Shown here: piece after piece, positions 1 to 64,000 of the stretch | Layout: each line of letters begins with the position of its first letter | Numbering within the stretch: position 1 is the stretch's first letter | DNA from: an uncultured Micavibrio sp. | Lineage (GTDB): Bacteria > Pseudomonadota > Alphaproteobacteria > Micavibrionales > Micavibrionaceae | Assembly (NCBI GenBank): GCA_964400125.1 | Contig: CAYNSR010000004.1 | Coordinates: 99,391 to 163,390 of the forward strand | Length of the DNA: 64,000 bases | Direction: 5' to 3' | The notes under the pieces: generated by a model | What the model saw: the letters and a program-made list of their open reading frames with translations, nothing else | Databases searched by the model: none | Told to the model about the DNA's origin: nothing | Made by a program: the position numbers and the translations under genes

Positions 1-161
1 GGGGAACAGATGACGAAGTCGGGAATATATCCCCGGTCCTGCATCAACCCGGCCAGCGCCGTTGCCGCCGCGATCCCTTCCCGCGTCAGCGGGCGGTGAC
101 GGTCTTCGGTATTGTGTGCCGATGCTGCCTGAGCATGGCGAAGTAGGAATAACCTGCGCAT
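1..161 (-). CDS. Histidine phosphatase family protein (SixA-like), N-terminal part; gene runs off the window
   Basis: Manual translation from ATG at 161 gives MRRLFLLRHAQAASAHNTEDRHRPLTREGIAAATALAGLMQDRGYIPDFVICSP with no stops. The LLRHA...D..RPLT..G motif is typical of the SixA/phosphoglycerate mutase-like family. Confidence 0.55.
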   Translation of the reverse strand, partial: MRRLFLLRHAQAASAHNTEDRHRPLTREGIAAATALAGLMQDRGYIPDFVICS

Positions 162-212
162 CTCTTCAGGATAAACCCGATTGACGGAAAAGAGAACACC
201 TGTATGGCAGGA

Positions 213-1220
213 TCAGGCAGATTCGTTCTGTCCCCACAACCACGCCGCACCCCGGACGCCCGATGAATCGCCATGCCGTGCCGGTGCCAGCGCGGTTTTT
301 ACGGTGTCGGAGAAAGTGTATTTCCCCCATATGTCGGGGACATCCCGGTAAAGGGTTGCGACATTGCTCATCCCGCCGCCGAGGACGATGATATCGGGGT
401 CGAGAGTATTGATGATCCCGGCCAGAGCGCGGGCAAGGCGGTCGGTATAACGGTTCAGCGCGGCGCAGGCTTTTGGCTCGCCATCTCTGGTGGCGGCGAT
501 AATATCATGGGTGGATTTTTCTTCGCCTGTGACGCGGGCGTAATCGTTTTTGAATCCCGTTCCGGAAATCCATGTTTCAAGACACCCGCGCCGTCCGCAA
601 AAACAAAGCGGTCCCGGGTATTCCGATGTTTCAACATCGTCCGCAAAATAGGTATGCAGTTTTTCCTGACCCGCCTCGAAGCGTTCAAAACGCTCAGTGA
701 GCGCCTTGGGGTCTTGCACGAAGACACGCGGATAGGGAAGGGGATTATGCCCCCATTCCCCGGCGATGTTGTTCAGGCCAGTATGGGCACGGCCATTGAT
801 GGCAATGCCGCCACCGCATCCCGTACCGATAATCACGCCGAAGACAAGCGCATGCCCTTCTCCTGCACCGTCAACGGATTCGGATACGGCAAAACAATTG
901 GCATCGTTTTCAATGCGGACTGGACGTTTCAGGGCTTCGCCAAGATCTTTGTTCAGCGGATGGCCGATGATCCATGTGCTGTTGGCGTTTTTGACCAGAC
1001 CTGTTTCCCGTGACATGGTTCCGGGGATGCCAATTCCCACGGTTCCTTTCAGGCCCAGCGTTTTTTCGGCTTGCTCGACCAGTCCGGCCAGCGCCTTGAC
1101 TGTGGTGCGATAATCGCCGCGCGCGGTCGGGATACGCTGGCGATAAAGTTCCTTGCCGTTGTTTTTATCAAGGCAGATGATTTCCGTCTTGGTCCCGCCA
1201 AGATCGATTCCAATGCGCAT
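213..1220 (-). CDS. ROK family sugar kinase (NagK/Mak-like)
   Basis: N-terminal GIDLGGTK, ENDANCFAVSE, and the ROK zinc motif CFCGRRGCLE. Full-length ORF. Confidence 0.8.
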   Translation of the reverse strand: MRIGIDLGGTKTEIICLDKNNGKELYRQRIPTARGDYRTTVKALAGLVEQAEKTLGLKGTVGIGIPGTMSRETGLVKNANSTWIIGHPLNKDLGEALKRPVRIENDANCFAVSESVDGAGEGHALVFGVIIGTGCGGGIAINGRAHTGLNNIAGEWGHNPLPYPRVFVQDPKALTERFERFEAGQEKLHTYFADDVETSEYPGPLCFCGRRGCLETWISGTGFKNDYARVTGEEKSTHDIIAATRDGEPKACAALNRYTDRLARALAGIINTLDPDIIVLGGGMSNVATLYRDVPDIWGKYTFSDTVKTALAPARHGDSSGVRGAAWLWGQNESA

Positions 1221-1230
1221 GGGGAGTCCT

Positions 1231-1749
1231 TTAAGGCTTTACGCTGCCGGATGGCGTGGGTTTCTTTGGCACAAACCCGATTTCCTTCAGTATCTGGTCA
1301 AACAGTGTGACGCTCGCAACGATCTTTGGATCGGTCGACGTTTCCGTCGGGCGGCCATAGAGGTCTGTGCCGAAGCGGTGAATGTCTTTCTCCCGGCAGA
1401 GGCCTTCTTGCAATTCCTCTACGACGCAAGGTACGCCCCCAAGGTTGGCCATGGTATGCACGCTGCCGACGGGGATGCGCACATCCTGACCGGCGCTCAG
1501 CTCCATGCGCTGTCCATCCAGCAGGACTGTCAATGTTCCCGCCTTTACAACCCAGTGCTCACGGCGATGATCGTGTGACTGAAGAGACAGCGCATTGTTT
1601 GGTTCAACCCGGATATGCTTGCTGCAAAACTCTTCTCCGGCGGCATTCGTCCCGGCATCCAGAACGCGCCAGTAACCCCATGGGGTGTTGGCTTCTTCAC
1701 CAATGGTGTAACCGGTCATTTGACCCACTGTTTCAAAGGCTTCGCTCAT
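1231..1749 (-). CDS. Cupin-fold mannose-6-phosphate isomerase (type II PMI C-terminal domain-like)
   Basis: PWGYWRVL...LSLQSHDHRREHWVVKAGT...IPVGSVHTMANLG...EKDIHRF matches the cupin PMI signature. Start chosen at the ATG preceded by AAGGA (alternative starts at 1764 and 1797). Confidence 0.65.
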   Translation of the reverse strand: MSEAFETVGQMTGYTIGEEANTPWGYWRVLDAGTNAAGEEFCSKHIRVEPNNALSLQSHDHRREHWVVKAGTLTVLLDGQRMELSAGQDVRIPVGSVHTMANLGGVPCVVEELQEGLCREKDIHRFGTDLYGRPTETSTDPKIVASVTLFDQILKEIGFVPKKPTPSGSVKP

Positions 1750-1912
1750 TGTTTTATCCTTCATGCCTATCGCACCGCAGCATATATTGTTACGCAAATC
1801 TAGTGATTACTGAGTGTTTTTTGCTTCCCAGTCAAATTATTTTTGGAGTATAAATGAACACGTTATATTATTCATAATAAAAACATAAAATACACGGACG
1901 GAGAATTAAGGC

Positions 1913-2692
1913 GTGAAAAACAAAACCCGGTTTGCAATCCTGACGGATGTTGATCTGACTTTGCTTCCATCCATGTCCACCGATGTGCCGGCACATCGGC
2001 AGCGATTCATTACCAAACTGCATGACCGCCTTGGCGGGGCTTTTGCCCTTGTGACTGGTCGCCCGGGTATCTCCGTTGATACGTCTTTCCCGGGCGGTCT
2101 TCCGGCATCGGTCGAACATCATTCTGCCTGGCGTCCGAAAGAAGGGGCGGGGTATATTGCCCTTGCGCCAACCGTTGACGCCCGCGCCCTGACCCAGTTT
2201 GCCAGACGCGAGATCAATGGTTCGGCTCCGGTTTTCGTCGACAAGCGTGAAATACAGGAGAAAAAACCCGGCTTCTTTCTGGAGGAAAAAAACCATTCCA
2301 TCGCTATGATCTTTTCTGTTGTCGCCACTTCGCGTGAATCAATCGATCATCTTGTCAGTATTGCCAATAAGGCGCTTGCCGCGTTCGATCTTGCCGGATC
2401 GCATCGTGTCGCGGTCGGGTCCGATGCGGTTGAAATCGTGCCGCAGGGTTTGAGTAAGATACAGGCTGTCCATCATTTCATGGACACAGATGCCTTCAAA
2501 GGAAAAACCCCGATATTCATTGGCGATAGCAGCGCCGATGCCAACGCCATGAAAACCTGCATGGATGATTATAACGGTTTTGGAATTGCAGTCGGACCAA
2601 ATATCCCGGATGCGCCTTATGTCCTGAACCGGATCGATAATGTTGAATCCGTTTGGAAATATTTGCGCAAATTTGACCGGACATTGGGATAA
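1913..2692 (+). CDS. HAD-IIB family phosphatase (trehalose-phosphatase/OtsB-like)
   Basis: DxDxT motif (LTDVDLTLL) and C-terminal GDSSADANAM motif. GTG start. Confidence 0.5.
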   Translation: MKNKTRFAILTDVDLTLLPSMSTDVPAHRQRFITKLHDRLGGAFALVTGRPGISVDTSFPGGLPASVEHHSAWRPKEGAGYIALAPTVDARALTQFARREINGSAPVFVDKREIQEKKPGFFLEEKNHSIAMIFSVVATSRESIDHLVSIANKALAAFDLAGSHRVAVGSDAVEIVPQGLSKIQAVHHFMDTDAFKGKTPIFIGDSSADANAMKTCMDDYNGFGIAVGPNIPDAPYVLNRIDNVESVWKYLRKFDRTLG

Positions 2693-2788
2693 ATCCTGAT
2701 CCGGATTCACACGTTCGATATTTCTTTCCCCTGACTTGAACGGCACGCAAAATATGATCTGTCGTTGCGATAGGACGGGGGCTTCGGT

Positions 2789-3952
2789 CTAGTTTTTGTC
2801 AACGCGAAGGCGGCGGATTTCGCTGCCACCGTCGATGCACAACGCGACCTTCCCGTGTTTCAGGTCAAGGGCTTCGTGGCCGAAGACGTCAAAGCGCCAG
2901 CCGCGCATGGCGGGAATCTCAGCATCGTCGGAACGGGCGAGGGCTTCAAGGTCGTCGGGGCTGGCGATCAGCCGCCCGGCGACGTCGTTTTCCGCCGCAA
3001 CGATCCGCAGCAGGACCCGTAACATTTCCACCACAGGGGCCAGATGTTGCGGCAAGGGTTTTTTGCGTTCCTGCGTCGGTATATTATCCCTGCCCATCGC
3101 CATCCCTGCGGCGATGGCATGCAGCAGGGACTGGCCGAGCTTGCCCCGCGCGACGTCTTCGCCGAGACCGCGAATATGCTTCAATTCGTCCGTATTTTGC
3201 GGGGCATGGACGGCCAGATCGAGAATGGTTTCATCGCGCAGGATGCGTCCGCGCGGGACATTTCGGCGTTGAGCCTCGCCTTCGCGCCACTTGGCGACTT
3301 CCATTAAAATAGCGATGGCCTGCGGCTTGTCGGTCCGCAGTTTCAGCCGTTGCCAGGCATCATCGGGATGGTTGTGATAGGTGGCCGGGTCGATCAGGAT
3401 ACCCATTTCTTCCTTGACCCAGTCATTGCGGCTGCGCTTTTTCAATTGCGCGTCGAGGTTAAGATAGACATCGCGCAGCCAGATGACATCGTCGAGCGCG
3501 TATTTCAACTGGCGGTCTGTCAGCGGGCGACGTGCCCAGTCGGTGAATTGCGCACCCTTGTCGAGTTTCTTTTTGCAGATATCCTGCACCAAATTGAGGT
3601 AGCCGATCTGGTCGCCGAAACCCAGCACCATGGCCGCGACCTGTGTATCGAATACGGGGGTCGGGGTTTTGCCGGTCAGGTTGACAAAAATTTCGATGTC
3701 CTGCCGCGCCGCATGAAAAACTTTCAGGACATTTTCATTGGCAAGCAAGTCGAAGAGGGGGGTCAGATCCAGCCCCTGCGCCAGCGGATCAATGGCAACG
3801 GCGTCGCCTTCGGGCGGGGCAACCTGCACCAGACACAGCAGCGGATAATAGGTTTTATCGCGCAAAAATTCCGTATCAATGGTGATAAACGGATGTTTTG
3901 CGAGGTCTTCGCACAGGGCCGCGAGGGCGGATTGGTTGGAAATAACGCTCAT
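2789..3952 (-). CDS. rnd: Ribonuclease D
   Basis: DEDD exonuclease motif ITIDTEF, HAARQDIE and an HRDC-like C-terminus. Start taken at the internal ATG (MSVISNQSALAAL). Confidence 0.85.
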   Translation of the reverse strand: MSVISNQSALAALCEDLAKHPFITIDTEFLRDKTYYPLLCLVQVAPPEGDAVAIDPLAQGLDLTPLFDLLANENVLKVFHAARQDIEIFVNLTGKTPTPVFDTQVAAMVLGFGDQIGYLNLVQDICKKKLDKGAQFTDWARRPLTDRQLKYALDDVIWLRDVYLNLDAQLKKRSRNDWVKEEMGILIDPATYHNHPDDAWQRLKLRTDKPQAIAILMEVAKWREGEAQRRNVPRGRILRDETILDLAVHAPQNTDELKHIRGLGEDVARGKLGQSLLHAIAAGMAMGRDNIPTQERKKPLPQHLAPVVEMLRVLLRIVAAENDVAGRLIASPDDLEALARSDDAEIPAMRGWRFDVFGHEALDLKHGKVALCIDGGSEIRRLRVDKN

Positions 3953-4068
3953 GCCCCTCTGTTTAAGCCCTAAAAACCTGAAAACCAAGAGAGATTCTTG
4001 ACCTTTTCGCAAAAAAATTGTTCCCTAGGGGCCTTACGCACCCCCTTAAACCAAGGTTTTGAAACGCC

Positions 4069-5886
4069 ATGCACGCTTATCGCACTCACACTTGCGGCCA
4101 ATTGCGCAAATCCGATGTCGGCTCCACTGTCCGGCTTTCGGGATGGATCCACCGCAAACGCGATCATGGCGGGGTGCTGTTTATTGACTTGCGCGATACG
4201 CACGGCCTGACCCAGTGCGTGATCGATCAGGATTCACCTCTGCTGGCCGAGGTCGAAAAGTGGCGGGTGGAATCGGTGATTACCATTGACGGCCGGGTCA
4301 AGGACCGTTTCGCCGGAACGGAAAACGCCGCCCTGCCGACTGGGGATGTCGAGGTGTATATCGATGCAGCCACCTTGCAATCCGCCGCAGATGTTCTGCC
4401 GTTGCAGGTTGCTGATGCCGATGATGCCGGGGAGGATGTGCGTCTGAAGTACCGTTTCCTCGATTTGCGCCGTGAAGGCATGCATGGCCGTATTCGCTTG
4501 CGCAACAATGTGATTGCATCGATGCGCCGCCGGATGTGGGATTCCGGTTTTCAGGAATTCAACACCCCGATCCTGACCGCGAGCAGCCCGGAAGGGGCGC
4601 GGGATTATCTGGTCCCCTCACGCCTGCATCCGGGAAAATTTTATGCCCTGCCACAGGCCCCGCAACAATTCAAGCAAATGCTGATGGTGGCCGGGTTCGA
4701 CCGTTACTTCCAGATCGCGCCGTGCTTCCGCGATGAAGACGGTCGCGCCGACCGTCTGGCGGAATTCTATCAGCTCGATGTGGAAATGGCCTTCGTCACG
4801 CAGGAAGAAATTTTTGCAACCATGTCGCCTGTGATCGATGGCGTATTCAAGGAATTCGCCGCATGGACCGGGGTGTCTCACCGGGTGGAATGGCTGCCCA
4901 ATCTGACCTATGCCGATGCGATGATGCTGTACGGATCGGACAAGCCGGATCTGCGCAACTCGCTCGTGATTTGCGATGTGACAGACGTGTTCAGGCGCGA
5001 TGATGTCAATTTTAATGCGTTTAAATCGGTCATCGACAAGGGCGGTGTGGTGCGCGCCATCCGTGCGCCGAAAGTTGGCGGCCAGCCGCGCAGCTTCTTC
5101 GACAAGCTCAATGACTGGGCGCGGGGTGAAGGTGCGCCGGGACTGGGGTACATTTTATTCGAAGGCGTGGAAGGCAAGGGGCCGATCGCAAAATTCGTAC
5201 CGCCCGCCGCGCAGGAAGAATTGAAAACAATCGCCGGACTTGAAGATGGCGACGCGATTTTCTTTGTCTGCGATGTTCCATCCAGAGCCGCGAAATTCGC
5301 CGGACGCGCGCGTGACAAAATCTGTGACGACATGGGCAACCGTGAACAGGGTGTCTATAAATTCTGCTGGGTCGTCGATTTTCCGATGTATGAGATGGAA
5401 GAAAAAACTGGAAAAGTCGATTTCTCCCATAACCCGTTCTCGATGCCGCAGGGTGGATTAGAGGCGCTGGAAGGGAAAAACCCGCTCGATGTCCTCGCCA
5501 ACCAGTATGACTGCGTCTGCAACGGGTTTGAGCTGGCCTCGGGCGGTATTCGCAACCACAGGCCGGACATCATGGAAAAGGCCTTCGCTATTGCCGGGTA
5601 TGACCGCGACGTGCTGGAGAAAAAATTCGGCGGGATGCTCAACGCCTTCCGTTACGGCGCCCCCCCTCACGGCGGCTGTGCCTTCGGCATCGATAGAATC
5701 GTGATGATTCTGGCGAACGAGCCGAATCTGCGCGAAGTCTATGCCTTCGTCATGAACGGCGCCTATGAAGACCCGATGATGGGCGCCCCCACCGACCCGA
5801 CGCCGCAGCAGCTGAAAGATTTGCATCTGAAGGTGGTGCAGCCGGTGAAGGTTGAGATGGCGGATAAGGAAAAGAAGACAGCTTGA
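4069..5886 (+). CDS. aspS: Aspartate--tRNA ligase
   Basis: Class II aaRS motifs [11 protein letters not shown] and [12 protein letters not shown], with an N-terminal OB-fold region. 605 aa. Confidence 0.95.
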
Positions 5887-5908
5887 TATTGAGCGGATTG
5901 TTTTTAGG

Positions 5909-6418
5909 ATGACTGTAAAAATGTCTAAATTTAAAAACCTGACAGTCCGTGAACTTTTGAGCCTTCAAGTAGAAACTTTGGATGAGCTGGTTTCTAGAAA
6001 TATTCTAAGGAGCGCAAATAAGCCTACTGGCGATTTAGCGGAATATTTGTTCTGCAAGGCGTTCAATTGGAAAATCTCCAATAATTCACAGGATGGTTAT
6101 GATGCTATCTGCCAAGAAGGATTTAGGTATCAGATTAAAGCCCGTCAGTTGGTCAAAAATAATCATGGGGAGCGTACGTTAAGTGCTTTAAGGGGGCTAG
6201 AAAAGGAAAAATTTCATTTTTTGGCAGGTGTTTTATTTAAAAAAGACTACTCGATTCATAAAGCTGCAATCGTGCCATACAAAGTCATAGTCGATAGTAA
6301 CCCTTCATACGCTAAACATGACAATAAACATACATTTTTCCTACGCGATTCTGTCTGGCAGCTTCCGGGTGTAAGGGATGTTACAAAGGAGTTGCAGGCG
6401 GCCTTTGAGTTTTTATAA
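5909..6418 (+). CDS. Hypothetical protein with a PD-(D/E)XK nuclease-like motif, in an AT-rich islet
   Basis: The ORF sits in visibly AT-rich DNA. The pattern LAEYL ... GYDAI ... YQIKAR fits E...D...(E/Q)xK. Alternative start at ATG 5921 (AGGA lies 11 nt upstream). Confidence 0.5.
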   Translation: MTVKMSKFKNLTVRELLSLQVETLDELVSRNILRSANKPTGDLAEYLFCKAFNWKISNNSQDGYDAICQEGFRYQIKARQLVKNNHGERTLSALRGLEKEKFHFLAGVLFKKDYSIHKAAIVPYKVIVDSNPSYAKHDNKHTFFLRDSVWQLPGVRDVTKELQAAFEFL

Positions 6419-6423
6419 GGATC

Positions 6424-6439
6424 AAATTCATTTGAATTT
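6424..6439. repeat. AT-rich perfect inverted repeat AAATTCA-T-TGAATTT immediately after the stop of the islet gene
   Basis: Read directly from the sequence. It could be a weak terminator stem or a recombination or insertion boundary. Confidence 0.5.
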
Positions 6440-6448
6440 AATACTCCT

Positions 6449-6503
6449 ACGTCACCCCGGCGCAGGCCGGGGTCCATGGATTCCGGCCTGCGTCGGAATG
6501 ACG
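6449..6503. repeat. REP-like compound palindromic element (two tandem GC-rich hairpins inside an outer CGTCA/TGACG inverted repeat)
   Basis: The first hairpin is ACCCCGGC-GCAG-GCCGGGGT. The second is ATTCCGGC-CTGC-GTCGGAAT. The element translates on the minus strand to MDPGLRRGDV, the kind of artefact ORF typical of proteobacterial REP-type repeats. Confidence 0.6.
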
Positions 6504-6597
6504 AGGTAAATGGGTATTTTTGATTTCAGTTTTCGTACATTTACTTTCCCCCAATGCTATCTTGCAAAGAGTATCGTTTCTTCGTAAAAGTTCTGCC

Positions 6598-6978
6598 ATG
6601 AAACGCAAGCATATACGCATTCACGGCTGGTTTCTCGCTCTCACAGCGGCGATCTTCCTTTCTATTAGTCCCGCGCTTGCGCCGGTTATTTCGGGTTCTT
6701 CAAAAAACAGTTTCATCGAAATCTGTACCGCCTTTGGCGCGATCAAGATGGCGGTGTCCGGGGATGAACACCCGGATAAGGAAAGCGCCGACCACGCACT
6801 CTCCAGCCATTGCGTTCTTTGCCAGTCGCGGCTTGCGGTATTGTTGTCGCCGCCGCAGGCCGTTGTGTCTGTGCGGGTCGCCTATCTTCCGGTTCAATGG
6901 GCGCAGCCGGAAACGGTTTTCTACGCCCGTGCGCGCATTCTCCCTTACGATCCGACAGGGCCGCCTGCCTCCTCCTGA
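6598..6978 (+). CDS. DUF2946-like small periplasmic protein (HCxLC motif)
   Basis: Signal/TM segment WFLALTAAIFLSISPALA, then SSHCVLCQS. The size and motif resemble DUF2946 proteins, which associate with metal uptake OMPs. Confidence 0.45.
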   Translation: MKRKHIRIHGWFLALTAAIFLSISPALAPVISGSSKNSFIEICTAFGAIKMAVSGDEHPDKESADHALSSHCVLCQSRLAVLLSPPQAVVSVRVAYLPVQWAQPETVFYARARILPYDPTGPPASS

Positions 6979-7026
6979 TTGTTTCAAGACTGTTTCATTT
7001 TTCCTGGACCTTTAGAGGAGGATTCC

Positions 7027-8028
7027 ATGTTTCTTTATCGTGCTTTGTGCGCGGGCATTTTGTTTTGCACCGCGATTCCAGCTTATGCCGACCACCCCTC
7101 GCTTGGTTTTGGCACGTCAGGGGCTGGGCCGATTATCGCGCAAACTGCGGCGACTTTGCCACAGGGTAAACTGGCCCTAGGTCTGAGCAGCGAATATATC
7201 AGGTCAGAACGTTTTTCCGATGCTGAACTGACTGCTTTCGCCACCAATCATGTTCATGCTCATAGCGTAGACTGGATTCTGAATACCGCTTTGGGGATCA
7301 GTTACGGCGTCGCCGGCGACCTGACCCTGAATTTGCGCATTCCGCATATTTATCGTGACAATGTCCGGTCGGCGTCGCATGTGCATGGCGGGGGCGGGGT
7401 GGTCGTCAACAGCGCTGCCGATCACGGCGATTCCGGCGGCATCGGCGATATGGCGTTGCTGGGCAAATACCGTTTCTGGGATGAGGCTTCGCAGCAGGCC
7501 GCTATGCTGTTTGGCGTCAAGGTCCCCACGGGCCGTACCAATGTCGCGCATGATGGTGAATCGCTGGAAGCGGAGCATCAGCCCGGCTCCGGCGCGTGGG
7601 ACGGGTTATTCGGTTTCGCGGCGGGCAGCAGGATTGGTCCGGTATCGCTCGATGCCAGCGCGCTTTACAGCCTGACCGGGGAGGGGGTGCAGGACACCAA
7701 TCTTGGTGACCGCCTCTCCTATAATCTGGCGCTTTCCACCCGGATCGGTGGCGGGGAGCATGACCACGGCGACCTTGTGCATCACCATCAGGCCTGGGAT
7801 CTCGTGCTGGAACTGAATGGCGAATGGAGCGACAAGAAAAAAGTCTCCGGCGAAGAGGATAAGGAGAGCGGCGGCAATGTTGTTTTTCTGTCGCCGGGAT
7901 TGCGTTATGCGCCGGATGAAAACTGGTCGACGCATTTTTCCGTCGGTATTCCTGTCGTCAGCAATCAGGGTGACGGCCACACGGAGGTAGATTACAAATT
8001 GACCTTCGGGATTTTGCGGGGGTTTTAA
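7027..8028 (+). CDS. Outer-membrane beta-barrel protein with His-rich loops (MetA-pathway/transporter OMP-like)
   Basis: Signal peptide MFLYRALCAGILFCTAIPAYA, alternating beta-strand pattern and a terminal ...GILRGF. His clusters SHVHGGGG and GGGEHDHGDLVHHHQ. GGAGGA SD before the ATG. Confidence 0.6.
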   Translation: MFLYRALCAGILFCTAIPAYADHPSLGFGTSGAGPIIAQTAATLPQGKLALGLSSEYIRSERFSDAELTAFATNHVHAHSVDWILNTALGISYGVAGDLTLNLRIPHIYRDNVRSASHVHGGGGVVVNSAADHGDSGGIGDMALLGKYRFWDEASQQAAMLFGVKVPTGRTNVAHDGESLEAEHQPGSGAWDGLFGFAAGSRIGPVSLDASALYSLTGEGVQDTNLGDRLSYNLALSTRIGGGEHDHGDLVHHHQAWDLVLELNGEWSDKKKVSGEEDKESGGNVVFLSPGLRYAPDENWSTHFSVGIPVVSNQGDGHTEVDYKLTFGILRGF

Positions 8029-8089
8029 AAAACGACACCCCCTCCGCAGGCTTGCGAAGGGGGGAACATGCTCAGGGCCGGATACGATC

Positions 8090-8593
8090 CTACTCGGCCT
8101 TGATACTGATTTTCCTGCTGCTCGGTTCGGCCTTTTGATTTTTGCCGATCTCGATTTGCAGGACACCGTTCTTCATCGTCGCATTGACGGATTTTTCATC
8201 GATATCGCCGGGCAACTGTAGAACGCGCCTGAAACTGCCGTAGCGGCGCTCGACCCGGTGGAAGGTTTTGCCTTCGCTTTCTTCTTCCTGAAGCTTCTCG
8301 CCTTTCAGCGTCAGGACGCCTTCCGACAGCGACAGGTCGATATCTTTCTCTTCCAGTCCGGGAAGTTCGGCGGTGATCGTATAGGCCTTGTCGGTTTCTG
8401 CTACATCCAGACTGAGGCCAACCTGACCCATATCGGGTGCTGCCATCATTAGCGGGGAACGAGCGAAAGTATCGTTGAAAAAGCTGTCAAAGATACGATC
8501 CATTTCGCGGTGGACATCCTCCCAGCCGCGCAAGGCTGCTGTGCCGGTTGTGCCCGGCTTACGCTGGAAGGGAACGAGATTGGGTAGGGACAT
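8090..8593 (-). CDS. Small heat shock protein, Hsp20/alpha-crystallin family
   Basis: Alpha-crystallin domain (AELPGLEEKDIDLSLSEGVLTLKGEK...FHRVERRYGSFRRVLQLP). Confidence 0.9.
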   Translation of the reverse strand: MSLPNLVPFQRKPGTTGTAALRGWEDVHREMDRIFDSFFNDTFARSPLMMAAPDMGQVGLSLDVAETDKAYTITAELPGLEEKDIDLSLSEGVLTLKGEKLQEEESEGKTFHRVERRYGSFRRVLQLPGDIDEKSVNATMKNGVLQIEIGKNQKAEPSSRKISIKAE

Positions 8594-8686
8594 GATTTTT
8601 CTCCTTTATCCATCTGTGGGTTGAGACTGGATCGGACCCGGTCAAGCCCCCGTCTGGGCGACCTGATTGGATCCTTACAAGAAGAA

Positions 8687-8715
8687 AGATAATCACCGCC
8701 CCGACCGAAATCAAG
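8687..8715 (-). promoter_or_regulatory. Candidate RpoH (sigma-32)-type promoter upstream of hsp20
   Basis: The minus strand reads CTTGAT-N16-ATTATCT, which resembles the alphaproteobacterial CTTG-N17-CYTATNT consensus. It lies about 95 nt upstream of the ATG. Confidence 0.3.
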
Positions 8716-8745
8716 GCGCATAACATATTGATTTTGTTGTATTCT

Positions 8746-9231
8746 TTATTGAATAAAGGCCTGCAATTGTGTGGTGATGGCGGGGCAGGCGGGATCGGCC
8801 CCGAGGCAGAGCAACGGCGCGATCAGGAGCTGATAATGCGACGGGTCTGGCTGCACGCCGGTGCTGGCGGCGAGATCGGTCATGGCGTTGGCACATTCCA
8901 CCAGGGCGCTGTGCATGGCGTAAGGCGGGACGTTTTGCCGGGTGGCGGCGGTGGTTGCGGCGCAATGCTGTTTCAGGGTTTCCGCCGCCGCATCCATTTT
9001 CCGGCCCTGCAAATCTGCACCGTAATTGGACAGCAGGGTCATGTTTGAATCGGAAACAGCACCCAGACATTTTTGCGTCGTCCAGTCGGCCACGCATGCA
9101 AGGGCAACGGATCTGGCGAATTTCAATGATGTTGCGCTCGGCGTGACGGTTTGCGCCAAGGATTGCCCGGCCAGAGCGAGAACGATCACGCTTGCCAGAA
9201 ACAGTGTCGACGACAATCTTACGGGGGTCAT
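8746..9231 (-). CDS. Secreted Cys-rich hypothetical protein
   Basis: Signal peptide MTPVRLSSTLFLASVIVLALAGQSLA and 7 Cys in the mature part. No recognisable family. Confidence 0.5.
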   Translation of the reverse strand: MTPVRLSSTLFLASVIVLALAGQSLAQTVTPSATSLKFARSVALACVADWTTQKCLGAVSDSNMTLLSNYGADLQGRKMDAAAETLKQHCAATTAATRQNVPPYAMHSALVECANAMTDLAASTGVQPDPSHYQLLIAPLLCLGADPACPAITTQLQAFIQ

Positions 9232-9247
9232 GGTCTGATTTTTCTTT

Positions 9248-10105
9248 CTATGTGTAGTCGGGTTTGAACCGGTGGCAATATTGCGTTTCCAGCATGCGGG
9301 CATGATCTTCTGCCGCCTCGATATCATCGCGTGTGATTTTTGTATTGCCCTGATTTTTTTCTTCCTTGCGGTTTGCCACGCGCAGATAAGCCCGTCTCAA
9401 TTCGTCGGCGGGCAGCGGCAGGTCTCTTAATTCCGGTATTTTCAGGTTATCCCAGTAATGCAGTTCATGCATCGGCATATCGTGTAACAACAAATTGTCG
9501 TCGGTGATGGCGTCATGAATGCTGCTTTTGACGGTTTCGATGTTCCGGATCAGGTTGGCGCGCGCTGCGACGGCGACAGATGTATTCAGTATGATTGCGA
9601 ATACGGCCCTGTAATTCGGGCGGAAATAGTGTTCCGCGCGGCGCTGGCTGTTATGGCGCAGGGTGCCCAGGACGATCTCGCGGGCAACAGCAGGGACGGG
9701 GCTGAACAGGGCGTGGTCTGCCGGTAAAAGGCCGCAGCGGTCGCGCAGGTTCAAAATCGCGCCGCGATGGATCAGCAGGCGGGCGACATCGGCAAGGCCT
9801 GTCGCTTCTTCGGGGTTTTTGGGTATGGTGCGGGCGATGGAGACCAGTGGCGGACGGCCTTCATCGTCCAGCGGCGTGTCGGGCGTGAAATCGTCTTTCA
9901 GGGCGGCCTCCACCAGCATGGTCTGTCCGGTAAGAATACTGGCCCGCCAGACGGCCGTAAGAGCTTCAGTGTGCATAAAATTCTGCAGAAAATCGGCCCT
10001 GTCATTTTGAAATCCGGCCCATTCCCTTGCGCGCAGGCGTTTGAACTCCTCGCGATCTTCTTCGGGAATACCATCCGGAATGTCGTCGTCGTTTGCCGAG
10101 GGCAT
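9248..10105 (-). CDS. Hypothetical protein with ankyrin-repeat-like segment
   Basis: GRPPLVSIAR...VARLLIHRGAILNLRDRCGLLPADHAL resembles about 1.5 ANK repeats. AGGAGA SD before ATG 10105. Confidence 0.35.
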   Translation of the reverse strand: MPSANDDDIPDGIPEEDREEFKRLRAREWAGFQNDRADFLQNFMHTEALTAVWRASILTGQTMLVEAALKDDFTPDTPLDDEGRPPLVSIARTIPKNPEEATGLADVARLLIHRGAILNLRDRCGLLPADHALFSPVPAVAREIVLGTLRHNSQRRAEHYFRPNYRAVFAIILNTSVAVAARANLIRNIETVKSSIHDAITDDNLLLHDMPMHELHYWDNLKIPELRDLPLPADELRRAYLRVANRKEEKNQGNTKITRDDIEAAEDHARMLETQYCHRFKPDYT

Positions 10106-10282
10106 AGGTTTTCTCCTGCGCATTTTCTCCAGTCTTAGCGGATCGGCGGAGGCGGCGCAATTATTAAAAATAACCGTATCATGTAAAAACCCGGTCTGTG
10201 TGGGGGCACAGACCGGGTTTGGGGGGCGCCTGCTCTTGGGGGTGTGGGGTCAGGGTCGGCAGGCGTATGGAAACCGTCAATT

Positions 10283-11119
10283 TCAGCTTTTTGGCGTTTT
10301 TCGCGGTTCCCCCTCAACTGGATTGGTTGTGTCGGTTTTTCTGGAGTGCTTGCAGGCATAAAGCATCCCGTCTGCATCGTGCAAAATGGTTCCGGCATTG
10401 TCTCCGGCACCGAAAGATCGCAAGCCGACACTGGCTTGTACCGGAATGACGTCGCCGTACCAGGCCATCGAAATATTGTTCAGTTTCCAGACGATGTTCT
10501 GGGCACGGAGAGCGGCTTCGGTCTTTGTTGTGTCGGTCAGGAGCAGGATAAATTCATCTCCGCCCAGCCGGACGGCGGCATCTGTTTTACGAATTTCGTT
10601 GGTCAGGGTTTTGGCCACGAGTTTGAGCGCGTTATCCCCTGCGGCGTGGCCGTGACGATCATTGATCGATTTGAAATTATCCATATCGATCATCACCAGT
10701 AACCCGCCCTTGCTGGTTTTACGGTTGCACCGTTCGATTTCTCGTTCAAAAATTTCAAGGAATCCTCTGCGGTTTTTGAGGCCGGTAAGGTCGTCCGTCG
10801 TGGCCATATCTTCGAGTGCGGCGATACGGCTTTGCTGGTGCGCAATCTGCCGTTCCGCCAGTTCGATCAGATGGCAGGCGTTTTTCAGATGTGCAAGTGT
10901 TGCGGACATCTTGCGGTTCCACCCGTCAAGCTCGCTGGCAATACTCCGCGCCGCATGGCGGCCATTTTGCGGGAGAGGCCGGGTTGCGTGAAAAGACGAC
11001 GGACGGGCCATACCCTGTCTGGCGGGAACCATCTGCGTCGCCAGCCGGGGGGATGCGGGGCTGGTCTGCGGGGGTATTGCGCCGTCCGTCATATGCGGGG
11101 TTTGGGGGTCGGAGGTCAT
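10283..11119 (-). CDS. Diguanylate cyclase (GGDEF domain) with coiled-coil N-terminus
   Basis: DMDNFKSINDRHGHAAGD and RLGGDEF active-site motifs. Confidence 0.85.
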   Translation of the reverse strand: MTSDPQTPHMTDGAIPPQTSPASPRLATQMVPARQGMARPSSFHATRPLPQNGRHAARSIASELDGWNRKMSATLAHLKNACHLIELAERQIAHQQSRIAALEDMATTDDLTGLKNRRGFLEIFEREIERCNRKTSKGGLLVMIDMDNFKSINDRHGHAAGDNALKLVAKTLTNEIRKTDAAVRLGGDEFILLLTDTTKTEAALRAQNIVWKLNNISMAWYGDVIPVQASVGLRSFGAGDNAGTILHDADGMLYACKHSRKTDTTNPVEGEPRKTPKS

Positions 11120-11366
11120 GTTTGTATCCGCAAGCTTTCGTTGTGAGCGATTGTGAGGTCGCCCTTCATTTATCCCGTTGCGAAATGCGTGCCAGCGGCC
11201 TATGTCCGGAAAATGGTGATATCCCGGACGGTTATTCCGGAACGGCGTTTTCGGGCGTCGCGTTTTGCCGGGGGATTTGCTGACCGGGCGGTTGATTTTG
11301 CCGGGTGCTTTTTACCGCGCTTCCTGTATGATTGGGACGATTCAAAACGCCACCGGATTTGCCGTA

Positions 11367-12308
11367 ATGAAAAAGATGTTAACCATCGGCTTTGGACTTG
11401 GGGCCCTGTTCGCGGGGTTGGGGGTGTATCTGGGGGCAAATCTGTGGGCGGATGCGGCGACGCCCGTGATACCGCGTGTTGAAAAGACCCGGAGTTTTGA
11501 AGATCCCAAAATTGCCCCGCACAAGGCCCTTTACAAGATCGAGATGGTTTCCAAGCGCAGTTCGGCGCAGGTGTTGAATATTTCGGGCGAGATGTATTTC
11601 GAATGGAAGCCCGGATGCGATGCCTGGACGACCGATCACCGTTTCAACCTGCTTTATGAATATGCGGATAGCCCGCCTATGCGGATCACCAGCGATTTCA
11701 CCACCTATGAGCGGTATAATGCCGAAAGTTTTGATTTCAATTCCCGCCGCCGCCGCGATGGTGATCTTTATGAAGAATTGCGGGGGCGGGCGACTCTGGC
11801 GCAGGGTGAAGGCGGGCGGGCCGTGTTTACGTTGCCCGAGGGGCTGACCTTCGATCTTTCCCCGGATGTGTTGTTCCCGATGGCGCATACGGTCAGCGTT
11901 CTCAAGGCGGCGCGGGACGGCAAAAAAATGTTTATCGCGACGATTTTCGACGGCAGCGATGAAGAAGGTCCGGCAGAAGTGACGGCTTTTATTGGAAAAC
12001 AGGTCAATGCGCTGGCCCGGATTTCGCCTGATCCGACGATCAATGCGGCGCTGGTCAACACGCCCGCATGGCGGGTCCGTCTTGCCTTCTTTCCGTTAAG
12101 CAGCACGGAAAGTGATTCAGATTACGAAATGGATGTCGTCTTGCATGATAACGGCGTCATCAGCGATATGGTCGTCGATTATAAAGATTTTTCTGTATCG
12201 CAAAAACTGGCCGGGCTGGAGGCTTTGCCTGCAATTGCCTGCGATCCCCGTCCTCCTCCTGCTGGTGAAAAGCACAAAAAGCCGGGTGAAGACCGGATAA
12301 AACCTTAA
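11367..12308 (+). CDS. eipB: DUF1849/EipB-like cell-envelope integrity protein
   Basis: Signal/TM segment MKKMLTIGFGLGALFAGLGVYLGA. Size and sequence character are consistent with DUF1849, and it sits upstream of divK-pleD. The call is from memory of the family. Confidence 0.5.
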   Translation: MKKMLTIGFGLGALFAGLGVYLGANLWADAATPVIPRVEKTRSFEDPKIAPHKALYKIEMVSKRSSAQVLNISGEMYFEWKPGCDAWTTDHRFNLLYEYADSPPMRITSDFTTYERYNAESFDFNSRRRRDGDLYEELRGRATLAQGEGGRAVFTLPEGLTFDLSPDVLFPMAHTVSVLKAARDGKKMFIATIFDGSDEEGPAEVTAFIGKQVNALARISPDPTINAALVNTPAWRVRLAFFPLSSTESDSDYEMDVVLHDNGVISDMVVDYKDFSVSQKLAGLEALPAIACDPRPPPAGEKHKKPGEDRIKP

Positions 12309-12440
12309 AAATCGGCGGAATGCCTTGTGTCTCTGTCGTTCACAGCGGCGGAGAAACGGGGTAGGCTTCCTTAACACTTTGGCAAGACTATCCCCGATAG
12401 AATGAAGTCGGGTTTACGCGTTAATCGGGATATCAACCAC

Positions 12441-12803
12441 ATGAGTAAAAAAGTCCTCGTTGTTGAAGACAACGAACTCAATATGAAGCTCTTTCATGAC
12501 CTGCTCGAGGCGCACGGCTACCTGATTGTGCAGACGAGAAACGGCAATGAGGTTCTCGATATTGCCCGTCGGGAAAATCCAGATCTGATTTTGATGGATA
12601 TCCAGTTGCCGGAAGTGTCCGGTCTCGATGTGACCCGCTGGCTGAAGGCCGACGAGGATCTGTGCAAAATCCCTGTCATCGCCGTCACGGCCTTTGCCAT
12701 GAAGGGTGATGAACAAAAGATCCGCGAAGGCGGGTGCGAAGATTACATTTCCAAACCCATATCCGTGACCGGGTTTATCGAAACCATTCAAAAATATCTA
12801 TAG
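12441..12803 (+). CDS. divK: Single-domain response regulator DivK
   Basis: Receiver-only protein ([21 protein letters not shown]) immediately upstream of pleD. Confidence 0.8.
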
Positions 12804-12818
12804 AGGGCATCCCCTTCC

Positions 12819-14246
12819 ATGTCTGCGCGTGTTCTTGTTGTTGACGATATTCTGCCGAATGTAAAATTGCTGGAGGCCAAGCTGTCCAGCGAATATTACG
12901 ATGTGCTGACGGCGACATCGGGGGAAGAGGCATTGGCAAAAATCGTCAGTGACAGCCCCGATATCGTTCTGCTGGATGTGATGATGCCCGGTATGGACGG
13001 ATTCGAGGTCTGCAAGCGGATCAAGGAAAATCCGGCGATTGCGCATATTCCTGTGGTGATGGTGACGGCCCTGACCGATGCGTCCGACAGGGTGCGGGGC
13101 TTGCAGGCGGGGGCCGACGATTTTCTGACCAAGCCTGTCAATGATACAGCGCTTATGGCGCGGGTGCGGTCGCTGGTGCGTCTGAAAATGACAATCGACG
13201 AATGGCGGGTGCGTGAAAATACCGCATCCCAGCTCGGCGTGACCGATGAACGCGCCAACGTTATGAACGAATCCTACGAAGCGGCCAAAATATTACTGGT
13301 GGAAGATCAGGATTTTGAAACCGACAAGATTGTCACCACATTCCGTCAGGACAATGACACGATACAGGCGGTGAAGTCCGGCATGGAAGCCATGAGCCTT
13401 TCTGCGGCGGAGGATTTCGATCTTATGATCGTCAGTTTGAATTTGCGGGCCGAAGACGGGTTGCGCCTGTGTTCGCATTTGCGCTCAAATGAACGCACAC
13501 GTTCCGTGCCGATCCTGATGCTGGCGACGGAGGAAGATATGGGGCGGATTGCCCATGGTCTGGAAATAGGCGCCCACGATTATATCTTGCGACCGATAGA
13601 CCGTAATGAAATTCTGGCCCGCGCCCGTTCACAGATCCGCCGCAAACGCTTTCAGGATCGTTTGCGCGCGAATTATGAGGTCAGCCTGTCCATGGCGCTG
13701 ACCGATTCTCTGACCGGTCTTTACAATCGCCGCTATATGGAGGTTCACCTGCAGAAATTGCTGCAAAAGAACGAACTCCAGAAGAAGCAGCTCTGCGTCT
13801 TGTTGCTTGATATCGATCACTTCAAGAATTTTAACGATACCTATGGCCATGCGGTCGGGGACGAGGTGCTTAAAACTTTTTCTTTTCGCCTGAAGGACAG
13901 TTTGCGGTCTTTCGATCTTGTCGCCCGCCTCGGCGGGGAGGAGTTCGTTGCCATTCTTCCGGATGTCACAGTCGAAATGGCGCATATTGTCGCTGAGCGT
14001 CTGCGCCGATCCATATCAGACAAGCCTTTTCATTGCGGTGTAAAGGAAGGGGTCCTGAGCGTGACGATGTCCGTCGGCGGCGCGATCATCGAGGCTGGTC
14101 AGCATACGGTGCAATCCGTCCTTGACCGGGCTGACAAGGAACTTTATGCCGCCAAGGCCAACGGGCGGAACTGCACGGTCTTTGAAGGTGTTGGCAAACT
14201 CGATCCCGACCAGTTCCAGCAGGAAATCCGTGCGATGATCGAATAG
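12819..14246 (+). CDS. pleD: Response regulator diguanylate cyclase PleD (REC-REC-GGDEF)
   Basis: Two receiver domains plus GGDEF, with an I-site RSFD and active site RLGGEEF. Confidence 0.85.
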   Translation: MSARVLVVDDILPNVKLLEAKLSSEYYDVLTATSGEEALAKIVSDSPDIVLLDVMMPGMDGFEVCKRIKENPAIAHIPVVMVTALTDASDRVRGLQAGADDFLTKPVNDTALMARVRSLVRLKMTIDEWRVRENTASQLGVTDERANVMNESYEAAKILLVEDQDFETDKIVTTFRQDNDTIQAVKSGMEAMSLSAAEDFDLMIVSLNLRAEDGLRLCSHLRSNERTRSVPILMLATEEDMGRIAHGLEIGAHDYILRPIDRNEILARARSQIRRKRFQDRLRANYEVSLSMALTDSLTGLYNRRYMEVHLQKLLQKNELQKKQLCVLLLDIDHFKNFNDTYGHAVGDEVLKTFSFRLKDSLRSFDLVARLGGEEFVAILPDVTVEMAHIVAERLRRSISDKPFHCGVKEGVLSVTMSVGGAIIEAGQHTVQSVLDRADKELYAAKANGRNCTVFEGVGKLDPDQFQQEIRAMIE

Positions 14247-14260
14247 GATCATTCCCCAGT

Positions 14261-14287
14261 AAAAAAGGCTCCCTGCGGAGCCTTTTT
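14261..14287. terminator. Bidirectional rho-independent terminator between convergent pleD and rpmG
   Basis: AAAAAAGGCTCC-CTGC-GGAGCCTTTTT, a perfect stem flanked by an A-run and a T-run. Confidence 0.65.
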
Positions 14288-14307
14288 GAATGTGTGCTAG
14301 AAAGAAA

Positions 14308-14514
14308 CTAGTTCTTTTTCGATGGCGGCATTTTCTTCTCTTCGAAAACAACATGAGCGCCCTTTTTACCGGTTTCCGGATGGACGGCCCACGGATCGAA
14401 CTTGCGTTGCTGCAGCTTGTCCTGTGCTTTCGGATTGCGACGGGTGTAGTATCGGAACCCCGTGCCTGCCGAGCTCTCCATACGGACTTTGAGGGAAACG
14501 CCTTTTTTAGCCAT
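14308..14514 (-). CDS. rpmG: 50S ribosomal protein L33 (Cys-less form, unusually long)
   Basis: MAKKGVSLKVRMESSAGTGFRYYTRRNP...RKFDP matches the L33 core. It is 68 aa, with an internal HPETGKKGAH insertion and a C-terminal tail. Confidence 0.8.
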   Translation of the reverse strand: MAKKGVSLKVRMESSAGTGFRYYTRRNPKAQDKLQQRKFDPWAVHPETGKKGAHVVFEEKKMPPSKKN

Positions 14515-14576
14515 AATTATCTCTCCATTGAATTCAGAAGCGGCAATTTATGGATTTCGGGAAGAAAGTCAAGAAA

Positions 14577-16847
14577 TTAACGTTTTCGCCCTTTTTTTCC
14601 CGGTTTTGGCCCCTGTTTCGGGTCTGATCTGCGGTTATTACTGCGGCGTTGATCCTGACGGTTCCGGCTACGCGGGGAGGCGATGGGGGGATTGAAGGTG
14701 ATGCCGGGCAGGTCTGCCCCTTGCCCGAGGACTTCAAAAATCATTCCACCAGTCAACGGGTTGGCTTCCATCAGGGCAATTTTTACACTGGCCCCGAGGC
14801 GGTAGACCAGATTATTGCGTTCCCCGACCAGCGCATGCTGGCGTTCGTCATGAATGTAATAATCCTGCGGCAGGGACCGGATCGGGACCAGCCCGTCGGC
14901 ACCGCTGTCATCCAGCCGCACGAACAGGCCGAAGCGGGTCACGCCGCTGATGCGTCCGGTGAACGTCTCGCCGATTTTTCCCGACAGGAAATTGGCGACA
15001 AACCGATCGACGGAGTTGCGTTCGGCTTCTGCGGAAATGCGCTCCGTCAGGGAGATATGTTCGGCGATTTCTTCCAGTGTCACTGATTCTTCTTCGCTCA
15101 GGCCGCCCGGCCCAAGGCCGCAGGACCGGACAAGAGAGCGATGCACGATCAGGTCGGCATAACGGCGGATAGGTGATGTAAAATGCGCGTAGCGTTGCAG
15201 CGCCAATCCGAAATGCCCGATATTTTCGGGATGATAATGTGCCTGCATCTGCGAGCGCAGCAGCATTTCATGGACCAGATGGCCGTATTCCATCTCCTGC
15301 GCCTTGCGCAGAAGATCGTTGATCTGGTCCGGGCGGGTCACTTGTCCTTTCGGTAGGGACAGGCCGAAACTTTCAATAAATTCCCGGACACTGTCGAGAC
15401 GCTCTATCGACGGACGGTCATGGACGCGGTAGACGCAAGGGGCCTGTTTTTGTTCCAGCGCCTGTGCGGCGGCGACATTCGCCAGAACCATGAATTCCTC
15501 GATCAGTTTATGGCTATCGAGGCGGGGGCGGGGCTTGACGCCGACCATTTCGCCTTTTTCATTGAGGATGATCTTGCGTTCCGGGATGTCCAGATCAAGC
15601 GCACCGCGCTTTTCCCGGGCGGTGAGCAGCACTTCATAGGCTTCGTAAAGCGGGACGATGATGGAATCGACCAGCGCCGAGGTCTTGTCATCGGGGGCGC
15701 CGTCGCGGGCTTCCTGTACCTGTTCATAGGTCAGGCGGGCGCGGGAACGCATCAGGCCGCGTACGAATTTATGCCGTGTCATCGATCCGGCCGGATCGAT
15801 CCACATATGCACGGCGAGGCAGGCGCGATCTTCGTCCGGGCGCAGGGAACACAGATCGTTTGATAGCGCTTCGGGGAGCATCGGTACGACGCGATCGGGG
15901 AAGTAGGTTGAATTTCCACGCCGATAAGCCTCATCGTCCAATGCCGTTCCTGGGCGGACATAAAACGATACATCTGCAATAGCGACGATCAGATGAAATC
16001 CGGATGCTGTTTTTTCTGCAAAGACAGCATCGTCGAAATCCCGCGCATCTGCACCGTCAATGGTGATGAGTGGAATTGTCCGCAAGTCTTCACGCCCATC
16101 GATTGCGGGGACGCGCATGTTTTCGGTTTCGCGCAGCACCTTGTCCGGAAAGGGAATGCGTAGTCCGGCTTCGTTCAGGGCAATCAGGCTGATGGTTTTC
16201 GGGTCTGATTGCGATCCGATAACATCGCGGATGCGCATCCTCTGCCGCACGGCCCCCCGCGCGGGCTGGATTTCGCCTACGGCCAGATCGCCGTCTTTCG
16301 CACCGTTCAGGTCGTTTTCGTTCAGATCGTATTCAATTTTTGATTTTTTATCGCTGGGGCGCAGGACATATCCCTTGCGTGTGCGCACAACCATTCCCAT
16401 GACTCTTCCGGCTTCGCCGCCGAGCTGGCGAATGATATCGGCACGATAGATATCGCTTTCAAGCCGTGTGAACCGAACCAGCGCCCGGTCCCCCGGACCC
16501 ATCGCGGCGTGACCCTTGCCTGCAGGTGCGATTTCGATGCGCGGCGGTGGCCCCTTCTTTTCGGGGTCCCAGTCGATCAGCGTTCCGAGAACATCGCCGT
16601 CCAGATCAATCTCGCTGACTTCGACAATGCCGATTTCCGGCAGGGCGTCGGGAATGGCGTAGGCCTGTCCCGGTTGCTTGACGATTTTCCCGTCTTTTTC
16701 CAGATCACGCAGATGGCGTTTGATAAGCTGGCGTGTTTCTTCGCCCTTGAGGCCCAGTGCCTGAATGATCTCGCGCTTTGTCAGCGGAGTGGGGCTGGAT
16801 TGCAGGAGATCGAGAATTTCGGCAGGTGAAATATTTCTTTGATGCAT
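14577..16847 (-). CDS. rnr: Ribonuclease R
   Basis: RNB domain (DGADARDFDDAV), a C-terminal S1 domain and a basic tail. Confidence 0.9.
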   Translation of the reverse strand: MHQRNISPAEILDLLQSSPTPLTKREIIQALGLKGEETRQLIKRHLRDLEKDGKIVKQPGQAYAIPDALPEIGIVEVSEIDLDGDVLGTLIDWDPEKKGPPPRIEIAPAGKGHAAMGPGDRALVRFTRLESDIYRADIIRQLGGEAGRVMGMVVRTRKGYVLRPSDKKSKIEYDLNENDLNGAKDGDLAVGEIQPARGAVRQRMRIRDVIGSQSDPKTISLIALNEAGLRIPFPDKVLRETENMRVPAIDGREDLRTIPLITIDGADARDFDDAVFAEKTASGFHLIVAIADVSFYVRPGTALDDEAYRRGNSTYFPDRVVPMLPEALSNDLCSLRPDEDRACLAVHMWIDPAGSMTRHKFVRGLMRSRARLTYEQVQEARDGAPDDKTSALVDSIIVPLYEAYEVLLTAREKRGALDLDIPERKIILNEKGEMVGVKPRPRLDSHKLIEEFMVLANVAAAQALEQKQAPCVYRVHDRPSIERLDSVREFIESFGLSLPKGQVTRPDQINDLLRKAQEMEYGHLVHEMLLRSQMQAHYHPENIGHFGLALQRYAHFTSPIRRYADLIVHRSLVRSCGLGPGGLSEEESVTLEEIAEHISLTERISAEAERNSVDRFVANFLSGKIGETFTGRISGVTRFGLFVRLDDSGADGLVPIRSLPQDYYIHDERQHALVGERNNLVYRLGASVKIALMEANPLTGGMIFEVLGQGADLPGITFNPPIASPRSRNRQDQRRSNNRRSDPKQGPKPGKKGRKR

Positions 16848-16889
16848 TGATTTTTGGCCTTGCAGGCAAGGGCCGTTCGCGGGCCGGAA

Positions 16890-19454
16890 CTATTCTGCGG
16901 CTTTCTTTTTACGGGTTGATGTCGTTTTTCCGCCTGCCGTTTTTGTCTTTGTCGCCGCTTTCTTGACTGTTTTTGACGCAGATTTTGCGGACTTCTTCGC
17001 CGGCGCTTTCTTTTTGGGGGCAGGCTTTTTCGCTGCCGTTTTTGCGGAGTCGTCTTCGGTTTTTTTCTTGCCCCATCGTCCGCGTCCGCCGCCCGCTGCC
17101 ATGCGTTCCGCCTTGGCCGCAATCAGATCGACCGCGCGGTTAATACCGATCGTCAGGACATCATCGCCTTTCGGGATCGATGTGTATACTTTCTGGTGCA
17201 ACAGGAATGGTCCGAAGCGACCGATCCCTGCCTTTATCATCTCCCCGGTTTGCGGGTGCAGACCGACATCGCGCGGCAATTCGAGCAGTTTCAGTGCTGA
17301 TTCCAGTGTAACCTCATCGAGTTTCACGCCCTTGGGTACACCCTGCCGGCGGGGTTTATCCTTCGATCCTTCTTCCTCGTCGATTTGCACATAGGGGCCG
17401 TAGGGGCCGCGCCGCATGGAAACGATTTTGCCGGATTTCGGGTCCGTACCAAGAATTTTCGGAGCATTGGCCAGCGCCGCCGCCGTGGCGTCTTCGCCGC
17501 CTTCGGCACTGTCGCCGTCTTCGGGGACCACCAGCGGTCGGGTATAGCGGCAATCCGGGTATTGTGAACATCCGACAAATGCGCCGAATTTTCCGAGTTT
17601 CAGGGACAGGCGGCCTTCGTTGCATGCCGGACAAATTCGCGGGTCTTTGCCTTTTTCCGTGACGGGGAAAAAGTGCGGCCCCAGTTCTGCGTCGAGATGG
17701 TCGATCACTTGCGTGATGGTCAGTTCCTTCGTATCGGCAACGGCCTTGGAAAAATCGCCCCAGAACAGGCGCAGGGCCTCTTTCCATTTGACATGGCCGC
17801 CGGCAATGGCATCGAGTTCTTCTTCAAGGTTGGCGGTGAAGTCGTAATCGACATAGCGGGTAAAGAATTTTTCAAGGAACGTCGTGACCAGCCTGCCGCG
17901 ATCTTCGGGGATGAAGCGTTTCTTGTCGATCTGGACGTATTTGCGGTCTTGCAGGACTTGAATGATCGAGGCGTAGGTGGACGGGCGGCCAATGCCGAGT
18001 TCTTCCAGCCGCTTGACCAAAGAGGCTTCGGAAAAACGCGGCGGCGGCTGGGTGAAATGCTGTTCCGGGACGACATCGAGGAGTTTTGTCGGGTCGCCTT
18101 CGTTCAGCGGCGGCAGACGGCGGTTTTCCTCGTCGGTTTCATCATCGTCGTGGCTTTCGGTGTAGAGAGTCAGAAAACCGTCGAAAGAAACCGTAGACCC
18201 GGTGGCGCGCAGGATCACATCATCCGTGCCGTCGGAAATGTCGGCTCCGACCTGATCCAGAACCGCGTTCTCCATCTGGCTGGCCATGGTACGTTTCCAG
18301 ATCAACTCGTAGAGCTTGCCCATCTGGTCATCAACCACGGCGCGCACATGTTCGGGGGTGCGGGCCAGATCGGTCGGGCGGATGGCCTCGTGAGCCTCCT
18401 GTGCGTTTTTGACTTTTGATTTATACAGGCGGGGCGTGTCGGGAAGATATTTGTCGCCGTAATTTTTCTGGATCAGTCCCCTTGCCTGTTCGATTGCGTC
18501 ATTGGACAGCGTTACACCGTCGGTACGCATATAGGTAATCAGGCCGACGGTCTCGCCGTCGATATCAATCCCTTCATACAGGCGTTGCGCCAGATGCATC
18601 GTGTGGGATGCGGCATAGCCGAGCTTGCGCGAGGCTTCCTGTTGCAGGGTGGATGTAATGAAAGGCGGTGCGGGGAAGCGGCGAAGCTGTTTCTTCTCGA
18701 CGCTTTGGATCACCAGAGCTTTGGTTTTGATCCGCTCCACGGCGCTTTTGGCTTCGGTTTCGGTGCTGATATCCAGCTTGCCCAGCTTGTTTCCTGCAAG
18801 CGTCGTCAGGCGGGCGGTAAACGGCGCGCCATCCTTGCTGTGCAGGCGGGCTTCGATGCTCCAGTATTCTTCGGCGCGGAATTTTTCAATTTCGGTTTCG
18901 CGTTCGCAGATCAGGCGCAGCGCCACGGACTGCACCCGTCCGGCGGAACGGGAGCCCGGCAGTTTTCGCCATAGGACCGGAGAAATATTGAAGCCGACCA
19001 GATAGTCCAGCGCCCGCCGCGCCATATAGGCGTCGATCAGGTGGGTATCCAGCGCGCGGGCATTCTGGAACGCGTCCTGCACGGCCTTTTTGGTGATTTC
19101 GTTGAAGGTGACGCGCTGTACGGTTTTACCTTCGAGCAAATGGTCGTTTTTCAGGATTTCATTGACATGCCAGGAAATAGCTTCCCCTTCGCGGTCAGGG
19201 TCGGTTGCGAGATAGACTGTCTTGGCCTTTTTCAGCGCCCGCTTGATTTCGTTGACCGGTTTGGCTGCCCGTTCGCCCAGTTCCCACAACATTGCAAACC
19301 CGTTTTCAGGATCGACAGAGCCGTCTTTGGGGGGCAGGTCGCGCACATGGCCATAGGAGGCCAGAACCTCGTATTCCGGTCCCAGATATTTGTTGATGGT
19401 CTTGGCCTTGGCCGGGGACTCAACGATAACGAGGTTTGACGCGCTCAACAGCAA
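16890..19454 (-). CDS. topA: DNA topoisomerase I
   Basis: Toprim LVIVESPAKAKTI, active-site GLITYMRTDG, zinc-ribbon CPACNEG...CSQYPDC and a Lys/Ala-rich C-terminal tail. Confidence 0.95.
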   Translation of the reverse strand: MLLSASNLVIVESPAKAKTINKYLGPEYEVLASYGHVRDLPPKDGSVDPENGFAMLWELGERAAKPVNEIKRALKKAKTVYLATDPDREGEAISWHVNEILKNDHLLEGKTVQRVTFNEITKKAVQDAFQNARALDTHLIDAYMARRALDYLVGFNISPVLWRKLPGSRSAGRVQSVALRLICERETEIEKFRAEEYWSIEARLHSKDGAPFTARLTTLAGNKLGKLDISTETEAKSAVERIKTKALVIQSVEKKQLRRFPAPPFITSTLQQEASRKLGYAASHTMHLAQRLYEGIDIDGETVGLITYMRTDGVTLSNDAIEQARGLIQKNYGDKYLPDTPRLYKSKVKNAQEAHEAIRPTDLARTPEHVRAVVDDQMGKLYELIWKRTMASQMENAVLDQVGADISDGTDDVILRATGSTVSFDGFLTLYTESHDDDETDEENRRLPPLNEGDPTKLLDVVPEQHFTQPPPRFSEASLVKRLEELGIGRPSTYASIIQVLQDRKYVQIDKKRFIPEDRGRLVTTFLEKFFTRYVDYDFTANLEEELDAIAGGHVKWKEALRLFWGDFSKAVADTKELTITQVIDHLDAELGPHFFPVTEKGKDPRICPACNEGRLSLKLGKFGAFVGCSQYPDCRYTRPLVVPEDGDSAEGGEDATAAALANAPKILGTDPKSGKIVSMRRGPYGPYVQIDEEEGSKDKPRRQGVPKGVKLDEVTLESALKLLELPRDVGLHPQTGEMIKAGIGRFGPFLLHQKVYTSIPKGDDVLTIGINRAVDLIAAKAERMAAGGGRGRWGKKKTEDDSAKTAAKKPAPKKKAPAKKSAKSASKTVKKAATKTKTAGGKTTSTRKKKAAE

Positions 19455-19571
19455 TTCCTAAAATTATGAAAATAGACAAAACCGATACTCTATAATGCAA
19501 TTGACACGGAAGCGCCGTGGCGTCAACAGTGTATGTCAATATGTAAATGCAAACTGCCGTTTCCGTCCCCT

Positions 19572-20732
19572 TTATGACGCGACAATCCGCATCACCCGGT
19601 TGCCCGGCAGGCGCTGTACCTTTCCGGCCAGCTCCAGCGTCAGCAGGGACCCTGATACCGCCGGGGTGGCACCCCCGAGCGTGCGGATCAGATCGTCGAC
19701 ATGGATCGGTGCTGCGGAAAGCTGGTCGAGGATGGCTGCGCTCAGGTCTTCAACGTCATTGGCGGGAATTTCTGCAGGTGCGGTTTGCAAAAAGGCATCC
19801 GGTTCAACCATGTAGGATGATACGGCAACGTCTTTCATCGCGTTGGTGGCAAAATTGCCGAGATCGTTCAGCACATCATCGGCATTGCGCACCAGAATGG
19901 CCCCATCGCGCAGCAAGGTGTTGGTTCCTTCCGCGCGCGGATCGAGCGGATGGCCGGGCACGGCGAAAACATCGCGCCCCTGTTCCGCCGCCATGCGCGC
20001 GGTAATCAGCGATCCCGACCGCAAGGAGGCCTCGACCACGATCACGCCCTGAGACAGGCCGGAGATGATCCGGTTACGGCGGGGGAAGCTTTGCGCGAAA
20101 GGTTCCTGCCCGAACGGGCTTTCGGCCACGATGCACCCTTGTTCCCGGATTTGTTCGTAGAGTTTCCGGTTTTCCGGCGGGTAGATGACATCGATACCGC
20201 CTGCGACAACGGCAATCGTTCCGGTTGGCAATGATCCTTCATGTGCGGATGTATCGATTCCGCGTGCCAGACCGGAGACAATTGCCTGACCGACACCACC
20301 TAGATCGCGGGCGAGGATTTCTGCAAATTTCCGGCCATTCAGGGACGCATTTCGCGCCCCCACCATGCCGATGCAGGGGCGGTTGAGCAGGCTTGCATCG
20401 CCGAGGATGCTCAGGACCGGCGGTGCATCTTCGATGGCCGCTAAAGAGATGGGATAGGCCGTTTCCCCCGCGCAAAGAATATACGCCCCGAATTTTTCCA
20501 GCGCGGCGATTTCCTTTTCGATCAGGCTGGCAGGTGGGGCCGCGAGAGGTTTTTTTCGCCCTCCCTTTGCGGCCAGATCGGGCAGGGCCTCAATCGCCCT
20601 GCTGGCCGTGCCGTAACGCTGCACAAGGCGGTGAAAGGTGATGGGGCCGATATTTTCCGTGCGCATCAGGCGCAGCCATGCGGTTTTTTCTGCCGCAGAA
20701 AAAGCGGCGGTGTTTTTTTCATGCAGAGTCAT
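19572..20732 (-). CDS. dprA: DNA-processing protein DprA/Smf
   Basis: GLARGIDTSAHEG Rossmann-like DprA motif. Conserved position next to topA and plsY. Confidence 0.85.
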   Translation of the reverse strand: MTLHEKNTAAFSAAEKTAWLRLMRTENIGPITFHRLVQRYGTASRAIEALPDLAAKGGRKKPLAAPPASLIEKEIAALEKFGAYILCAGETAYPISLAAIEDAPPVLSILGDASLLNRPCIGMVGARNASLNGRKFAEILARDLGGVGQAIVSGLARGIDTSAHEGSLPTGTIAVVAGGIDVIYPPENRKLYEQIREQGCIVAESPFGQEPFAQSFPRRNRIISGLSQGVIVVEASLRSGSLITARMAAEQGRDVFAVPGHPLDPRAEGTNTLLRDGAILVRNADDVLNDLGNFATNAMKDVAVSSYMVEPDAFLQTAPAEIPANDVEDLSAAILDQLSAAPIHVDDLIRTLGGATPAVSGSLLTLELAGKVQRLPGNRVMRIVAS

Positions 20733-21326
20733 TTATTTATGGCCCTTTTTTTGGCCGATTTTCGGTTCTTCGCCCTTCAGTAAGCGCCCGATATTGGCCC
20801 GGTGTGTGTAAAACACTAAAGCGGCAATCATGGCGCAGGCACAACTTAAACGCACATCGTCATATATAATATAAGCGGAAAAAGGAGTCGAGAATAAAGC
20901 GACAAGCGCCGCAAGGGAGGAATAACGCAATGAAAAGGCCATGACCAGCCAGACGGCGCAGGCGGCCAGCCCCGTCCATGGGGCCAGCGCCAGCATCATC
21001 CCGAGCGCAGTGGCGACACCCTTGCCGCCCTTGAATTTCAGCCAGACGGGAAAGATATGGCCGATGATGCTGAAGATGCCCGCAAGAATTGCTGCATCAT
21101 CCCCGGCGATGGCGCGGGCGATCAGGACGGCTGCCGCGCCTTTCACGCCATCGAGCGCCAGCGTGGTGGCGGCCAGTTTTTTATTGCCGGTGCGCAGGAC
21201 ATTGGTGGCCCCGATATTGCCAGAACCTATGGCGCGGATATCGCCCAGCCCTGCGGCCCGGGTCAGGAGGAGGCCGAAAGGGATGGATCCGAGGATGTAA
21301 CCGAAAAGGATGGAAATGAGGTTCAT
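20733..21326 (-). CDS. plsY: Glycerol-3-phosphate acyltransferase PlsY
   Basis: ILGSIPFG and GSGNIGATN motifs in a polytopic membrane protein. Its ATG overlaps the pyrB stop (ATGA). Confidence 0.9.
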   Translation of the reverse strand: MNLISILFGYILGSIPFGLLLTRAAGLGDIRAIGSGNIGATNVLRTGNKKLAATTLALDGVKGAAAVLIARAIAGDDAAILAGIFSIIGHIFPVWLKFKGGKGVATALGMMLALAPWTGLAACAVWLVMAFSLRYSSLAALVALFSTPFSAYIIYDDVRLSCACAMIAALVFYTHRANIGRLLKGEEPKIGQKKGHK

Positions 21327-22249
21327 GCGGCGGACCCTGTGCGGGAATTTATACAATCTTCCAGTACGGCCATCCGTACAGGAATGCCGTTGGCCACCTG
21401 TTTCAGGATCAGGCTGCGTGCCGGATCGTCGGCCACATCATCGGCGATTTCAATGTTGCGGTTGACCGGCCCTGGGTGCATGACCAGGGCCTGCGGTCCG
21501 GCCAAAAGAATCCGTTCTCGGGTCAGGCCGTATTGACGGTGATAGGCCGCGTCATCGGGGATGCGCGATGAATCCATGCGTTCTTTCTGGATGCGCAGCA
21601 TCATGACGATATCGGAGCCGGGCAGGCCGTCTTCCATGCGGGTAAATGTTTCAATTCCTGCAACCGGCCATTTTTCCGGCATCAGGAAATCCGGCGCGAT
21701 CATGCGGAGTTTTGCCCCGAGTTTTGAAAGCAGCAATATGTTGGAGGCTGCCACGCGGCTATGCGCGATATCGCCGCAGATCGTCACGGTCAATCCGTCG
21801 ATTTTTCCTTTTGCCTGCCGCATCGTCATGGCGTCGAGCAGGGCCTGGGTCGGGTGTTCGCGCCAGCTATCCCCGGCATTGATGACCGGACAGCGCATGT
21901 GCTTTGCCATGAACACCGGCGCTTCGTATTCGCTGTGGCGTACGATCACCGCGTCCGGATGCATGGCGTCAACCGTCAGGATCGTATCAAGGAAAGTTTC
22001 ATTTTTTTTCAGTGAACTGGTTTCCATGTCCCAGTGAATAACCGATGCCCCCAGTTTGTGCGCTGCCATTTCGAAGGACAGCCGCGTGCGGGTGGAGTTT
22101 TCAAAAAACATGCTAATGACAGTTTTGCGCTTGAGCGTCCGTTCTATTTTTGCGCCGGAGGATAACGCATCGGAGAAGCTTTGCGCCCTGTCGAGGAGGG
22201 TCAGAATATCCTCTTTTGAAAGCGCGTGAATGCCCGTGAGGTGTTTCAT
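21323..22249 (-). CDS. pyrB: Aspartate carbamoyltransferase catalytic subunit
   Basis: STRTR and HPTQ motifs. 308 aa. Confidence 0.95.
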   Translation of the reverse strand: MKHLTGIHALSKEDILTLLDRAQSFSDALSSGAKIERTLKRKTVISMFFENSTRTRLSFEMAAHKLGASVIHWDMETSSLKKNETFLDTILTVDAMHPDAVIVRHSEYEAPVFMAKHMRCPVINAGDSWREHPTQALLDAMTMRQAKGKIDGLTVTICGDIAHSRVAASNILLLSKLGAKLRMIAPDFLMPEKWPVAGIETFTRMEDGLPGSDIVMMLRIQKERMDSSRIPDDAAYHRQYGLTRERILLAGPQALVMHPGPVNRNIEIADDVADDPARSLILKQVANGIPVRMAVLEDCINSRTGSAA

Positions 22250-23463
22250 TTTACGGTGCCTGCCTTTTGCAGCTCTTCGATTTCAGGCCGGGACAGGCCG
22301 AGCAGGTCTTGGAGAATCTCGGCGGTATGTTGCCCTTCCATTGGTGGGGGCAGGCGATATTCAACGCTTGTGCCGGATAGTTTCAACGGGCTTCCGACCA
22401 GATCGATCGGGGTCGGGCTTTGCGGGTGAGGCATGCGGATTTGCATTTGTCTCGCATGAATCTGGTCGAGCGCGAAAACCTGATCCATGCGGTTGACTGG
22501 CCCGCAGGGTACGTCGATATCGCGCATCAGATCGACCAGTGGCACAATTTTGTGCTGCATCATGATTTCGGCAATCATCGGAACAATGATATCGCGGTTA
22601 TGCACCCGTGCGGTGTTGGTCGCAAAGCGGGGGTCGTTTGCCCATTCTTCATGGCCGAGAGATTTGACGAATCTCCGGAATTGTACGTCGTTGCCGATGG
22701 CGATCACGACCCAGCCATCGGCGACTTCGAACGCCTGATAGGGCACGATGGTTGAATGGGCGTTGCCGTAGCGCGGTGCGGGTTTCCCCGCAGTCAGGAA
22801 AAACTGCGCCAGATTGGTCAGGCTGGCCAGCGTACAATCCAGCAGCGCCACATCGACATGCTGTCCTTGGCCGGAGTTTTTGCGGGCGTGCAATGCCGCA
22901 AGGATGCCGATGGCGGCGTAAAGCCCGGTCATGACGTCGCTCAACGCTACACCGACCTTCATCGGCGCGCCGTCGGGTTCGCCGGTTACGGCCATCAAGC
23001 CCCCCATGGCCTGTACCAGCAGGTCATACCCGGGTTCGGTGGACAGGGGGCCGTTCTGGCCGAATCCCGTGATGGAGGCATAGATGATATGCGGATGTCT
23101 GGCATGGATGCTGTCGTAATCCAGCCCGTATTTCTTTAACCCCCCGGTTTTGAAATTTTCAATCAGGATATCCGATTTTTCCAGCAGCCGATGGACAAGG
23201 TCCTGCCCTTCCGGTGTAGTGATGTCGATGGCAATCGAGCGTTTGTTGCGGTTGCAGGACAGGTAATAGGCGCTTTCGCCTGTATCGTTGCCGTCAGCAT
23301 CTTTCAGAAAAGGGGGGCCCCATTTGCGCGTGTCGTCTCCGGCACCGGGGCGTTCGACCTTGATGATGTCGGCCCCCATGTCGCCAAGAATCTGGGTGCA
23401 GGCCGGACCGGCCAGAACCCGCGACAAATCCAGTACCCGTAATCCGCTTAATGCGCCGCTCAT
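22246..23463 (-). CDS. CoA-transferase family III protein (CaiB/BaiF-like)
   Basis: N-terminal LSGLRVLDLSRVLAGPACTQILGDMGADIIKVE signature. Confidence 0.85.
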   Translation of the reverse strand: MSGALSGLRVLDLSRVLAGPACTQILGDMGADIIKVERPGAGDDTRKWGPPFLKDADGNDTGESAYYLSCNRNKRSIAIDITTPEGQDLVHRLLEKSDILIENFKTGGLKKYGLDYDSIHARHPHIIYASITGFGQNGPLSTEPGYDLLVQAMGGLMAVTGEPDGAPMKVGVALSDVMTGLYAAIGILAALHARKNSGQGQHVDVALLDCTLASLTNLAQFFLTAGKPAPRYGNAHSTIVPYQAFEVADGWVVIAIGNDVQFRRFVKSLGHEEWANDPRFATNTARVHNRDIIVPMIAEIMMQHKIVPLVDLMRDIDVPCGPVNRMDQVFALDQIHARQMQIRMPHPQSPTPIDLVGSPLKLSGTSVEYRLPPPMEGQHTAEILQDLLGLSRPEIEELQKAGTVK

Positions 23464-23972
23464 CCGATCACCGTTGCAATGCTGGAAAACTTATAGAGTG
23501 CGACCAGAGCAATTCCAACCGCGAAACCGGGTCCGGCGGGAACTTCCAGCCGGGACAGGCTGAACGGCGCTTTTCTGGTAAATGTCTGTATCAGGGCGGT
23601 TCCGATCCCGTGGACCAGTCCGCCTGCAGCGCCAAGCGTCAGCGCCATCAGCACTCCTTCCGGCCCCAGCCACAGCCCCGCCGTCAGCATCAGCTTGACA
23701 TCTCCCAGCCCGAGCGTGTCTTGCTGGTAGATGTGGTTGGCGATAAAACGAATTCCATAAAGAATCCCTCCCCCGAGCATTGCCCCGAGTGCGATGTCGG
23801 GCAGACCCACAAAATGGAAGGTTGTTATGCTATGAAAAACAAGGGCGAGCAGGCCGAAGGGCAGGACCAGCCGATCCGGCAAAAGCCGCACACGCAGATC
23901 GATTATCGCCAATGCGATCAGAATTCCGGTGGCCGCGACGAGGCAGAGCAATGCAGGAATGAAGATGGTCAT
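23460..23972 (-). CDS. Short A24-family prepilin peptidase (CpaA/TadV-like, no methyltransferase domain)
   Basis: 170 aa polytopic protein with two Asp motifs, IIDLRVRLLPD and GLGDVKLM. Its stop overlaps the downstream CoA-transferase ATG (ATGA). Confidence 0.75.
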   Translation of the reverse strand: MTIFIPALLCLVAATGILIALAIIDLRVRLLPDRLVLPFGLLALVFHSITTFHFVGLPDIALGAMLGGGILYGIRFIANHIYQQDTLGLGDVKLMLTAGLWLGPEGVLMALTLGAAGGLVHGIGTALIQTFTRKAPFSLSRLEVPAGPGFAVGIALVALYKFSSIATVIG

Positions 23973-23994
23973 GCCCCAGTTGTGCCCCTTTTTG

Positions 23995-24008
23995 ATTGTA
24001 TATTCAAT
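23995..24008. promoter_or_regulatory. Imperfect 14-bp palindrome ATTGtATATtCAAT in the divergent peptidase/operon promoter region
   Basis: Read directly from the sequence. It lies in the 204-nt intergenic region between the divergent genes. Confidence 0.3.
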
Positions 24009-24176
24009 TGGGGTGTGGTGTTTTATACCAGCGGGATGTGTGGATAAAAGGCGTTTTTTGCCCCGAACGCCTTGTTCTGCCTTGCAAAGTGGTTTCAACT
24101 TTGAGGTCTGAGGCCTCCGCGCCTGCCTGTTCTGCAACCCAGTCCTTCTCGTGTGACCAGCCATTTCGAAAAATCA

Positions 24177-24551
24177 ATGACCGACGCCCCGAAAATCATG
24201 ATCGTTGAAGATAACGATTTCGTACGCATGCAGGTGGTCCGTTATCTGAAGGAGGCCGGATTTGAAACATGCGAGGCCAGAGACGGCAACGAGGCGTTGG
24301 AAGCTCTAGGTGTCGATGTGCGGGCGGCGATTGTGGATGTGCGCATGGAGCCGATGGGCGGGCTGGAATTTGTGCGCACCTTGCGGGGCAGGGAAATTGA
24401 TGTGCCGGTTGTTCTGATGACCGGAGACCAGAATACGGATCTGCTTGAGCAGGCCGCGAAGTGGGATGTAAGCGCTGTTTTGATAAAGCCGGTCATGAAG
24501 GATCGGCTGGTTCAGGCGGCGCAACGGGCGATTGCTCAGAGGCACCTGTAA
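24177..24551 (+). CDS. Single-domain response regulator (receiver only), first gene of the filament operon
   Basis: IVEDND, AIVDVRMEP (phospho-Asp) and LIKP. No output domain. Confidence 0.85.
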   Translation: MTDAPKIMIVEDNDFVRMQVVRYLKEAGFETCEARDGNEALEALGVDVRAAIVDVRMEPMGGLEFVRTLRGREIDVPVVLMTGDQNTDLLEQAAKWDVSAVLIKPVMKDRLVQAAQRAIAQRHL

Positions 24552-24590
24552 CAGGTTTGAAATGGGTTTGATGTGATGGGTTTGACGGGC

Positions 24591-26342
24591 ATGATCGATT
24601 CTGTAGAGCAAGGCGGTTTTCGCCGTCGCGCCATGCATGCCTTGCTGGCGGGCGTGATTTTACTGGCCGGTTGCGCTTCGGCGGATGTCCCGGATTCCAG
24701 AACGGTCAACGTTCCCGCGCCGACTCTGGCGGAAAAGCGGCGCGATGCCGTGAACGAGCGTCCTGACAGTGTGATGTATCTGCCGCTTGGCCGCGATGTT
24801 CTGTTGCCTGAAATCGCTACGGATGACGATTTGCCCACCGAGGAAGTCGGGCCGTTCGAACTGCGCGGCGAAACGCTGGCCGGGGCGTTGCAGTTGATCC
24901 TTGCCGATTACGATGTTCCGCTTTCTTTCGAAACGGACAAGGGACTGACCCGTCCCATTACCGTGGCCAATTTGCGCGGACCTTTGAACAAGGTCGTGCG
25001 GCACCTTTGCGGGCTGGCGGAGCTTTATTGCGCCTTTGAAGATGGAATTATGATTGTCAAGGATACGCAAACCTTCACCGTCAAGATCCCGCCGATCAGT
25101 CAGGATACGGGTTTTATGCAGAGCGTGGCGACGGGTTTGCAGGCGATCGTCGGGACGTCTCCCATCCTTGACACTTCGACGCGCACCATCATTTATGAAG
25201 CCTCGCAGCGAAACGCCGATATGGCGCTGCGTTATTTCCAGCGCATGCGCAGCAGTACGGCCCTGATCGTCTTTGAAACCTATATCTGGGAAGTTGCGCT
25301 GGACGGTGGAAATTCGACAGGCATCAACTGGCAGCTTCTTCAGTCGATCGGCAAGTTCAATACCGGAATTGAACTGACCGGATCAATCGGGGTCGGCGCG
25401 ACAGGCTCCTTCGCCAGCCCGGTCAGTATCGGTTTGCCTGTCACCGGAAGCATCAAAAATGCGGACGGCAGTTTCGGTGCGACGGAAGTATTTGATTTCC
25501 TGTCGCGCTTTGGTGCCGTGAAAACCATTTCCCAGCCGCAAATCACCGTTCTTTCGGGTTCGGAAGCGACGTTGCGCGCTGCGGATCGCACCAATTTTGT
25601 GTCCAATATATCGGAAACGCTGGATAACGGGCAGTCGAGTACCTCGGTCAGTACGGACTCTGTCGAAACCGGCTTTACCCTGACAATCGCCAGCGCTTGG
25701 GACAATGCAACCGTTTATGCCGATATCAGCATTTCTCTGACCGATGTGATTCAGATTGATGATTTTACCTTCTCCACAACCGGCGGGGGGTCTACGCAAA
25801 TCCAGTTGCCGCGTACGACCGAGCGCGAAGTCACGACGCAGGTTCGTATCCGTCCGGGCGATTCCCTGTTGCTGGCGGGGCTGGTGCGCGAGGACGACAA
25901 TTACCAGTCGACCGGACCGGGGCTTGACTCGCCCATCCTGCCGACCAGCCGCACGGCGGAAACATCGAATGTCGAGGTCGTTTTCCTGATGCGTCCGCGG
26001 GTTGTGGTCTACACGAATGCCGATGAGCAGACTCATCATCAGGGGGCGCGCACGCTGCCCGCAAAAACGCCTGCACACGCTCCGGCGGTGTTGCCGGATT
26101 CTGTTTCGCCCGTGCCGGAACCGGTTGAAGATATTCCGCCACAGGCAAGTCTGCCGCCAGTGCCCGTGACCCGCCCCGATGCAGCCGCGCCTGTATATTC
26201 CCAGCCATTGGCGGAGCCCGATTCCTCGGTGGAAATTGCGCCGCTGAATGAAAGCGTTCCGATGAATCTTGTGCCCGCAGAAATGCGTGCCGGAGATCAT
26301 GCCAGTACCCCATATGTCGCCAGACCAGTCCAGTTTCGCTAG
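24591..26342 (+). CDS. Outer-membrane secretin lipoprotein (T4b PilN/BfpB/TcpC-like) with Pro-rich C-terminal tail
   Basis: Lipobox LLAGC after an RRR n-region. Secretin C-domain AVKTISQPQITVLSGSEA...LPRTTEREVTTQVRIRPGDSLLLAGLV...EVVFLMRPRVV. Alternative starts at 24573, 24576 and 24633. Confidence 0.8.
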   Translation: MIDSVEQGGFRRRAMHALLAGVILLAGCASADVPDSRTVNVPAPTLAEKRRDAVNERPDSVMYLPLGRDVLLPEIATDDDLPTEEVGPFELRGETLAGALQLILADYDVPLSFETDKGLTRPITVANLRGPLNKVVRHLCGLAELYCAFEDGIMIVKDTQTFTVKIPPISQDTGFMQSVATGLQAIVGTSPILDTSTRTIIYEASQRNADMALRYFQRMRSSTALIVFETYIWEVALDGGNSTGINWQLLQSIGKFNTGIELTGSIGVGATGSFASPVSIGLPVTGSIKNADGSFGATEVFDFLSRFGAVKTISQPQITVLSGSEATLRAADRTNFVSNISETLDNGQSSTSVSTDSVETGFTLTIASAWDNATVYADISISLTDVIQIDDFTFSTTGGGSTQIQLPRTTEREVTTQVRIRPGDSLLLAGLVREDDNYQSTGPGLDSPILPTSRTAETSNVEVVFLMRPRVVVYTNADEQTHHQGARTLPAKTPAHAPAVLPDSVSPVPEPVEDIPPQASLPPVPVTRPDAAAPVYSQPLAEPDSSVEIAPLNESVPMNLVPAEMRAGDHASTPYVARPVQFR

Positions 26343-26354
26343 AGGTTTTGAATT

Positions 26355-27995
26355 TTGACGCGTTCGTTTGAAAACATGAGGTTCGCAGGGGCGCCGGAAA
26401 CTGGCGGCGGTTTGTTTCACGCCGCGCGGCGGCATGTTTTTGCGGCGTTTCTCGGGGTGGTTATCAGTCTGGTGTCGCCGTCGGACTCTTTCGCACAATC
26501 TGCTTTTGACGATCCCGGCGCGCGTGCGGGTGGAAAGGCCGGGTCCGTTGGCGATCTGGTCCCGACGCAGCCGTCCATCGATGCCGGGAATATCAGTGTC
26601 GGTGCGACCGCGCAGGTTGTCGTTCTGTTCCGCAATGACAGCGGACGGGCCCTGACGACCGGGGCGATCAATCTTTATCCGTCATCAACGGTTTCGGCGG
26701 CGGTCGCGCTCAACGAATGTCAGGATCTGGACCCTCTTCCGCCCGGTGCGGTGTGTGCCGTTGGCCTGTCGATCAAGGGGCTGCAATCGGGGCGCTGGCG
26801 GGTGGAAATGTTGATGCGGCATACCGGGACCACACGTCTGGTTACGGCCACGTTGCAGGGCAATATCGAAGATACCGATGCCGGCACGGGCAATACCTTC
26901 AAGAGCGATATCGAGGCGATTCCTTCGACCATGGATTTCGAAAAGCTGACCACCAGCCAGCCTGCTGTTCAGCCGGTCGTGTTGCGGAATATCACATCGA
27001 CGCCGATCGATATCGCCGCGATTTACGTTGAATCGGCGGAACAGGCCGGGTTCAGCTTCCGTACTGATTGTGAAAAACTCACCCCCGGTCAGGCCTGTAT
27101 CGTGACCATGATTTGGTCGCCGATCCTCAAGGGGCAGGCCACTGGCGTTTTGGTGGTCGAACACAACGGTCCGACCAGTGTGGCCAGTATCCCGTTATCC
27201 GGCGAATTCACGCCGACCGGGGTCAGTGTCGCGCAGACTTTCCCCGAGGCGGTTCCGGGCAAGGGGCTTTTGGTGTCTTCGCAGGACCGGATCGATTTCG
27301 GCTCCAGCATCGAGACGGCTTCGGCCATTACGGTTTCACTGGTCAATGTCGGCGATGCCGCCCTGACGATCGAGGATGTCAGTCTGGCCGGGTCCGACAG
27401 CGGGATTACGCTCAGCAAGTCCGGTTGCGTTCCGGGCATGGTTCTGGACCCGATTCAGGCCTGTCCCCTGACCCTGACATGGTCGCCTGTGCGGCAGGGT
27501 GCCATTCTGGATGATGTCCAGATCGTCCATAGCGGCGCACGGGGTATTCTGGTTATGCCCGTACGCGGTACGGCCAATGCAGTAGTGAACAAGGACAACA
27601 AGGCCATCCGTCTGGCGGATTCCGGTGCGACGGTTTCTCTGGAACCTGGCACGACCGCCACCGATTCCATCGCCAGAGAAATGATTGTCCGGGACAAGGA
27701 TGTAGACCCGACCGGGGTTCTTGACGGTTTTGCCGTAACATCACATTCCAGCAAACGGGCCATTATCACCGGTCCCGGCGGCAGCAGGATTGTTTTTGAC
27801 GGGGAAGAGGCGGTCATTGGCGGGTTCTTATGGAATGTAAAAATCCGCTCCAGCGGAGTCGAGTTCCAGACCGGCGACCGGAAGGTTCTCTTGCTGTTTG
27901 ACCGTTCGTTGAATACGCCATCTTCATCTTCTGTTAACCGAACTTCATCACAATCAACTGGTACTGCTGGTGCTGCCGCATCGGCTGGCCAGTAG
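26355..27995 (+). CDS. Periplasmic protein with 3 tandem Ig-like (ASH/choice-of-anchor-D-like) repeats, a PilP/GspC-HR-like C-terminal domain and a Ser/Thr/Ala tail
   Basis: Signal peptide ...VFAAFLGVVISLVSPSDSFA/QS. Three repeats of about 95 aa share DFG..V.L.N.G...L.I....C..L.PG..C.V...WSP...G....L.V.H.G. The C-terminus reads LDGFAVTSHSSKRAIITGPGGSRIVFDGEEAVIGGFLWNVKI. TTG start (alternative ATG at 26376). Confidence 0.6.
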   Translation: MTRSFENMRFAGAPETGGGLFHAARRHVFAAFLGVVISLVSPSDSFAQSAFDDPGARAGGKAGSVGDLVPTQPSIDAGNISVGATAQVVVLFRNDSGRALTTGAINLYPSSTVSAAVALNECQDLDPLPPGAVCAVGLSIKGLQSGRWRVEMLMRHTGTTRLVTATLQGNIEDTDAGTGNTFKSDIEAIPSTMDFEKLTTSQPAVQPVVLRNITSTPIDIAAIYVESAEQAGFSFRTDCEKLTPGQACIVTMIWSPILKGQATGVLVVEHNGPTSVASIPLSGEFTPTGVSVAQTFPEAVPGKGLLVSSQDRIDFGSSIETASAITVSLVNVGDAALTIEDVSLAGSDSGITLSKSGCVPGMVLDPIQACPLTLTWSPVRQGAILDDVQIVHSGARGILVMPVRGTANAVVNKDNKAIRLADSGATVSLEPGTTATDSIAREMIVRDKDVDPTGVLDGFAVTSHSSKRAIITGPGGSRIVFDGEEAVIGGFLWNVKIRSSGVEFQTGDRKVLLLFDRSLNTPSSSSVNRTSSQSTGTAGAAASAGQ

Positions 27996-28039
27996 GTCGT
28001 TCAATCAATTTCTGACGCAGTTTCACGGGGGCTCACTTC

Positions 28040-29869
28040 ATGAGCGACCAGGATTTTCCAGATGGACAGCATGAGGAGGCCAAGCCGGATCTGACGCCCG
28101 ATCGGCGTGGCGCGGTTGTACCTGATCGCCGGAAAAATCCAGCCGGAACCCCGCCCGACGGGATTGACCGCCGGGTTTGGGCCGACCGCCGCAAGGCCCG
28201 GTCGAATGAGGGGCGGGAGCGCTATCTGGACATGGTCCAGAAGGAACGCTCCGTACTCCTTGACCAGGGTGTTACCCGCTCCACGGAGCAGCTTTTAGAT
28301 CTTGCCGGGGTTGGCGGGACGTCCCACACGGAGGAAGAAGGCGTTCGTGATCGCGCAACCGGGGACCAGTTGCGCTCGATCCTCCCGGTCCAGTCATGGT
28401 TGCCGCTTTCAATTCACCTGATCGGTTTGAAAGACGGCATTTTGCGCATTGCCCCGTTGCATGAGCTGAATGACCGCCAGATCAAGGCGCTGTTGTCGAC
28501 ATCGGTGCGTTCCGGCCTTGTCGTTGACCGGGTCGAGGTCGAGGTCTGGGACCGTGCGGAATTGCTGTCGACGTTGCGTTCCGTGCATGATCTTTCGGCG
28601 GATCGCACGGAAAAAACCCTTGCCCAGTGGTTGGGGGATGTCGATAACGGTTTGCTCCTGAACCAGTTCCAGCGCGATATGATGGCCGAAGCGTTGCAGA
28701 TGCGGGCCTCTGATATTCATCTGTTGCAGGACAACAACCCCGAAACCCCAAACTGGATACGCTACCGGATCGATGGCGATGTTATCCCGATGCACCTGTT
28801 GCCTAACGATGCCATGGCGCGTTTGACGACGTTGCTCAAGCGCGATGCGGGGCTGAACTTCGGGGATCGTACGACGCCTAAGGACGGGCGTTTCTCCTTT
28901 ATCTGGCAGGGCCGGAACATCGACGTTCGTGTTGCTGCCGGGCCGCAGGCGCAAGACGGCGAAAAGCTGACGCTGCGTTTGCTTGACCGTGCCGCCCTCA
29001 AGGGATTTGACGAACTGTTCCGCCGTCACGAAGATGTCGGAAACTATCTTTCGCAGCTCCTGTCGCCGGAGATCAAGGGCGGGGGCGGGCTTATCCTGCT
29101 TTCCGGTCCGACGGGTTCGGGGAAAACGACGACGCTTTATGCCTGCGTCCAGCAGATCGACCGCCGCCGCCGCCATGTCCTGACCATTGAAGATCCAATC
29201 GAATATGAATTGCGTTATGCCACGCAATGGCAGGTGCGTTCTGGCATGCCGGGGGGGGAATTTTCTGACCTGATCCGCGCGGCCATGCGTCATGATCCGG
29301 ATTACATCATCATCGGGGAGATGCGGGACGGCGATACGGTCGAGACCGCCTTGCGCGCCGCAGAATCGGGACACACGGTGATTTCGACCATTCACGCCGA
29401 CACTGCGCTTCAGACATTCGAGCGCCTGCGGTCCCTGATGCCGGTCGCTCGGGAACGGTCATCGACATTCACGTTGGCGCAGCAGGTCAAGGCGATCATG
29501 AACCAGCGCCTGATTAAAACGCTGTGTCAGGGGTGTGCGCATAAATCGCGGGCGGCCGATGCCCTGGAGCCGCATGAATTGGCGATGCTGGGGATCGATC
29601 CGGATGCGGCAATCCGCCGTCGTAACACGACAGGCTGCGATCTTTGCAACCGGACGGGGATCATGGGGCGGACGCTGCTGCTCGATGCGGTCCTGATTCC
29701 GCTCGGGCCGTCGCAGCGCGATGCGGTCTATAATGCGATGATGCAAAACGTAAACCAGATTGTACACGAAGATGGCGTGATCGTTCATACGCGGCGGGAG
29801 GGACTGGTCGATCTGGTCCTGAGCGGCCTTGTCGATCCGAAATCTGCGTTGTCGAATCTTGAAGATTAA
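28040..29869 (+). CDS. GspE/PilB-family assembly ATPase with tetracysteine motif and an N-terminal DRR-repeat extension
   Basis: Walker A GPTGSGKTTT, Asp box LTIEDPIEYEL, Walker B DPDYIIIGEMRD, His box GHTVISTIHA and CQGC...CDLC. A T2SSE_N-like segment is present (LPLSIHLIGLKDGILRIAP). Confidence 0.9.
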   Translation: MSDQDFPDGQHEEAKPDLTPDRRGAVVPDRRKNPAGTPPDGIDRRVWADRRKARSNEGRERYLDMVQKERSVLLDQGVTRSTEQLLDLAGVGGTSHTEEEGVRDRATGDQLRSILPVQSWLPLSIHLIGLKDGILRIAPLHELNDRQIKALLSTSVRSGLVVDRVEVEVWDRAELLSTLRSVHDLSADRTEKTLAQWLGDVDNGLLLNQFQRDMMAEALQMRASDIHLLQDNNPETPNWIRYRIDGDVIPMHLLPNDAMARLTTLLKRDAGLNFGDRTTPKDGRFSFIWQGRNIDVRVAAGPQAQDGEKLTLRLLDRAALKGFDELFRRHEDVGNYLSQLLSPEIKGGGGLILLSGPTGSGKTTTLYACVQQIDRRRRHVLTIEDPIEYELRYATQWQVRSGMPGGEFSDLIRAAMRHDPDYIIIGEMRDGDTVETALRAAESGHTVISTIHADTALQTFERLRSLMPVARERSSTFTLAQQVKAIMNQRLIKTLCQGCAHKSRAADALEPHELAMLGIDPDAAIRRRNTTGCDLCNRTGIMGRTLLLDAVLIPLGPSQRDAVYNAMMQNVNQIVHEDGVIVHTRREGLVDLVLSGLVDPKSALSNLED

Positions 29870-29914
29870 GGCGCTAGATACCATAATGAATAAGCAGATG
29901 ATGGGATAGGCCCG

Positions 29915-31135
29915 GTGCAGCAGTGGATTGCCGAAATCGCGTATGAATCTTCCTCCGGCCCCCGCAGGGTGGTCGAGTCCTTTTACCTGCCCTCCGTCGA
30001 CGATGTCCGTATGGAAGTGGCAAAGAAGGGCGGCTACGCCCTGACCATCCGGCCCCACGAGCGTTCGCCCATTGAGCGTATCCTGTCGCGTTCGACCTGG
30101 TGGCAGGTGCAATTGTTGCGCGGAATCCAGTTTCGGTCGATATCCACCTCGCCCGGTGTGGCGTTGTGGCGGATCATTCAGGCTGAGACCAACCCGATGC
30201 GGCAGAATATTCTGGCCCCCGCGCGGGAGGCTCTGGCGCGCGGTCTTGGGGTGATTGACGCGCTGAAGGCGCTGAATGCCTTCGATCACAGCACGATTGC
30301 GATTCTGGCGGCCAGCGAGCGGTCGAACAAATTGCAAGAAGGTATCCCGCACGCGATTCATTCGATCACCCAGAAACGCCGGAACACGCGGGCGATCATC
30401 GGCACTATGTCATGGCTGGCTATTGACGTCGTTTCGATCGTTCAGTCGTTGTTCTGGGGGCGTGGCATGGTGCTGGAATGGTTCCATGACAATGCCCCGC
30501 CGGGCGCGGAGGAAAAAGAGAAATTCGACCGCGTGGTCGGAAATCTGGCGCTGACCTGGGATGTTTTGATTGCCACGGCCTTCGGGGCCGGGGCCTTTAT
30601 GGCGTGGGCGGTGTTTTCCTTCTGGATGAACAAAGGCAAGACGGATTGGCCGACGGCTCGCGTAGTACGGAAAATACCGATGTTCGGCGCGTATTTGCGC
30701 GATCTTGGCTTTGCCGATTCAATGATGGCGGCGGCGCGGATGATGCGCGGACTGGTCCCGATCAGCGATACGTTGCGCCAGTCTTCGGAAGCGACCAATG
30801 TGCCGGAGGTTTCGGCTTACTGGGAAGCTGCCAACAAGGAACTGGAAAACGGGGTCGGTCTCGGGGTGGCGCTGGATCGTTCTCCGCTGACCCGCAGCGA
30901 GCGGCTTGAACTGGCCAGCTTGTCTGATCTGGCGCAAGTTGCTACAGTATTGGAGTCTATTGCCGAAATGCGTGCATCCTCGGCAAAGACGAAGCACGCG
31001 CTGATCGTGTGGATTGCCTTCGGTCTCACCGGTGTCTACCTCGCCCTTGCCTTTGGTAGTGCCATTTACGCATTGACAGTTATGAATATGAGCATGGACG
31101 GCATGATGAGTGGTCTTATGGAAGGAGCACATTGA
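29915..31135 (+). CDS. Divergent GspF/PilC-like inner-membrane platform protein
   Basis: 406 aa with three hydrophobic segments and two internally similar helical regions (WWQVQLLRGIQF..., FADSMMAAARMMRGLVPISDTL). It sits directly after the ATPase. GTG start. Confidence 0.6.
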   Translation: MQQWIAEIAYESSSGPRRVVESFYLPSVDDVRMEVAKKGGYALTIRPHERSPIERILSRSTWWQVQLLRGIQFRSISTSPGVALWRIIQAETNPMRQNILAPAREALARGLGVIDALKALNAFDHSTIAILAASERSNKLQEGIPHAIHSITQKRRNTRAIIGTMSWLAIDVVSIVQSLFWGRGMVLEWFHDNAPPGAEEKEKFDRVVGNLALTWDVLIATAFGAGAFMAWAVFSFWMNKGKTDWPTARVVRKIPMFGAYLRDLGFADSMMAAARMMRGLVPISDTLRQSSEATNVPEVSAYWEAANKELENGVGLGVALDRSPLTRSERLELASLSDLAQVATVLESIAEMRASSAKTKHALIVWIAFGLTGVYLALAFGSAIYALTVMNMSMDGMMSGLMEGAH

Positions 31136-32142
31136 CTTTGGCTCTTTCCTTTAAAGACATGGGTCTGCCCGGGCGTAAAAAGAAAGGTGCCGAGGAGGAG
31201 CGTGCTGTCCGGGAGGGTGGTGCTGCTGCCGCGCCATCCAGACCCCGTCCCGGCATGGCGGATGTGATTGCCGGTGAGACGGCGAATTTTCAGGCCAATC
31301 TGACGCCTTATCTTCCTGCCGAGCTTATCGGTGGTTCCATTCCGCATATCCCGGGGACCGAGGATGAAGCCGTGTGGAACGCAGCGGCGCAGGCCTGCGC
31401 CACGGAAAAAGTGCATTACTGCTATTCCATCGAGGGTGGGCGTTGCTGGTATCTGGCGATTCCGTCCTCGGCGCTGGCATCGAACCCGGATAGCTGGTGC
31501 CCGCTTGCGGCGGCTTTGCCGGGGCATAGTGAATTCTGGGACAAGGAAACGGTTTACCTCTACGAGCAGGAAGGTGCCGCCGCCGCCCTGCGCTGGGACC
31601 CGGAAACGCACAGGATGCAGGTCTATATCGGCGCTTCGCGAACGCTATTGCCGCGAATCCAGAGCATGGATGCGAATTTCGTCACCATCAACCCGGATAT
31701 CGCCAATGTGATTCCTTGGCGGAACCGGGCTCTGCGCACCGAAAAATTGTCGCGGGCGGCGGCGCGAACCCTGTTGCTTGCGGGGCTGGGGCTGACGACG
31801 ATTATCCTGTGCATTCTTTTTGCACAATATGGCTGGACACTGATGCTGAAGCGGGACCTGCAAAAGGTGAGGGACGCGACGGACAAGGCCTCCAACGATC
31901 TGATGATTAATGCCTATAACGCCCTGCAAAGCGATACGATCAAGCACATGGTGAAAATTCAGGATCTGCTGGATACGTTGCGCACCATCGAGGGGACTTT
32001 GGTCAAATACGAAGTCGTCAAGGGCAAGACGACATGGGTGGCTCTGGTGCCGAAATCTTTCAGCGGCGGGGTCGGCGTGGTCAGGGGTGAAATTTCACCG
32101 GTGATCGAAAAAGACGGGCGGGTCAAGCTGACAGGGCATTAA
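31132..32142 (+). CDS. Orphan bitopic membrane protein in the GspL/BfpC/PilM-N position (cytoplasmic domain of about 205 aa, TM, periplasmic coiled-coil plus small domain)
   Basis: One TM segment (LLLAGLGLTTIILCILFAQYGW). TTG start 5 nt after GGAAGGAG, overlapping the previous stop (TTGA). No recognisable motif, so the call rests on topology and gene order. Confidence 0.4.
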   Translation: MTLALSFKDMGLPGRKKKGAEEERAVREGGAAAAPSRPRPGMADVIAGETANFQANLTPYLPAELIGGSIPHIPGTEDEAVWNAAAQACATEKVHYCYSIEGGRCWYLAIPSSALASNPDSWCPLAAALPGHSEFWDKETVYLYEQEGAAAALRWDPETHRMQVYIGASRTLLPRIQSMDANFVTINPDIANVIPWRNRALRTEKLSRAAARTLLLAGLGLTTIILCILFAQYGWTLMLKRDLQKVRDATDKASNDLMINAYNALQSDTIKHMVKIQDLLDTLRTIEGTLVKYEVVKGKTTWVALVPKSFSGGVGVVRGEISPVIEKDGRVKLTGH

Positions 32143-32268
32143 AAAGCGGAAAAATCTGCGCAGTTTGTTGATTTAGCTTAATTTTTATTGAATTTTTAGG
32201 GGCCTTTAAAGGATTGGATGATATGCTGGGAGTGCTGAAGCGCCTTTCGGGGAAAACGGGGTTGTATC

Positions 32269-32805
32269 GTGGACTTTAAATCTTTTGACATGAGATCTGT
32301 GCAGAAATATCTCCAGCCTCAGGCGGCCGAGGATCTCAATGTCTTTCTCGAGCGCCTGCCGCAAACGGCGGGCAACAGCATTCTGATCGCGGCGGCGATT
32401 GCGTGGACGGCGGCGGCGGCACTTGGCCTTTATACCTTTGTGCAAACCCAGCAGATGATCGAATTGCGCGCCAAACTGAAAGATACCGCAGCGCTTCAGC
32501 CACTGGTCCCAAAAATCACCGATGTTGCGGTGAAGGCGGACGAGGTAACGAAATTTGCCAAGGAGTTGTCGGAAATTTATCGCGGCCTCAGCATCAAGTC
32601 CCAAGGATCGACCATCCAGATTTCGGCGGCAGATACGGCGCGCTTTGCCGAATTCCGCGAGGCGATCGGGCATGTGCAAAACGGCGGATCGGGCTGGCGG
32701 GTGAGCGTCGAGCGTCTTTGCGTCGGCCGCGAATGCGACCGGGAAAAGCTGGCAGCATTACTGAAAATCAACAAGGTTTCCGTGGACAGGCCCGAAATGC
32801 AATAA
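32269..32805 (+). CDS. Orphan small bitopic membrane protein in the GspM/PilO position
   Basis: Short cytoplasmic N-terminus, a TM segment (ILIAAAIAWTAAAALGLYTFV), a coiled-coil and a small alpha/beta region. GTG start (alternative ATG at 32290). Confidence 0.35.
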   Translation: MDFKSFDMRSVQKYLQPQAAEDLNVFLERLPQTAGNSILIAAAIAWTAAAALGLYTFVQTQQMIELRAKLKDTAALQPLVPKITDVAVKADEVTKFAKELSEIYRGLSIKSQGSTIQISAADTARFAEFREAIGHVQNGGSGWRVSVERLCVGRECDREKLAALLKINKVSVDRPEMQ

Positions 32806-32879
32806 TAGGGTAGTTCGAGAATCGAAAAAAACGCATAATGGAACGCTTTTTAAAATCAGGCAATCGAAGGAGAATACGA

Positions 32880-33623
32880 ATGACGGTAGTAGTAAAGGAA
32901 AGATCGGGGGAACGGGGGAATGTGCTGTTCCTGATCCTGATCGCGGTGGCGCTGTTTGCGGCCCTGTCCTACGCGGTGACGCAATCGACGCGTTCCGGTT
33001 CTGGCGATGCCTCGAGCGAGACCAGTTTGATCAATTCCGCCCAGTTGGCCCAATATCCGGCCGGTGTCCGGACGGCGGTGGTGCGTATGGTGATTGGCGG
33101 AACTTCGGTTGACAACCTGATTTTCGATGCCCCTGCCAATTTTTCCGCGATTTCTGATTTGACCTATAACGTCTTCCACCCGACGGGCGGCGGCGCGGTT
33201 TTTCAGGTTGCGCCTAAGGATTTGCTGGCGCCGGGTGAGACAGGCGAATGGATTTATTCCTCCCGTTACCAGATTGACGGTATCGGCATCACTGATAGTG
33301 CGCAGCTTAGCGGCAATGAAGTGATCGCCTTCCTGCCGGGGGTTTCGCGGGATGTTTGCAGGAAACTCAACAGTGAGGTCGGCATTACCAGTTCGAACGC
33401 TGACGGGGTGCCGGTAACGACCGATCTTGGCGCTGATCCGCCCACCGCAGCACCAGTGAACACCGAAGGCATGACAGAGGCAGCGCCGGGCGCTCCCGGG
33501 ATCGGGGCCTATATCGCCACGATCGGCGGCGGACTGGCGGGCCAGCCCTTTGGATGCTTCAGGGTTGGTGCTGTGGGGCCGACGGCAACCTATGTTTACT
33601 ATCACGTTCTTGTCGAGCGTTAG
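32880..33623 (+). CDS. Pilin-like protein 1 with GspK/PilX-type leader (ERG|NVLFLILIAVALFAAL), no Glu5
   Basis: The leader MTVVVKERSGERG has a positive charge and is followed by a 20-aa hydrophobic helix. There is a strong SD (GAAGGAGA) before the ATG, and two Cys in the C-terminal half. 247 aa. Confidence 0.55.
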   Translation: MTVVVKERSGERGNVLFLILIAVALFAALSYAVTQSTRSGSGDASSETSLINSAQLAQYPAGVRTAVVRMVIGGTSVDNLIFDAPANFSAISDLTYNVFHPTGGGAVFQVAPKDLLAPGETGEWIYSSRYQIDGIGITDSAQLSGNEVIAFLPGVSRDVCRKLNSEVGITSSNADGVPVTTDLGADPPTAAPVNTEGMTEAAPGAPGIGAYIATIGGGLAGQPFGCFRVGAVGPTATYVYYHVLVER

Positions 33624-33656
33624 TTCCAGCACGCGCGATTGCCTGAAGAATAAGCG

Positions 33657-33690
33657 GAGGCCTGATGCGTGAAAGACCGCATCGGGCCTC
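33657..33690 (+). promoter_or_regulatory. 13-bp stem-loop between the two pilin-like genes (possible attenuator or processing site)
   Basis: GAGGCCTGATGCG-tgaaagac-CGCATCGGGCCTC has one G-U pair. No T-run follows it. Confidence 0.45.
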
Positions 33691-33718
33691 TTGCCCGGTG
33701 AAGAAAGATGATAAAGCG

Positions 33719-34462
33719 ATGTCTCTATATCGGCGGACAAACGAGCGCGGCAGCGCACTGGTCTATATCCTGATTGCCATTGCCTTGCTGGCGGCGTTGA
33801 CGGTGAGTTTTATGGAGCCGGCCAGTCAGCAGACGCAGAGCCAGAACAGTTTCAAGATGGTCTCGGAATTCGAAGCCCAGATCGACTTTATCCGCACGGC
33901 CGTTCAGGAATGCGTGATCCTGTACCAGATGGGGGATAACGGCATTGACAGCACCGCTGGTGGTGCTGTGACCCTGACCGAGGGTGCGAACAAGAAATTT
34001 CCGATTGATCCACGCTCCAGCTACCTGACCAATCCCTCGGCCAGTGCGGACCCGCTGGTGCGCGAGTTGCGTTGTCCGGGCAACCCCGGCGACAACGCCG
34101 ACCACCAGCCGGTTTTTTCAGGCAGTTCGGGGAAATTTCTGGGCCCGCCCCCTGCGATGTTCGAGGAATGGCGCTGGTATAACGGTCTCGATGGCATTTT
34201 CTTCTGGACGTATACGCTCAATACCGATGCGTTCATCCAGACATCCATGGACAAGCTGAATGAGAGTTTTGGCCTGTGCGAGGCCGATGTTGTCCGCGCG
34301 GGGGCTATCAGTATGGATATGGACAATGCTGGGGATGTGGTTTGCCCGGCGAATGCGACGTGTTTCCGTTTGTGGATGTCGGTAGATAATGAAACCGTCG
34401 CCGATCTGGAGGAATCACTCTACCCCGACCCCAGTCCCGCCGAGGCGGGGAATTGCCCGTGA
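33719..34462 (+). CDS. Pilin-like protein 2 with GspK/PilX-type leader (NERG|SALVYILIAIALLAAL), no Glu5, Cys-rich
   Basis: The N-terminal architecture matches the upstream gene and the predicted length is identical (247 aa). 7 Cys in the globular part. Confidence 0.55.
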   Translation: MSLYRRTNERGSALVYILIAIALLAALTVSFMEPASQQTQSQNSFKMVSEFEAQIDFIRTAVQECVILYQMGDNGIDSTAGGAVTLTEGANKKFPIDPRSSYLTNPSASADPLVRELRCPGNPGDNADHQPVFSGSSGKFLGPPPAMFEEWRWYNGLDGIFFWTYTLNTDAFIQTSMDKLNESFGLCEADVVRAGAISMDMDNAGDVVCPANATCFRLWMSVDNETVADLEESLYPDPSPAEAGNCP

Positions 34463-34472
34463 AGATGTCTCT

Positions 34473-36761
34473 TTAGATTTTCTGGATTGCTGTGCGCAAT
34501 GCGGAAAAGGCATCGCCAATCCGGGCGACCAGCGTGTCCGATAGATTGCCCTGTTCGCTTTCGTCCTGAAGCCGGGCGGCCAGATCGCCCAAGGGAGTAC
34601 AGCACGCCGAGCGGGCACCGCCTTTCAGGCTGTGGGCGCTTTCCCGCAGGCGGGGAATATCCTTTTCGGCATGGGCCAGTTCAATCTCCGCGATCAGCGG
34701 GGCGCTCATCTCGACGAATATTTTCACCATCTCAATCGCTTCCGTGCGATCTGCGCCCATCTGCTCCATAAGTGCGTCAATGTCATATGGCGCGGCGTCA
34801 TCATCCGTACCGTTTGTCGGGGCCGGGGATGGAATAACATCGGTGCTGTCTCTCAGCAACCCCCAGCGGATGAGCAGGCGCCGCAATTGTCCGAGCGACA
34901 CCGGTTTTAACAGGCATTCATCAAACCCTTGTGCCAGATAAACCTGACGCTGCACCATCTGAACGTCAGCGGTCAGGACAACCACGGGCAGGTGATGTGT
35001 GTCGTCGCCCTTGTTTTTTTCCTGTGTCCGCAAGGCGTCAACCAGATCATAACCGTCCATTTCCGGCATATGCAGATCGGTAAACAAAATGCCGTAAATG
35101 CCGCGTTCCAGCGCCCGCAAGGCCTCTTTGCCGTTGGCAACGAAATCAGCTTCGACCCCGAGGCGCCCGAGCTGTCTGCGGATGACTTCCTGAACGGTTT
35201 CATTATCCTCCGCGATCAGCAGCCGCGTGGGGCCTTGTGAATCAATGGCAATCTGCCTGCGTGTTGCTTCCTTGACGACAGTGCCAAGGCCGAGACGGCT
35301 TGCCGGTTTTGACAGATAGGTCACCCCCAGAGCCTGCAGGCTGTGTTGCAGGCCGATATCGTCGCGCACTGTATACATGATAAGACCCATGAAAGGCCGT
35401 ATGGCCATGATTTCACGGATCAGCTCCAGACCCAGACCATCGGGGAGTCCCTGATCGATCACGCCAACATCGAAGGGGCGGCGCCTGACAAGCTCCAGCG
35501 CTTCGCGATACGTCGGGCAGCTTTCGACCTGCGCCCCCATGGATTGCAGTGATTTGACGATCTCCCGCGCCCCTTGCGGATGATCTTCGACGGAGAGAAC
35601 TGAAATTCCGTCCAGAGAAGGTAGTCCTGTATTTTGTGAATCGGTGCCGACTTCCTCCGTCGGGATTTCAAACCAGAAGACGGACCCTTCCCCCGGGGCG
35701 CTTTCAACGCCGATCTGGCCGCCCATCATTTCCACAAGACGTTTGCAGATGGACAGTCCCAGACCCGTGCCGCCATATTTGCGGGATGTCGAGTTGTCTG
35801 CCTGCGAAAAGGGTTTGAAAAGGCGGGCGCAGGTTTCTTCATTCATGCCGATTCCCGTGTCCCTGATTTCAAAACGCAGGATCAGCCCGTGTTCGGGCGG
35901 GGACATGACCTTCGGCGTACGCGAAACGTGAATCGTCACGGAGCCTTTTTCCGTGAACTTGAGGGCGTTTCCGGCCAGATTCAGGATAATCTGGCGCAGG
36001 CGTTTGGGGTCCCCGGTCACAACAAAGGGAACATCCGCAGGAATATCGTCGAGCAAGGTCACATGCTTTCCCTGCACCTTGACGGACAGTGCCTCGAGGG
36101 TCCCGCGGACCAGTGTGCGTACAGGAACCTCGAAACGGTCGAGCTCCATTTGCTGCGCATCCATTTTTGCAAAATCAAGAATATCGTCGAGGATTTCAAG
36201 CAGACCGCTGGCAGAATGTCTGGCTGTGTCAACCATGGTCTGGATGGCCTGTGGCGGGCACTCTTCGGCGATGAGCTCAAGGAAACCGTAGACGGCTTGC
36301 ATGGGGGTACGAATTTCATGGCTCATCGTTGCCAGAAAATTGGCTTTGGTTTCTGCGATGGCGTCGGCTTGCGCCACTTCGCGCCTGAGTTTCTCCTCAG
36401 TTTCCATGCTGGCGGAAATATCGGTAACCCACAGGACGAGGACGTCTTCCGTCTGGATACGGTCTTCGCTGACGGTGATTTTTGTCCAGCGTTTTTTTTC
36501 CGGTTTTTCTGCATGGTAGACAGGCAGGATAAAATTATGCGGCGGGACGGTGTTTTTTAACTTTGCAACCAGATTTTCTATTTCCGGGTTTGGCCATAGA
36601 CAGGACAGGGGGATTCCTTCCGTCTCGAAAGAGGACGCATATCCCGATTTCAGCATATAAAGCAGGGCGTGGTTGGCATACAGAATCGGAAAATCGTGCC
36701 CGTCGCGGCGAACCACGCACACACCCAGCGGGACAGATTCGTAAAATTCCTTGGACTGCAT
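34473..36761 (-). CDS. Soluble hybrid sensor histidine kinase (PAS-HisKA-HATPase-REC-REC-HPt)
   Basis: H-box [10 protein letters not shown]-box [15 protein letters not shown], two receiver domains ([22 protein letters not shown]) and an HPt motif [10 protein letters not shown]. No TM segment. Confidence 0.85.
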
Positions 36762-36828
36762 GGGTTATACTTGACTCCGACCTTATCATGGCACACATAG
36801 GATGGGATTGACGCAAGCGGAATCCGGT

Positions 36829-36852
36829 TTGCAAGTGGCTCTTTCCTTGCAA
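36829..36852. promoter_or_regulatory. Inverted repeat TTGCAAG-N10-CTTGCAA in the kinase/asd divergent intergenic region
   Basis: Read directly from the sequence. Candidate regulator operator. Confidence 0.3.
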
Positions 36853-36898
36853 TACGGTCCAGTTTACGAGCTTGATCCAAAATAGTTAAGGATAGATT

Positions 36899-37909
36899 AT
36901 GGGCTACAAAGTTGCGATTGTCGGGGCCTCGGGGAATGTTGGCCGGGAATTTTTGACGATTTTGCATGAGCGGAATTTTCCGGTCGATTCTATTGCGGCA
37001 CTGGCTTCCGCGAATTCCGCCGGACGGGAGGTTTCTTTCGGGGATAATGACCTGAAAATCGAAAATCTTGCGGATTATGATTTCAAGGGGACGGACTTGG
37101 TCCTGTCGTCGGCGGGGGCGAAGGTGTCGGCTGAATTCGCGCCCCGTGCCGCCGCCGCCGGGGCGATTATTATAGACAACACCAGCCATTTTCGCATGGA
37201 CCCCGATGTGCCGCTGGTGGTGCCGGAGGTGAATCCGCAGGCAATAGCCGGATACAGGAAAAAGAACATCATCGCGAACCCCAATTGTTCGACCATCCAG
37301 ATGGTCGTGGCGCTCAAGCCGCTTCACGATGTGGCCAAAATCAGGCGTGTTGTCGTTTCGACCTATCAATCCGTGTCCGGTGCGGGCAAGGAAGCGATGG
37401 ATGAATTGTTCAGCCAGACGCGCGGCGTCTATATGAACAATACCCCGAACCCTTCCGTCTTTTCCAAGCAGATTGCTTTCAACGTCATCCCGCAGATTGA
37501 TGTATTCATGGAAGATGGCATGACGAAGGAGGAATGGAAAATCGCGGCGGAGACAAAGAAGATTCTGTCTCCATCCATTCGGGTTTGCGCCAGTTGCGTG
37601 CGTGTCCCTGTTTTCATCGGGCATGCGGAAATGGTCAATGTCGAGTTTGAATCAGAACTCGATGCCGATCAGGCCAAGAAATTGCTGGCGAAAGCGCCGG
37701 GCGTGACGCTGATCGATCTGGAAAGCGATATGGGTTACGTCACCCCGGCGGAGATCGCCGGGGAAGACGCCGTTTTCGTCAGCCGTGTGCGCGACGACCC
37801 GAGTGTTGATTATGGAATTAATTTCTGGTGCGTCAGCGATAATTTGCGTAAAGGCGCGGCCCTGAACGCGGTCCAGATTGCAGAAATTCTGGTGCGGGAG
37901 TATCTTTAG
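36899..37909 (+). CDS. asd: Aspartate-semialdehyde dehydrogenase
   Basis: VAIVGASGNVGRE NAD-binding motif and active-site NPNCSTI. Confidence 0.95.
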   Translation: MGYKVAIVGASGNVGREFLTILHERNFPVDSIAALASANSAGREVSFGDNDLKIENLADYDFKGTDLVLSSAGAKVSAEFAPRAAAAGAIIIDNTSHFRMDPDVPLVVPEVNPQAIAGYRKKNIIANPNCSTIQMVVALKPLHDVAKIRRVVVSTYQSVSGAGKEAMDELFSQTRGVYMNNTPNPSVFSKQIAFNVIPQIDVFMEDGMTKEEWKIAAETKKILSPSIRVCASCVRVPVFIGHAEMVNVEFESELDADQAKKLLAKAPGVTLIDLESDMGYVTPAEIAGEDAVFVSRVRDDPSVDYGINFWCVSDNLRKGAALNAVQIAEILVREYL

Positions 37910-37957
37910 CGCCTTGATCAAGGGGCTAAAGACCCCGTAACAGGAAGGGCATAGGAA

Positions 37958-38548
37958 ATGGCGGAGTCTGATTCGTCTGGGGATCTGCAACTTTACAACA
38001 GCGAAAAATGGCATGACAGCATCCGGATCGGGCGCGTCAAGATGCATGTCGCGATTTTCAAGGCTTATGCGGAATTGCATGATCTGGCCTCTATCATGGC
38101 AGCCCGCATGGACGAGGTTCTTGATAATGATGAACACCAGATGATCATGCGCGAAGCCGCAGAGCGCGGTTATGTCATGCCGGATGTCGAGGCGGTTCGC
38201 GCCCGGAACAACCTGCTCAAGCAGTTTCTGGCCGCCTCGGACCCGTGGGGCGAAGCCGAGATCCGGAACAGGATTATCCGTATCCCGGCAAAAACGGCCC
38301 GGGATATGCATATGGTGGCGCATCAATCCGCGCTCATGGTTGATGAGGTGTGCCGGAATATTCGTGAATCAGATTACATGTTGTTGTTCCGTAACCTCAA
38401 GCGGTTGGACGTACCCTATACGGGACCGACCAGTTTGCAGGAAATGTATAATGTCTGGGGTATGCTGGTGACCAGTACCGTGCGGCAGGCGCAGTTGGGG
38501 CCGGAGCGCAGCCACAGATTGCCCGTAAACTGGCTGAAACTGGTATAG
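37958..38548 (+). CDS. Hypothetical protein
   Basis: 196-aa ORF with an AGGAA SD. No recognisable motif. Confidence 0.5.
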   Translation: MAESDSSGDLQLYNSEKWHDSIRIGRVKMHVAIFKAYAELHDLASIMAARMDEVLDNDEHQMIMREAAERGYVMPDVEAVRARNNLLKQFLAASDPWGEAEIRNRIIRIPAKTARDMHMVAHQSALMVDEVCRNIRESDYMLLFRNLKRLDVPYTGPTSLQEMYNVWGMLVTSTVRQAQLGPERSHRLPVNWLKLV

Positions 38549-38627
38549 TTATCTTTTTTTAAAGATCGACTTGCTATACTTTTAGCTTGAAAAGACAATC
38601 CCCTGACAGGGGCTGCGGGCTTGTATT

Positions 38628-39902
38628 ATGGATTCGTTAAGGAATTTTCTGAAACTGCCTTCCTGGCTCGGGAATCTGCGCAAGGGAAACCCCGCGCTGT
38701 CCTTGACGGGGGCCTATATCGTCGCGCTTGTGATTATTGCGACCCTGACGATTTCGAGCCACTTCATTGTCTCCAACATTACGAAGAAGCAGATTGAAAG
38801 CGCCGAATTGTCTTTTTATATCGCCCGGCAGCGTACATTGTTGCAACAGACGATCATATACGCCAACAACTACTATAATTCAGATGCACAACTTGAAAGA
38901 GGATTCCTGAAGCAGGCTCTGGGCGCATTGTCCGGTGGCCATGCGCAGATGATGGACAGGGCGGGGAAGAAAAATTTCCTCGGTGCACCCGATAGTGAGG
39001 CTCTCTATAACGCCTATCACGGTGGACGCGCGTATGGCATGAACGATATTGAGAAGTTCGTATCCGCGATGCATAAATTTGAAATGACTGCGGTCGGGGA
39101 AGGCAAGGAAATCAGGAAGCGGGCGCTTGACGAAGCTTCAGGAATATCCCATTCCCTTATCAGGACATTCGATATCCTGCTGGAGGATTATCAGACCGAG
39201 ACGATTTTGAAGGTCAAAAAATCCTATGATCATCAGTTATGGACTGTTTTCGTTATCCTTCTGGTACTGCTGATCGAGGCAGTTTATATTTTCAATCCGC
39301 TGGTGAAGCGCATTCAGGAATACCACCAGATCCTGCTGCGCGAGGCGCTGGAAGATCACCTGACCGGGCTTTATAACCGTCGGGCGTTTCTGAAGCGTGC
39401 AGGTAGCGAGTTGAACAAGGCACGGCGCGATCAGACATCAGTGGCCGTCGTTTTAACGGATCTTGATCGTTTCAAGAGCGTGAACGACACCTATGGGCAT
39501 AATGTCGGCGATCTGGTGCTGAAGCGCTTTTCTGCGCTGGCGCAGAAATCTTTTCGCTCCGGCGATATCGTCGGCCGCATCGGTGGAGAGGAATTTGCCA
39601 TCCTGTTGCCGAATATGAAGCTGGAACAGGCGCAGCAGATTATCGAGCGCTTCCGGTTGCTGGTCAGTGAGAGCCCCTGTTCCTACAATGATGCAAGCGG
39701 AGAGACCAAATCTCTCAGTTTCTCGGCCAGTTTCGGCATGGTTGTGGTCACGGGAGGGGCGTGGACGATCGACAAGCTTCTGGCCGAGGCAGATGAGCGT
39801 TTATACGCGGCCAAACATGCCGGGCGAAATTGTCTGGTGGCGGACGTTCTTGCCTCACCGCCCGTGGCTGTGGAACAGGAACAGTCCGCAGCTTCCGCGT
39901 AA
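38628..39902 (+). CDS. Membrane diguanylate cyclase with PilJ/NarX-type periplasmic sensor region
   Basis: Two TM segments flank a helical sensor containing YIARQRTLLQQTIIYA (compare the PilJ N-domain GRQRMLSQR). GGDEF active site RIGGEEF. Confidence 0.8.
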   Translation: MDSLRNFLKLPSWLGNLRKGNPALSLTGAYIVALVIIATLTISSHFIVSNITKKQIESAELSFYIARQRTLLQQTIIYANNYYNSDAQLERGFLKQALGALSGGHAQMMDRAGKKNFLGAPDSEALYNAYHGGRAYGMNDIEKFVSAMHKFEMTAVGEGKEIRKRALDEASGISHSLIRTFDILLEDYQTETILKVKKSYDHQLWTVFVILLVLLIEAVYIFNPLVKRIQEYHQILLREALEDHLTGLYNRRAFLKRAGSELNKARRDQTSVAVVLTDLDRFKSVNDTYGHNVGDLVLKRFSALAQKSFRSGDIVGRIGGEEFAILLPNMKLEQAQQIIERFRLLVSESPCSYNDASGETKSLSFSASFGMVVVTGGAWTIDKLLAEADERLYAAKHAGRNCLVADVLASPPVAVEQEQSAASA

Positions 39903-40047
39903 AACCGGAGCTGGCTTTTCCGCCGGGGATGGCAAACTCTGTGCTTGCTCGCAGCCTGGAAGAATATGTCAAAATATTTCGGCTTTGAATTTCTCTTTTC
40001 CCTCCATAAGATAGGGCGATTTCAAACGCAGCCCGGTGACAATTCTT

Positions 40048-40449
40048 ATGACAACCGTTTCTCGAAAACCAGAACGTCCCCTTTCTCCGCATCTGCAGGT
40101 CTGGCGCTGGAGCCTGACCATGGCGCTGTCGATTTTGCACCGCGTGACCGGGGTTGCCTTGGTCGTGGGAACATTTGCCGTGATCTGGTTACTGCTGGCG
40201 GCGGCCACGGGAGAGGCAGCCTATGACCGCTTTGCCGGGATTGCGGCAAGCATGCCGGGACAGATTCTTCTCTTCGGGTGGACGGTGGCGTTGTTTTATC
40301 ATAGCTGCAACGGGGTCCGGCATCTGTTCTGGGATGTCGGTTGCGGTTATGAACTGAAAACCGCTTATAGAAGTGCCTATCTTGTTCTTGCGGTGACGGC
40401 GCTGCTGAGCGCAATTGTCTGGGTTCCTGTTCTTCTGGGGCGGGGGTAG
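40048..40449 (+). CDS. sdhC: Succinate dehydrogenase cytochrome b556 subunit
   Basis: RPLSPHLQVWRW signature, the heme His in SILHRVTG, and 3 TM segments. Confidence 0.85.
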   Translation: MTTVSRKPERPLSPHLQVWRWSLTMALSILHRVTGVALVVGTFAVIWLLLAAATGEAAYDRFAGIAASMPGQILLFGWTVALFYHSCNGVRHLFWDVGCGYELKTAYRSAYLVLAVTALLSAIVWVPVLLGRG

Positions 40450-40454
40450 ATGTT

Positions 40455-40850
40455 ATGAATGATCGCGAGCGCCATATTCTTCACCCCTTGCTCAAGGCCC
40501 GCGGCCTTGGCTCCGCCCGTGACGGGACGCATCAATGGATGCAGGAGCGCCTTTCCGGGCTGGTCAGTCTGCCGTTGATGCTGTGGCTGGTGTGGTCAGT
40601 CACGCATATGACGGATTGGGATTACCGGAGTTTTACTGAATGGCTGGGCCAGCCGGTCAATGCGGTATTGATGATATTGTCCGTCCTGAGCGTCTTTTAT
40701 CATGCGGCGCTTGGGATGCAGGTGGTTTATGACGATTATATACACCATCACGGTTTGCGTATGATGAAGGTTGTCGGCATGAAGCTGTTCTTTGCGGCTG
40801 CTGCCGTTGCATGCGTGTTTTCTGTTCTTAAAATAGCGTTCTCCGGTTAA
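40455..40850 (+). CDS. sdhD: Succinate dehydrogenase hydrophobic membrane anchor subunit
   Basis: Size, 3 TM segments and a position between sdhC and sdhA. The sequence contains the HH.G motif. Confidence 0.8.
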   Translation: MNDRERHILHPLLKARGLGSARDGTHQWMQERLSGLVSLPLMLWLVWSVTHMTDWDYRSFTEWLGQPVNAVLMILSVLSVFYHAALGMQVVYDDYIHHHGLRMMKVVGMKLFFAAAAVACVFSVLKIAFSG

Positions 40851-40859
40851 GGGGCGATC

Positions 40860-42650
40860 ATGACTAATTCCTATCAGATCATCGACCATGAATATGACGT
40901 TATCGTTGTCGGCGCTGGCGGCGCAGGGCTCCGTGCTACGTTCGGCATGGCGGAGAAAGGGCTGAAGACCGCCTGTATCACGAAAGTGTTTCCGACACGT
41001 TCCCACACGGTCGCGGCGCAGGGCGGGATTTCAGCCGCGCTGGGCAATATGGGTGAGGATGACTGGCGGTTTCATTTTTATGACACGATCAAGGGATCGG
41101 ACTGGCTCGGCGATCAGGACGCGATCGAATATATGTGCAAGGAAGCCATTCCGGCGATTATCGAACTGGAACATTACGGCGTCCCGTTCAGTCGCACGCC
41201 GGAAGGGAAAATTTACCAGCGCGCCTTTGGTGGCATGACCACCCATTACGGCAAGGGCACGGCCCAGCGTACCTGCGCTGCGGCTGATCGCACCGGGCAT
41301 GCTATTTTGCACACGCTGTACCAACAGGCGTTGAAGCACCGGGCGGAATTTTTTATTGAATATATCGCCCTTGATTTGATTATGGGTGATGCAGGTGAAT
41401 GTCTCGGCGTCATGGCGTGGAATTTGATGGACGGGACCATCCACCGTTTTCGCGGGCACCAGACAGTGTTGGCCACCGGTGGCTATGGTCGCGCCTATTT
41501 CTCTTGCACCTCCGCCCATACCTGCACTGGCGATGGAAACGCCATGGCGGCGCGCGCCGGGGTGCCATTGCAGGATATGGAATTTGTACAATTCCACCCT
41601 ACAGGAATCTACGGCGCTGGCTGCCTGATTACCGAAGGGGTGCGGGGCGAGGGCGGATATCTGACCAACAGCGAGGGCGAACGGTTTATGGAGCGTTACG
41701 CGCCATCGGCCAAGGATCTCGCCAGCCGGGATGTCGTCTCCCGGTCCATGACAATTGAGATCAGTGAAGGCCGTGGTGTCGGTGAACACAGGGACCATAT
41801 CCACCTGCACCTTGAACATCTCGATCCGGATATCATCCATTCCCGCCTGCCCGGGATTGCAGAATCGGCGCGGGTATTCGCCGGGGTCGATGTAACGCGC
41901 GAACCGATTCCGGTTTTGCCAACCGCGCATTACAACATGGGCGGCGTACCCACAAATTTGCGTACCGAGGTGTTAAACCCCAGTGCCACAGATCCCAATC
42001 GTGTCGTCCCCGGCCTGATGGCCATTGGTGAGGCGGCGTGTGTGTCGGTGCATGGGGCAAATCGGCTCGGCTCCAATTCCCTGCTCGATCTGGTGGTCTT
42101 TGGCCGTGCCGCGGCGATTCGCGCTGCGGAAACGGTGACGCCGGGGGCAAAACATAAACCGCTGGGCGCGGATACGGGCGACAGGGCGCTGGCCCGTTTT
42201 GATCGTTACCGGAACGCCTCCGGCTCGACGCCGACCGCGCATTTGCGTTTGTCCCTGCAACGGTCCATGCAAAACCATGCTGCCGTTTTCCGCACCGGCG
42301 AGACGTTGGCGGCGGGGTGTACTCTGGTACAAAACGCCTTTGCCGGACTCGGTCATGTGGGCATTACCGACAGGTCGATGATTTTCAATACCGATCTTGT
42401 GGAGATGCTGGAACTTGACAACCTGATGTATCAGTCGGTCGCGACCATCGAAAGCGCCCGCAACCGCACGGAAAGCCGCGGCGCGCATGCACGGGAAGAT
42501 TTCCCTGAACGTGATGATGTCAACTGGCTGAAGCATACGGTCGCCTGGGTTGACGACAAGGGCACCGCCACGATCGGCTACCGTCCGGTCATTCTGGATA
42601 CGTTGACGGATGAAGTCGAAGCGGTGCCGCCGAAGGCGCGGGTTTATTGA
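40860..42650 (+). CDS. sdhA: Succinate dehydrogenase flavoprotein subunit
   Basis: [14 protein letters not shown] and the covalent-FAD His in [10 protein letters not shown]. 596 aa. Confidence 0.95.
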
Positions 42651-42656
42651 ATCGTC

Positions 42657-43163
42657 ATGTTCAGGCATATCGTCGAAGGATGGTCGCAGGACAGCTACGA
42701 GGACGCGATTTTTTCTGCCATGCGCAAGGCTTCGGATTTTCTGAGCGGGACGCACGAGGTTCACATCTTCATCAGGGAATTATCCCATAGCGAGGAACGG
42801 GGTTACCACGCGGTTCTTGAACTGAGCAAGGAACCGATGAGTGTGCGTCTTGATCTTGATATGGAAGACGATCCCGCACACCGCAGCCGGGTCGATCTTG
42901 ATCGTCGCTTCCGTATCCTGCGGCGGCGGGAACATGACCATATGGATCATGTCGTGGCAGCGCATTTTGCAAAAATCGGAAAACCCGCGCCGCCCTGCCC
43001 AGTGCCGGATTTTATTCTGGCAGGAATGACAGATGTTTCCGTCGAAAATGATGAGGTTGAGGTGGCGTTCGACCATGCCTGTCATCCACGACCAGATCAT
43101 ACGGAGCCGGCACCTGTCCGTGCGCAGCATCCGCATCATGACGATGGTCCGGAGCCGGAATAG
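42657..43163 (+). CDS. Hypothetical protein with dodecin-like N-terminal domain and His/Asp-rich tail
   Basis: HIVEGWSQDSYEDAIFSAMRKASDFL...YHAVLEL resembles the dodecin fold signature. The 3' third overlaps a minus-strand ORF and has unremarkable third-position GC. Confidence 0.35.
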   Translation: MFRHIVEGWSQDSYEDAIFSAMRKASDFLSGTHEVHIFIRELSHSEERGYHAVLELSKEPMSVRLDLDMEDDPAHRSRVDLDRRFRILRRREHDHMDHVVAAHFAKIGKPAPPCPVPDFILAGMTDVSVENDEVEVAFDHACHPRPDHTEPAPVRAQHPHHDDGPEPE

Positions 43164-43363
43164 CCGCAGTGTTTCCGGTCCCGATGACAAACAGGTCTGT
43201 CAGGATTCCTGTTTCCGCGATCATGCGTTTTGCCGCCGGGAGTTGGTCTGCGGTAATGCATGCAGTGTCGCCGCAAAGCGCCGCGATTTTCAAAAGATAC
43301 CCGAGCCGATCCTGCGCCGGGGGATTCTGTTCTGCCATGGTCACACCCTTTGTTTTTTTGTTG

Positions 43364-43861
43364 TTACGAAAGCTCTTTTATAAAGAAAACCTCCCCGATG
43401 GAACTGTCCGGATTCGCCTGTAGCGTACCGATTTCTTTCAGGTTCATTTTGCGGATCGTCTCCAGGATTCTGGTGCGGTCCGTCTGGGTCGAAACCATCA
43501 GGCGGGTATAGCCGCGTTCCTTCAGGTTTTCGAGGCAGAATTCAATCAGTTGCCGCGCGATACCGCGGTCGCGCCAGGCCGGGGCGACATAAATCCACGA
43601 CAGCAGCGGCATCATCATCGGCCACAGACGGTTAATGGAGACATAGCCCACCGGATGATCTTTATCGGTGACGGCCAGAAAAATTTCGCCGGTTTCGATT
43701 CTTGCCCGGATCAGGGCGGATTTTTCGTGATCGCCACGGGAATCGGTCGGGTCTGTACAATCGAAGGCAAGGCAGATTTCAAAATCCTGCATTCCAGCCA
43801 GACGGGTGGTAATGGCTGGCAAGGTGTCTGCATCGGTTTCGATGGCTGCGTCGAGGGTCAT
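43364..43861 (-). CDS. GNAT family N-acetyltransferase
   Basis: YVAPAWRDRGIARQLIEFCLENLKERGY matches the acetyl-CoA binding motif A (R/Q-x-x-G-x-A). Confidence 0.75.
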   Translation of the reverse strand: MTLDAAIETDADTLPAITTRLAGMQDFEICLAFDCTDPTDSRGDHEKSALIRARIETGEIFLAVTDKDHPVGYVSINRLWPMMMPLLSWIYVAPAWRDRGIARQLIEFCLENLKERGYTRLMVSTQTDRTRILETIRKMNLKEIGTLQANPDSSIGEVFFIKELS

Positions 43862-44049
43862 TTCTGTTCATCCAGCTTGAGGACTCCACCGATCGCGTAA
43901 TCGTGTCGCGCCATATCGGAGAGAATGATTTTGACATGTTCCGGCGTGACATTGACACTCTCACAGATGGCGTCGGTCACTTTTTGAACCAGGGCGCGTT
44001 TCTGCTCGACGGTGCGGCCTTCGATCAGGTGGATCTGGACGATGGGCAT
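43858..44049 (-). CDS. 4-oxalocrotonate tautomerase family protein
   Basis: MPIVQIHLIEGRTVEQKRALVQKVTDAI has the catalytic Pro1. 63 aa. ATGA overlap with the GNAT gene. Confidence 0.8.
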   Translation of the reverse strand: MPIVQIHLIEGRTVEQKRALVQKVTDAICESVNVTPEHVKIILSDMARHDYAIGGVLKLDEQK

Positions 44050-44243
44050 GGTGCCTTTTCCCTTGTTTGCTGGTTGCATGGTGCTTGAAACGGGCAGTTT
44101 ACAGGATATTTTCCGGCAGGAGGACAAATTTTCCGCCGCTGACCCACGTTGATGCATAATATTGAAATAATATTTCTTTAATTGCCTGTTCAGTAATCGT
44201 TTAGTATCATGGAAGAAGACATTTTTGTAACGAGGATCTTTTT

Positions 44244-44555
44244 GTGACAGCCCCAGACACCCGTGCTCGCGCCATCCCGCACGAACAGTTTCATGAGGAA
44301 TGGAACCGTCGTGGCGGCGGCGGTCCGGAAGATGATGGCCCGGATCTGTTCCGCGTTTTCCGGCATCATGCCCAGACCGTGAGAAATGACGCCAAACGCC
44401 TGCTGCGCCCCTTATTGCCTGCTGCCGCCGACCAGACCGTGACCCCGGAGCTGGAGACATTCAACCGTATTGCCCGAGGCGGGTTCTGGGGAACCATGAC
44501 GGCGCTGCATGTTCTGGCAAGTTATAAAATCAGGCCGCTGCGCCGGGATATTTAA
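44244..44555 (+). CDS. Hypothetical protein upstream of sdhB
   Basis: GTG-initiated 103-aa ORF with high third-position GC by eye. No motif recognised. Confidence 0.4.
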   Translation: MTAPDTRARAIPHEQFHEEWNRRGGGGPEDDGPDLFRVFRHHAQTVRNDAKRLLRPLLPAAADQTVTPELETFNRIARGGFWGTMTALHVLASYKIRPLRRDI

Positions 44556-44651
44556 GCGCATTTAAATGTTATCCTGTTGTTTTCCTGCCTTCACAAAACG
44601 GCTGCGACCCCCTATCCTTGTAGACTGTATTTTGTATCAAGAGCGCATGTT

Positions 44652-45449
44652 ATGGCCAAGTTCACCCTGCCGCAAAACTCCAAAGTCAAATCCGGTCGCA
44701 AGGTTGATGCGGCGGAAAGGGATTCCCGGACCCGGAAAACGTTTGGCATTTATCGCTGGAATCCCGAGAGGGAAGAAAATCCGCGCATGGATGAATACAC
44801 GATCGATCTGTCGAAATGCGGGCCGATGGTGCTTGATGCGTTGATTTATATTAAGAATGAGGTCGATTCCTCCCTGACTTTCCGCCGTTCCTGCCGTGAG
44901 GGAATTTGTGGGTCATGTGCGATGAACATCGACGGTAAAAATACGCTCGCCTGCCTGAAGCCGATCGATGAATGTCAGGGGGATGTCAAGATTACGCCGC
45001 TTCCGCATTTGCCCGTCGTCAAGGATTTGGTCCCCGACCAGACACACCTGATCGCGCAGTACCAGACAGTTGAACCGTGGCTGAAGACGGAATCCCCGGC
45101 GCCATCGCGCGAACGGCTGCAAAGTCCGGAAGATGCAGACAGGCTGAACGGGTCGGATGGCAAGGGTCCGGCGGCCTGCATTCTGTGCTTTTGCTGTTCG
45201 ACCGCCTGCCCGAGTTACTGGTGGAACAGTGACAGGTTTCTGGGGCCGTCCGTGCTGATTAATGCGTGGCGGTGGTTGACGGATTCCCGTGACGAGGCAA
45301 AGGGGGAGCGTCTGGATCAACTCGAAGACCCGTTCCGCCTTTATCGTTGCCATACGATTATGAACTGCACAAATACCTGCCCCAAGGGATTGAACCCGGC
45401 GCAGGCTATTGGTGAAATCAAGAAAATGATGGTTGCCCGCAAGGGGTGA
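44652..45449 (+). CDS. sdhB: Succinate dehydrogenase iron-sulfur subunit
   Basis: [15 protein letters not shown] (2Fe-2S), [12 protein letters not shown] (4Fe-4S) and [12 protein letters not shown] (3Fe-4S). Confidence 0.95.
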
Positions 45450-45478
45450 TCGCAACGCGATACGATAAGGGGTTTTTT

Positions 45479-45898
45479 ATGCTATTACAGAGTTTTCCGT
45501 ACCTTGAAACCGTCCTCTCCGGGGTGCTGGCCTTTATTCTGGGCTTTATCTGGTATCATCCGAAGGTATTGGGAAAGCGCTGGATCGAGGCGCGCGGAAA
45601 AACAATCGAGGATATGCGGCGCAAACCGTTTCCGGTGCTGGTCTCGTTTGTATTGTGGATGCTGGCGTCGTGTTTTTATTCCTTCCTGATTTTGATTATG
45701 GGGTTGGATGCGACGATGGCGCTGGTTCTGCTGTCCTGTCTGTTATGGGTGGCCTTTGCCATGCCGCCAACGGTGATGGGGGCGTTTTATACCGGATACC
45801 CCTTCAACGCCGTTGCCATCGATAGCGCCTATCAGCTCGGCGGGTATTACCTGTTTGCGCTTACGCATATGCTTATTAGCGTGGTGATGGGCAGTTAA
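45479..45898 (+). CDS. DUF1761-like membrane protein
   Basis: Four TM segments. The N-terminal FILGFIWYHPKVLGKRW is typical of DUF1761. Confidence 0.55.
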   Translation: MLLQSFPYLETVLSGVLAFILGFIWYHPKVLGKRWIEARGKTIEDMRRKPFPVLVSFVLWMLASCFYSFLILIMGLDATMALVLLSCLLWVAFAMPPTVMGAFYTGYPFNAVAIDSAYQLGGYYLFALTHMLISVVMGS

Positions 45899-46569
45899 TC
45901 CTTCTTGTTCTTCAGTTCGTTTTTCAGGATGACACGCAGGTGCGGCTGGCCGCGCTCCCTTTCGTATTTTTCGTAATATTGCTGGTGATAATCCTCCGCT
46001 GGCCAGAAAACATCCGCCGGAACAACTTGGGTCACGATGGGGGCGGCATAGATTTTTTCTGCATTGATTCTGGCGATGGTTTCTTCCGCGATCCGTTTTT
46101 GTTCGTCATCATGATAGAATATGGCGGAGCGGTACTGCGTCCCTTCATCGACCCATTGCCGGTCAATCGTTGTCGGATTGTGCGCGTTGCGCAGAAAATG
46201 ATCGGTCAGGGCCTGAAAATCGGTTTTGGCAGGGTCGTAGAAGATTTCCACCGCTTCGGCGTGTCCGGTTTTCCCGGTCGTGACCATATCATAGGCCGGA
46301 TTGTCGACGGTGCCGCCCGTATATCCAGAGCGGGTGAAGACGACGCCTGGTTTATTGCGAAATTCACTTTCCAGACACCAGAAGCAGCCGCCGGCAAAGG
46401 TCGCTTTGGGAAGATTTTCAGGCATGATTTGCACCAGATCGGGGTTGTCGGGGAGACTTGTCACATCGACAGTCATCCGGATATTGCCGCCCGGACCAGC
46501 CGATGCAAACGCCGCCGCCAGAAGCACGGTGGCGGACAGAATTCCCAGAAAGCTTAGGCTTTTCATCAT
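45895..46569 (-). CDS. msrA: Peptide-methionine (S)-S-oxide reductase MsrA, exported form
   Basis: Signal peptide plus the GGCFWC active site. Confidence 0.9.
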   Translation of the reverse strand: MMKSLSFLGILSATVLLAAAFASAGPGGNIRMTVDVTSLPDNPDLVQIMPENLPKATFAGGCFWCLESEFRNKPGVVFTRSGYTGGTVDNPAYDMVTTGKTGHAEAVEIFYDPAKTDFQALTDHFLRNAHNPTTIDRQWVDEGTQYRSAIFYHDDEQKRIAEETIARINAEKIYAAPIVTQVVPADVFWPAEDYHQQYYEKYERERGQPHLRVILKNELKNKKD

Positions 46570-46628
46570 CGTGCCAATCCTTTACAAATGACCTAACGCT
46601 CAATCTGAAGAAAAAAAGGGGCATCAAT

Positions 46629-47909
46629 ATGGTGATGACCAGACAAGATCGCCGCTCCATCCTGTCCTGGTGTCTTTACGACTGGGGAAACTCCGCTTTT
46701 GCGACCGTCATCATCACCTTTGTCTTCAGCGTTTACTTTGCGCGTGTCATGGTCGGCGATGAAACGGCTGGGGCGGCGCAGTGGAGTGCGGCCATCGCCG
46801 TGTCTGGCGCAATCATCGCCGTTCTCAGCCCCTTTCTCGGCGCGATTGCCGATTATTACGGATCGCGCAAGCCATGGATATGGTTTTTTACGTTGATCTT
46901 CGCTGCCGCGACGGCATTTTTATATCTGGGCGAACCACAGGCCGGACCGCACAATATTCTGTTCGTTCTGGCGTTGCTGGTCCTTGCGAATACCGCTTTT
47001 GAAGTCGCGCTGGTTTTTAACAACGCGATGTTGCCGCAAATCGCGCCCCGGGATTATATCGGGCGGGTTTCGGGATGGGCGTGGGGGATGGGGTATGCGG
47101 GCGGACTTGTTTGCCTGATCCTTTCACTTGTCTGTCTGGTCGGAATCGGCGACAGGCCGCCGCTTGTTTCGTTGCCCACAGGCGCATCGGAAAATATCCG
47201 TGCCGTCGGGCCTCTGGTGGCGGTGTGGGTGATGATCTTCACCTTGCCGATGATGTTTTATACGAAGGATATGCCGCGCACATCCCTGCCGATGGCGAAG
47301 GCTGTCGGCCTTGGAATTCGCCAGTTGGGGGATACGTTGCTGACGATTCGCCATCACGGCAATATGGTCCGCTTCTTGATTAGCAGTGCCATTTACCGGG
47401 ACGGATTGAATACGTTGTTCGCGGTCGGCGGTCTGTATGCCGCCGGAACGTTCGGCATGAGTTTTCAGGAGATCCTCTTTTTTGCAATCGGGCTGAATAT
47501 TACTGCAGGTCTCGGGGCGGCGGGATTTGCCGGGATGGATGATCTGAAAGGATCGCGGCAGACGGTCATTTTATCGCTGTGCGGGTTGCTGTTTTCCGGT
47601 CTGGCGGTCCTGATGGTGCAGGACAAGATTTTGTTTATCGGTCTGGCCATGGTGATGGGGTTGTTCATCGGTCCGGTGCAGTCTGCCAGTCGTACGATGG
47701 CGGTGCGCCTTTCGCACCCCGATCATGTGGGGCAGACTTTCGGGCTTTATTCGCTGACCGGGCGGGTGGTGTCGTTTTTCGGGCCCGCGGCCTATGCGCT
47801 GGCGACCTATGTGTTTGACAGTCAGCGCGCCGGGATGGCGATGATCCTGCTTTTCTGGCTGGTCGGGTTGGTGATATTGTGGACCGTCAGGGAACAGGAA
47901 GAAGAGTAA
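46629..47909 (+). CDS. MFS transporter (UMF1 family-like)
   Basis: CLYDWGNSAF N-terminal motif and about 12 TM segments. Confidence 0.7.
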   Translation: MVMTRQDRRSILSWCLYDWGNSAFATVIITFVFSVYFARVMVGDETAGAAQWSAAIAVSGAIIAVLSPFLGAIADYYGSRKPWIWFFTLIFAAATAFLYLGEPQAGPHNILFVLALLVLANTAFEVALVFNNAMLPQIAPRDYIGRVSGWAWGMGYAGGLVCLILSLVCLVGIGDRPPLVSLPTGASENIRAVGPLVAVWVMIFTLPMMFYTKDMPRTSLPMAKAVGLGIRQLGDTLLTIRHHGNMVRFLISSAIYRDGLNTLFAVGGLYAAGTFGMSFQEILFFAIGLNITAGLGAAGFAGMDDLKGSRQTVILSLCGLLFSGLAVLMVQDKILFIGLAMVMGLFIGPVQSASRTMAVRLSHPDHVGQTFGLYSLTGRVVSFFGPAAYALATYVFDSQRAGMAMILLFWLVGLVILWTVREQEEE

Positions 47910-47913
47910 GCTC

Positions 47914-48753
47914 ATGTCTATGGATTTAAACCGCGATATCGAACAATCAGCCGCCCGCGTGCGGGAGGCTTTGAAGGGGCTGGAACCGAAGATCGCCATT
48001 GTTCTCGGCTCCGGCCTTGGCGATCTGGCGGATCGGGTTGAAGATGCCACCCAGATTTCCTATGCCGATTTACCGGGCTTCCCGCGCCCCGGGGTTCACG
48101 GACATGCCGGGGTTCTGGTTTCCGGAACGATTGAGGGTGTCCCGGTGATCTTCCTGAAAGGGAGAGTGCATTTTTATGAAGGCGGCGATGCCGGGCCGCT
48201 GAAGGTCATGATTCGGACGTTGAAAACCGTCGGGATTGATACGATCTTTCTCAGCAATGCAGCCGGATCGTTGCGGCCCGAGGCCCCGGCGGGAAATCTG
48301 ATCGCGATTGCCGACCACATCAATATTTCCGGCATCAATCCGCTGACGGGACCTAATGACGACGACTGGGGCCCCCGTTTTGTGCCGATGGGGGATGCGT
48401 GGGACAAAGATCTGCGCGCCATGTTGATGCAGGCGGCGCGTACGCTCGATATTCCACTGATCGAAGGGGTTTATGCATGGCTTCACGGGCCGACATTCGA
48501 AACTCCGGCGGAAATACGCATGGTCAGGTCTTTGGGCGCTGACAGCGTTGGTATGTCGACGGTTCCGGATTGCATCATTGCAAGGCATTGCGGAATGAAA
48601 GTGGTCGGGTGTTCAGCCATTACCAATATGGGGGAAGGTCTGAGCGATGAAAACATCTCGCATGAACAAACGATCGAACAGGCCGCCATTGCCGGAGAAA
48701 AATTGTCACGCATCGTCGTCCGGTTTTTGCAGGACTGGCATCGGGGGGTTTGA
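47914..48753 (+). CDS. Purine nucleoside phosphorylase (trimeric PNP family)
   Basis: VLGSGLG, HGHAG and GMSTVPD motifs. Confidence 0.85.
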   Translation: MSMDLNRDIEQSAARVREALKGLEPKIAIVLGSGLGDLADRVEDATQISYADLPGFPRPGVHGHAGVLVSGTIEGVPVIFLKGRVHFYEGGDAGPLKVMIRTLKTVGIDTIFLSNAAGSLRPEAPAGNLIAIADHINISGINPLTGPNDDDWGPRFVPMGDAWDKDLRAMLMQAARTLDIPLIEGVYAWLHGPTFETPAEIRMVRSLGADSVGMSTVPDCIIARHCGMKVVGCSAITNMGEGLSDENISHEQTIEQAAIAGEKLSRIVVRFLQDWHRGV

Positions 48754-49506
48754 GTGGTTGCCATTCGTAAACTGATTTCTCCTAATTTCAATGATCGCGC
48801 CGGGGGTGTGACGCCGAGCATTCTGGTGTTGCATTATACAGGAACGGACGGGGCGGATGAGGCCGAAGAATATTATATGAACATCAGAATCGATCCCGGT
48901 GCCGGACAGATCAGCCCGCATTACATGATCGATTACGACGGTAGGATCACGCAATTCGTCGATGAGGAAAAGCGCGCCTGGCATGCCGGGCAGTCGTGGT
49001 GGGACGGTAAAGACGATATCAACAGCCATTCCATCGGCATTGAACTGGTCAACCCCGGGCATGAACGGGTTTATACACCCTTCACCGGCGCACAAATGGA
49101 TGCCCTTGCGGAACTGGCCCATGATATTCTGGGCCGCCATGCGATCCCGGCCTGCAACATTGTCGGCCATTCCGATATTTCCCCGGCGACCAGCCGGAAG
49201 AAACCCGATCCCGGAGAAAAGCTGGATTGGGCATGGCTGGCGATGCGGGGCATCGGCTTGTTCCCCGTGCCGGAAACATCCGATTTTGATGCTGCAGACA
49301 GGCTTTACACCGATGCCGCAAGCCTGCGGCGGGGATTGAACGCCTATGGCTATGATTCGCGCGTGAGCGACGCGGAGGCGGTTTCCGCTTTCCAGCGCCA
49401 TTTTCAGGCCGACGCCCATCATAATGGGTCTGCGGGCGTTCCCGACCGGGACACAGCGGCGCGGCTGCACTGGTTGCTGAACCGGAAGAATGGTTTTAAG
49501 GCTTGA
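48754..49506 (+). CDS. N-acetylmuramoyl-L-alanine amidase (amidase_2/AmpD-like) with C-terminal peptidoglycan-binding domain
   Basis: LVLHYTG, AWHAG and IGIELVN motifs. The C-terminal AVSAFQRHF...DTAARLHWLL resembles PG_binding_1. The GTG start abuts the PNP stop. Confidence 0.8.
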   Translation: MVAIRKLISPNFNDRAGGVTPSILVLHYTGTDGADEAEEYYMNIRIDPGAGQISPHYMIDYDGRITQFVDEEKRAWHAGQSWWDGKDDINSHSIGIELVNPGHERVYTPFTGAQMDALAELAHDILGRHAIPACNIVGHSDISPATSRKKPDPGEKLDWAWLAMRGIGLFPVPETSDFDAADRLYTDAASLRRGLNAYGYDSRVSDAEAVSAFQRHFQADAHHNGSAGVPDRDTAARLHWLLNRKNGFKA

Positions 49507-49540
49507 TCTTCGTATGCGAAACCGCCATGTTATCCCCGTT

Positions 49541-49916
49541 CAGAAAGACGGATGGCCGCTCCTCGGTGTTTCATCACAGAGGGGAGGAAAGTCCGGGCTT
49601 CACGGAAACACGGTGCCGGGTAACGCCCGGGCGGAGCGATCCGACGGAAAGTGCAACAGAAAATAAACCGCCGATGGCCGTCTCAGGACGGATCAGGTAA
49701 GGGCGAAACGGTGCGGTAAGAGCGCACCGCGGACCTGGCAACAGGGACGGCATGGCAAACCCCACCGGAAGCAAGACCGAATAGGGGCCGCATATGGGGT
49801 GTTTCCGCCTCGTGGTCCGGGTTGGTTGCTTGAGGTGTCTGGTAACAGGCATCCCAGATGAATGGTCATCATTCCGGCTTCGGCTGGATACAGAACCCGG
49901 CTTACAGTCTTTCTGG
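49541..49916 (+). ncRNA. rnpB: RNase P RNA, bacterial class A
   Basis: GAGGAAAGTCCGGGCT, ACAGAAAA, AAGGGCGAAACGGTGCGGTAAGAGCGCACC and ACAGAACCCGGCTTA. P1 pairing is CAGAAAGAC with GTCTTTCTG. Confidence 0.9.
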
Positions 49917-49946
49917 ATTACTATTTTGGGATATCCCGGAAATGTG

Positions 49947-49975
49947 AAAGGCCGCCTGCGAAACAGGCGGCCTTT
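49947..49975 (+). terminator. Rho-independent terminator after rnpB
   Basis: AAAGGCCGCCTG-cgaaa-CAGGCGGCCTTT followed by a T-rich tract. Confidence 0.6.
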
Positions 49976-50053
49976 CTTTCCCGGTTTTTAGCGTTCCCAG
50001 CGTTTTTGTTTTTATTCAGCCCTGCCACAGGTTTCCCCGTCAGGACCGGACCG

Positions 50054-50185
50054 CTAGCCCCAGAGTTTCTGGTAGATTTCGACCGCTTGGTCGAGTCTGG
50101 ACATCTGGCTGGCCGAATGCAGGATTGTCCCTACATACAGACCGCCATTGATGGACAGCACCAGAAGCAGAATGATTGCCAACAT
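50054..50185 (-). CDS. Possible 43-aa small membrane protein
   Basis: MLAIILLLVLSINGGLYVGTIL... is preceded by GGGGAGA 6 nt upstream of the ATG. No homology recognised. Confidence 0.3.
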   Translation of the reverse strand: MLAIILLLVLSINGGLYVGTILHSASQMSRLDQAVEIYQKLWG

Positions 50186-50705
50186 CGTTTTTCTCCCCAC
50201 ACACAACACACATCGGTTTTTTTCTTCACACACAGTTCCTTTGCAGGAACGATTATGTTTTACCATAACATTTAGAGGGGCGCAAGCAAATTGTGGTGCA
50301 AAATCAATGCTTTAGTAAAACAAAAGTTTAACTTATGAAAAAAACAAGTATAAAAAATGTGTTTGCGGATTTCTATGGTTTTCATAAGGATGAAAGAATC
50401 AAATTTTGAAGACGATAATACTGAAATTTTATTTCGTTTTATCTCTTGCGGCGGGCGAGCCGCGTTTTCCTTCCGGCAGAGATGTTTGCAAGGGGCGGGA
50501 CAGCGCGTTTCATCTGGGGAAAACCCGTGCTGTGTGCGGGGGATTGATTGACCGGAGGAATCCCGGCGCGTTATGCTTTCTCTATGGTTTCCGTTGTTCC
50601 TTTAGGACATGTGGGGATCACCTGCCAAACGATCATTCGATCCATCAACCCGATTTTATGGAAGACAGCATGCAAGGGCTTTGCCTTTCATGACGGTTTT
50701 CCGGC

Positions 50706-51695
50706 GTGTCTTTTCCCATGTCGCAATCTGCGTCACCCATTCCGCATGTTCCCGTGATGCTCGGCCCGGTGCTGACGCATCTGGACCCGCGTGACGGAGA
50801 AACCTATGTTGACGGCACATTCGGTGCCGGGGGATATAGCCGCGCTATTCTTGATCGGGCGGATTGTTGTGTCATCGCCATCGATCGTGACCCGGAAGCG
50901 CATTCCCGGGCGGCGGCGTGGCGCGATGTTTACGGGGAACGGTTGCGTTTGCGACACGGAAATTTCGGGGATGTCGCAACGCTGGTGGATGAAAAGGTGC
51001 AGGGCTTTGTGCTGGATATCGGCGTTTCGTCGATGCAGCTTGACCAGGCGGAACGAGGATTTTCCTTCCGTCATGACGGGCCGCTCGATATGCGCATGGA
51101 CCCGACGACCGGGGAAAGTGCCGCCGATTTCGTCAATACCTTGCCTGAAAAAGATCTGGCTGATCTGATTTACCGCTATGGAGAGGAGCGTCATTCGCGC
51201 CGTATTGCCAAGGCGATCATTGATGCGCGGGCCGGAAAGCCCCTGAGCAGCACCGGGGAACTGGCATCGGTCGTCCGCAGCGTTTTGCCGCGTAAAAAAC
51301 AGGACGATACAGATCCCGCGACGCGCACCTTTCAGGCATTGCGCATTGCCGTGAACGATGAACTGGGCGCATTGGAACAGGCGCTCGAAGGCGCAGAGTA
51401 TATTTTGGCCGAGGGCGGGCGTCTGGTGGTGGTGACCTTTCATTCTCTGGAAGACAGGATTGTAAAGAATTTTTTCAAGGCGCGTTCCGGCGATGTTCCG
51501 TTGCCATCGCGTCACCTGCCGATGGCGACGGACGCAGGGCCGGGACCGACCTTTCGGCTGGAGCCCAAAAAGGCCATCCTGCCGGAGGATGAGGAAATAC
51601 GGCGCAATCCGCGTGCGCGTTCGGCAAAATTGCGCTGTGCCGTTCGTACTGCGGCAATGCCGTGGCCGGCAAGGAAAGGCGGGGGGCAGTGGTGA
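50706..51695 (+). CDS. rsmH: 16S rRNA (cytosine1402-N4)-methyltransferase
   Basis: HVPVML and DGTFGAGGYS SAM-binding motif. First gene of the dcw cluster. Alternative ATG at 50718. Confidence 0.9.
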   Translation: MSFPMSQSASPIPHVPVMLGPVLTHLDPRDGETYVDGTFGAGGYSRAILDRADCCVIAIDRDPEAHSRAAAWRDVYGERLRLRHGNFGDVATLVDEKVQGFVLDIGVSSMQLDQAERGFSFRHDGPLDMRMDPTTGESAADFVNTLPEKDLADLIYRYGEERHSRRIAKAIIDARAGKPLSSTGELASVVRSVLPRKKQDDTDPATRTFQALRIAVNDELGALEQALEGAEYILAEGGRLVVVTFHSLEDRIVKNFFKARSGDVPLPSRHLPMATDAGPGPTFRLEPKKAILPEDEEIRRNPRARSAKLRCAVRTAAMPWPARKGGGQW

Positions 51696-52180
51696 AAATC
51701 CGTATCTCTTCCATCCTGATATTGTGTATCGCCGGTGTCGCCGGACTTGTCCTGTTCCAGACCAGCCAGAACGTGCAACGGGCGGAAGGCCAGTTGCACG
51801 ATGTCCGGGAAGCGCTGGTGAAGGAACGCGAAACGGTGCGGGTTTTGGAAACGGAATGGGATTATCTGAACCGCCCGGACCGCATCGAAGAGCTGGCGCA
51901 GCAACATTTGAAAATGCGCCGCCCCGATCTGGAGGCGCTGGTCAGCAACAGCCGTGGTGTACCGGTGCCGGGGGCGATGGTAATTCCGCGCCGGAAACCG
52001 GTGCTTGTGGCTCAGCCTGCCGCAGGTGCTGCCAAAGCGGGAGGCAATGTGTCGTCTAGCACGCCAGAATCCGGGGTCTTGCCGATGCCTGCGCCCGTCA
52101 CCAATGATACGCGCCGCGCTTTTGATGATCTTTTGAACCGGATGACGATGCAGGAACCATCTGCCGGGGGGGCGCCATGA
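51689..52180 (+). CDS. ftsL: Cell division protein FtsL (alphaproteobacterial type)
   Basis: Single TM segment (ILILCIAGVAGLVLF) plus a coiled-coil and the WDYLNRPDRIEELA motif. It lies between rsmH and ftsI. GTG start (alternative at 51662). Confidence 0.65.
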   Translation: MVKIRISSILILCIAGVAGLVLFQTSQNVQRAEGQLHDVREALVKERETVRVLETEWDYLNRPDRIEELAQQHLKMRRPDLEALVSNSRGVPVPGAMVIPRRKPVLVAQPAAGAAKAGGNVSSSTPESGVLPMPAPVTNDTRRAFDDLLNRMTMQEPSAGGAP

Positions 52181-53961
52181 GTTTGCCACCCCTGTTCCGC
52201 AGGCCATCTGAAAAACTGATCGGTGTACGTCGGTCTGCGCTCGAGATTGCGCGCGGGCGTCTGGTGTTCATGGGGATATGCTTCGCCTTCGTTTATATTC
52301 TGGTAGCGGCGCGCGTGATGGACTTGACCGTCATTCAGGGAGAATTGCCGCGTCTGGCAAAGACGCAGTCCGGTGAAATCTCCTTTGACGGACCTGCCGT
52401 ACAAAAGACCCTGCGTGCCGATATTGTCGATCGCAATGGTGTTTTGCTGGCGCGGTCGCTTGAAACAGCGGCGCTGGTGGCCGACCCGGCGCTGATTACA
52501 GAACCGGAAAAAGTTGCGGGAGACATTGTTGGAATCTTGCCGGAACTTAAATACGGCGACGTATTGAAGAAATTGCAGCAGACCAATAAGGAAAACAGGA
52601 AGCTGCGTTCTGTCCTGATAAAGCGTAATCTGACGCCAAACGATCAGTACAAGCTCCTTCTCCTCGGGCATCCGGGCCTGAACTTTTCCAAAGAAGAACG
52701 GCGAATTTACCCGCAAGGGTCGCTGACAGCGCATATGGTCGGTTATACCGATGTCGACGGCAAGGGCCAGGCCGGGATAGAGCGCAGCATGAATGACACG
52801 CTGGCGACCGGACGCGGTGCAATTCGGTCGACGCTTGATATTCGGCTGCAACATGTCGTGCGCCGGGAGCTCAGCCGCGCCATAAAAGATTTTAATGCCA
52901 TCGGCGGTGTTGGCGTCATTATGGATGTGCATTCCGGTGAAATTCTGGCCGCCGTGTCCGCGCCGGATTTTGATCCCCACGCCATTACCGAAAAAGATAT
53001 TCCCGCCTTGTTCAATCGCCTGACGCTGGGCGTGTATGAAATGGGATCGACATTCAAAATTTTTTCAACGGCGGCATATCTTGAAATCAAGAACCCGCCC
53101 ATCGGTCAGAGTTTCGATGCCAGGGAACCGATACAAATGGGACGGTTTTCGATCAGGGATTTTCATCCGGAGAAGCGTTATTTGACCATTCCGGAAATTT
53201 TCATGGTGTCGTCAAATATTGGCGCTGCACGCATGGGGGAGGCCATCGGTGCGGCGGCGTTGCGGGATTTTTATCATGATTTGGGCCTGCTTGATCCGGT
53301 ACAGGTGGAAATTTCAGAGATTTCAAAACCGCTCGTGCCCAATCCGTGGCGGGATATTCATACAATGACGGCATCTTACGGCCACGGCCTTGCGGTGACG
53401 CCACTGCAAACGCTGGCGGCAGCGGCAACGGTGGTAAATGGCGGCTTGTTGGTGCATCCGACACTGGTTATTCAGGATTTGCCCGAAAAAAACGGACGTA
53501 AAAACAAAAAAGAATCCAATATCAGGGTCTTGTCGGCGCAGACATCACATCGCATGCGGCAATTGATGCGTCTGGTGGTGGCGGAAGGCACAGCGAAAAG
53601 CGCTGATGTTGAAGGGTTTCAGGTTGGCGGCAAAACCGGGACAGCGCAAAAAACGGGGGGCGGTCGCGGTTATGACGGCACAAAGCGTCTGTCGTCTTTC
53701 ATCGGGGTTTTTCCGATGGGTGCGCCGCGTTATGCGGTCATGATTATGGTGGACGAACCCGTCGGCAACAAGGCCAGTTATGGCTATGCGACGGGAGGCT
53801 GGGTTGCGGCCCCGGCGGTCGGGCGCATCGTTGCTGCGATGGCTCCGGTTCTGGGGTTGGTCCCGCGAGATATCGCGCCGGAACAGGATTTGTCCGCGCC
53901 GCTGATGCCCTATGTGAGAACGAAGGAGGGACGGCACCTTGCTTCTGTCTCAACTGAGTAA
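52177..53961 (+). CDS. ftsI: Peptidoglycan D,D-transpeptidase FtsI (PBP3)
   Basis: STFK, SSN and KTGT motifs. Confidence 0.9.
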   Translation: MSLPPLFRRPSEKLIGVRRSALEIARGRLVFMGICFAFVYILVAARVMDLTVIQGELPRLAKTQSGEISFDGPAVQKTLRADIVDRNGVLLARSLETAALVADPALITEPEKVAGDIVGILPELKYGDVLKKLQQTNKENRKLRSVLIKRNLTPNDQYKLLLLGHPGLNFSKEERRIYPQGSLTAHMVGYTDVDGKGQAGIERSMNDTLATGRGAIRSTLDIRLQHVVRRELSRAIKDFNAIGGVGVIMDVHSGEILAAVSAPDFDPHAITEKDIPALFNRLTLGVYEMGSTFKIFSTAAYLEIKNPPIGQSFDAREPIQMGRFSIRDFHPEKRYLTIPEIFMVSSNIGAARMGEAIGAAALRDFYHDLGLLDPVQVEISEISKPLVPNPWRDIHTMTASYGHGLAVTPLQTLAAAATVVNGGLLVHPTLVIQDLPEKNGRKNKKESNIRVLSAQTSHRMRQLMRLVVAEGTAKSADVEGFQVGGKTGTAQKTGGGRGYDGTKRLSSFIGVFPMGAPRYAVMIMVDEPVGNKASYGYATGGWVAAPAVGRIVAAMAPVLGLVPRDIAPEQDLSAPLMPYVRTKEGRHLASVSTE

Positions 53962-55363
53962 TCGTCCCGCCGGGGTGGTGGACCCGGAAATCAGGGGGCT
54001 TGGCGCCGACAGCAGGAATGTCGCGGCGGGCTGGCTTTTTGCCGCGTTGCCGGGTGTACACCGTGACGGCAGGAATTTCATTGCCGATGCCGTGCGCAAC
54101 GGCGCGGTGGCGGTGCTGGTTCCCAAAGGCACAAATATTCACGAAGATGTTGCGGTGATTGAATCCGATCATCCTCATCACGATTTGAGTCTGATGGCGG
54201 CGCGGTTTTACGGGCGGCAACCGGAGCACATCGTTGCGGTCACCGGGACCAATGGAAAAACATCGACGGTGCATTTCACGCAACAGCTCTGGTCCGCGTT
54301 CCATCTGCCATCGGCCAGTCTCGGGACGCTGGGTGTACGCGGGAAGGTCACGCAGTCGGGGTCGATGACGACACCGGATACGGTTGTGCTTCATGCAATG
54401 CTGGCTGATCTGGACACTGCGGGGGTAACGCATCTGGCGATGGAGGCATCGTCGCACGGGTTGCAGCAATCCCGCCTTGACGGAGTCAGGATGCAGGCGG
54501 CAGGATTTACCAACCTGACCCGCGATCACCTCGATTACCATCCCGATATGCAATCCTATTTTCAGGCCAAGGCGCGGCTGTTCGCGGAAGTTCTGCCGTC
54601 GGGCGGGGTCGGGGTGTTGAACGCAGACGTTCCGGAATGCGTGCCGTTGCGGCATATCTGTGCGGATCGCGGTATTCGGGTCTGCGATTACGGTCAGGCC
54701 GCAAAAGAATTGTGTTTGCAGCGCCACACGCCATTGCCGCACGGGCAGGAAATTGTCATCGAGGTGATGGGGAATCGCCATACGCTGGTGCTGCCGCTGG
54801 TGGGGGCATTTATGGCGATGAATGCGCTTTGCGCGCTCGGTCTGGCCATGGCAACAACGGATAATGCCATTGACCCGCAATTTCTGGAGCGGGTGGAAGG
54901 TGCACCGGGGCGATTGCAACTGGTCTCAGATCGATCCGAAAATGGCGCTGTCTATGTCGATTATGCTCATACGCCCGATGCCTTGCAAAATATCCTTTCC
55001 GCCCTGCGCCCGCATACGAGAGGGCGTTTGATGTGTCTTTTTGGTTGCGGCGGCGACCGGGACCCCGGCAAGCGTCCGATCATGGGGCGCATTGCTGCGG
55101 ATATGGCCGATATTGTGATTGTCACCGACGACAATCCGCGCAGCGAAGATCCGGCCCTGATCCGCAAGGCGATTTGCGCCGGGGCGATACGGGACGTTCT
55201 CGAGATACCGGGGCGGCGCGATGCCATATATCAGGCGGTTGCGCGGATGCAGGCGGGAGATGTTCTGGTTCTGGCCGGAAAAGGCCATGAGCAGGGGCAG
55301 ATTTTCGCCGACCATGTCGAACCGTTCGACGATGTAAAAGAAGCAAGGAATGCGATGAAATGA
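53939..55363 (+). CDS. murE: UDP-N-acetylmuramoyl-L-alanyl-D-glutamate--2,6-diaminopimelate ligase
   Basis: VTGTNGKTST and DDNPRSEDP motifs. TTG start overlapping the end of ftsI. Confidence 0.9.
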   Translation: MLLSQLSNRPAGVVDPEIRGLGADSRNVAAGWLFAALPGVHRDGRNFIADAVRNGAVAVLVPKGTNIHEDVAVIESDHPHHDLSLMAARFYGRQPEHIVAVTGTNGKTSTVHFTQQLWSAFHLPSASLGTLGVRGKVTQSGSMTTPDTVVLHAMLADLDTAGVTHLAMEASSHGLQQSRLDGVRMQAAGFTNLTRDHLDYHPDMQSYFQAKARLFAEVLPSGGVGVLNADVPECVPLRHICADRGIRVCDYGQAAKELCLQRHTPLPHGQEIVIEVMGNRHTLVLPLVGAFMAMNALCALGLAMATTDNAIDPQFLERVEGAPGRLQLVSDRSENGAVYVDYAHTPDALQNILSALRPHTRGRLMCLFGCGGDRDPGKRPIMGRIAADMADIVIVTDDNPRSEDPALIRKAICAGAIRDVLEIPGRRDAIYQAVARMQAGDVLVLAGKGHEQGQIFADHVEPFDDVKEARNAMK

Positions 55364-55389
55364 AATATTTGTTTAAGAGGACAATTTGA

Positions 55390-56835
55390 ATGAACGACAA
55401 GGGATCACCCAATATGATCTGGAGTGCGGCGGAAGCCGCCAGGGCAACGGGAGGGCGCAGCCAGAGTGACTGGACGGCGACGGGCCTGTCGATCGATACG
55501 CGGACGATCAGGCCGGGCGATTTGTTCATTGCCCTGAAAGGGGACAGGCTGGACGGTCACGATTATGTCGGCGAGGCTCTGGCCAGAGGCGCTGGCGCGG
55601 CAATGGTCAATCATGTTCCTGCCGGTGTAAAACCGGATGCGCCGCTTTTGCTGGTTTCAGATACCTTTGCGGCCCTGCAGGCTCTCGGTCATGCCGGGCG
55701 TCATCGTAGCCACGCAAAAATCATTGCCGTGACCGGGTCCGTTGGCAAAACGGGCACCAAGGAAATGCTGGCGCAGGCGTTTGCGGCACTGGGGCAAACG
55801 CACGCCAGCAAGGGTAGTTTTAACAACCACTGGGGCGTTCCTTTCTCTCTGGCGTCAATGCATGCTGGTTGCGATTACGGCATATTTGAAATTGGCATGA
55901 ATCATTCCGGTGAAATTGCACCATTGAGCGGCATGGTCCGTCCGGATGTGGCGATTATTACAACCGTGGAACCCGTGCATCTTGAGAATTTTGCGTCTGT
56001 AGAGGCAATCGCCGATGCCAAGGCGGAGATTTTTGAAGGGCTTTCCCCTGCCGGAACAGCAATTATCAATCATGACAACCCGCATTACGCCCGCTTGCTG
56101 GCGGCAGCACGGACCAAAGGCGTGAATACACTCAGTTTCGGGGAAAGTGACGGGGCGGATGCGCGGCTGGAGGAATGTCTTCTAGCGTCCAATGGTTCGC
56201 GAATCCGGGCGAAGATCATGGATGAAGATGTCTCCTTTACCCTGCAAATTCCCGGGAAGCATATTGCCCTGAATGCCCTGTCGGTTTTGCTGGCCGTCAA
56301 GGCGGTGCATGGAAATCTGAAACCCGCGGTTGCCGCGCTTGAGAAAATCCAGCCGGTGGCGGGGCGTGGCAGCCGGGAAATGCTTGATATTGGGGATAAA
56401 AACAATCCGGTGGTTCTGATCGACGAGAGCTATAACGCCTCCCCCGTGGCGATGCGGGCGGCGTTCCGGGTTCTGGCGCTGGTCGATCCCGGACGCGGTG
56501 GCCGCAGAATTGCCATACTTGGGGATATGCTGGAACTAGGCGCGGATGGTCCGCGCCTGCATGCGGAACTGGCGATGCCGTTGCAGGCTGCAAATGTATC
56601 ACTAGTCTATACTTGCGGGCCGCTGATGAAAAATCTGCATGATGCGTTGCCGCCGCAAAATCGCGGGAATCATGAAAATACCAGCAACGATCTCGCCCGG
56701 ATCGTGCCGGATGTTCTGGTGCCGGGCGATGTGGTCATGGTAAAGGGGTCGCATGGCAGCCGCATGGACCTTGTCGTCGAGGCCATGCGAAAATTGCCGG
56801 GCCGGAAAAAGGGGGACCCAACAAGTGCTTTATAA
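55390..56835 (+). CDS. murF: UDP-N-acetylmuramoyl-tripeptide--D-alanyl-D-alanine ligase
   Basis: [13 protein letters not shown]-loop and dcw position. Confidence 0.9.
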
Positions 56836-57910
56836 CCTGCTTGCGCCACTCAGCGACGATTTTATCGTTTTCAACCTGTTCCGTTACCTGACCTTCAGGA
56901 CCGGCGCGGCAATCATGACGGCTCTGGTGATCTGTTTTATTCTCGGGCCAGGCATGATCCGCTGGCTGAAATCGAAACAGGCCGAAGGCCAGCCGATTCG
57001 CGCCGATGGTCCGGAAACACATTTCAAAAAAGCCGGAACGCCGACCATGGGCGGGCTGATGATTCTTGTCAGTGTTGTCGCCAGTACATTGTTATGGGCA
57101 GATCTGGCCAATCCGTTTATCTGGATTTCCCTGCTGGTCATGGTCGGGTTCGGCGTTTTGGGTTTTGTAGATGATTACACCAAGCTGACGCGCAGGAACA
57201 CCAAGGGCGTTTCAGCAAGAATGAAGCTGGCGATGCAGATTATCGTGGCGTTGGCAGCGACGCTGGCGATCATGCATTTCCTGCCTGAAAACATGTCCAG
57301 TCACGTTGCGATTCCCTTTTTCAAGAGTCTGTTTATCAACCTGTCGTGGTTCTTTATTCCCTGGGCGATCATCGTCATGATCGGGGCATCGAATGCGGTC
57401 AACCTGACCGATGGGCTGGACGGGCTGGCGATTGTACCCGTGGCGATTGTGGCAGCGTGTTTTGGCCTGTTCAGTTACGTTGTCGGGAATGCCATGTTTG
57501 CCAATTATCTGCAAATCCCCTTCGTTCCGGGAACGGGGGAGCTGGCGATTTTATGCGGGGCTTTGGTCGGCGCGGCGATGGGATTTTTATGGTATAACAC
57601 GCCGCCAGCCATGGTTTTTATGGGCGATACGGGATCTCTGGCAATGGGCGGCGTGTTGGGCACGATTGCGGTGATTACCAAGCATGAACTGGTTCTGGCG
57701 ATTGTCGGCGGTTTGTTCGTTTTGGAAACGGTATCGGTCATTGTGCAGGTCGCATCGTTCAAGCTGACCGGAAAGCGTGTGTTTCGTATGGCACCATTGC
57801 ATCACCATTTTGAAAAGAAAGGCTGGTCTGAGCCGACCGTCGTAATCCGTTTCTGGATTATCGCGATGATTCTGGCGCTGATCGGGTTATCGACATTGAA
57901 GCTGCGATGA
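56825..57910 (+). CDS. mraY: Phospho-N-acetylmuramoyl-pentapeptide-transferase
   Basis: [13 protein letters not shown] and HHHFE motifs. The GTG start (VLYNLL...) overlaps murF by 11 nt. Confidence 0.95.
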
Positions 57911-59313
57911 TTGATCTGAAACCGTATGTGCAGAGTTTGGCAGGAAAGCCTGTGGCCGTTTTTGGGCTCGGGCTGTCCGGCATGGCTTGTGTGCGCGCTC
58001 TGGTCGCAGCGGGTGCGGTCGTTCATGTCTGGGACGATGATGAGGTGCGGCGCAAGGCGGCAGAACAGTTAGGTGCTGCGATAAACAATCTGTCGGCGCT
58101 CGATGGCTATGCTTTTTTATTGCTGTCGCCGGGAATTCCACTGCATCACCCGGCGCCGCATCCGGTGGTGGAGCGGGCGAGAGCGGCGGAGATCCCGATT
58201 ATCGGCGATATTGAATTGTTACACCGTGCCGGACATGGATTAAAGACGATCGGCGTGACCGGAACCAATGGCAAATCGACAACGACCGCGCTGATCGGCC
58301 ATATACTGGCGCGCGCGGGGTTAAGGCCCGCCATTGGCGGGAATATCGGCACAGCCGTCATGGAGATGAATCTGGCCGGGGCCGGAATTATTGTGCTGGA
58401 GCTGTCATCCTATCAACTGGATTTGTGCGATACATTTGCACCGGATATTGCCATTCATCTGAATCTGACCCCGGACCATATCGACCGTCATGGCGATTTA
58501 AACGGTTACATCAATGCAAAGATGCGGATATTCCGGGGTGCAGGTGATGCGGTGATCGGTATGGATGATGATTCGTCAAAGGCAATGGCGGAACTTGTGC
58601 AAAAATCAGGGCAACGTATCGTTTACGGCATTTCCACCGCTGAAAAAATCCGGCGCGGGGCCTATGTCAGAGAAGGAAAGATTCACGATACAATGCAGGA
58701 ACAGGATGATGTCGTCGGAAATTTAACCGGATGCGCAAATTTGCAAGGCATTCACAATCATCAAAATGCTGCTGCGGCGTATGTTGCCTGCCGTCTTGTG
58801 GCGGTAAAGCCGGAAACCGTTTTTGCGGGCATGGGGACGTATCCCGGTCTGCCGCACCGCATGTTTACGGTGCGTACGCTGAACGGCGTTGCCTATGTCA
58901 ATGACAGCAAGGCCACCAATGCTGATGCCGCCGGAAAGGCGTTGGCCTGCTACCGCAATATTTACTGGATTCTCGGCGGGAAGCCGAAGGCCGGAGGTCT
59001 GAGCGGGCTGGAGCCGCTTATGGACCGGGTGCGTCATGCCTTTGTCATCGGGGAGGCAGCGGAAGATTTTTCTGCGTGGCTGAAGAACAACGGTGTTCCG
59101 GTCCGTTCCTGTGGTACGCTGGAGCGTGCGGTGGCCGATGCGCATCTTTTGGCGCAGGGTGATCGCGGCCAGCCCGGCGGGGCGGAGGTCGTTCTGCTGT
59201 CTCCAGCCTGCGCTTCTTTCGATCAGTTCCGGTCGTTCGAACATCGGGGTGATGTGTTTGCGGATATTGTCCTCAGGCTGGAGGAAAATACGATGAGGGA
59301 GGCGGCACGATGA
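57907..59313 (+). CDS. murD: UDP-N-acetylmuramoylalanine--D-glutamate ligase
   Basis: [15 protein letters not shown] overlap with mraY. Confidence 0.9.
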
Positions 59314-60479
59314 ATACCAGGATGTTTTCGCGTACCGACAGGACAATCTGGGGGCGCTGGTGGTGGACTATTGACCGGACTTTGCTGGCGGCAGCGTTGA
59401 TACTGGTTTTTTTCGGGATTTTTCTGGTTGCTGCGGCCAGCCCTCCGGTCGCGGTACGGATTGGCCTGAACGAGTATCATTTTGTAATCCGCCATTTGAT
59501 CGTTCTGGTTCCGGCCCTGCTGGGTATGGTGGCGATTTCCCTTTTCAGCCTGCGCAATCTATGGCGCATGGCAACCATCGTCCTCGGCCTCGGTTTGTTG
59601 GGCATGGTTCTGGTTCTGTTTATCGGCACTGAAATTAAAGGTGCGCAACGATGGATTCCCCTGTTCGGATTTTCGATACAGCCGAGTGAATTTGTAAAAC
59701 CCGCCTTCGCTGTAGTGGCCGCGTGGCTGATCGCCCGCCAGAAGGACAGGCCCGGTTTTCCCGGCTATATGGTGACAGGCGCGATTTTTCTGCTTGTGAT
59801 ATCGCTGTTGTTGTTGCAGCCCGATATGGGAATGACTCTGGTCACGTTTTCCATTCTCTGCGCCCAGATTTTTCTGGCCGGATTGCCGATGGGAATCGTT
59901 GCGGTAACGTTTCTGGGCGGCATCGCAGCAGTCGGATTCGGTTACATCGCGCTTGACCATGTGCGCAGCCGTATTGACCGATTTTTAAATCCGGAAAGCG
60001 GGGATACGTTTCAGGTTGATCGTGCGCTGGAAGCTTTCCGGAACGGTGGCCTGTTCGGGACCGGGCCGGGGCAGGGAACTGTAAAGCTGTCGATTCCCGA
60101 TGCCCATTCGGACTTTATTTTTGCGGTTGCAGGCGAGGAGCTGGGGTTTGTTTTTCTGGCCATTTTGCTGGCGGCGCTGGCCTTCATCATCCTGCGCGGT
60201 CTGAACAGGGTCATGGACAGTGATAATATGTTCGTTATTCTGGCGACTGGCGGGTTGTTGATGATGTTCGGGATACAGGCACTCGTCCATATCGGATCGA
60301 ACGTGCATCTCATCCCGACCAAGGGAATGACTCTGCCGTTTATCAGTTATGGCGGATCTTCTCTGCTGGCGACATCGTTCACGGTCGGGATGATTCTGGC
60401 GCTGACGCGCAGGCATCCGAAAGTGTCGGTTTCACGCAGCAGCCTTTCGTCGCGTCCAGCCATGGCAGCGCAGCTTTAG
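59310..60479 (+). CDS. ftsW: Peptidoglycan glycosyltransferase FtsW (SEDS family)
   Basis: Polytopic protein with SEDS motifs (QPSEFVKP, GMTLPFISYGGSS). Confidence 0.9.
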   Translation: MNTRMFSRTDRTIWGRWWWTIDRTLLAAALILVFFGIFLVAAASPPVAVRIGLNEYHFVIRHLIVLVPALLGMVAISLFSLRNLWRMATIVLGLGLLGMVLVLFIGTEIKGAQRWIPLFGFSIQPSEFVKPAFAVVAAWLIARQKDRPGFPGYMVTGAIFLLVISLLLLQPDMGMTLVTFSILCAQIFLAGLPMGIVAVTFLGGIAAVGFGYIALDHVRSRIDRFLNPESGDTFQVDRALEAFRNGGLFGTGPGQGTVKLSIPDAHSDFIFAVAGEELGFVFLAILLAALAFIILRGLNRVMDSDNMFVILATGGLLMMFGIQALVHIGSNVHLIPTKGMTLPFISYGGSSLLATSFTVGMILALTRRHPKVSVSRSSLSSRPAMAAQL

Positions 60480-60496
60480 AATACAGGGTAGCGGGT

Positions 60497-61651
60497 ATGC
60501 ATGAACATAATACGGATAAACTGGTTCTAATCAGCGCAGGCGGCACCGGGGGGCATATGTTCCCGGCGGCGGCGTTGGCGCAGGATTTGCTGTCACGGGG
60601 TTTCCGCGTTGAACTGGTCACGGACCCGCGTGGAAAAAGATTCACAGAAAGCTTCGGTACAATTCCAATCACGGTCATTCAGGCCGGAACGCTGGGGTCT
60701 GGCTTGCTGGGAAAAATCAGCGGTGTCGGCGGGCTTGCCATGGGTATCGTCCAGAGCCTGCGTCTGCTTGATCGCCTGAAGCCCTCTGTCGTGATCGGGT
60801 TTGGCGGGTATCCGTCTTTTCCGGCGGTTTATGCGGCGCAGCGTAAAAAAATTCCGACGATCATTCACGAACAAAACGCCATCCTTGGCCGGGCCAATTC
60901 CGCATTGGCACCGCGTGCGGATCGTATTGCATTGTCCATGTCGCATATCCACGGGCTGGACGCGGACGATGTGCCGCGCGCAACGGTGACAGGAAATCCG
61001 ATCCGGGAAGAAATTGCCGCGCTCTATTCGCGCCCCTATCCGACCGTGCAGCCGGACGGGGTGCTGCGGATTTTGATTATGGGCGGGTCTCTCGGGGCGC
61101 ATGTTTTTTCGGATATTGTGCCAAAGGCTCTGGCAAAATTAGCTCCCGAACACCGCGCCAGACTGAATATCGTGCAGCAATGCCGCGCGGATGATCTTGA
61201 TGCCGTGCGCAAGGCCTATGAGGCCGCCGGAATTCAATGCGATTTGCACCAGTTTATCAACAACGTGCCGGAACAACTGGCGCAGGCGCATCTGGTGATT
61301 GCCCGGTCCGGGGCCAGCACGGTGGCAGAAGTCACCACGGCGGGCCGTCCGGCGATCTTTGTGCCCTATCCGCACCATGAGGACCAGCAGCAAAAAATCA
61401 ATGCCGACACTGTCGCCGATGTGGGCGGTGCGTGGGTAATGACGCAAAACGGTTTTACCGAGGAGGCCGTTTTAGCGCGGGTGGAAACGTTCCTGCAAAA
61501 CCCGGAAGTCCTGTTCCGTGCGGCCGAAAACGCCCGCAGCATGGGACGCCCGGACGCGGCGCGCCGTCTGGGCAATCTGGTCACGGCGATTGCCAGCGGA
61601 TGGGACCGCAATACGGGCCGCGCCGTCGATCCGGTCATTGCCCAGGATTAG
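60497..61651 (+). CDS. murG: UDP-N-acetylglucosamine--N-acetylmuramyl-(pentapeptide) pyrophosphoryl-undecaprenol N-acetylglucosamine transferase
   Basis: GGTGGHMFPA motif and dcw position. Confidence 0.9.
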   Translation: MHEHNTDKLVLISAGGTGGHMFPAAALAQDLLSRGFRVELVTDPRGKRFTESFGTIPITVIQAGTLGSGLLGKISGVGGLAMGIVQSLRLLDRLKPSVVIGFGGYPSFPAVYAAQRKKIPTIIHEQNAILGRANSALAPRADRIALSMSHIHGLDADDVPRATVTGNPIREEIAALYSRPYPTVQPDGVLRILIMGGSLGAHVFSDIVPKALAKLAPEHRARLNIVQQCRADDLDAVRKAYEAAGIQCDLHQFINNVPEQLAQAHLVIARSGASTVAEVTTAGRPAIFVPYPHHEDQQQKINADTVADVGGAWVMTQNGFTEEAVLARVETFLQNPEVLFRAAENARSMGRPDAARRLGNLVTAIASGWDRNTGRAVDPVIAQD

Positions 61652-61674
61652 AGTGCGCCACGCCCAAGAGAATT

Positions 61675-62250
61675 TTATGCGGCCTGTTTTTTCTTCGCCT
61701 GCGTATGGGTCCGGGTCCATTCTTCCAGCTTGTCGATAAAACTCTGCAGGAAGGCACCGGTTTTTTCATTGGCGATATTGCCGTCGGGATCGACCATGTC
61801 ATCCTTCCATGTCAGGTAGACTTCCGGTTGGCCCATCGTCGGCATATCGAGGAAGCCGGCCGTGATGCTGCGCAGGTGGTTTTGCGCCACTGCCGTTCCG
61901 GCGGCACCCGGCGATGTGCCGCAGATTGCAGCGGGTTTTCCGGCAAAAGAACTCTGGCCATAGGGGCGTGAGGCCCAGTCAATTGCGTTTTTCAAAACGC
62001 CGGGAATAGAACGGTTGTATTCAGGCGTTACGAACAGAACGGCATCGGCGCTTTCGATCTGCTGCTTGATGCGCGCGACGGGCGCGGGCAGGGGCGATTC
62101 ATTGTCCTGATTGAACAGGGGCAAATCGCCGATTTCAACATAGGAAAAACGCATTTTTCCAGCGGCGCGTTTTTCCAGTGCCTGCGCCAGTTTGCGATTA
62201 AAAGAATCTTTGCGGAGGCTTCCTATTATCACGGCAATATTCATCATCAC
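61675..62250 (-). CDS. NADPH-dependent FMN reductase family protein
   Basis: [18 protein letters not shown] and [20 protein letters not shown] motifs. Confidence 0.8.
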
Positions 62251-62422
62251 GGATATCCTTTGTCCAGAGGGGCATGGGTGTTTTCGTTCAAAGAGAATAT
62301 ACCGAAAACGGCAAAGGAAAAGCCCGCAGGGAAAATCCTCCGCAAGGCGGCGAGATTATGACATTCTTCGCTTGCATGCGGCGCGGCTTTGCTGCAAAAC
62401 CATGGGGAAAGGAACTATAGCC

Positions 62423-63880
62423 ATGCCTCGTTTTCCCCTTGATATCGGGACGTTACATTTTATCGGCATTGGCGGCATCGGCATGTCCGGGATTGCCGAG
62501 GTGCTGCACGATCTGGGCTATGCGGTACAGGGGTCCGACATGGCCGAAAACGGCAATGTCCTGCGCCTGAAATCAAAGGGAATCAAAATCGGTATCGGCC
62601 ATGCGCCGGAAAATCTTGTCACGGCGGACGGTGTTTTGCCTGCCGTCGTTATTATTTCGTCAGCGGTCAAGGCGGATAACCCCGAACTTTCTACAGCCCG
62701 CGACCAGCAATTGCCCATCGTGCGCCGTGCCGAGATGCTGGCAGAACTGATGCGTCTGAAATGGGCAATCGCCATCGGCGGGACTCACGGCAAAACAACG
62801 ACGACGTCGATGGTTGGAACCATGCTGGAAGAGGGGCAATTCGACCCGACCGTCATCAACGGTGGAATCGTCAACGCCTACGGAACCAATACCCGCCTTG
62901 GCCGCAGTGAATGGATGGTCGTCGAAGCGGATGAAAGTGACGGTACTTTTACGCGCCTGCCCGCCACGATTGTCGTTGTCACCAATATGGATCCTGAACA
63001 TATGGAGCATTACGGCGATTTCGACGGGGTGCGCACAGCGTATCGGCAATATGTCGAAAATATCCCGTTTTACGGTTTCGCGGCCTTGTGTCTCGATCAT
63101 CCGGAAGTGCAGTCTTTAGTTGCCGAAATCACGGACCGCCGTGTTATTACCTACGGGTTTAACCCGCAGGCCGATGTGCGGGCGGATAATGTCACCTTCA
63201 AGGGCGGAATCGCGACATTCGATGTCAGTTTTGCACCGTGGCTTTGTGAAAGCGGGGAAGATGTCATCAGCGATATGAAACTGCCGATGCTCGGCATGCA
63301 CAATGTACAAAACGCGCTCGCCGCCCTGACTATCGGCCACAAGCTGGGTATGCCTGCCAGCGTGATGAAGCGGGCGCTGGAAAAATTCACGGGCGTCAAG
63401 CGGCGGTTTACCCGCACCGGGGAAATCAACGGCGTCACGGTGATCGATGATTACGGCCATCACCCGGTTGAAATTGCGGCTGTGTTGAAGGCCGGGCGCA
63501 TGGCGGTTGAAGACACAGGCGGAAAAATCATTGCCGTTTTCCAGCCGCATCGGTATTCGCGTCTGGACAGCCTGTTCGATCAGTTCTGCACCTGCTTCAA
63601 CGAAGCGGAGCATGTGATCGTTGCTGATGTCTATGCCGCCGGGGAGGCCCCGATACCTGGGGCCGACAAGAAGCATCTGGTGGATGGAATCAAGCGCCAC
63701 GGTCACCGCCATGTGGAAGCCATGACCAGCCCCGAGGATTTGCCAGGGATGGTCATGAAGCTGGCCAAGCCGGGAGATTATGTGATCTGCCTTGGCGCCG
63801 GAAATATCACGCAATGGGCTTATGCGTTGCCGGGGCAACTGGATTCATTGCGGGATGACAAGAAAAAGGCGCGGGCCTGA
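62423..63880 (+). CDS. murC: UDP-N-acetylmuramate--L-alanine ligase
   Basis: [17 protein letters not shown] and [11 protein letters not shown]. Start chosen at the ATG after GGGGAAAGGAA (alternative at 62402). Confidence 0.9.
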
Positions 63881-63911
63881 TCCTGTCCGGCCCGATGGTG
63901 TGAAATCCCTC

Positions 63912-64000
63912 ATGCAAAATACACTCCCCCATATTGGCCGTCTTCCCCCCGTGCGCGGGCGCTATACGGAAAACGCCCCCCTCGGCGAGGTTGGCTGGTT
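63912..64000 (+). CDS. murB: UDP-N-acetylenolpyruvoylglucosamine reductase, N-terminal fragment (runs off the window)
   Basis: MQNTLPHIGRLPPVRGRYTENAPLGEVGW matches the typical MurB N-terminus and the expected dcw position. Confidence 0.6.
   Translation, partial: MQNTLPHIGRLPPVRGRYTENAPLGEVGW

Follow-up and report, generated by a model that had tools for sequence, protein, structure and literature searches.

A conserved ten-gene cluster of an uncultured Micavibrio as a candidate unnamed lineage of type IV filament machines

Gene content and conservation of the cluster

The window analysed here, a stretch of 64,000 nucleotides from an uncultured Micavibrio sp., carries between positions 23460 and 34462 a short A24 peptidase gene and, divergent from it, nine co-directional genes. 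An ORF check located all ten where a preliminary description of this DNA had placed them, with gaps of 21, 12, 44, 45, -4 (an overlap), 126, 32 and 41 nt between the nine plus-strand genes. The features of the locus, including a neighbouring kinase gene, are as follows.

23460 to 23972 (longest ORF to 24164), minus strand: short prepilin peptidase of about 170 aa, A24 domain only (PF01478)
24153 to 24551 (alternative ATG at 24177), plus strand: CheY-like single-domain response-regulator receiver (PF00072 at 5.5e-21)
24573 to 26342, plus strand: lipoprotein secretin with a Pro-rich C-terminal tail of variable length (PF00263)
26355 to 27995, plus strand: Sec-exported periplasmic ASH protein of 546 aa with about three Ig-like domains (ASH, choice-of-anchor-D)
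28040 to 29869, plus strand: assembly ATPase of GspE/PilB type, with a tetracysteine motif and an N-terminal extension rich in Arg (PF00437)
29915 to 31135, plus strand: single, highly divergent PilC/GspF-type platform (PF00482)
31132 to 32142, plus strand: p7, bitopic inner-membrane protein (topology; no family match)
32269 to 32805, plus strand: p8, small bitopic membrane protein (topology; no family match)
32838 to 33623 (database gene call from 32880, 247 aa), plus strand: p9, pilin-like protein without Glu5 (N-terminus, AF2 model)
33665 to 34462 (possible start at 33719), plus strand: p10, Cys-rich second pilin-like protein, likewise without Glu5 (N-terminus)
34473 to 36761, minus strand, convergent: cytoplasmic hybrid histidine kinase, HisKA-HATPase-REC-REC-Hpt (Pfam domains)

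Five of the plus-strand genes encode recognisable families (receiver, secretin, ASH protein, ATPase and platform), and p7 to p10 have no match at gathering or equivalog level in Pfam or NCBIfam, Pil and Gsp models included, nor one to a solved structure among PDB sequences. Five genes had earlier been described as having no recognisable motifs or only N-terminal ones; only four lack a recognisable domain, since the receiver (PF00072) and the 546-aa ASH protein are now recognised. The four hallmark components proposed at that time, A24 peptidase, secretin, T2SSE and T2SSF, all pass their Pfam gathering scores, and conserved motifs are present in peptidase, secretin and ATPase. No tRNA was found in the window, the flanking genes tested include neither an integrase nor a transposase, and composition shows no break at the cluster; together with synteny in Micavibrionales, this agrees with the native chromosomal position already suspected.

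The arrangement is conserved far beyond chance. Of 80 Micavibrionales species loci, 55 contain all ten genes in identical order and on identical strands; these are the complete loci, those long enough, and the order is thus identical in 55 of 55. The other 25 comprise 24 loci interrupted by contig ends and one, L020, in which the peptidase, receiver and secretin were not seen within sufficient flank. L020 excepted, the peptidase is syntenic in each locus with sufficient upstream flank, as is the receiver in Micavibrionales. A relative of the platform occurs in 209 species genomes. The order secretin, partner, ATPase, platform, p7, p8, pilin-like protein also occurs in distant alphaproteobacterial MAG contigs, and the core gene order likewise on a conjugative plasmid of Rhodoferax ferrireducens T118. 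The gene-neighbourhood survey envisaged earlier hence reveals conserved order in Micavibrionales, in MAGs and on the Rhodoferax plasmid.

The cluster is already contained in the published ARL-13 genome, unanalysed, as GMV_1929-1939, with most genes annotated as hypothetical. The p9 orthologue GMV_1931 is the highest-expressed cluster gene in ARL-13 (9.9 to 53.8), and during the attachment phase expression is raised for most genes of the cluster. As many genes throughout the ARL-13 genome are up-regulated in that phase, this rise supports a role in predation only weakly.

Components of the putative machine

The peptidase scores 61.9 bits against the Peptidase_A24 cut-off of 26.5 (9e-17). It is about 170 aa long if Met65 in the ORF of 234 aa is the start; GMV_1939, its orthologue in ARL-13, measures 507 bp. 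Both Asp motifs, IDLR..LLPD and LGLGDVKL, are conserved in 64 orthologues, and Pfam places no methyltransferase domain in the protein. It had been called Tad/CpaA-like, which holds for the short form lacking the methyltransferase domain. A specific likeness to Tad does not hold, as the canonical alphaproteobacterial T2SS of Marinovum pMaD2 likewise possesses a short PulO of 148 aa. The peptidase is likely dedicated to the cluster, since the two further type IV filament (TFF) loci of ARL-13 each carry a peptidase of their own.

The ATPase matches Pfam T2SSE with 265.7 bits (cut-off 24.9; 6.4e-79). Its NCBIfam scores are far lower than required for GspE (231.7, cut-off 630) or PilB (228.6, cut-off 676), and among PDB sequences its bit scores decrease from EpsE (177) over PilB (156) to BfpD (83). 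Walker A and B, Asp and His boxes and the CQGC...CDLC motif are conserved across orthologues, which share a median identity of 78%; the T2SSE match and the cysteine motif agree with the zinc-finger GspE/PilB type assigned previously. The platform matches T2SSF in a single stretch with 30.0 bits (cut-off 25.2) and the NCBIfam GspF HMM with 30 (cut-off 424). Among 1.84 billion representatives it finds no more than 185 matches at E<=1e-3, and its identity is 71-92% over the best-matching 80 Micavibrionales species loci. As described before, the cluster contains one platform gene rather than a TadB/TadC pair, and no PilT-like retraction ATPase.

The secretin passes its Pfam model with 61.2 bits (cut-off 27.5; 1.2e-16). 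Its top NCBIfam models are MshL (96.8) and PilN-T4b (79.6), both below cut-off, and its sole PDB sequence match is BfpB (9.7e-13). The lipobox LLAGC, whose Cys is invariant across orthologues, bears out its reading as a lipoprotein. The ASH protein is recognised by ASH (1.9e-14), HYDIN_VesB Ig (1.4e-6) and choice_anchor_D (58 bits) and ends in a conserved beta domain, which weakly matches Rhodoferax hyp234 at the equivalent position. Its gene also lies directly 3' of the secretin gene in the MAG relatives, making the protein a probable secretin partner. The Sec-type signal peptide and lack of an anchor mean that it could also be cargo rather than part of the machine.

In p7, whose gene overlaps the platform gene by 4 nt, a conserved cytoplasmic domain is followed by a TM helix, a coiled coil and a small periplasmic beta domain. 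Its AF2 model is confident for the TM, coiled-coil and C-terminal domains and poor for the N-terminal domain, and a Foldseek search with it returned no match. Orthologues are present in the MAG clade and, by hhalign (98.4%), in Rhodoferax. p8 consists of a short N-terminus, a TM helix and a periplasmic domain of about 120 aa with a conserved CVGREC motif; it has syntenic orthologues in the MAG clade and weakly matches Rhodoferax hyp154. Comparison of both proteins with GspL/M, PilM/N/O, BfpC and MshJ yielded no detectable similarity. Their topology and position suggest a scaffold.

The receiver sequence displays the acidic pocket, phospho-acceptor Asp, Thr and Lys. The hybrid kinase adjoins the cluster in 48 of 55 complete Micavibrionales loci, and this conserved adjacency points at the kinase as the probable phosphodonor.

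The pilin-like proteins p9 and p10

The N-termini ExG↓NVLFLILIAVALFAALSYAVTQS of p9 (88 homologues) and ExG↓SALVYILIAIALLAALT of p10 (its orthologues) are invariant, and that of p10 is homologous to that of p9 (95%). These N-termini are 100% conserved, whereas identity in the globular parts is about 46-49%, a pattern unlike that of an ordinary signal peptide. p9 has homologues in the pilin-like genes found in the MAG clade (98.3%) and in Rhodoferax, and p10 has one in Rhodoferax hyp180 (98.1%). In p9/p10-type proteins of all three lineages, Gly(-1) is kept and Glu5 occurs in none; the Rhodoferax homologues possess a classic KG↓F site. Two to three Glu5-less paralogues are present per cluster.

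A pilin-like fold is confidently predicted for p9 (AF2, pLDDT 89.6), with a long N-terminal helix (residues 12-72, kinked at 36-43) packed against a beta-sheet. Foldseek ranks the T4b pilins CofA and PilS on top without significance (E 0.24); of the structural checks put forward earlier, that on p9 thus supports the fold though not by a significant match. Pseudopilins have about 140 aa and T4b pilins are larger; p9, with about 230 aa once a leader at least 13 aa long is removed, is nearer to the latter in size and leader. Its two invariant Cys in the C-terminal part, C160 and C226 of the 247-aa form, are reminiscent of type IV pilins, whose C-terminal region is disulphide-bonded.

Glutamate-5 is almost universal in pilin-type subunits, and we know of no bacterial filament built from subunits without it. 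In bacterial filaments, docking and neutralisation of charge are believed to depend on this residue, and Glu5-less subunits normally just cap the tip (PMC10191384). Neither Flp nor a Glu5 pilin was found across the whole window; for the cluster itself, this agrees with the earlier description. p9 is likely the main filament subunit and p10 likely a minor or tip subunit.

Place among type IV filaments and proposed function

ATPase, platform and secretin from the Micavibrio cluster, the MAGs and the Rhodoferax plasmid group together and apart from MshE/G/L, GspE/F/D and BfpD/E/B, in trees with one reference per named class and no bootstrap support. The bit scores follow the same line. The ATPase reaches 252-376 to its relatives versus 193 to MshE, 189 to GspE and 102 to BfpD, the platform 89-191 versus at most 28 to references, and the secretin 192-213 versus at most 48. 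All NCBIfam equivalogs for T2SS, T4aP, T4bP, MSH and Tad remain far below cut-off in the cluster, while the scores of a genuine MSH locus taken as control are higher by a factor of two to ten (MshL 279, passing its cut-off; MshE 524-526; MshG 330). The view of a machine outside the textbook classes is hereby strengthened. Its "chimeric part list" is better taken for that of a separate lineage, as the three markers share one set of relatives. Judged from sequence, the cluster is a real, uncharacterised and so far unnamed lineage of the type IV filament superfamily.

Several other readings deserve weighing. A functional T2SS, in which a short periplasmic pseudopilus drives hydrolases and toxins out via the secretin during feeding and no surface pilus is formed, is possible though doubtful. 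It fits an ATPase nearest to GspE among solved structures and plasmid matches, the lack of a retraction ATPase in the cluster, an ARL-13 annotation table without "general secretion pathway" genes (its other two TFF loci resemble Tad and T4aP pili), the attachment-phase rise of secretion genes, and a very high conservation of ATPase (78%) and platform (75%), such as an essential pathway would show. A T2SS without GspC/G/H/K was also what Wang et al. 2011 assumed. However, neither a GspG-like Glu5 pseudopilin nor GspC/L/M/H/I/J was found by any test, consistent with the reported lack of a GspC/G/H/I/J set. Moreover, the secretin belongs with the lipoprotein secretins BfpB/MshL, GspD being unmatched in the PDB, and p9 is nearer in size and leader to T4b pilins. 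The giant accessory proteins of relatives (one pilin-like, in L092) and the conjugative plasmid location suggest an adhesive filament. The two functions are not mutually exclusive, as T4b pili such as TCP export proteins too. A divergent T4bP or MSH system, with the orphans as fast-evolving PilO, PilP, BfpC or MshI-J equivalents, would account for the secretin's best models and sole PDB match and for a gene order (secretin, x, ATPase, platform) matching bfpB-C-U-D-E, and T4bP accessory genes are poorly conserved. We regard it as improbable: BfpD is a distant match of the ATPase (83-102 bits), which is no nearer to MshE than to GspE, the platform is scarcely recognisable to MshG, GspF or BfpE, the MshEN motif, MshI/J/K/M/N and a Glu5 T4b pilin were not found in the cluster, and each of the three markers falls with its own relatives.

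For p9 and p10 themselves, it is likewise possible, though doubtful, that both are GspK-like caps or minor pilins of a canonical Glu5 prepilin encoded elsewhere. Known Glu5-less subunits are tip caps, the p10 N-terminus weakly matches GspK (NCBIfam), unlinked genes annotated as "prepilin-type cleavage/methylation" number at least seven in ARL-13 (GMV_212, 742-744, 902-903, 1530), and in two MAG relatives a gene for a canonical pilin (GFTLIE/GFTLME) lies divergent to that of the secretin. Yet the NCBI annotation of the unlinked prepilins includes methylation, for which the cluster peptidase has no domain; in most relatives the canonical pilin does not lie next to the cluster, and the inspected part of the Rhodoferax plasmid contains none. 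Of the pilin-like genes, the p9 type alone is kept in all lineages, p9 is the cluster's most expressed gene, and two to three Glu5-less paralogues contrast with one cap in known systems. Still less probable is that p9 and p10 are no pilins at all but Sec-exported or signal-anchored periplasmic components, or cargo. A-x-A-like motifs end the hydrophobic segment in all three lineages (SYA↓V, AIA↓A, AIA↓N), so signal peptidase I could cleave instead; Glu5 is missing, and neither a pilin HMM (Pfam, NCBIfam) nor a significant structural match was obtained. Against this stand the invariant N-terminal segment ahead of a diverging remainder, the Gly directly before the hydrophobic stretch, a dedicated prepilin peptidase with no other substrate visible in the cluster, the helix-on-sheet architecture and the two invariant cysteines of p9.

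We favour, as the probable explanation, a distinct unnamed lineage of filament machine that would work without Glu5 and at the prey interface. p9 and p10 would insert into the inner membrane via their invariant hydrophobic N-termini, and the A24 peptidase would cleave off the basic leaders directly behind the conserved Gly (ExG↓N in p9, ExG↓S in p10). N-methylation would not follow, because the peptidase has no methyltransferase domain. A hexameric ATPase may dock on the platform and the cytoplasmic domain of p7, with ATP hydrolysis pushing subunits from the membrane into a helical filament, mainly of p9 and with p10 as minor or tip subunit. p7 and p8 would provide the inner-membrane and periplasmic scaffold, and the ASH protein would lie beneath the secretin, the exit route of the filament; the cluster supplies no retraction ATPase. 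In Micavibrionales, the hybrid kinase probably switches the machine on via the receiver. Such a filament may serve attachment and possibly export between predator and prey, as do T4b pili. Since the machine fits no named class and its pilin-like subunits do not contain Glu5, the cluster is a testable candidate for the prey-contact apparatus of the bacterial predator Micavibrio.

Layout and conservation of the cluster

The cluster consists of a peptidase gene and, divergent from it, nine co-directional open reading frames that span 24153–34462 (+) with spacings of 21, 12, 44, 45, −4, 126, 32 and 41 nt, the 4-nt overlap being that of the platform gene and p7.

Genes of the cluster and its neighbours, with Pfam E-values where a domain was matched
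21323–23463 (−): pyrB / CoA-transferase, neighbour on one side of the cluster
23460–24164 (−): divergent ORF, Peptidase_A24 (PF01478, 9e-17)
24153–24551 (+): Response_reg, a CheY-like receiver (5.5e-21)
24573–26342 (+): secretin (1.2e-16)
26355–27995 (+): ASH / HYDIN-type Ig domains, here the ASH protein (1.9e-14 / 1.4e-6)
28040–29869 (+): T2SSE ATPase (6.4e-79)
29915–31135 (+): T2SSF platform (5.4e-7, single repeat)
31132–32142 (+): p7, 336 aa, family-less
32269–32805 (+): p8, 178 aa, family-less
32838–33623 (+): p9, 261 aa, family-less
33665–34462 (+): p10, 265 aa, family-less, end of the cluster
34473–36761 (−): convergent hybrid kinase HisKA-HATPase-REC-REC-Hpt, cytoplasmic, 762 aa (Pfam)
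36899–37909 (+): asd, neighbour on the other side of the cluster

The preliminary description of a compact type IV filament (TFF) machine is confirmed at this level, because the ORFs are in place and the motifs it named (the lipobox, the ATPase boxes, CxxC...CxxC and the two peptidase Asp motifs) are present and conserved in the orthologues. Among the five genes it regarded as motif-less, two carry recognisable domains (Response_reg and ASH/HYDIN-type Ig), while p7–p10 are indeed without a family. The locus also appears native to the chromosome, as had been proposed. Its flanks are housekeeping genes, pyrB and asd synteny is kept in most loci and neither a tRNA nor, among the flanking genes, an integrase is present; on these grounds a mobile island was rejected. 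The GC content is flat along the locus, the absence of tRNA genes extends to the whole 64-kb window, and the remaining genes of the window are of housekeeping type (aspS, rnd, topA, rnr, dprA, plsY, sdhA and the dcw cluster). A competence pilus tied to the nearby dprA was dropped because this adjacency is absent in relatives.

A sigma-70-like match and a terminator-like hairpin, both weak, lie in the only long gap of the operon, the 126 nt before p8 (32128–32159). Separate and higher expression of p8–p10 could be compatible with these features, which amount to a consensus match and no more. Two diguanylate cyclase genes lie at a distance on both sides (12819–14246 and 38628–39902), their products being one PleD-like protein (REC-REC-GGDEF) and one GGDEF protein; among the genes adjoining asd in the published Micavibrio aeruginosavorus genome ARL-13, no diguanylate cyclase is found.

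The platform is 84–92% identical to proteins named Micavibrio aeruginosavorus. Scanning one genome per species yields platform relatives in 209 genomes, and the best 80 of these 209 loci, which we examined, belong throughout to Micavibrio or Micavibrionales-type MAGs, with platform identities of 71–92%. Gene-neighbourhood conservation, suggested earlier as a check, speaks for the cluster: all ten genes occur in identical order and on identical strands in 55 of the 80 loci, contig ends interrupt 24 of the remaining 25, and the core order is also found in other MAGs and on a Rhodoferax plasmid. The sole deviant with full flanks, L020 (MAG contig CAZCIB010000015.1), has its ATPase and platform genes separated by ~1.1 kb of additional DNA, and upstream the peptidase, receiver and secretin are not detected. 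The hybrid kinase adjoins the cluster in 48 of the 55 complete loci. Median orthologue identity is highest for the ATPase (78%) and the platform (75%), followed by p7 (62%), p8 (58%), the secretin (56%), the ASH protein (52%), the peptidase and p10 (both 49%) and p9 (46%).

In ARL-13, the orthologues are GMV_1929–1939, 7 of 11 being labelled "hypothetical"; the same genome harbors a complete Tad locus (GMV_527–540) and a T4aP-like locus with two PilT genes (GMV_1530–1544), and both loci include an A24 peptidase of their own (PMC3189940 supplementary file 4). Wang et al. called a T2SS without GspC/G/H/K "likely functional" and say nothing further on the subject. We found no paper that analyses the cluster, and the supplements of Denise et al. 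2019 do not mention Micavibrio. The genes, those of ARL-13 included, are public but unstudied.

Machine core and comparison with named systems

The core components are assigned by Pfam. The ATPase scores 265.7 bits on PF00437 (cut-off 24.9) with conserved Walker A/B, Asp and His boxes, and the peptidase, with both Asp motifs, scores 61.9 bits on PF01478 (cut-off 26.5). The platform reaches 30.0 bits on PF00482 (cut-off 25.2) with one of the usual two repeats, and platforms of the same clade in relatives reach 37–68 bits, mostly in two stretches. Assignment to a named system is a different matter, since all NCBIfam equivalog scores for T2SS, T4aP, T4bP, MSH and Tad fall below their cut-offs, which supports the earlier statement that the cluster fits no textbook class.

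NCBIfam scores of the core proteins (bits, score / cut-off)
Secretin: MshL 96.8 / 250.2; PilN-T4b TIGR02520 79.6 / 287.65; GspD TIGR02517 42.5 / 351
ATPase: GspE TIGR02533 231.7 / 630; PilB 228.6 / 675.65; TadA-family 65.5 / 373.15
Platform: GspF TIGR02120 30.2 / 424; PilC 12.3 / 700

A genuine Aeromonas MSH locus, taken as control, gives 279 bits for MshL (which passes), 524–526 bits for MshE together with its MshEN motif, and 330 bits for MshG on the GspF model. These scores are much higher, which puts the cluster at a much greater distance from T2SS and T4aP than that of MSH. Among 1.84 billion representative proteins, just 185 match the platform at E ≤ 1e-3, and beyond two Micavibrionales clusters there are ~100 full-length relatives at 21–32% identity. 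Judged by sequence, the platform is a member of a small, deep T2SSF subfamily.

Type IVb pili include the R64 thin pilus and TCP besides the BFP of EPEC, and several features of the cluster resemble this group. Its secretin is a lipoprotein with a lipobox, and the T4b lipoprotein secretin BfpB is the sole solved secretin matched by sequence (9.7e-13), although the score on the PilN-T4b model stays under its cut-off. The local order of secretin, accessory gene(s), ATPase and platform is that of BFP, and the pilin-like subunits are large, carry a basic leader and vary at residue +1; structurally, p9 has its top matches, weak ones, in CofA and PilS. The R64 thin pilus is located on a conjugative plasmid, as is the Rhodoferax relative. 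However, the ATPase scores only 83–102 bits against BfpD, compared with 177–193 for GspE/MshE, and the BfpD score is below that for PilB too; among solved structures the order is EpsE (177 bits), PilF/PilB (~156), PilT (122) and BfpD (83). Furthermore, the platform does not match BfpE, the pilin-like proteins of the cluster have no Glu5 and a BfpF-like retraction ATPase is absent from the cluster. No similarity to cluster proteins was detected for BfpC/U/G, the minor pilins BfpI/J/K or BfpA.

The cluster resembles MSHA in that MshL is the best-scoring curated secretin model, the ATPase is GspE/PilB-like and there is a single platform gene. It differs in missing the MshL cut-off, in the absence of MshEN, in a platform score of 30 bits on the GspF model against 330 for true MshG, and in gene order; Aeromonas MshI/J/K/M/N and the Msh pilins find no cluster match by BLAST. 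The likeness to T2SS lies in an ATPase nearest to GspE/EpsE with a tetracysteine motif, in the absence of a retraction ATPase, in the GspK-style Glu5-less N-termini of p9 and p10, and in a short PulO-like peptidase that also occurs in one alphaproteobacterial T2SS. In contrast, the GspD/E/F models remain far under cut-off, the lipoprotein secretin is of another type, and the subunits are far larger than pseudopilins. A GspC/G/H/I/J set was not detected, in line with the preliminary description, and neither were GspL and GspM (zero Pfam or NCBIfam matches); the GspK model reaches 13 bits with a cut-off of 130. As for T4aP, the cluster has no PilQ and no PilM/N/O/P match, and PilB and PilC stay under cut-off. 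It also contains no second ATPase gene, in line with the reported lack of a PilT-like retraction ATPase.

With Tad the cluster shares a short A24 peptidase without a methyltransferase domain, which had been taken as a Tad/CpaA signature. This argument does not hold: on plasmid pMaD2 of Marinovum algicola (L096, 16020–16466), a canonical T2SS (GspC–M, GspO) comes with a PulO-type prepilin peptidase of just 148 aa, so that a short A24 peptidase does not single out Tad systems. Unlike Tad, the cluster leaves the TadA-family model under cut-off and has neither Flp, RcpA, CpaB nor TadE/F. A single platform gene stands in place of a TadB/TadC pair, and a Flp-sized ORF would not fit into the gaps, both as originally described.

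The N-terminal extension of the ATPase (28040–28220) looks disordered and holds Arg-rich repeats (PDRR...PDRRK...IDRR...ADRRK); it is Micavibrionales-specific, missing from the MAG and Rhodoferax relatives, and matches no family even at E ≤ 10. Because two GGDEF genes are present in the window, we searched for the MshEN c-di-GMP motif in the ATPase and found none, even at E ≤ 10. The secretin ends in a poorly conserved Pro-rich tail of ~100 aa (26040–26342), and the orthologous ORFs vary from 474 to 765 aa.

Family-less proteins and relatives outside Micavibrionales

In p7, a strongly conserved cytoplasmic part of ~170 aa leads through a TM helix and a coiled coil to a periplasmic domain of four strands. 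The p8 protein begins with a short stretch before its TM helix and exposes ~120 aa to the periplasm, as a domain that contains an invariant CVGREC motif. In topology the two are reminiscent of GspL/BfpC and GspM/PilO, without sequence, profile or structure support for homology. Pfam at E ≤ 10 gives no meaningful match for p7, p8 or p10, and one p7 orthologue has a sub-threshold ArlX match confined to the TM and coiled-coil region. Profile searches of p7–p10 and the ASH protein against the sequences of solved structures return chance-level matches only, and widening the p7 profile with distant orthologues brings no improvement. Foldseek finds no match for the p7 model, whose cytoplasmic domain is poorly modelled, probably because the alignment holds close homologues only. 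Low-sensitivity hhalign comparisons with single sequences are negative for BfpC, BfpA and MshJ and stay at a probability of ≤ 1.6% for Marinovum GspL/M/K/C. A PilN/PilO-like paralogy of p7 and p8 was also considered and rejected, as hhalign of one against the other shows none. We infer a scaffold role for p7 and p8. In the ASH protein, a Sec-type signal peptide precedes about three Ig-like domains, and the C-terminal domain is conserved; the partner gene at its position in relatives abuts or overlaps the secretin gene. We take the ASH protein for a partner of the secretin in the periplasm, but it could instead be cargo.

In both p9 and p10, the basic leader at the start is followed by an invariant Glu-x-Gly and then by a hydrophobic segment with 100% conservation across homologues, whose globular parts are only ~46–49% identical. 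The N-termini, ...ERG/NVLFLILIAVALFAALSYAVTQS in p9 and ...ERG/SALVYILIAIALLAALT in p10, are homologous to each other (hhalign 95%). The AlphaFold2 model of p9 (pLDDT 89.6) is pilin-like, with a helix at 12–72, kinked at 36–43, packed on a beta-sheet; two invariant Cys lie in the C-terminal part. For this model Foldseek ranks T4b pilins first (the CofA filament and crystal structures and PilS), at a non-significant E of 0.24, so that the proposed structure check gives a pilin-like fold for p9, without a significant match, and nothing for p7. In Pfam and NCBIfam, p7–p10 reach no PilM/N/O/P, Gsp or pilin model.

Contigs that encode distant platforms, two of which NCBI assigns by name to an Alphaproteobacteria MAG and a Proteobacteria MAG, display the same order of lipoprotein secretin, Sec-exported partner, ATPase, platform, p7, p8 and pilin-like gene(s). 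The only good plasmid match of the secretin lies on the conjugative plasmid NC_007901.1 of Rhodoferax ferrireducens T118 (RFER_RS22280–22340; MOBH/MPF_T; L098, record 156228–172194), next to a PRTRC system. There, the order is response regulator, two secretin paralogues, hyp234, ATPase, platform, hyp307, hyp154, PPIase, hyp215, hyp211, hyp180 and hyp1049, the p7–p10 homologues being annotated 'hypothetical protein'.

Correspondence of cluster proteins with the Rhodoferax plasmid
Secretin with secretin: BLAST 192 bits
ATPase with ATPase: 252 bits
Platform with platform: 89 bits
p7 with hyp307: hhalign 98.4%, E 7.8e-15
p8 with hyp154: weak, positional
p9 with hyp211 / hyp215: BLAST 3e-10
p10 with hyp180: hhalign 98.1%, E 1.2e-13
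ASH C-terminal domain with hyp234: weak, positional

The p9 protein also aligns with the MAG pilin-like genes (hhalign 98.3%, E 2e-14). The MAG and Rhodoferax clusters thus share the gene order of the Micavibrio cluster through Glu5-less pilin-like proteins of p9/p10 type, with homology backed for secretin, ATPase, platform, p7, p9 and p10, whereas they are without an adjacent peptidase, CheY-like receiver and hybrid kinase, which are additions specific to Micavibrionales. Rhodoferax differs further by its second secretin paralogue, the PPIase, a short partner without Ig-like domains and the 1049-aa accessory protein.

Neighbour-joining trees of ATPase, platform and secretin place Micavibrionales, MAGs and Rhodoferax together each time, apart from MshE/G/L, GspE/F/D and BfpD/E/B. 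Built with one reference per class and without support values, these trees argue for a separate lineage and do not prove its rank; to that extent the phylogenetic check bears on the cluster's placement. The part list had been called "chimeric". That it matches none of the named classes stands, but a separate unnamed TFF lineage describes it better, as ATPase, platform and secretin group with the same relatives. Sequence comparison supports the cluster as a real, separate and unnamed lineage of the TFF superfamily.

Several observations concern single relatives. In the Rhodoferax ATPase, an MshEN c-di-GMP motif scores below threshold (31.5 bits, cut-off 38), and the 1049-aa gene is followed by genes annotated as tail-fibre assembly protein, sulfotransferase and adenylyl-sulfate kinase. 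In the MAG locus L092 (10544–13657), two p9-like genes are followed by one for a protein of 1037 aa that starts in the pilin-like manner of the family, ESG/VIGGPVLWIIGILGVL; this protein shows a weak relationship with the 1049-aa protein (34% over 141 aa) and may be a giant minor pilin or adhesin. On the 925-kb replicon of Vibrio vulnificus FORC_036 (L099, record 426136–437246), a weak secretin match (21.5% identity) lies among hypothetical genes, in a run that ends with a T2SS/T4P ATPase and an F-family platform and has three tandem 179-aa genes in between. This is another unannotated TFF-like cluster of different arrangement.

Filament composition, function and significance

In those bacterial filaments that have been studied, the Glu5 of one subunit forms a pair with the N-terminal amine of the next, and the tip cap alone is without Glu5 (PMC10191384). 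Glu at +5 is absent from p9, p10 and all MAG and Rhodoferax relatives compared, including the MAG-clade N-terminus DAG/IAIGPILFIIAVLGILAAAIAAG and the textbook prepilin sites of Rhodoferax (QKG/FINALIMFG..., KQAG/FMNALIMFG..., KQKG/FMLAYVMLM...); no canonical G-F-T-L-I-E motif occurs anywhere in the 64-kb window. One of two readings is that the filament of this lineage is assembled from Glu5-less subunits, in keeping with the lack of a methyltransferase domain in the peptidase. According to the other, p9 and p10 are cap subunits and the major pilin is encoded elsewhere. At least seven unlinked canonical prepilin genes in ARL-13 favor such a cap, as does a GFTLIE-type pilin on the upstream side of the secretin in two MAG relatives. 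One of these genes, in L082 (4351–4911, −; RQG/FTLIE), is divergent and directly abuts the secretin gene, where Micavibrio has peptidase and receiver; the other, in L088 (1705–2364, −; TRG/FTLME), is likewise divergent, with two ORFs in between. However, the p9 type is present in every lineage with two or three copies per cluster, and the ARL-13 p9 orthologue is the most expressed gene of its cluster (9.9 to 53.8, against 0–10.8 for the others), the expression columns being read as attack then attachment from the paper's statements on GMV_530 and housekeeping genes. These points count for a Glu5-less filament. Cleavage by signal peptidase I at the A-x-A-like motif that ends the hydrophobic segment of p9 and p10 is less likely.

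As to function, a T2SS-like role is suggested by the GspE affinity of the ATPase, by the cluster being without a retraction ATPase, by the lack of an annotated canonical T2SS in ARL-13, and by higher expression in the attachment phase. The secretin type, the large subunits, the giant accessory proteins of relatives (1037 aa in L092 and 1049 aa in Rhodoferax) and the fact that a conjugative plasmid carries one of the related clusters point instead at an adhesive, T4b-like pilus. T4b pili are able both to adhere and to export, and the two readings are therefore not exclusive. On the sequence data, we consider a non-retractile filament machine with p9 as main subunit to be fairly probable. That this machine acts at the prey interface is a more tentative proposal. 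The widest reading, which we regard as rather unlikely, would make the cluster the first recognised member of a family-rank TFF branch, with a Glu5-less, non-methylated filament of other docking chemistry serving as the organelle of the Micavibrio predator–prey junction. Such a branch would range over chromosomes of Micavibrionales and other Alphaproteobacteria plus a betaproteobacterial conjugative plasmid. If its filament consisted wholly of Glu5-less, non-methylated pilins, the docking chemistry would differ from that of all studied bacterial pili.

The main points are the consistent absence of Glu5 from the subunits and the presence of the cluster throughout Micavibrionales loci of sufficient length, with L020 deviating. 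This lineage is missed by current schemes (T2SS, T4aP, T4bP, MSH, Tad, Com) and by the NCBI naming models, and it provides a natural case for asking if bacterial type IV filaments can assemble at all when Glu5 is missing. As an experimental system, the Rhodoferax plasmid homologue may be more tractable than an obligate predator. Regarding the molecular means by which epibiotic predators such as Micavibrio hold and drain their prey, the reviews consulted name no apparatus. The cluster is a knock-out-ready candidate for this prey-contact apparatus, because each of the 80 Micavibrionales loci examined contains it and 209 species genomes have a platform relative, its ATPase and platform are unusually conserved, and it carries its own peptidase and phosphorelay.

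What the first reader, a model, noticed from the sequence alone, without database searches (positions are those of the whole stretch)
26355..27995. Secretin-adjacent periplasmic protein combining three Ig-like repeats with a PilP/GspC-HR-like C-terminal domain
After a signal peptide the protein contains three repeats of about 95 aa. They share a conserved skeleton: DFG, then V.L.N.G with L.I, then C....L.PG..C.V, then WSP...G, then L.V.H.G. This skeleton resembles ASH/HYDIN-type or choice-of-anchor-D Ig-like domains. The protein ends in a segment (LDGFAVTSHSSKRAIITGPGGSRIVFDGEEAVIGGFLWNVKIRSSGVEF) whose spacing resembles the secretin-binding beta-sandwich of PilP and the GspC HR domain, followed by a Ser/Thr/Ala-rich tail. 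I am not aware of such a fusion in characterised systems. In the slot between secretin and ATPase, it would place a long Ig-domain spacer where a short PilP or GspC normally links the inner-membrane platform to the secretin.
Basis: inference. Interest (0 to 1): 0.62.

Follow-up and report, generated by a model that had tools for sequence, protein, structure and literature searches.

The report
Ig-armed secretin-docking protein of Micavibrio
In predatory Micavibrio-type bacteria, the gene between the outer-membrane pore and the motor of an unusual pilus/secretion machine encodes a soluble protein with three Ig-like beads and a tail domain folded like the known pore-docking domains (GspC/PilP); it probably replaces those missing parts, but relatives with up to about 40 beads show it is not just a fixed-length strut.

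Summary
ORF 26355-27995 encodes a 546-aa protein with six parts:
- a cleavable signal peptide (AxA|Q);
- a conserved mature N-terminal peptide (Q-x-A-F-x-D-P);
- three ASH/choice-of-anchor-D Ig-like repeats, each with a Cys pair;
- a disordered linker;
- a confidently modelled seven-strand beta domain (451-518);
- a Ser/Thr-rich tail.

The C-terminal domain matches no Pfam, NCBIfam or PDB sequence profile. However, all five Foldseek hits with probability >=0.6 belong to one fold class: GspC-HR (3OSS_C), PilP (2LC4, 2IVW) and DotF (7MUC). Profile-profile similarity to GspC-HR is weak but in register (P~0.002).

The gene is single-copy and confined to the Micavibrio order (237 of 320 genomes; none of 398 other alphaproteobacteria). 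It always lies between secretin and ATPase, and it is lost together with them. The genome has no PilP or GspC.

Most likely it is a soluble, HR-fold, secretin-docking component of a T4b/T2SS-like machine. The "spacer" idea is only partly supported: there is no membrane anchor, and sister-clade orthologues in the same slot reach 2404 and 4358 aa while the other machine parts keep their size. I class it as a new variant of a known kind.

The parts
26355..26495 (+). Sec signal peptide (residues 1-47; the TTG start has an AGAGG 10 nt upstream; an alternative ATG lies at codon 8). Predicted cleavage is SFA|Q.
   Evidence: Positive n-region, a 13-residue h-region, and an AxA|Q site that is conserved in all family members, including the giants. 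Inference from sequence only; no SignalP was run.
26496..26540 (+). Conserved mature N-terminal peptide Q-S-A-F-D-D-P (family consensus Q-[YFS]-(N)-A-F-x-D-P), followed by a flexible Gly-rich stretch.
   Evidence: F51, D53 and P54 are invariant in 100 homologues. The motif is also kept in the 763-4358 aa relatives. pLDDT is below 50.
26541..26870 (+). Ig-like repeat 1 (ASH / choice-of-anchor D type), residues 63-172, with Cys122/Cys134.
   Evidence: AF2 pLDDT ~95. Repeat alignment. Mean pairwise identity across the order is 0.51.
26895..27209 (+). Ig-like repeat 2, residues 181-285, with Cys239/Cys248.
   Evidence: NF012200 best stretch is 178-272. HYDIN_VesB Ig matches 190-275. AF2 model.
27255..27578 (+). 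Ig-like repeat 3, residues 301-408, with Cys358/Cys370.
   Evidence: Pfam ASH best stretch is 308-394. AF2 model.
27579..27704 (+). Disordered, poorly conserved linker (residues 409-450).
   Evidence: pLDDT is below 50 over residues 415-443. Mean pairwise identity is 0.19. In G029 the linker is about 100 aa long and Pro-rich.
27705..27908 (+). C-terminal domain (residues 451-518): a seven-strand beta-sandwich with the HR (GspC-HR / PilP / DotF) fold. It is the putative secretin-docking module.
   Evidence: AF2 pLDDT is ~90 in both models, and pTM is 0.71 for the domain alone. Foldseek results. hhalign results. The family has only 83 representatives among 1.84 billion proteins, and the domain is always C-terminal to ASH repeats.
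27909..27995 (+). Ser/Thr/Ala-rich disordered tail (residues 519-546) plus the stop codon.
   Evidence: pLDDT ~35. Variable in relatives.
24573..26342 (+). Secretin, the presumed docking partner. It has a lipobox (LLAGC), a secretin domain at residues 310-478 and a Pro-rich C-terminal tail.
   Evidence: PF00263 E 1.2e-16. The best NCBIfam model is MshL, well below its cut-off. The closest solved structure is the T4b secretin BfpB, 9u5s, E 9.7e-13.
28040..29869 (+). GspE/PilB-type assembly ATPase, immediately downstream.
   Evidence: PF00437 E 6.4e-79. Adjacent to the target gene in 27 of 27 relatives.
29915..34462 (+). Rest of the operon: a GspF-like platform protein, two unannotated genes (336 and 178 aa) that first-stage notes read as bitopic, and two pilin-like genes.
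   Evidence: None of these proteins shows HR-like similarity.
23460..24551 (.). Divergent A24 prepilin peptidase (- strand) and a receiver-only response regulator (+ strand) that open the locus.
   Evidence: PF01478 and PF00072. The arrangement is syntenic in relatives.

Best explanation
The gene encodes a soluble periplasmic component of a Micavibrionales-specific type IV filament machine (T4b/T2SS-like).

Shown (from sequence and predicted structure; cleavage itself is inferred): the exported protein is a string of three disulfide-capable Ig-like (ASH) domains with a cleavable signal peptide. It ends in a small beta-sandwich with the HR fold used by GspC, GspB/OutB, PilP and DotF to dock onto outer-membrane secretion complexes.

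Inferred: this C-terminal domain docks on the periplasmic N-terminal region of the adjacent secretin, at roughly one copy per secretin subunit. The conserved mature N-terminal peptide plus Ig1 bind a second conserved machine part. That part is most likely the periplasmic domains of the 336-aa and 178-aa platform proteins. Together these contacts would supply the secretin-to-platform connection that GspC or PilP supply elsewhere, and which this operon and genome lack.

In Micavibrionales the arm has three Ig domains (about 12 nm) plus a flexible linker of about 40 residues. That length is about right to bridge the base of a T4b-type secretin and the inner-membrane platform. Because both ends are conserved and the middle varies in the sister clade, the arm works as a flexible tether rather than a rigid ruler.
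For: 1. Fold.
- The C-terminal domain (CTD) is modelled with pLDDT ~90 as seven strands.
- The only Foldseek PDB hits with probability >=0.6 are DotF2 and DotF1 (7muc_AF/Af; 0.97 and 0.87), GspC-HR in complex with GspD (3oss_C; 0.84, TMt 0.64, rmsd 2.6 A over 62 columns) and PilP (2lc4 0.80; 2ivw 0.63).
- PMC9239104 reports that accepted HR domains share only 10-17% identity and 1.7-2.8 A rmsd.

2. Sequence.
- hhalign of the CTD profile against a 30-sequence GspC-HR profile scores 20.0, P 0.0016-0.0025, with 58 columns in register.
- None of 150 column-shuffled templates reaches that score (mean 10.2, sd 2.1, max 18.2).
- No other operon protein and none of the three Ig repeats scores above 14.2 against this GspC-HR profile.

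3. Need. The own genome has no PF04351 (PilP) or PF11356 (T2SSC) match, although these models hit 116 and 92 of 201 genomes of the phylum. Wang et al. 2011 already noted that GspC is missing.

4. Linkage.
- The gene is single-copy and present in 237 of 320 genomes and 74 of 86 genera of the order. None of 398 other alphaproteobacteria has it.
- The ATPase follows it directly in all 27 relatives examined, the secretin precedes it in 25 (one locus is cut by a contig end, one operon is split), and both giants and 8 sister-clade loci show the same order as far as each contig reaches.
- Of 17 good genomes without it, 14 lack the whole system. The other 3 have a clean deletion of exactly regulator-secretin-X-ATPase-platform.

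5. Behaviour like a machine part.
- All folded domains are evenly conserved across the order (0.45-0.54), similar to the secretin, and there is no hypervariable tip.
- Length is constrained to about 480-630 aa in the order.
- In M. aeruginosavorus ARL-13 the orthologue GMV_1936 has mRNA levels of 2.8 (attack phase) and 9.5 (attachment phase). The secretin has 1.8 and 5.7. This is roughly stoichiometric and far below the pilin-like GMV_1931 at 53.8.
Against: - No Foldseek hit has E below 0.2. The fold evidence rests on a predicted structure of a small domain.
- Pfam, NCBIfam and PDB sequence searches find nothing. hhalign probability is only 12-16%, and the comparison with PilP is null.
- There is no TM anchor or lipobox, unlike GspC, GspB, PilP and DotF.
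- An N0 domain in the partner secretin was not demonstrable.
- No complex prediction or interaction test was possible.
- Sister-clade orthologues of 763-4358 aa occupy the same slot. Their Ig repeats are recently duplicated (median 50%, up to 85% identity), and in L011 the other machine proteins keep their sizes. These proteins are far longer than any periplasm, which fits surface fibres better than periplasmic struts.
- Choice-of-anchor-D domains are typical of surface proteins.
Confidence: 0.5

Rival explanations
1. Moored, exported fibre (mooring-line model). The HR-fold C-terminal domain stays docked on the periplasmic face of the secretin. The conserved N-terminal peptide hooks onto the tip of the short filament built from the two pilin-like proteins and is carried out through the pore. 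The Ig chain is thus paid out as a tethered adhesin or reach-extender towards prey, and its length (3 to about 40 Ig) sets the reach.
For: - Both ends are conserved and the middle varies in length, with tandemly expanding repeats in the same genomic slot.
- The other machine parts do not scale with the arm.
- In T4b pili, operon-encoded secreted proteins (TcpF, CofJ) use a flexible mature N-terminal peptide with a critical aromatic residue to hook the minor-pilin tip (PMC9565799). Here the mature N-terminus carries an invariant Phe at position 4 followed by a flexible stretch.
- The closest solved secretin is the T4b secretin BfpB.
- Choice-of-anchor-D domains are usually extracellular.
- In ARL-13 the operon is more highly expressed during attachment to prey.
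Against: - mRNA is roughly stoichiometric with the secretin, not one chain per 12-17-mer pore.
- A chain running through the lumen would compete with the filament and hold the gate open.
- The three-Ig version (about 12 nm plus linker) would barely clear a secretin about 11 nm tall (without its N0 domain) together with the outer membrane.
- Conservation is uniform across the Ig domains, with no variable tip.
- There is no direct evidence of export or of binding to the pilin-like proteins.
Confidence: 0.2
2. Dedicated cargo. The protein is a substrate secreted by this T2SS/T4b-like machine (an adhesin or prey-binding factor). It is released or re-bound at the surface, and the C-terminal beta domain acts as a secretion or retention signal rather than as a structural docking module.
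For: - There are in-operon cargo precedents: TcpF and CofJ, and PulA and SslE (from memory).
- The architecture is Ig-repeat and choice-of-anchor-D.
- Giant variants exist.
- Omnitrophota giant Ig-rich proteins sit next to T2SS-like loci (10.1101/2023.11.21.568195).
Against: - Expression is low and machine-like.
- The gene sits strictly between secretin and ATPase across an entire order and is deleted with the core block.
- The HR fold is known only as a periplasmic docking module.
- No catalytic or lectin domain is present.
- Sequence conservation equals that of the secretin.
Confidence: 0.15
3. The C-terminal domain is a generic small beta-sandwich that only resembles HR domains by chance. 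The protein is then a periplasmic accessory with another role (for example a PapD/MSP-like chaperone for the Glu5-less pilin-like proteins, or a peptidoglycan/envelope spacer) and does not bind the secretin.
For: - Foldseek E-values are all above 0.2.
- No HMM match was found.
- ASH domains belong to the MSP/PapD-like superfamily, with weak PapD-like Pfam hits in relatives.
Against: - All five high-probability fold hits come from one docking-domain class among 350,542 chains.
- The hhalign signal is in register and is unique to this domain within the operon.
- Co-occurrence with the orthologous secretin is strict.
Confidence: 0.1

Closest known systems
GspC (T2SS), homology-region (HR) domain; structure 3OSS chain C bound to GspD N0-N1
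   Same: - A small beta-sandwich of about 65 residues. It gives the best geometric match to the predicted C-terminal domain (TMt 0.64, rmsd 2.6 A, 13% identity).
- The profile-profile alignment is weak but in register.
- The gene lies next to the secretin gene in a type IV filament operon.
   Different: - GspC has an N-terminal TM anchor and usually a C-terminal PDZ or coiled-coil. Its HR domain is in the middle of the protein.
- The Micavibrio protein has a cleavable signal peptide, three Ig domains before the HR-like domain, and no PF11356 match.
PilP (T4aP alignment lipoprotein; structures 2LC4, 2IVW)
   Same: - A C-terminal HR-fold domain reached through a long disordered linker (Foldseek probability 0.80 and 0.63).
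- An N-terminal segment that binds the platform (PilN/PilO) while the C-domain binds secretin N0 (from established literature).
   Different: - PilP is a roughly 170-aa inner-membrane lipoprotein without Ig domains.
- There is no sequence-profile similarity (hhalign P 0.095; PF04351 absent).
GspB/OutB scaffolding protein of Dickeya (PMC9239104)
   Same: The layout is linker, then HR domain, then a short C-terminal extension. The HR domain binds secretin N0 and assists secretin targeting. It shows that HR domains occur on more than one kind of secretin partner.
   Different: OutB is anchored in the inner membrane by a TM segment, and its C-terminal extension binds peptidoglycan. It has no Ig repeats.
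DotF of the Legionella Dot/Icm T4SS (7MUC chains AF/Af)
   Same: It gives the top Foldseek probabilities (0.97 and 0.87). It is a C-terminal HR-like sandwich that docks on outer-membrane-cap and periplasmic-ring proteins.
   Different: It belongs to a different secretion system, is a bitopic inner-membrane protein, and docks on DotH/Dis3 rather than on a secretin.
TcpF / CofJ, operon-encoded proteins secreted by T4b pili (PMC9565799)
   Same: They are encoded inside a T4b-type operon and are Sec-exported. A flexible mature N-terminal peptide with a key aromatic residue serves as the handle.
   Different: They have no HR-like domain and no Ig-repeat arm, and they are released from the cell. The resemblance is by analogy only and was not tested.
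PorM/GldM of the T9SS (from memory)
   Same: A chain of Ig-like periplasmic domains serves as a trans-periplasmic arm reaching an outer-membrane-associated ring.
   Different: It is a TM-anchored dimer from an unrelated system, without an HR domain. This comparison was not tested here.

Membership tests
HR-fold docking domains (GspC-HR / PilP C-domain / GspB / DotF) | Small 6-7-strand beta-sandwich superposable on 3OSS_C / 2LC4 | tested here: met
   The AF2 domain model has pLDDT ~90 and pTM 0.71. Foldseek gives 3oss_C probability 0.84, TMt 0.64, rmsd 2.6 A; 2lc4 0.80; 2ivw 0.63; DotF 0.97 and 0.87. No other hit has probability >=0.6. Caveats: E-values are 0.2-1.2, and the structure is predicted, not solved.
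HR-fold docking domains (GspC-HR / PilP C-domain / GspB / DotF) | Sequence membership in Pfam PilP (PF04351) or T2SSC (PF11356) | tested here: not met
   No Pfam or NCBIfam hit even at E 10. hhalign against GspC-HR gives P 0.0016-0.0025 and probability 12-16%. Against PilP it gives P 0.095. The positive control, GspC-HR against PilP, gives P 4.7e-6 and probability 86%.
HR-fold docking domains (GspC-HR / PilP C-domain / GspB / DotF) | Binds the N0 domain of the cognate secretin | not testable with these tools
   No multimer prediction was available. An N0 domain in the secretin was not detectable by Pfam or by hhalign (P 0.029).
HR-fold docking domains (GspC-HR / PilP C-domain / GspB / DotF) | Anchored to the inner membrane (TM helix or lipobox) | tested here: not met
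   The hydrophobic segment is 13 residues long and is followed by a family-wide conserved AxA|Q signal-peptidase I site. There is no lipobox Cys.
HR-fold docking domains (GspC-HR / PilP C-domain / GspB / DotF) | Encoded with, and co-inherited with, a secretin of a type IV filament or secretion operon | tested here: met
   The ATPase directly follows X in 27 of 27 relatives and the secretin directly precedes it in 25; the giants and the sister-clade loci keep the same order as far as each contig reaches. The gene is co-deleted with the secretin in G664, G655 and G033, and absent wherever the whole system is absent.
ASH / choice-of-anchor D Ig-like domains | Profile match above the curated cut-off | tested here: met
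   PF15780 scores 54 bits against 27. PF22544 scores 28.9 against 25.5. NF012200 scores 58 against 45.
ASH / choice-of-anchor D Ig-like domains | Ig-like beta-sandwich fold similar to Hydin / CEP192 SPD-2 domains | tested here: met
   There are three sandwiches with pLDDT above 90. Foldseek gives 7sqc and 9ijj central-pair proteins at E 1e-16 to 1e-12, CEP192 7ptb at E 2.8e-9 and VesC 6bqm at E 2e-7.
T4b-pilus secreted proteins (TcpF / CofJ type) | Flexible mature N-terminal peptide with a critical aromatic residue that binds the minor-pilin tip | tested here: inconclusive
   A conserved Q-x-(N)-A-F-x-D-P motif sits at the predicted mature N-terminus and has low pLDDT. TcpF and CofJ signals share no sequence motif with each other, so only an interaction test could decide.
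T4b-pilus secreted proteins (TcpF / CofJ type) | Released to the medium in a pilus-dependent way | not testable with these tools
   No localisation data exist. The mRNA level is machine-like.

The most novel reading that the evidence does not exclude
The HR-fold domain is a mooring. It fixes the C-terminus of a length-variable Ig chain to the periplasmic face of the secretin. The conserved N-terminal peptide rides the tip of a short Glu5-less type IV filament out through the pore. The machine would then deploy a tethered, retractable protein line (3 Ig in Micavibrio, up to about 40 Ig in a sister clade) to contact prey. No type IV filament system is known to work this way.
Probability: 0.17. 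Interest if true: 0.85.

Novelty: new variant of a known kind. Interest (0 to 1): 0.55.

Why it matters
- Micavibrio is an obligate epibiotic predator whose attachment and feeding apparatus is unknown. Its genome paper assumed a "functional T2SS" despite missing GspC, G, H and K.
- This protein is the best candidate for the missing secretin-coupling part of that machine. The machine is confined to the predatory order, and in M. aeruginosavorus ARL-13 the operon is up-regulated during attachment to prey.
- For the type IV filament field, it shows the HR docking fold on a soluble, Ig-armed carrier whose arm length varies more than tenfold in one conserved genomic slot. That sets up a clean natural experiment on whether secretin-platform coupling needs a defined length, or whether HR domains can serve as moorings for exported fibres.
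- The protein is experimentally tractable: it is small, soluble and modular.

Tried and rejected
- Sequence-profile searches of the C-terminal region, alone or with its linker, found nothing: Pfam and NCBIfam at E 10 and a profile search of PDB sequences (only chance hits at E >=0.4).
- hhalign against PilP gave no signal.
- A canonical N0 domain in the secretin was sought with Pfam at E 10 and with hhalign against a 9-sequence GspD N0 profile (P 0.029 over 22 columns). The result is inconclusive.
- I could not place the genomes with giant orthologues taxonomically: the genome search does not hold them and a single-sequence scan of genome contigs found nothing. An alignment scan then found 8 sister-clade MAGs, labelled Rhodospirillaceae, Micavibrio sp. 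or Alphaproteobacteria.
- A Tat signal was considered because of "ARRHVF". I rejected it because the twin arginine is not conserved in the family consensus.
- A T9SS-type C-terminal sorting domain was considered because choice-of-anchor proteins carry sorting tails. I rejected it because no T9SS CTD appears among the top 50 Foldseek hits listed and the domain is followed by a further tail of about 30 residues.
- I asked whether the 178-aa or 336-aa operon proteins hide an HR domain. They show no signal.
- Model coordinates are not exposed to the Python box, so I could not do my own superposition or interface-conservation mapping.
Full report
**Locus and organism**

The window comes from a Micavibrio-type alphaproteobacterium. 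The closest named homologues of the target are from Micavibrio aeruginosavorus and "Micavibrio sp." MAGs.

The target ORF (26355-27995, +, 546 aa) lies in a tight operon:
- a divergent A24 prepilin peptidase;
- a receiver-only response regulator;
- a secretin (24573-26342);
- the target;
- a GspE/PilB-type ATPase (28040-29869);
- a GspF-like platform protein;
- two unannotated proteins of 336 and 178 aa, described as bitopic in first-stage notes;
- two pilin-like proteins;
- a convergent hybrid histidine kinase.

The closest solved secretin is the type IVb secretin BfpB (9u5s, E 9.7e-13). The best NCBIfam model is MshL, far below its cut-off. The genome carries two other secretin systems, one Tad-like and one PilQ/PilT-like.

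The three repeats are supported by several lines of evidence:
- Pfam ASH scores 54 bits against a cut-off of 27. HYDIN/VesB-like Ig scores 28.9 against 25.5. NCBIfam choice-of-anchor D scores 58 against 45.
- The repeats are related to each other (r1-r2 E 4.5e-5; r2-r3 E 2e-7).
- AlphaFold2 with 100 homologues gives mean pLDDT 80 and pTM 0.34, which indicates beads on a string. The model shows:
  - a helix at 20-40;
  - three sandwiches at 63-172, 181-285 and 301-408 (pLDDT above 90);
  - a disordered linker (415-443);
  - a C-terminal seven-strand domain (about 452-517, pLDDT ~90);
  - a disordered tail.
- Foldseek matches the Ig part to Hydin-type ciliary central-pair proteins (E 6.6e-17), the CEP192 SPD-2 domain and VesC.

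**N-terminus**

The hydrophobic segment has only 13 residues. It is followed by an AxA|Q site that is conserved in every family member inspected, including the giants. The mature protein then begins with Q-[YFS]-(N)-A-F-x-D-P, and F51, D53 and P54 are invariant in 100 homologues. The protein is therefore a cleaved, soluble exported protein. It is not a bitopic protein or a lipoprotein like GspC, GspB, PilP or DotF.

**The C-terminal domain (CTD)**

By sequence it is an orphan. There is no Pfam or NCBIfam hit at E 10, and only chance-level PDB sequence hits (E >=0.4).

An exhaustive HMMER search of 1.84 billion representative proteins finds just 83 members. In all of them the domain sits near the C-terminus, behind ASH repeats.

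A separate AF2 model of residues 436-522 has pLDDT 83.8 and pTM 0.71. Against the PDB, Foldseek gives no significant E-value (best 0.22). However, all five hits with probability >=0.6 belong to one fold class:
- 7muc_AF and 7muc_Af (0.97 and 0.87);
- 3oss_C, the GspC HR domain bound to GspD (0.84; TMt 0.64; rmsd 2.6 A over 62 columns; 13% identity);
- PilP 2lc4 (0.80) and 2ivw (0.63).

I also built profiles from 30 GspC and 30 PilP sequences taken from genomes of the phylum:
- hhalign of the CTD against GspC-HR gives score 20.0 and P 0.0016-0.0025, with 58 columns in register.
- None of 150 column-shuffled controls reaches this score (mean 10.2, sd 2.1, max 18.2). The reversed template scores 11.3.
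- Against PilP there is no signal (P 0.095). The positive control, GspC-HR against PilP, gives P 4.7e-6.
- Against the same GspC-HR profile, the three Ig repeats and the four downstream operon proteins all score 14.2 or less.

My conclusion is that the CTD has the HR fold at the level of a confident prediction. Evidence for sequence homology is weak. It is not a member of the Pfam PilP or T2SSC families.

**Distribution and linkage**

- The CTD is single-copy. It is present in 33 of 41 close relatives and in 237 of 320 genomes of the order (74 of 86 genera), in open frames of about 490-630 aa.
- In an even sample of 401 alphaproteobacteria, only the three genomes of this order have it.
- In 27 regions fetched from across the order, the ATPase always directly follows the gene. 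The secretin directly precedes it in 25. The two exceptions are one contig end and one split operon whose orthologous secretin lies elsewhere in the genome.
- Of 17 high-quality genomes lacking the CTD, 14 also lack the system-specific 336-aa protein.
- The other three (G664, G655, G033) retain peptidase, the 336-aa and 178-aa genes and a pilin-like gene. They have lost exactly the regulator-secretin-X-ATPase-platform block; in the two tested (G664, G033) only paralogous secretins remain.
- I therefore never saw the protein without its secretin, or the secretin without it.
- The own genome has no PilP or T2SSC match. Wang et al. 2011 had already noted that GspC, G, H and K are missing from the Micavibrio "T2SS".

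**Behaviour like a machine part**

- Across the order, all folded domains are conserved to a similar degree: Ig1 0.51, Ig2 0.45, Ig3 0.54 and CTD 0.48. Linkers are at 0.19-0.25. This resembles the secretin (43-67% identity to the window).
- In M. aeruginosavorus ARL-13 the orthologue is GMV_1936 (1632 nt, between secretin GMV_1937 and ATPase GMV_1935). Expression indices from Additional file 4 of PMC3189940 are:

| Gene | Attack phase | Attachment phase |
|---|---|---|
| GMV_1936 (orthologue of the target) | 2.8 | 9.5 |
| GMV_1937 (secretin) | 1.8 | 5.7 |
| GMV_1935 (ATPase) | 0.8 | 3.2 |
| GMV_1931 (pilin-like) | 9.9 | 53.8 |

- The gene is thus expressed, rises during attachment to prey, and is roughly stoichiometric with the secretin.

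**The complication: giant orthologues**

Among the 83 family representatives are proteins of 763, 968, 1022, 2121, 2404 and 4358 aa. They have the same signal peptide, the same N-terminal motif and the same CTD, but many more ASH repeats.

- The 2404-aa and 4358-aa proteins lie in exactly the same slot, directly after the secretin and before the ATPase.
- In the 2404-aa locus the other parts have the usual sizes: secretin 577 aa, ATPase 618, platform 404, then 314 and 181 aa.
- Their repeats are about 50% identical on median and up to 85% identical, which indicates recent tandem expansion.
- Eight further sister-clade MAG loci show the same synteny, with the protein ranging from 519 to at least 1689 aa.

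Forty Ig domains (about 150 nm) cannot be a taut periplasmic strut. The general design is two conserved ends with an expandable middle, which describes a tether.

**Interpretation**

Best reading (confidence 0.5): the protein is a soluble HR-fold secretin-docking component. In Micavibrionales it supplies the secretin-platform coupling otherwise provided by GspC or PilP. Its N-terminal peptide and Ig1 would bind a second conserved machine part. The three-Ig arm (about 12 nm) plus a flexible linker fits the gap below a T4b secretin, which is about 11 nm tall without its N0 domain (PMC12114550).

Rivals:
- Mooring-line model (0.2). The N-terminal peptide rides the filament tip out of the cell, by analogy with the T4b secretion signal of TcpF and CofJ (PMC9565799).
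- Plain cargo (0.15).
- Chance fold resemblance with a different periplasmic role (0.1).

Expression stoichiometry, uniform conservation and constrained length within the order favour a structural part. The giants and the usual extracellular habitat of choice-of-anchor-D domains favour a surface fibre.

**Novelty**

I found no paper describing an ASH or choice-of-anchor-D protein coupled to a secretin. That is consistent with my result but is not independent evidence. Other notes report GspM~Ig~HR fusions in planctomycetes (e1-2706564, e1-3157516); I did not check these.

I classify the protein as a new variant of a known kind: an HR-fold docking domain on a novel, unanchored, length-variable Ig carrier, within a lineage-specific T4b/T2SS-like machine.

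Noticed in passing
L105 (G029:C1) 1641-5597: In one genome of the same order, the orthologous secretin is 1318 aa long. After the secretin domain it carries about 830 residues of Glu/Lys/Gln/Leu-rich, coiled-coil-like sequence where the window's secretin has a roughly 105-aa Pro-rich tail. T4b secretin C-termini are reported to be extracellular (title of PMC4453517), so this could be a surface-displayed rod.
   Followed up: no
L114 (G664), L116 (G655), L115 (G033): Three genomes keep the peptidase, the 336-aa and 178-aa genes and a pilin-like gene. They have cleanly lost regulator, secretin, the Ig-arm protein, ATPase and platform. The result is a motor-less, pore-less remnant of the machine.
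   Followed up: partly
genome contigs C25:~6780-19014 and C1:~215397-225014: The genome has two further secretin systems. One is a Tad/Cpa-like cluster. The other is a PilQ-type secretin next to two PilT-like ATPases and a second prepilin peptidase.
   Followed up: partly
window 32838-33623 (orthologue GMV_1931 in ARL-13): The first pilin-like gene is by far the most expressed gene of the operon in published RNA-seq (9.9 in attack phase, 53.8 in attachment phase). This is consistent with it being the major subunit.
   Followed up: no
L094 (G016:C15) ~7068-8511: In this genome the orthologue is split. The CTD lies in a 252-aa open frame and the Ig part is hit separately. This is either a frameshift/pseudogene or an assembly error.
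   Followed up: no
L085 (G012:C33) and G012:C20:79850-81259: The operon is split in this genome. The Ig-arm gene, ATPase, platform and 336-aa gene stay together, while the orthologous secretin (61% identity) lies on another contig.
   Followed up: partly
window 26580-26768 (residues 76-138): Ig repeat 1 gives a sub-threshold match to NCBIfam NF033207, 'midcut-by-XrtH' (30.4 bits against a cut-off of 45). This probably reflects only a shared Ig-like fold.
   Followed up: no
window 24573-25100 (secretin residues ~60-120): The secretin N-terminal region has a very conserved stretch (ERPDSVMYLPLG...VGPFELRGETLAGALQLILADYDVPLSFE). It matches no Pfam domain and could be the docking surface for the C-terminal domain.
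   Followed up: partly

What the first reader, a model, noticed from the sequence alone, without database searches (positions are those of the whole stretch)
32880..34462. Two equal-length pilin-like proteins with GspK/PilX-style ERG leaders and no Glu5; no canonical major pilin anywhere in the locus
Both proteins begin with a short basic leader ending in ERG, followed by a hydrophobic helix of about 20 aa. The helices read NVLFLILIAVALFAALSYAV and SALVYILIAIALLAALTVSF. Cleavage after the Gly by the A24 peptidase would put Leu or Tyr at position +5 instead of the near-universal Glu5. In known systems, loss of Glu5 is characteristic of the tip subunit (GspK/PilX-type), not of the polymerising subunit. 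Here both candidate subunits are of that type. With my preferred start codons both are 247 aa, although the globular parts look unrelated (2 Cys versus 7 Cys). There are two readings. The filament may assemble by a Glu5-independent mechanism, or these proteins may not be filament subunits at all, for example a tip-only complex or peptidase-processed secreted or anchored proteins.
Basis: partly seen in the sequence, partly recalled or inferred. Interest (0 to 1): 0.72.

Follow-up and report, generated by a model that had tools for sequence, protein, structure and literature searches.

The report
Glu5-less pilin pair, Micavibrio filament machine
Two unannotated proteins at the end of a type IV filament gene cluster, kept throughout the predatory Micavibrio group, look like pilin subunits but lack the glutamate at position 5 that a 2023 cryo-EM paper calls absolutely conserved in bacterial type IV pili, so the filament, if there is one, would assemble differently.

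Summary
Window 32880-33623 (A) and 33719-34462 (B) encode proteins with a short basic leader ending E-R-G, then a roughly 20-residue hydrophobic helix, with Leu or Tyr at +5.

Across homologues the leader varies in length and sequence. The Gly and the following helix are 99% (A) and 90% (B) identical, although the globular parts are only about 45-53% identical. This is the conservation pattern of a prepilin signal.

Both genes close a self-contained type IV filament operon: short A24 peptidase, lipoprotein secretin, GspE/PilB-like ATPase, divergent platform, and three orphan proteins. About 60 of the 82 related loci examined keep the whole cluster in the same order, M. aeruginosavorus included. 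At least 438 species-level Micavibrio-like genomes carry A.

No canonical Glu5 pilin lies in the 64 kb window or in 1.42 Mb of related loci.

No pilin, PilX_N or GspK model matches either protein. The best structural matches for A are type IVb pilin CofA, but they are not significant.

Published RNA-seq shows A expressed more than 10 times higher than B.

Best reading: A is the major and B a minor subunit of a lineage-specific filament that assembles without Glu5. Cleavage and polymerisation are inferred, not shown. Canonical pilins exist elsewhere in M. aeruginosavorus, next to their own machine.

The parts
23460..23966 (-). Short A24 prepilin peptidase, about 169 aa. The mechanical ORF extends to 24164. 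It has no N-terminal methylase domain.
   Evidence: Pfam Peptidase_A24 E=9e-17 is the only domain hit. The M. aeruginosavorus orthologue is 168 aa (GMV_1939, 507 nt). The motifs IIDLRVRLLPD and GLGDVKL are read directly from the sequence. The gene is divergently adjacent to the operon in most related loci.
24153..24551 (+). Single-domain CheY-like response regulator, the first gene of the operon.
   Evidence: Pfam Response_reg E=5.5e-21. Its position is conserved in related loci.
24573..26342 (+). Outer-membrane secretin with a lipoprotein signal (LLAGC lipobox).
   Evidence: Pfam Secretin E=1.2e-16. The best NCBIfam hits are MshL (96.8 bits, cut-off 250) and the type IVb PilN family (79.6 bits), both below cut-off. 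The lipobox is read from the translation.
26355..27995 (+). 546 aa protein with a Sec-type signal and Ig-like repeats (ASH / choice-of-anchor D). It could be a periplasmic component or a cargo or adhesin; its role is unknown.
   Evidence: Pfam ASH E=1.9e-14 and NCBIfam choice_anch_D E=1.1e-15. It is conserved between the secretin and ATPase genes in related loci. The signal peptide is my reading of the sequence.
28040..29869 (+). GspE/PilB-class assembly ATPase.
   Evidence: Pfam T2SSE E=6.4e-79. NCBIfam GspE scores 231.7 bits and PilB 228.6 bits, both far below their cut-offs of 630 and 676. It is 72-81% identical in most related loci.
29915..31135 (+). Highly divergent GspF/PilC-type platform protein.
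   Evidence: Pfam T2SSF scores only 30 bits, E=5.4e-7. NCBIfam GspF scores 30 bits against a cut-off of 424. It is 65-84% identical within the group.
31132..32142 (+). Orphan 336 aa bitopic protein: a conserved cytoplasmic domain, one TM helix and a periplasmic domain. This is a GspL-like or PilM-N-like topology, by inference.
   Evidence: No Pfam, NCBIfam or PDB hit, either alone or as a profile or member set. Its TM is poorly conserved (33%) while the cytoplasmic part is 74% identical.
32269..32805 (+). Orphan 178 aa bitopic protein with a conserved ~35 aa cytoplasmic N-terminus. It is not a prepilin and has a GspM/PilO-like topology by inference. It always sits directly upstream of A.
   Evidence: N-termini across 76 loci show a conserved cytoplasmic segment and a variable TM. 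No family or PDB hit. The p178-A-B module also occurs detached from the machine genes.
32880..33623 (+). Protein A: prepilin-like, and the candidate major subunit.
   Evidence: 3506 homologues, all 'hypothetical'. Invariant Cys160 and Cys226. AF2 model pLDDT 88.5, with a TM helix, a hinge, a long helix and an alpha/beta domain. Foldseek's top two hits are ETEC type IVb pilin CofA, at E=0.097 and 1.1, which are not significant. The orthologue GMV_1931 is the highest-expressed gene of the locus (GEI 9.9 attack / 53.8 attachment).
32880..32918 (+). A leader peptide (MTVVVKERSGERG) ending in the invariant Gly, the putative cleavage site.
   Evidence: Leader length is 7-30 aa and identity 34% across homologues. 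The Gly is invariant.
32919..32984 (+). A putative mature N-terminal helix, NVLFLILIAVALFAALSYAVTQ. It has no Glu5 and no Thr/Ser2.
   Evidence: 99% mean pairwise identity, against 45% in the globular part. Synonymous codons vary freely under the invariant residues.
33719..34462 (+). Protein B: prepilin-like, and the candidate minor or tip subunit. An alternative start lies at 33665.
   Evidence: 883 homologues. Six invariant Cys. AF2 model pLDDT 90.4. No significant PDB fold match. Its N-terminal ~70 aa are related to A (hhalign 95%, E=2.7e-8). The orthologue GMV_1930 has GEI 1.8/4.1.
33719..33751 (+). B leader peptide (MSLYRRTNERG) ending in the invariant Gly.
   Evidence: Leader length is 4-40 aa and identity 31% across homologues.
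33752..33811 (+). B putative mature N-terminal helix, SALVYILIAIALLAALTVSF, with Tyr at +5.
   Evidence: 90% mean pairwise identity. It is conserved in 64 loci that were not selected on B.
34473..36761 (-). Hybrid histidine kinase convergent with B. It is a conserved neighbour and a possible regulator together with the CheY-like protein.
   Evidence: The orthologue carries HisKA, HATPase_c, Response_reg and Hpt domains. It is adjacent in most related loci.

Best explanation
A and B are the dedicated prepilin-like substrates of a self-contained, lineage-specific type IV filament machine of Micavibrio-like predatory alphaproteobacteria.

Proposed steps, all inferred rather than shown:
1. Both proteins insert into the inner membrane through their N-terminal helix.
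2. The adjacent short A24 peptidase, which has no methylase domain, removes the variable basic leader after the invariant Gly. This leaves unmethylated Asn1 on A and Ser1 on B.
3. The GspE/PilB-like ATPase and the divergent platform extract the subunits and polymerise A, the abundant subunit, into a filament. B acts as a low-abundance minor or priming subunit.
4. The filament passes through the lipoprotein secretin.

Helix packing must work without the Glu5 to N-terminus salt bridge. It would rest on an almost invariant hydrophobic helix.

The segment of A between its two invariant Cys is the most variable part of the protein. I therefore lean towards an exposed pilus rather than a periplasmic T2SS-type pseudopilus, at roughly 60:40. 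In M. aeruginosavorus the locus is expressed more in the attachment (feeding) phase.
For: 1. Prepilin-type conservation pattern. Leader identity is 34% (A) and 31% (B), with variable length. The Gly at -1 is invariant. The next ~20 residues are 99% (A) and 90% (B) identical, while the globular parts are 45% and 53%. The TM helices of two other bitopic proteins in the same operon are only 52% and 33% identical.
2. Synonymous codons vary freely under the invariant residues, so selection acts on the protein.
3. A and B share only the N-terminal ~70 residues, as pilins of one system do.
4. Gene context. Peptidase, secretin, ATPase and platform sit in one cluster. About 60 of 82 related loci keep the cluster in the same order, M. 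aeruginosavorus ARL-13 included. At least 438 species-level genomes carry A. A and B are the only candidates for peptidase substrates in the cluster, and there is no room for another gene.
5. Published RNA-seq for ARL-13. GMV_1931 (A) has GEI 9.9/53.8, against 1.8/4.1 for GMV_1930 (B) and 0-10.8 for the machine genes.
6. Each of the three type IV filament gene sets in ARL-13 has its own peptidase. The canonical prepilin GMV_1530 lies near a separate T4aP-like set with a long peptidase.
7. The AF2 model of A has a TM helix, a long helix and a beta-sheet domain. An invariant Cys pair brackets the most variable segment, which has 35% identity and spans 54-72 aa. Foldseek's top two hits are type IVb pilin CofA.
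8. Paralogues with an anti-sigma-like layout keep the globular domain of A but not the conserved helix. The invariance is therefore tied to the prepilin-like form.
Against: - No experiment shows cleavage, polymerisation or a filament.
- No pilin HMM matches either family, and no PDB sequence matches.
- The Foldseek hits to CofA are not significant (E=0.097, TM about 0.3), and B has no fold match.
- Glu5 is described as absolutely conserved in bacterial type IV pili (PMC10710030).
- Both AF2 models break the helix at a polar hinge after the TM segment. In pilin crystal structures alpha-1 is one continuous helix.
- The A helix counts from the genome loci are biased, because those loci were retrieved with helix peptides. 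The index-free search offsets this.
- Canonical prepilins exist elsewhere in M. aeruginosavorus.
Confidence: 0.55

Rival explanations
1. A and B are minor, tip-type pilins (GspK/PilX-like). They only prime or cap a filament whose body is a canonical Glu5 major pilin encoded elsewhere in the genome.
For: In known systems, loss of Glu5 marks the capping subunit of the minor-pilin tip complex (PMC10191384). The N-terminus of B weakly resembles GspK and Verru_Chthon cassette protein A (E=0.053 and 0.016). M. aeruginosavorus encodes several canonical prepilin-type proteins at other loci.
Against: - The canonical prepilin GMV_1530 lies near a separate secretin, PilB, PilC, PilT and long peptidase. 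The Flp pilin sits in a Tad cluster with a third peptidase.
- A is the most highly expressed gene of its locus, more than 10 times B.
- No canonical pilin lies within 10 kb of the cluster in any of 82 loci.
- Known tip complexes contain several Glu5-bearing minor pilins plus one Glu5-less cap. Here both proteins lack Glu5.
- The local peptidase has no methylase domain.
Confidence: 0.15
2. A and B are cleaved by the peptidase but do not polymerise into a long filament. Instead they are displayed or anchored as a short stub or surface complex. Possible models are archaeal class III signal binding proteins (the bindosome), a tip-only complex, or cargo released through the secretin.
For: Both have large globular domains of about 210-225 aa and a polar, low-confidence hinge directly after the TM helix. 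Both lack Glu5. B is cysteine-rich, with three likely disulfides, and has no pilin-like fold match.
Against: Near-absolute invariance of 22 helix residues is hard to explain for a simple anchor. It fits multi-partner helix packing better. The cluster has a full extension machine with a secretin. The expression asymmetry between A and B fits major and minor subunits.
Confidence: 0.15
3. A and B are uncleaved bitopic inner-membrane accessory proteins of the machine, functional analogues of GspC or PilN/O/P. The peptidase would then act on substrates encoded elsewhere.
For: No pilin model matches either protein. An N-in signal-anchor topology is equally compatible with the sequence. Several type IV filament accessory proteins are bitopic.
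Against: - The leader is variable in length and sequence and ends in an invariant Gly, while the helix is invariant. This is the reverse of the true bitopic proteins in the same operon: p178 has a conserved cytoplasmic N-terminus and a variable TM, and the p336 TM is 33% identical.
- p336 and p178 already occupy the GspL/M-like slots.
- A has tandem and dispersed paralogues.
- A is expressed well above the machine genes.
Confidence: 0.12

Closest known systems
Type IVb pili (V. cholerae TCP/TcpA, ETEC CFA/III CofA, R64 thin pilus) and MSHA-type systems
   Same: Large pilin-like subunit of about 230 aa in its mature form. Variable residue at +1. No Pro22. An invariant Cys pair brackets a variable C-terminal segment. 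Compact single operon with its own peptidase, a lipoprotein secretin and no retraction ATPase. The best secretin hits are the MshL and type IVb PilN families. The best Foldseek hits for A are CofA.
   Different: All known type IVb pilins keep Glu5, which is critical for TCP biogenesis (PMC10710030). Here it is absent. All family scores are below cut-off. Neither protein shows sequence similarity to any solved pilin. The peptidase lacks a methylase domain. Three operon proteins are orphans.
GspK / PilX(PilK)-type tip minor pilins
   Same: No Glu5. N-terminal motif of the form (Q/E)-R-G followed by a Leu/Ile/Ala-rich helix. B gives weak N-terminal matches to NCBIfam GspK and to Verru_Chthon cassette protein A.
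   Different: No match to PilX_N or T2SSK models in any of 139 family members. No GspK-like fold match. There are no accompanying Glu5-bearing GspH/I/J-type partners and no major pilin in the cluster. A is highly expressed.
Archaeal type IV pilins, archaellins and other class III signal proteins (for example the Sulfolobus bindosome)
   Same: Glu5 is not conserved in archaeal type IV pili (PMC10710030). They are processed by peptidases without a methylase domain. Three B homologues give faint hits to the archaeal Pilin_N model (E about 0.07).
   Different: The ATPase here is of the bacterial GspE/PilB class, and a secretin is present. The hits are not significant. The organism is an alphaproteobacterium.
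Tad/Flp (type IVc) pili and the Myxococcus Kil predation apparatus
   Same: Prepilin peptidase without a methylase domain (PMC10191384). A type IV filament machine in a bacterial predator (the Kil system; PMC12428579).
   Different: No Flp-type G/XXXXEY pilin. The platform is a single protein, not TadB plus TadC. The ATPase is not TadA-like (65 bits). M. aeruginosavorus has a separate, genuine Tad cluster.
Type II secretion system
   Same: GspD/E/F/O-class components sit in one cluster. The ARL-13 genome paper reports a 'functional' T2SS in which GspC, G, H and K are missing from the annotation. That probably refers to this cluster, although the paper does not give locus tags.
   Different: There is no GspG-type major pseudopilin and no recognisable GspC/H/I/J/K/L/M. 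All equivalog scores are far below cut-off. The exposed-looking part of A is hypervariable, which would be unexpected for a periplasmic pseudopilus.

Membership tests
Type IV pilin / class III (prepilin) signal peptide | Short, positively charged leader ending in Gly at -1 | tested here: met
   The Gly is invariant in 68 A and 71 B homologues, and the G-N junction is kept in nearly all of the top 150 index-free hits. Leaders are 4-40 aa and rich in K, R, N and Q.
Type IV pilin / class III (prepilin) signal peptide | About 20 hydrophobic residues directly after the cleavage site, more conserved than the rest of the protein | tested here: met
   Helix identity is 99% (A) and 90% (B), against 45% and 53% for the globular parts.
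Type IV pilin / class III (prepilin) signal peptide | Glu at mature position 5 (and Thr/Ser at position 2) | tested here: not met
   A has Leu5 and Val2; B has Tyr5 and Ala2. No homologue examined has Glu5.
Type IV pilin / class III (prepilin) signal peptide | Match to N_methyl-type HMMs (the Pfam N_methyl model PF07963, or NCBIfam prepilin-type models) | tested here: not met
   No hit for the window proteins or for any of 139 family members.
Type IV pilin / class III (prepilin) signal peptide | Pilin fold: a long N-terminal helix packed on an antiparallel beta-sheet | tested here: inconclusive
   The AF2 models are confident (pLDDT 88.5 and 90.4) and show a TM helix, a hinge, a long helix and a sheet. 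Foldseek's top hits for A are CofA, but only at E=0.097 and 1.1. B has no match.
Type IV pilin / class III (prepilin) signal peptide | Genetic linkage to a prepilin peptidase, an assembly ATPase and a platform protein | tested here: met
   All are in one cluster, and about 60 of 82 related loci keep the same order.
Type IV pilin / class III (prepilin) signal peptide | Leader removal by the A24 peptidase and incorporation into a filament | not testable with these tools
   This needs N-terminal sequencing or mass spectrometry, and filament purification.
GspK / PilX-type tip minor pilin | Match to PilX_N (PF14341), T2SSK or NCBIfam GspK (NF037980) models | tested here: not met
   A gives no hit. 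B scores 13 bits against a cut-off of 130, over the N-terminal 34 aa only. No family member hits these Pfam models.
GspK / PilX-type tip minor pilin | Absence of Glu5 | tested here: met
GspK / PilX-type tip minor pilin | Encoded together with Glu5-bearing minor pilins (GspH/I/J or FimU/PilV/W) and a major pilin | tested here: not met
   No such gene occurs in the window or in 82 related loci.
Tad/Flp (type IVc) system | Flp pilin with a G/XXXXEY motif, a TadA ATPase and a split TadB/TadC platform | tested here: not met
   No Flp motif. The platform is a single 406 aa protein. The best ATPase hits are GspE and PilB, with the TadA family at 65 bits.
Tad/Flp (type IVc) system | Prepilin peptidase without a methylase domain | tested here: met
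   The protein is about 169 aa and hits only Peptidase_A24.
Type II secretion system | GspG major pseudopilin and the GspC/L/M assembly platform | tested here: not met
   No hits to these families. GspD, GspE and GspF equivalog scores are far below cut-off.
Type IVb / MSHA pilus system | Equivalog-level match of the secretin (MshL, or PilN of type IVb pili), and a lipoprotein secretin | tested here: inconclusive
   MshL scores 96.8 bits against a cut-off of 250, and PilN-IVb 79.6 against 288. A lipobox LLAGC is present in the sequence.

The most novel reading that the evidence does not exclude
Micavibrio-like epibiotic predators build a bacterial type IV filament whose polymerising subunit has no Glu5, no Thr/Ser2 and no N-methylation. 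If so, filament assembly would not depend on the Glu5 to N-terminus salt bridge, and helix packing would be fixed by an almost invariant 22-residue hydrophobic helix. The filament would be deployed mainly during the feeding (attachment) stage.
Probability: 0.4. Interest if true: 0.8.

Novelty: new variant of a known kind. Interest (0 to 1): 0.62.

Why it matters
A 2023 structural paper states that Glu5 is absolutely conserved in bacterial type IV pili. It is thought to neutralise the buried N-terminal charge or to drive subunit docking. A machine conserved across a bacterial order, whose only prepilin-like substrates lack Glu5, would be a natural counter-example. It would offer a direct test of what Glu5 and N-methylation are for.

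The finding also assigns a likely role to two large 'hypothetical' families: 3506 and 883 database hits in the word-indexed search, and about 4000 clusters at 50% identity for A. It may also account for the pseudopilins missing from the T2SS reported for M. aeruginosavorus. Finally, it points to an unstudied envelope machine in an obligate predator that is being considered as a living antibiotic.

Tried and rejected
- Pfam and NCBIfam scans of all ten locus proteins, and of every member of the A, B, p336 and p178 alignments. No pilin, PilX_N, GspK, Tad, GspL/M or PilN/O family was found.
- Profile searches of A, B, p336 and p178 against all PDB sequences. Nothing was significant.
- Foldseek of both AF2 models against the PDB. 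For A only sub-threshold CofA hits appeared, and for B nothing.
- I considered whether p178 is a third prepilin, because it reads ...TAG|NSILIAAAIAW. I rejected this: its cytoplasmic N-terminus is conserved and its TM is variable.
- I considered a hidden small Flp-type gene. I rejected it: intergenic gaps are at most ~127 nt, and no G-x4-E(Y) motif occurs in any frame.
- I treated the equal 247 aa length as possibly meaningful. I rejected it as coincidence.
- Literature searches for a description of this system in Micavibrio or Micavibrionales. I found only the 2011 genome paper's general remarks.
- Not done: comparison with type IVb pilin profiles, ATPase phylogeny, multimer modelling, and a whole-genome pilin census.
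Full report
**The observation.** The two ORFs are as described.
- Protein A starts at ATG 32880, with an AAGGAG Shine-Dalgarno 8 nt upstream. It reads MTVVVKERSGERG|NVLFLILIAVALFAALSYAV, is 247 aa and has 2 Cys. Close homologues begin MT..VKERSGERG, which supports this start.
- Protein B from ATG 33719 reads MSLYRRTNERG|SALVYILIAIALLAALTVSF. It is also 247 aa.
- An upstream ATG at 33665 has a better Shine-Dalgarno (GGAGG) and would give 265 aa. Either start leaves the same Gly-helix junction.
- B has 6 Cys in the 247 aa form. The seventh lies in the longer leader.
- The equal length is a coincidence, since homologues span about 223-300 aa.
- No G-x4-E or Flp-type N-terminus exists in any frame of the 64 kb window.

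**The surroundings.** A and B are the last two genes of a compact cluster:
- a short A24 peptidase (23460-23966, minus strand; Peptidase_A24 only, no methylase domain);
- a CheY-like regulator;
- a secretin with a lipobox (best NCBIfam hits MshL and type IVb PilN, both below cut-off);
- a 546 aa protein with Ig-like repeats and a Sec-type signal;
- a GspE/PilB-class ATPase (about 230 bits against cut-offs above 600);
- a barely recognisable GspF-type platform (30 bits);
- two orphan bitopic proteins of 336 and 178 aa;
- then A and B, with a convergent hybrid histidine kinase downstream.

The intergenic gaps are too small to hide another gene.

**Who has it.** A has 3506 and B 883 database homologues. 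Nearly all are unnamed or labelled 'hypothetical', two B homologues carry a JGI 'PulG pseudopilin' label, and many come from Micavibrio or related MAGs. The window therefore derives from a Micavibrio-like predatory alphaproteobacterium.
- The cluster is fully syntenic in M. aeruginosavorus ARL-13.
- A scan of species-representative genomes found at least 438 loci encoding A. All are labelled Micavibrio, Pseudobdellovibrionaceae or unclassified alphaproteobacterial MAGs.
- In about 60 of the 82 loci examined the whole gene order is kept, next to asd and sdh.
- None of these loci, 1.42 Mb in total, carries a canonical pilin motif.
- Variants exist: tandem A-A'-B, A-B-B', a detached p178-A-B module, and secondary loci with an extra copy of A.

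**Why A and B look like prepilins.** Across homologues the leader varies in length (4-40 aa) and in sequence, with 31-34% identity. The Gly is invariant. The following helix is 99% (A) and 90% (B) identical. The next helix is 62-70% identical and the globular parts 45-53%.

The operon supplies its own controls. The TM of p178 is 52% identical and that of p336 33%. p178 also has a conserved cytoplasmic N-terminus rather than a variable leader.

Synonymous codons are scrambled under the invariant residues. The A loci were retrieved with helix peptides, so that count is biased. An index-free HMM search gave the same picture. It found 4062 clusters at E<=0.001. The top 150 nearly all keep G|N(V/A/I)LFLILIAVALFAALSYAVT, and none has Glu5. 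More divergent members vary the helix but still lack Glu5.

Paralogues with an anti-sigma-like layout keep the globular domain of A but have an unrelated TM. A and B are related to each other only over the first ~70 residues (hhalign 95%, E=2.7e-8), as pilins of one system are.

**Structure.** The AF2 models are confident (pLDDT 88.5 and 90.4).
- Each shows a TM helix, a short polar hinge, a long amphipathic helix and an alpha/beta domain.
- In A the invariant Cys160 and Cys226 bracket the most variable, indel-rich segment (35% identity, 54-72 aa). This resembles the disulfide-bounded variable region of pilins.
- Foldseek ranks ETEC type IVb pilin CofA first and second for A, but not significantly (E=0.097 and 1.1; TM about 0.3).
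- B has no meaningful match.
- Sequence profiles find nothing in the PDB.
- No member of either family matches N_methyl, PilX_N, GspK/T2SSK or Tad models. The only trace is B against NCBIfam GspK, at 13 bits against a cut-off of 130.

**Evidence from M. aeruginosavorus.** The 2011 genome paper (PMC3189940) reports a 'functional' T2SS lacking GspC, G, H and K in the annotation. Its expression table shows three separate type IV filament gene sets, each with its own peptidase:
- a Tad cluster (GMV_527-540);
- a T4aP-like set (prepilin GMV_1530, a secretin, PilT/U, a long 825 nt peptidase, PilC and PilB);
- this cluster (GMV_1930-1939), in which A and B are annotated 'hypothetical'.

A (GMV_1931) has a gene expression index of 9.9 in attack phase and 53.8 in attachment phase. 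That is the highest in the cluster and falls in the paper's 'high' class. B has 1.8 and 4.1. The machine genes range from 0 to 10.8. This asymmetry is what a major and a minor subunit would show.

**Interpretation.** The best-supported reading is that A (major) and B (minor) are the substrates of this dedicated machine. The short, methylase-less peptidase would process them after the invariant Gly, and assembly would proceed without the Glu5 to N-terminus salt bridge. Reviews describe that salt bridge as a general feature. [quoted passage not shown]

Cleavage, polymerisation and surface exposure are inferred, not shown. The rivals are:
- tip-only pilins serving a canonical pilin encoded elsewhere (0.15);
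- processed but non-polymerising display proteins (0.15);
- uncleaved accessory proteins (0.12).

**Classification.** The system belongs to the type IV filament superfamily through its ATPase, platform, peptidase and secretin. It reaches no equivalog cut-off for T2SS, T4aP, T4bP/MSH, Com or Tad. Five of its ten proteins have no recognisable family. Its closest resemblance is to type IVb/MSHA systems in the lipoprotein secretin, the large subunit and the compact operon. The leader motif resembles GspK/PilX. I file it as a new variant of a known kind.

I found no paper describing it.

Noticed in passing
L036 8543-10687 and L072 8542-10690 (related genomes, which also carry the full locus as L050 and L020): These secondary loci hold three genes in a row. 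The first is an ECF-sigma-like gene. The second is a 267-276 aa protein with an anti-sigma-like layout, whose periplasmic part is 38% identical to the globular domain of A but whose TM is not conserved. The third is an extra A paralogue with the intact G|NVLFLILIAV.LFAALSYAVT helix. This hints at a regulatory circuit that uses a pilin-like sensor domain.
   Followed up: partly
L048, L053, L058, L065, L068, L054 (related loci): The three-gene module p178-A-B (p178-A in L054) occurs away from the peptidase, secretin, ATPase and platform genes. L061 has A-A'-B and L081 has A-B-B'. p178 therefore seems functionally tied to the two pilin-like proteins.
   Followed up: partly
window 28040-28250: The ATPase has an unusual N-terminal extension of about 70 aa with four DRR/RRK repeats (PDRRGAVVPDRRKNP...IDRRVWADRRKARS). 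It lies upstream of the T2SSE domain and matches no domain model.
   Followed up: no
window 24153-24551 and 34473-36761: A CheY-like single-domain regulator opens the operon, and a hybrid histidine kinase (its ARL-13 orthologue also carries an Hpt domain) converges on its end. Both are conserved neighbours in most related loci, which suggests phosphorelay control of the machine.
   Followed up: partly
window 26355-27995: A 546 aa protein with a Sec-type signal and ASH / choice-of-anchor-D Ig-like repeats always sits between the secretin and ATPase genes. It could be a periplasmic structural component or a cargo or adhesin of the system.
   Followed up: no
window 38628-39902: A membrane-anchored protein whose C-terminal part reads like a diguanylate cyclase (GGEEF motif seen in the translation) lies about 4 kb downstream of the cluster. 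It was not scanned against any family library.
   Followed up: no
P0183, P0212 (B homologues): JGI annotation calls two B homologues 'type II secretory pathway pseudopilin PulG', although they lack Glu5 like the rest. The label comes from an automatic pipeline and is not evidence of membership.
   Followed up: yes
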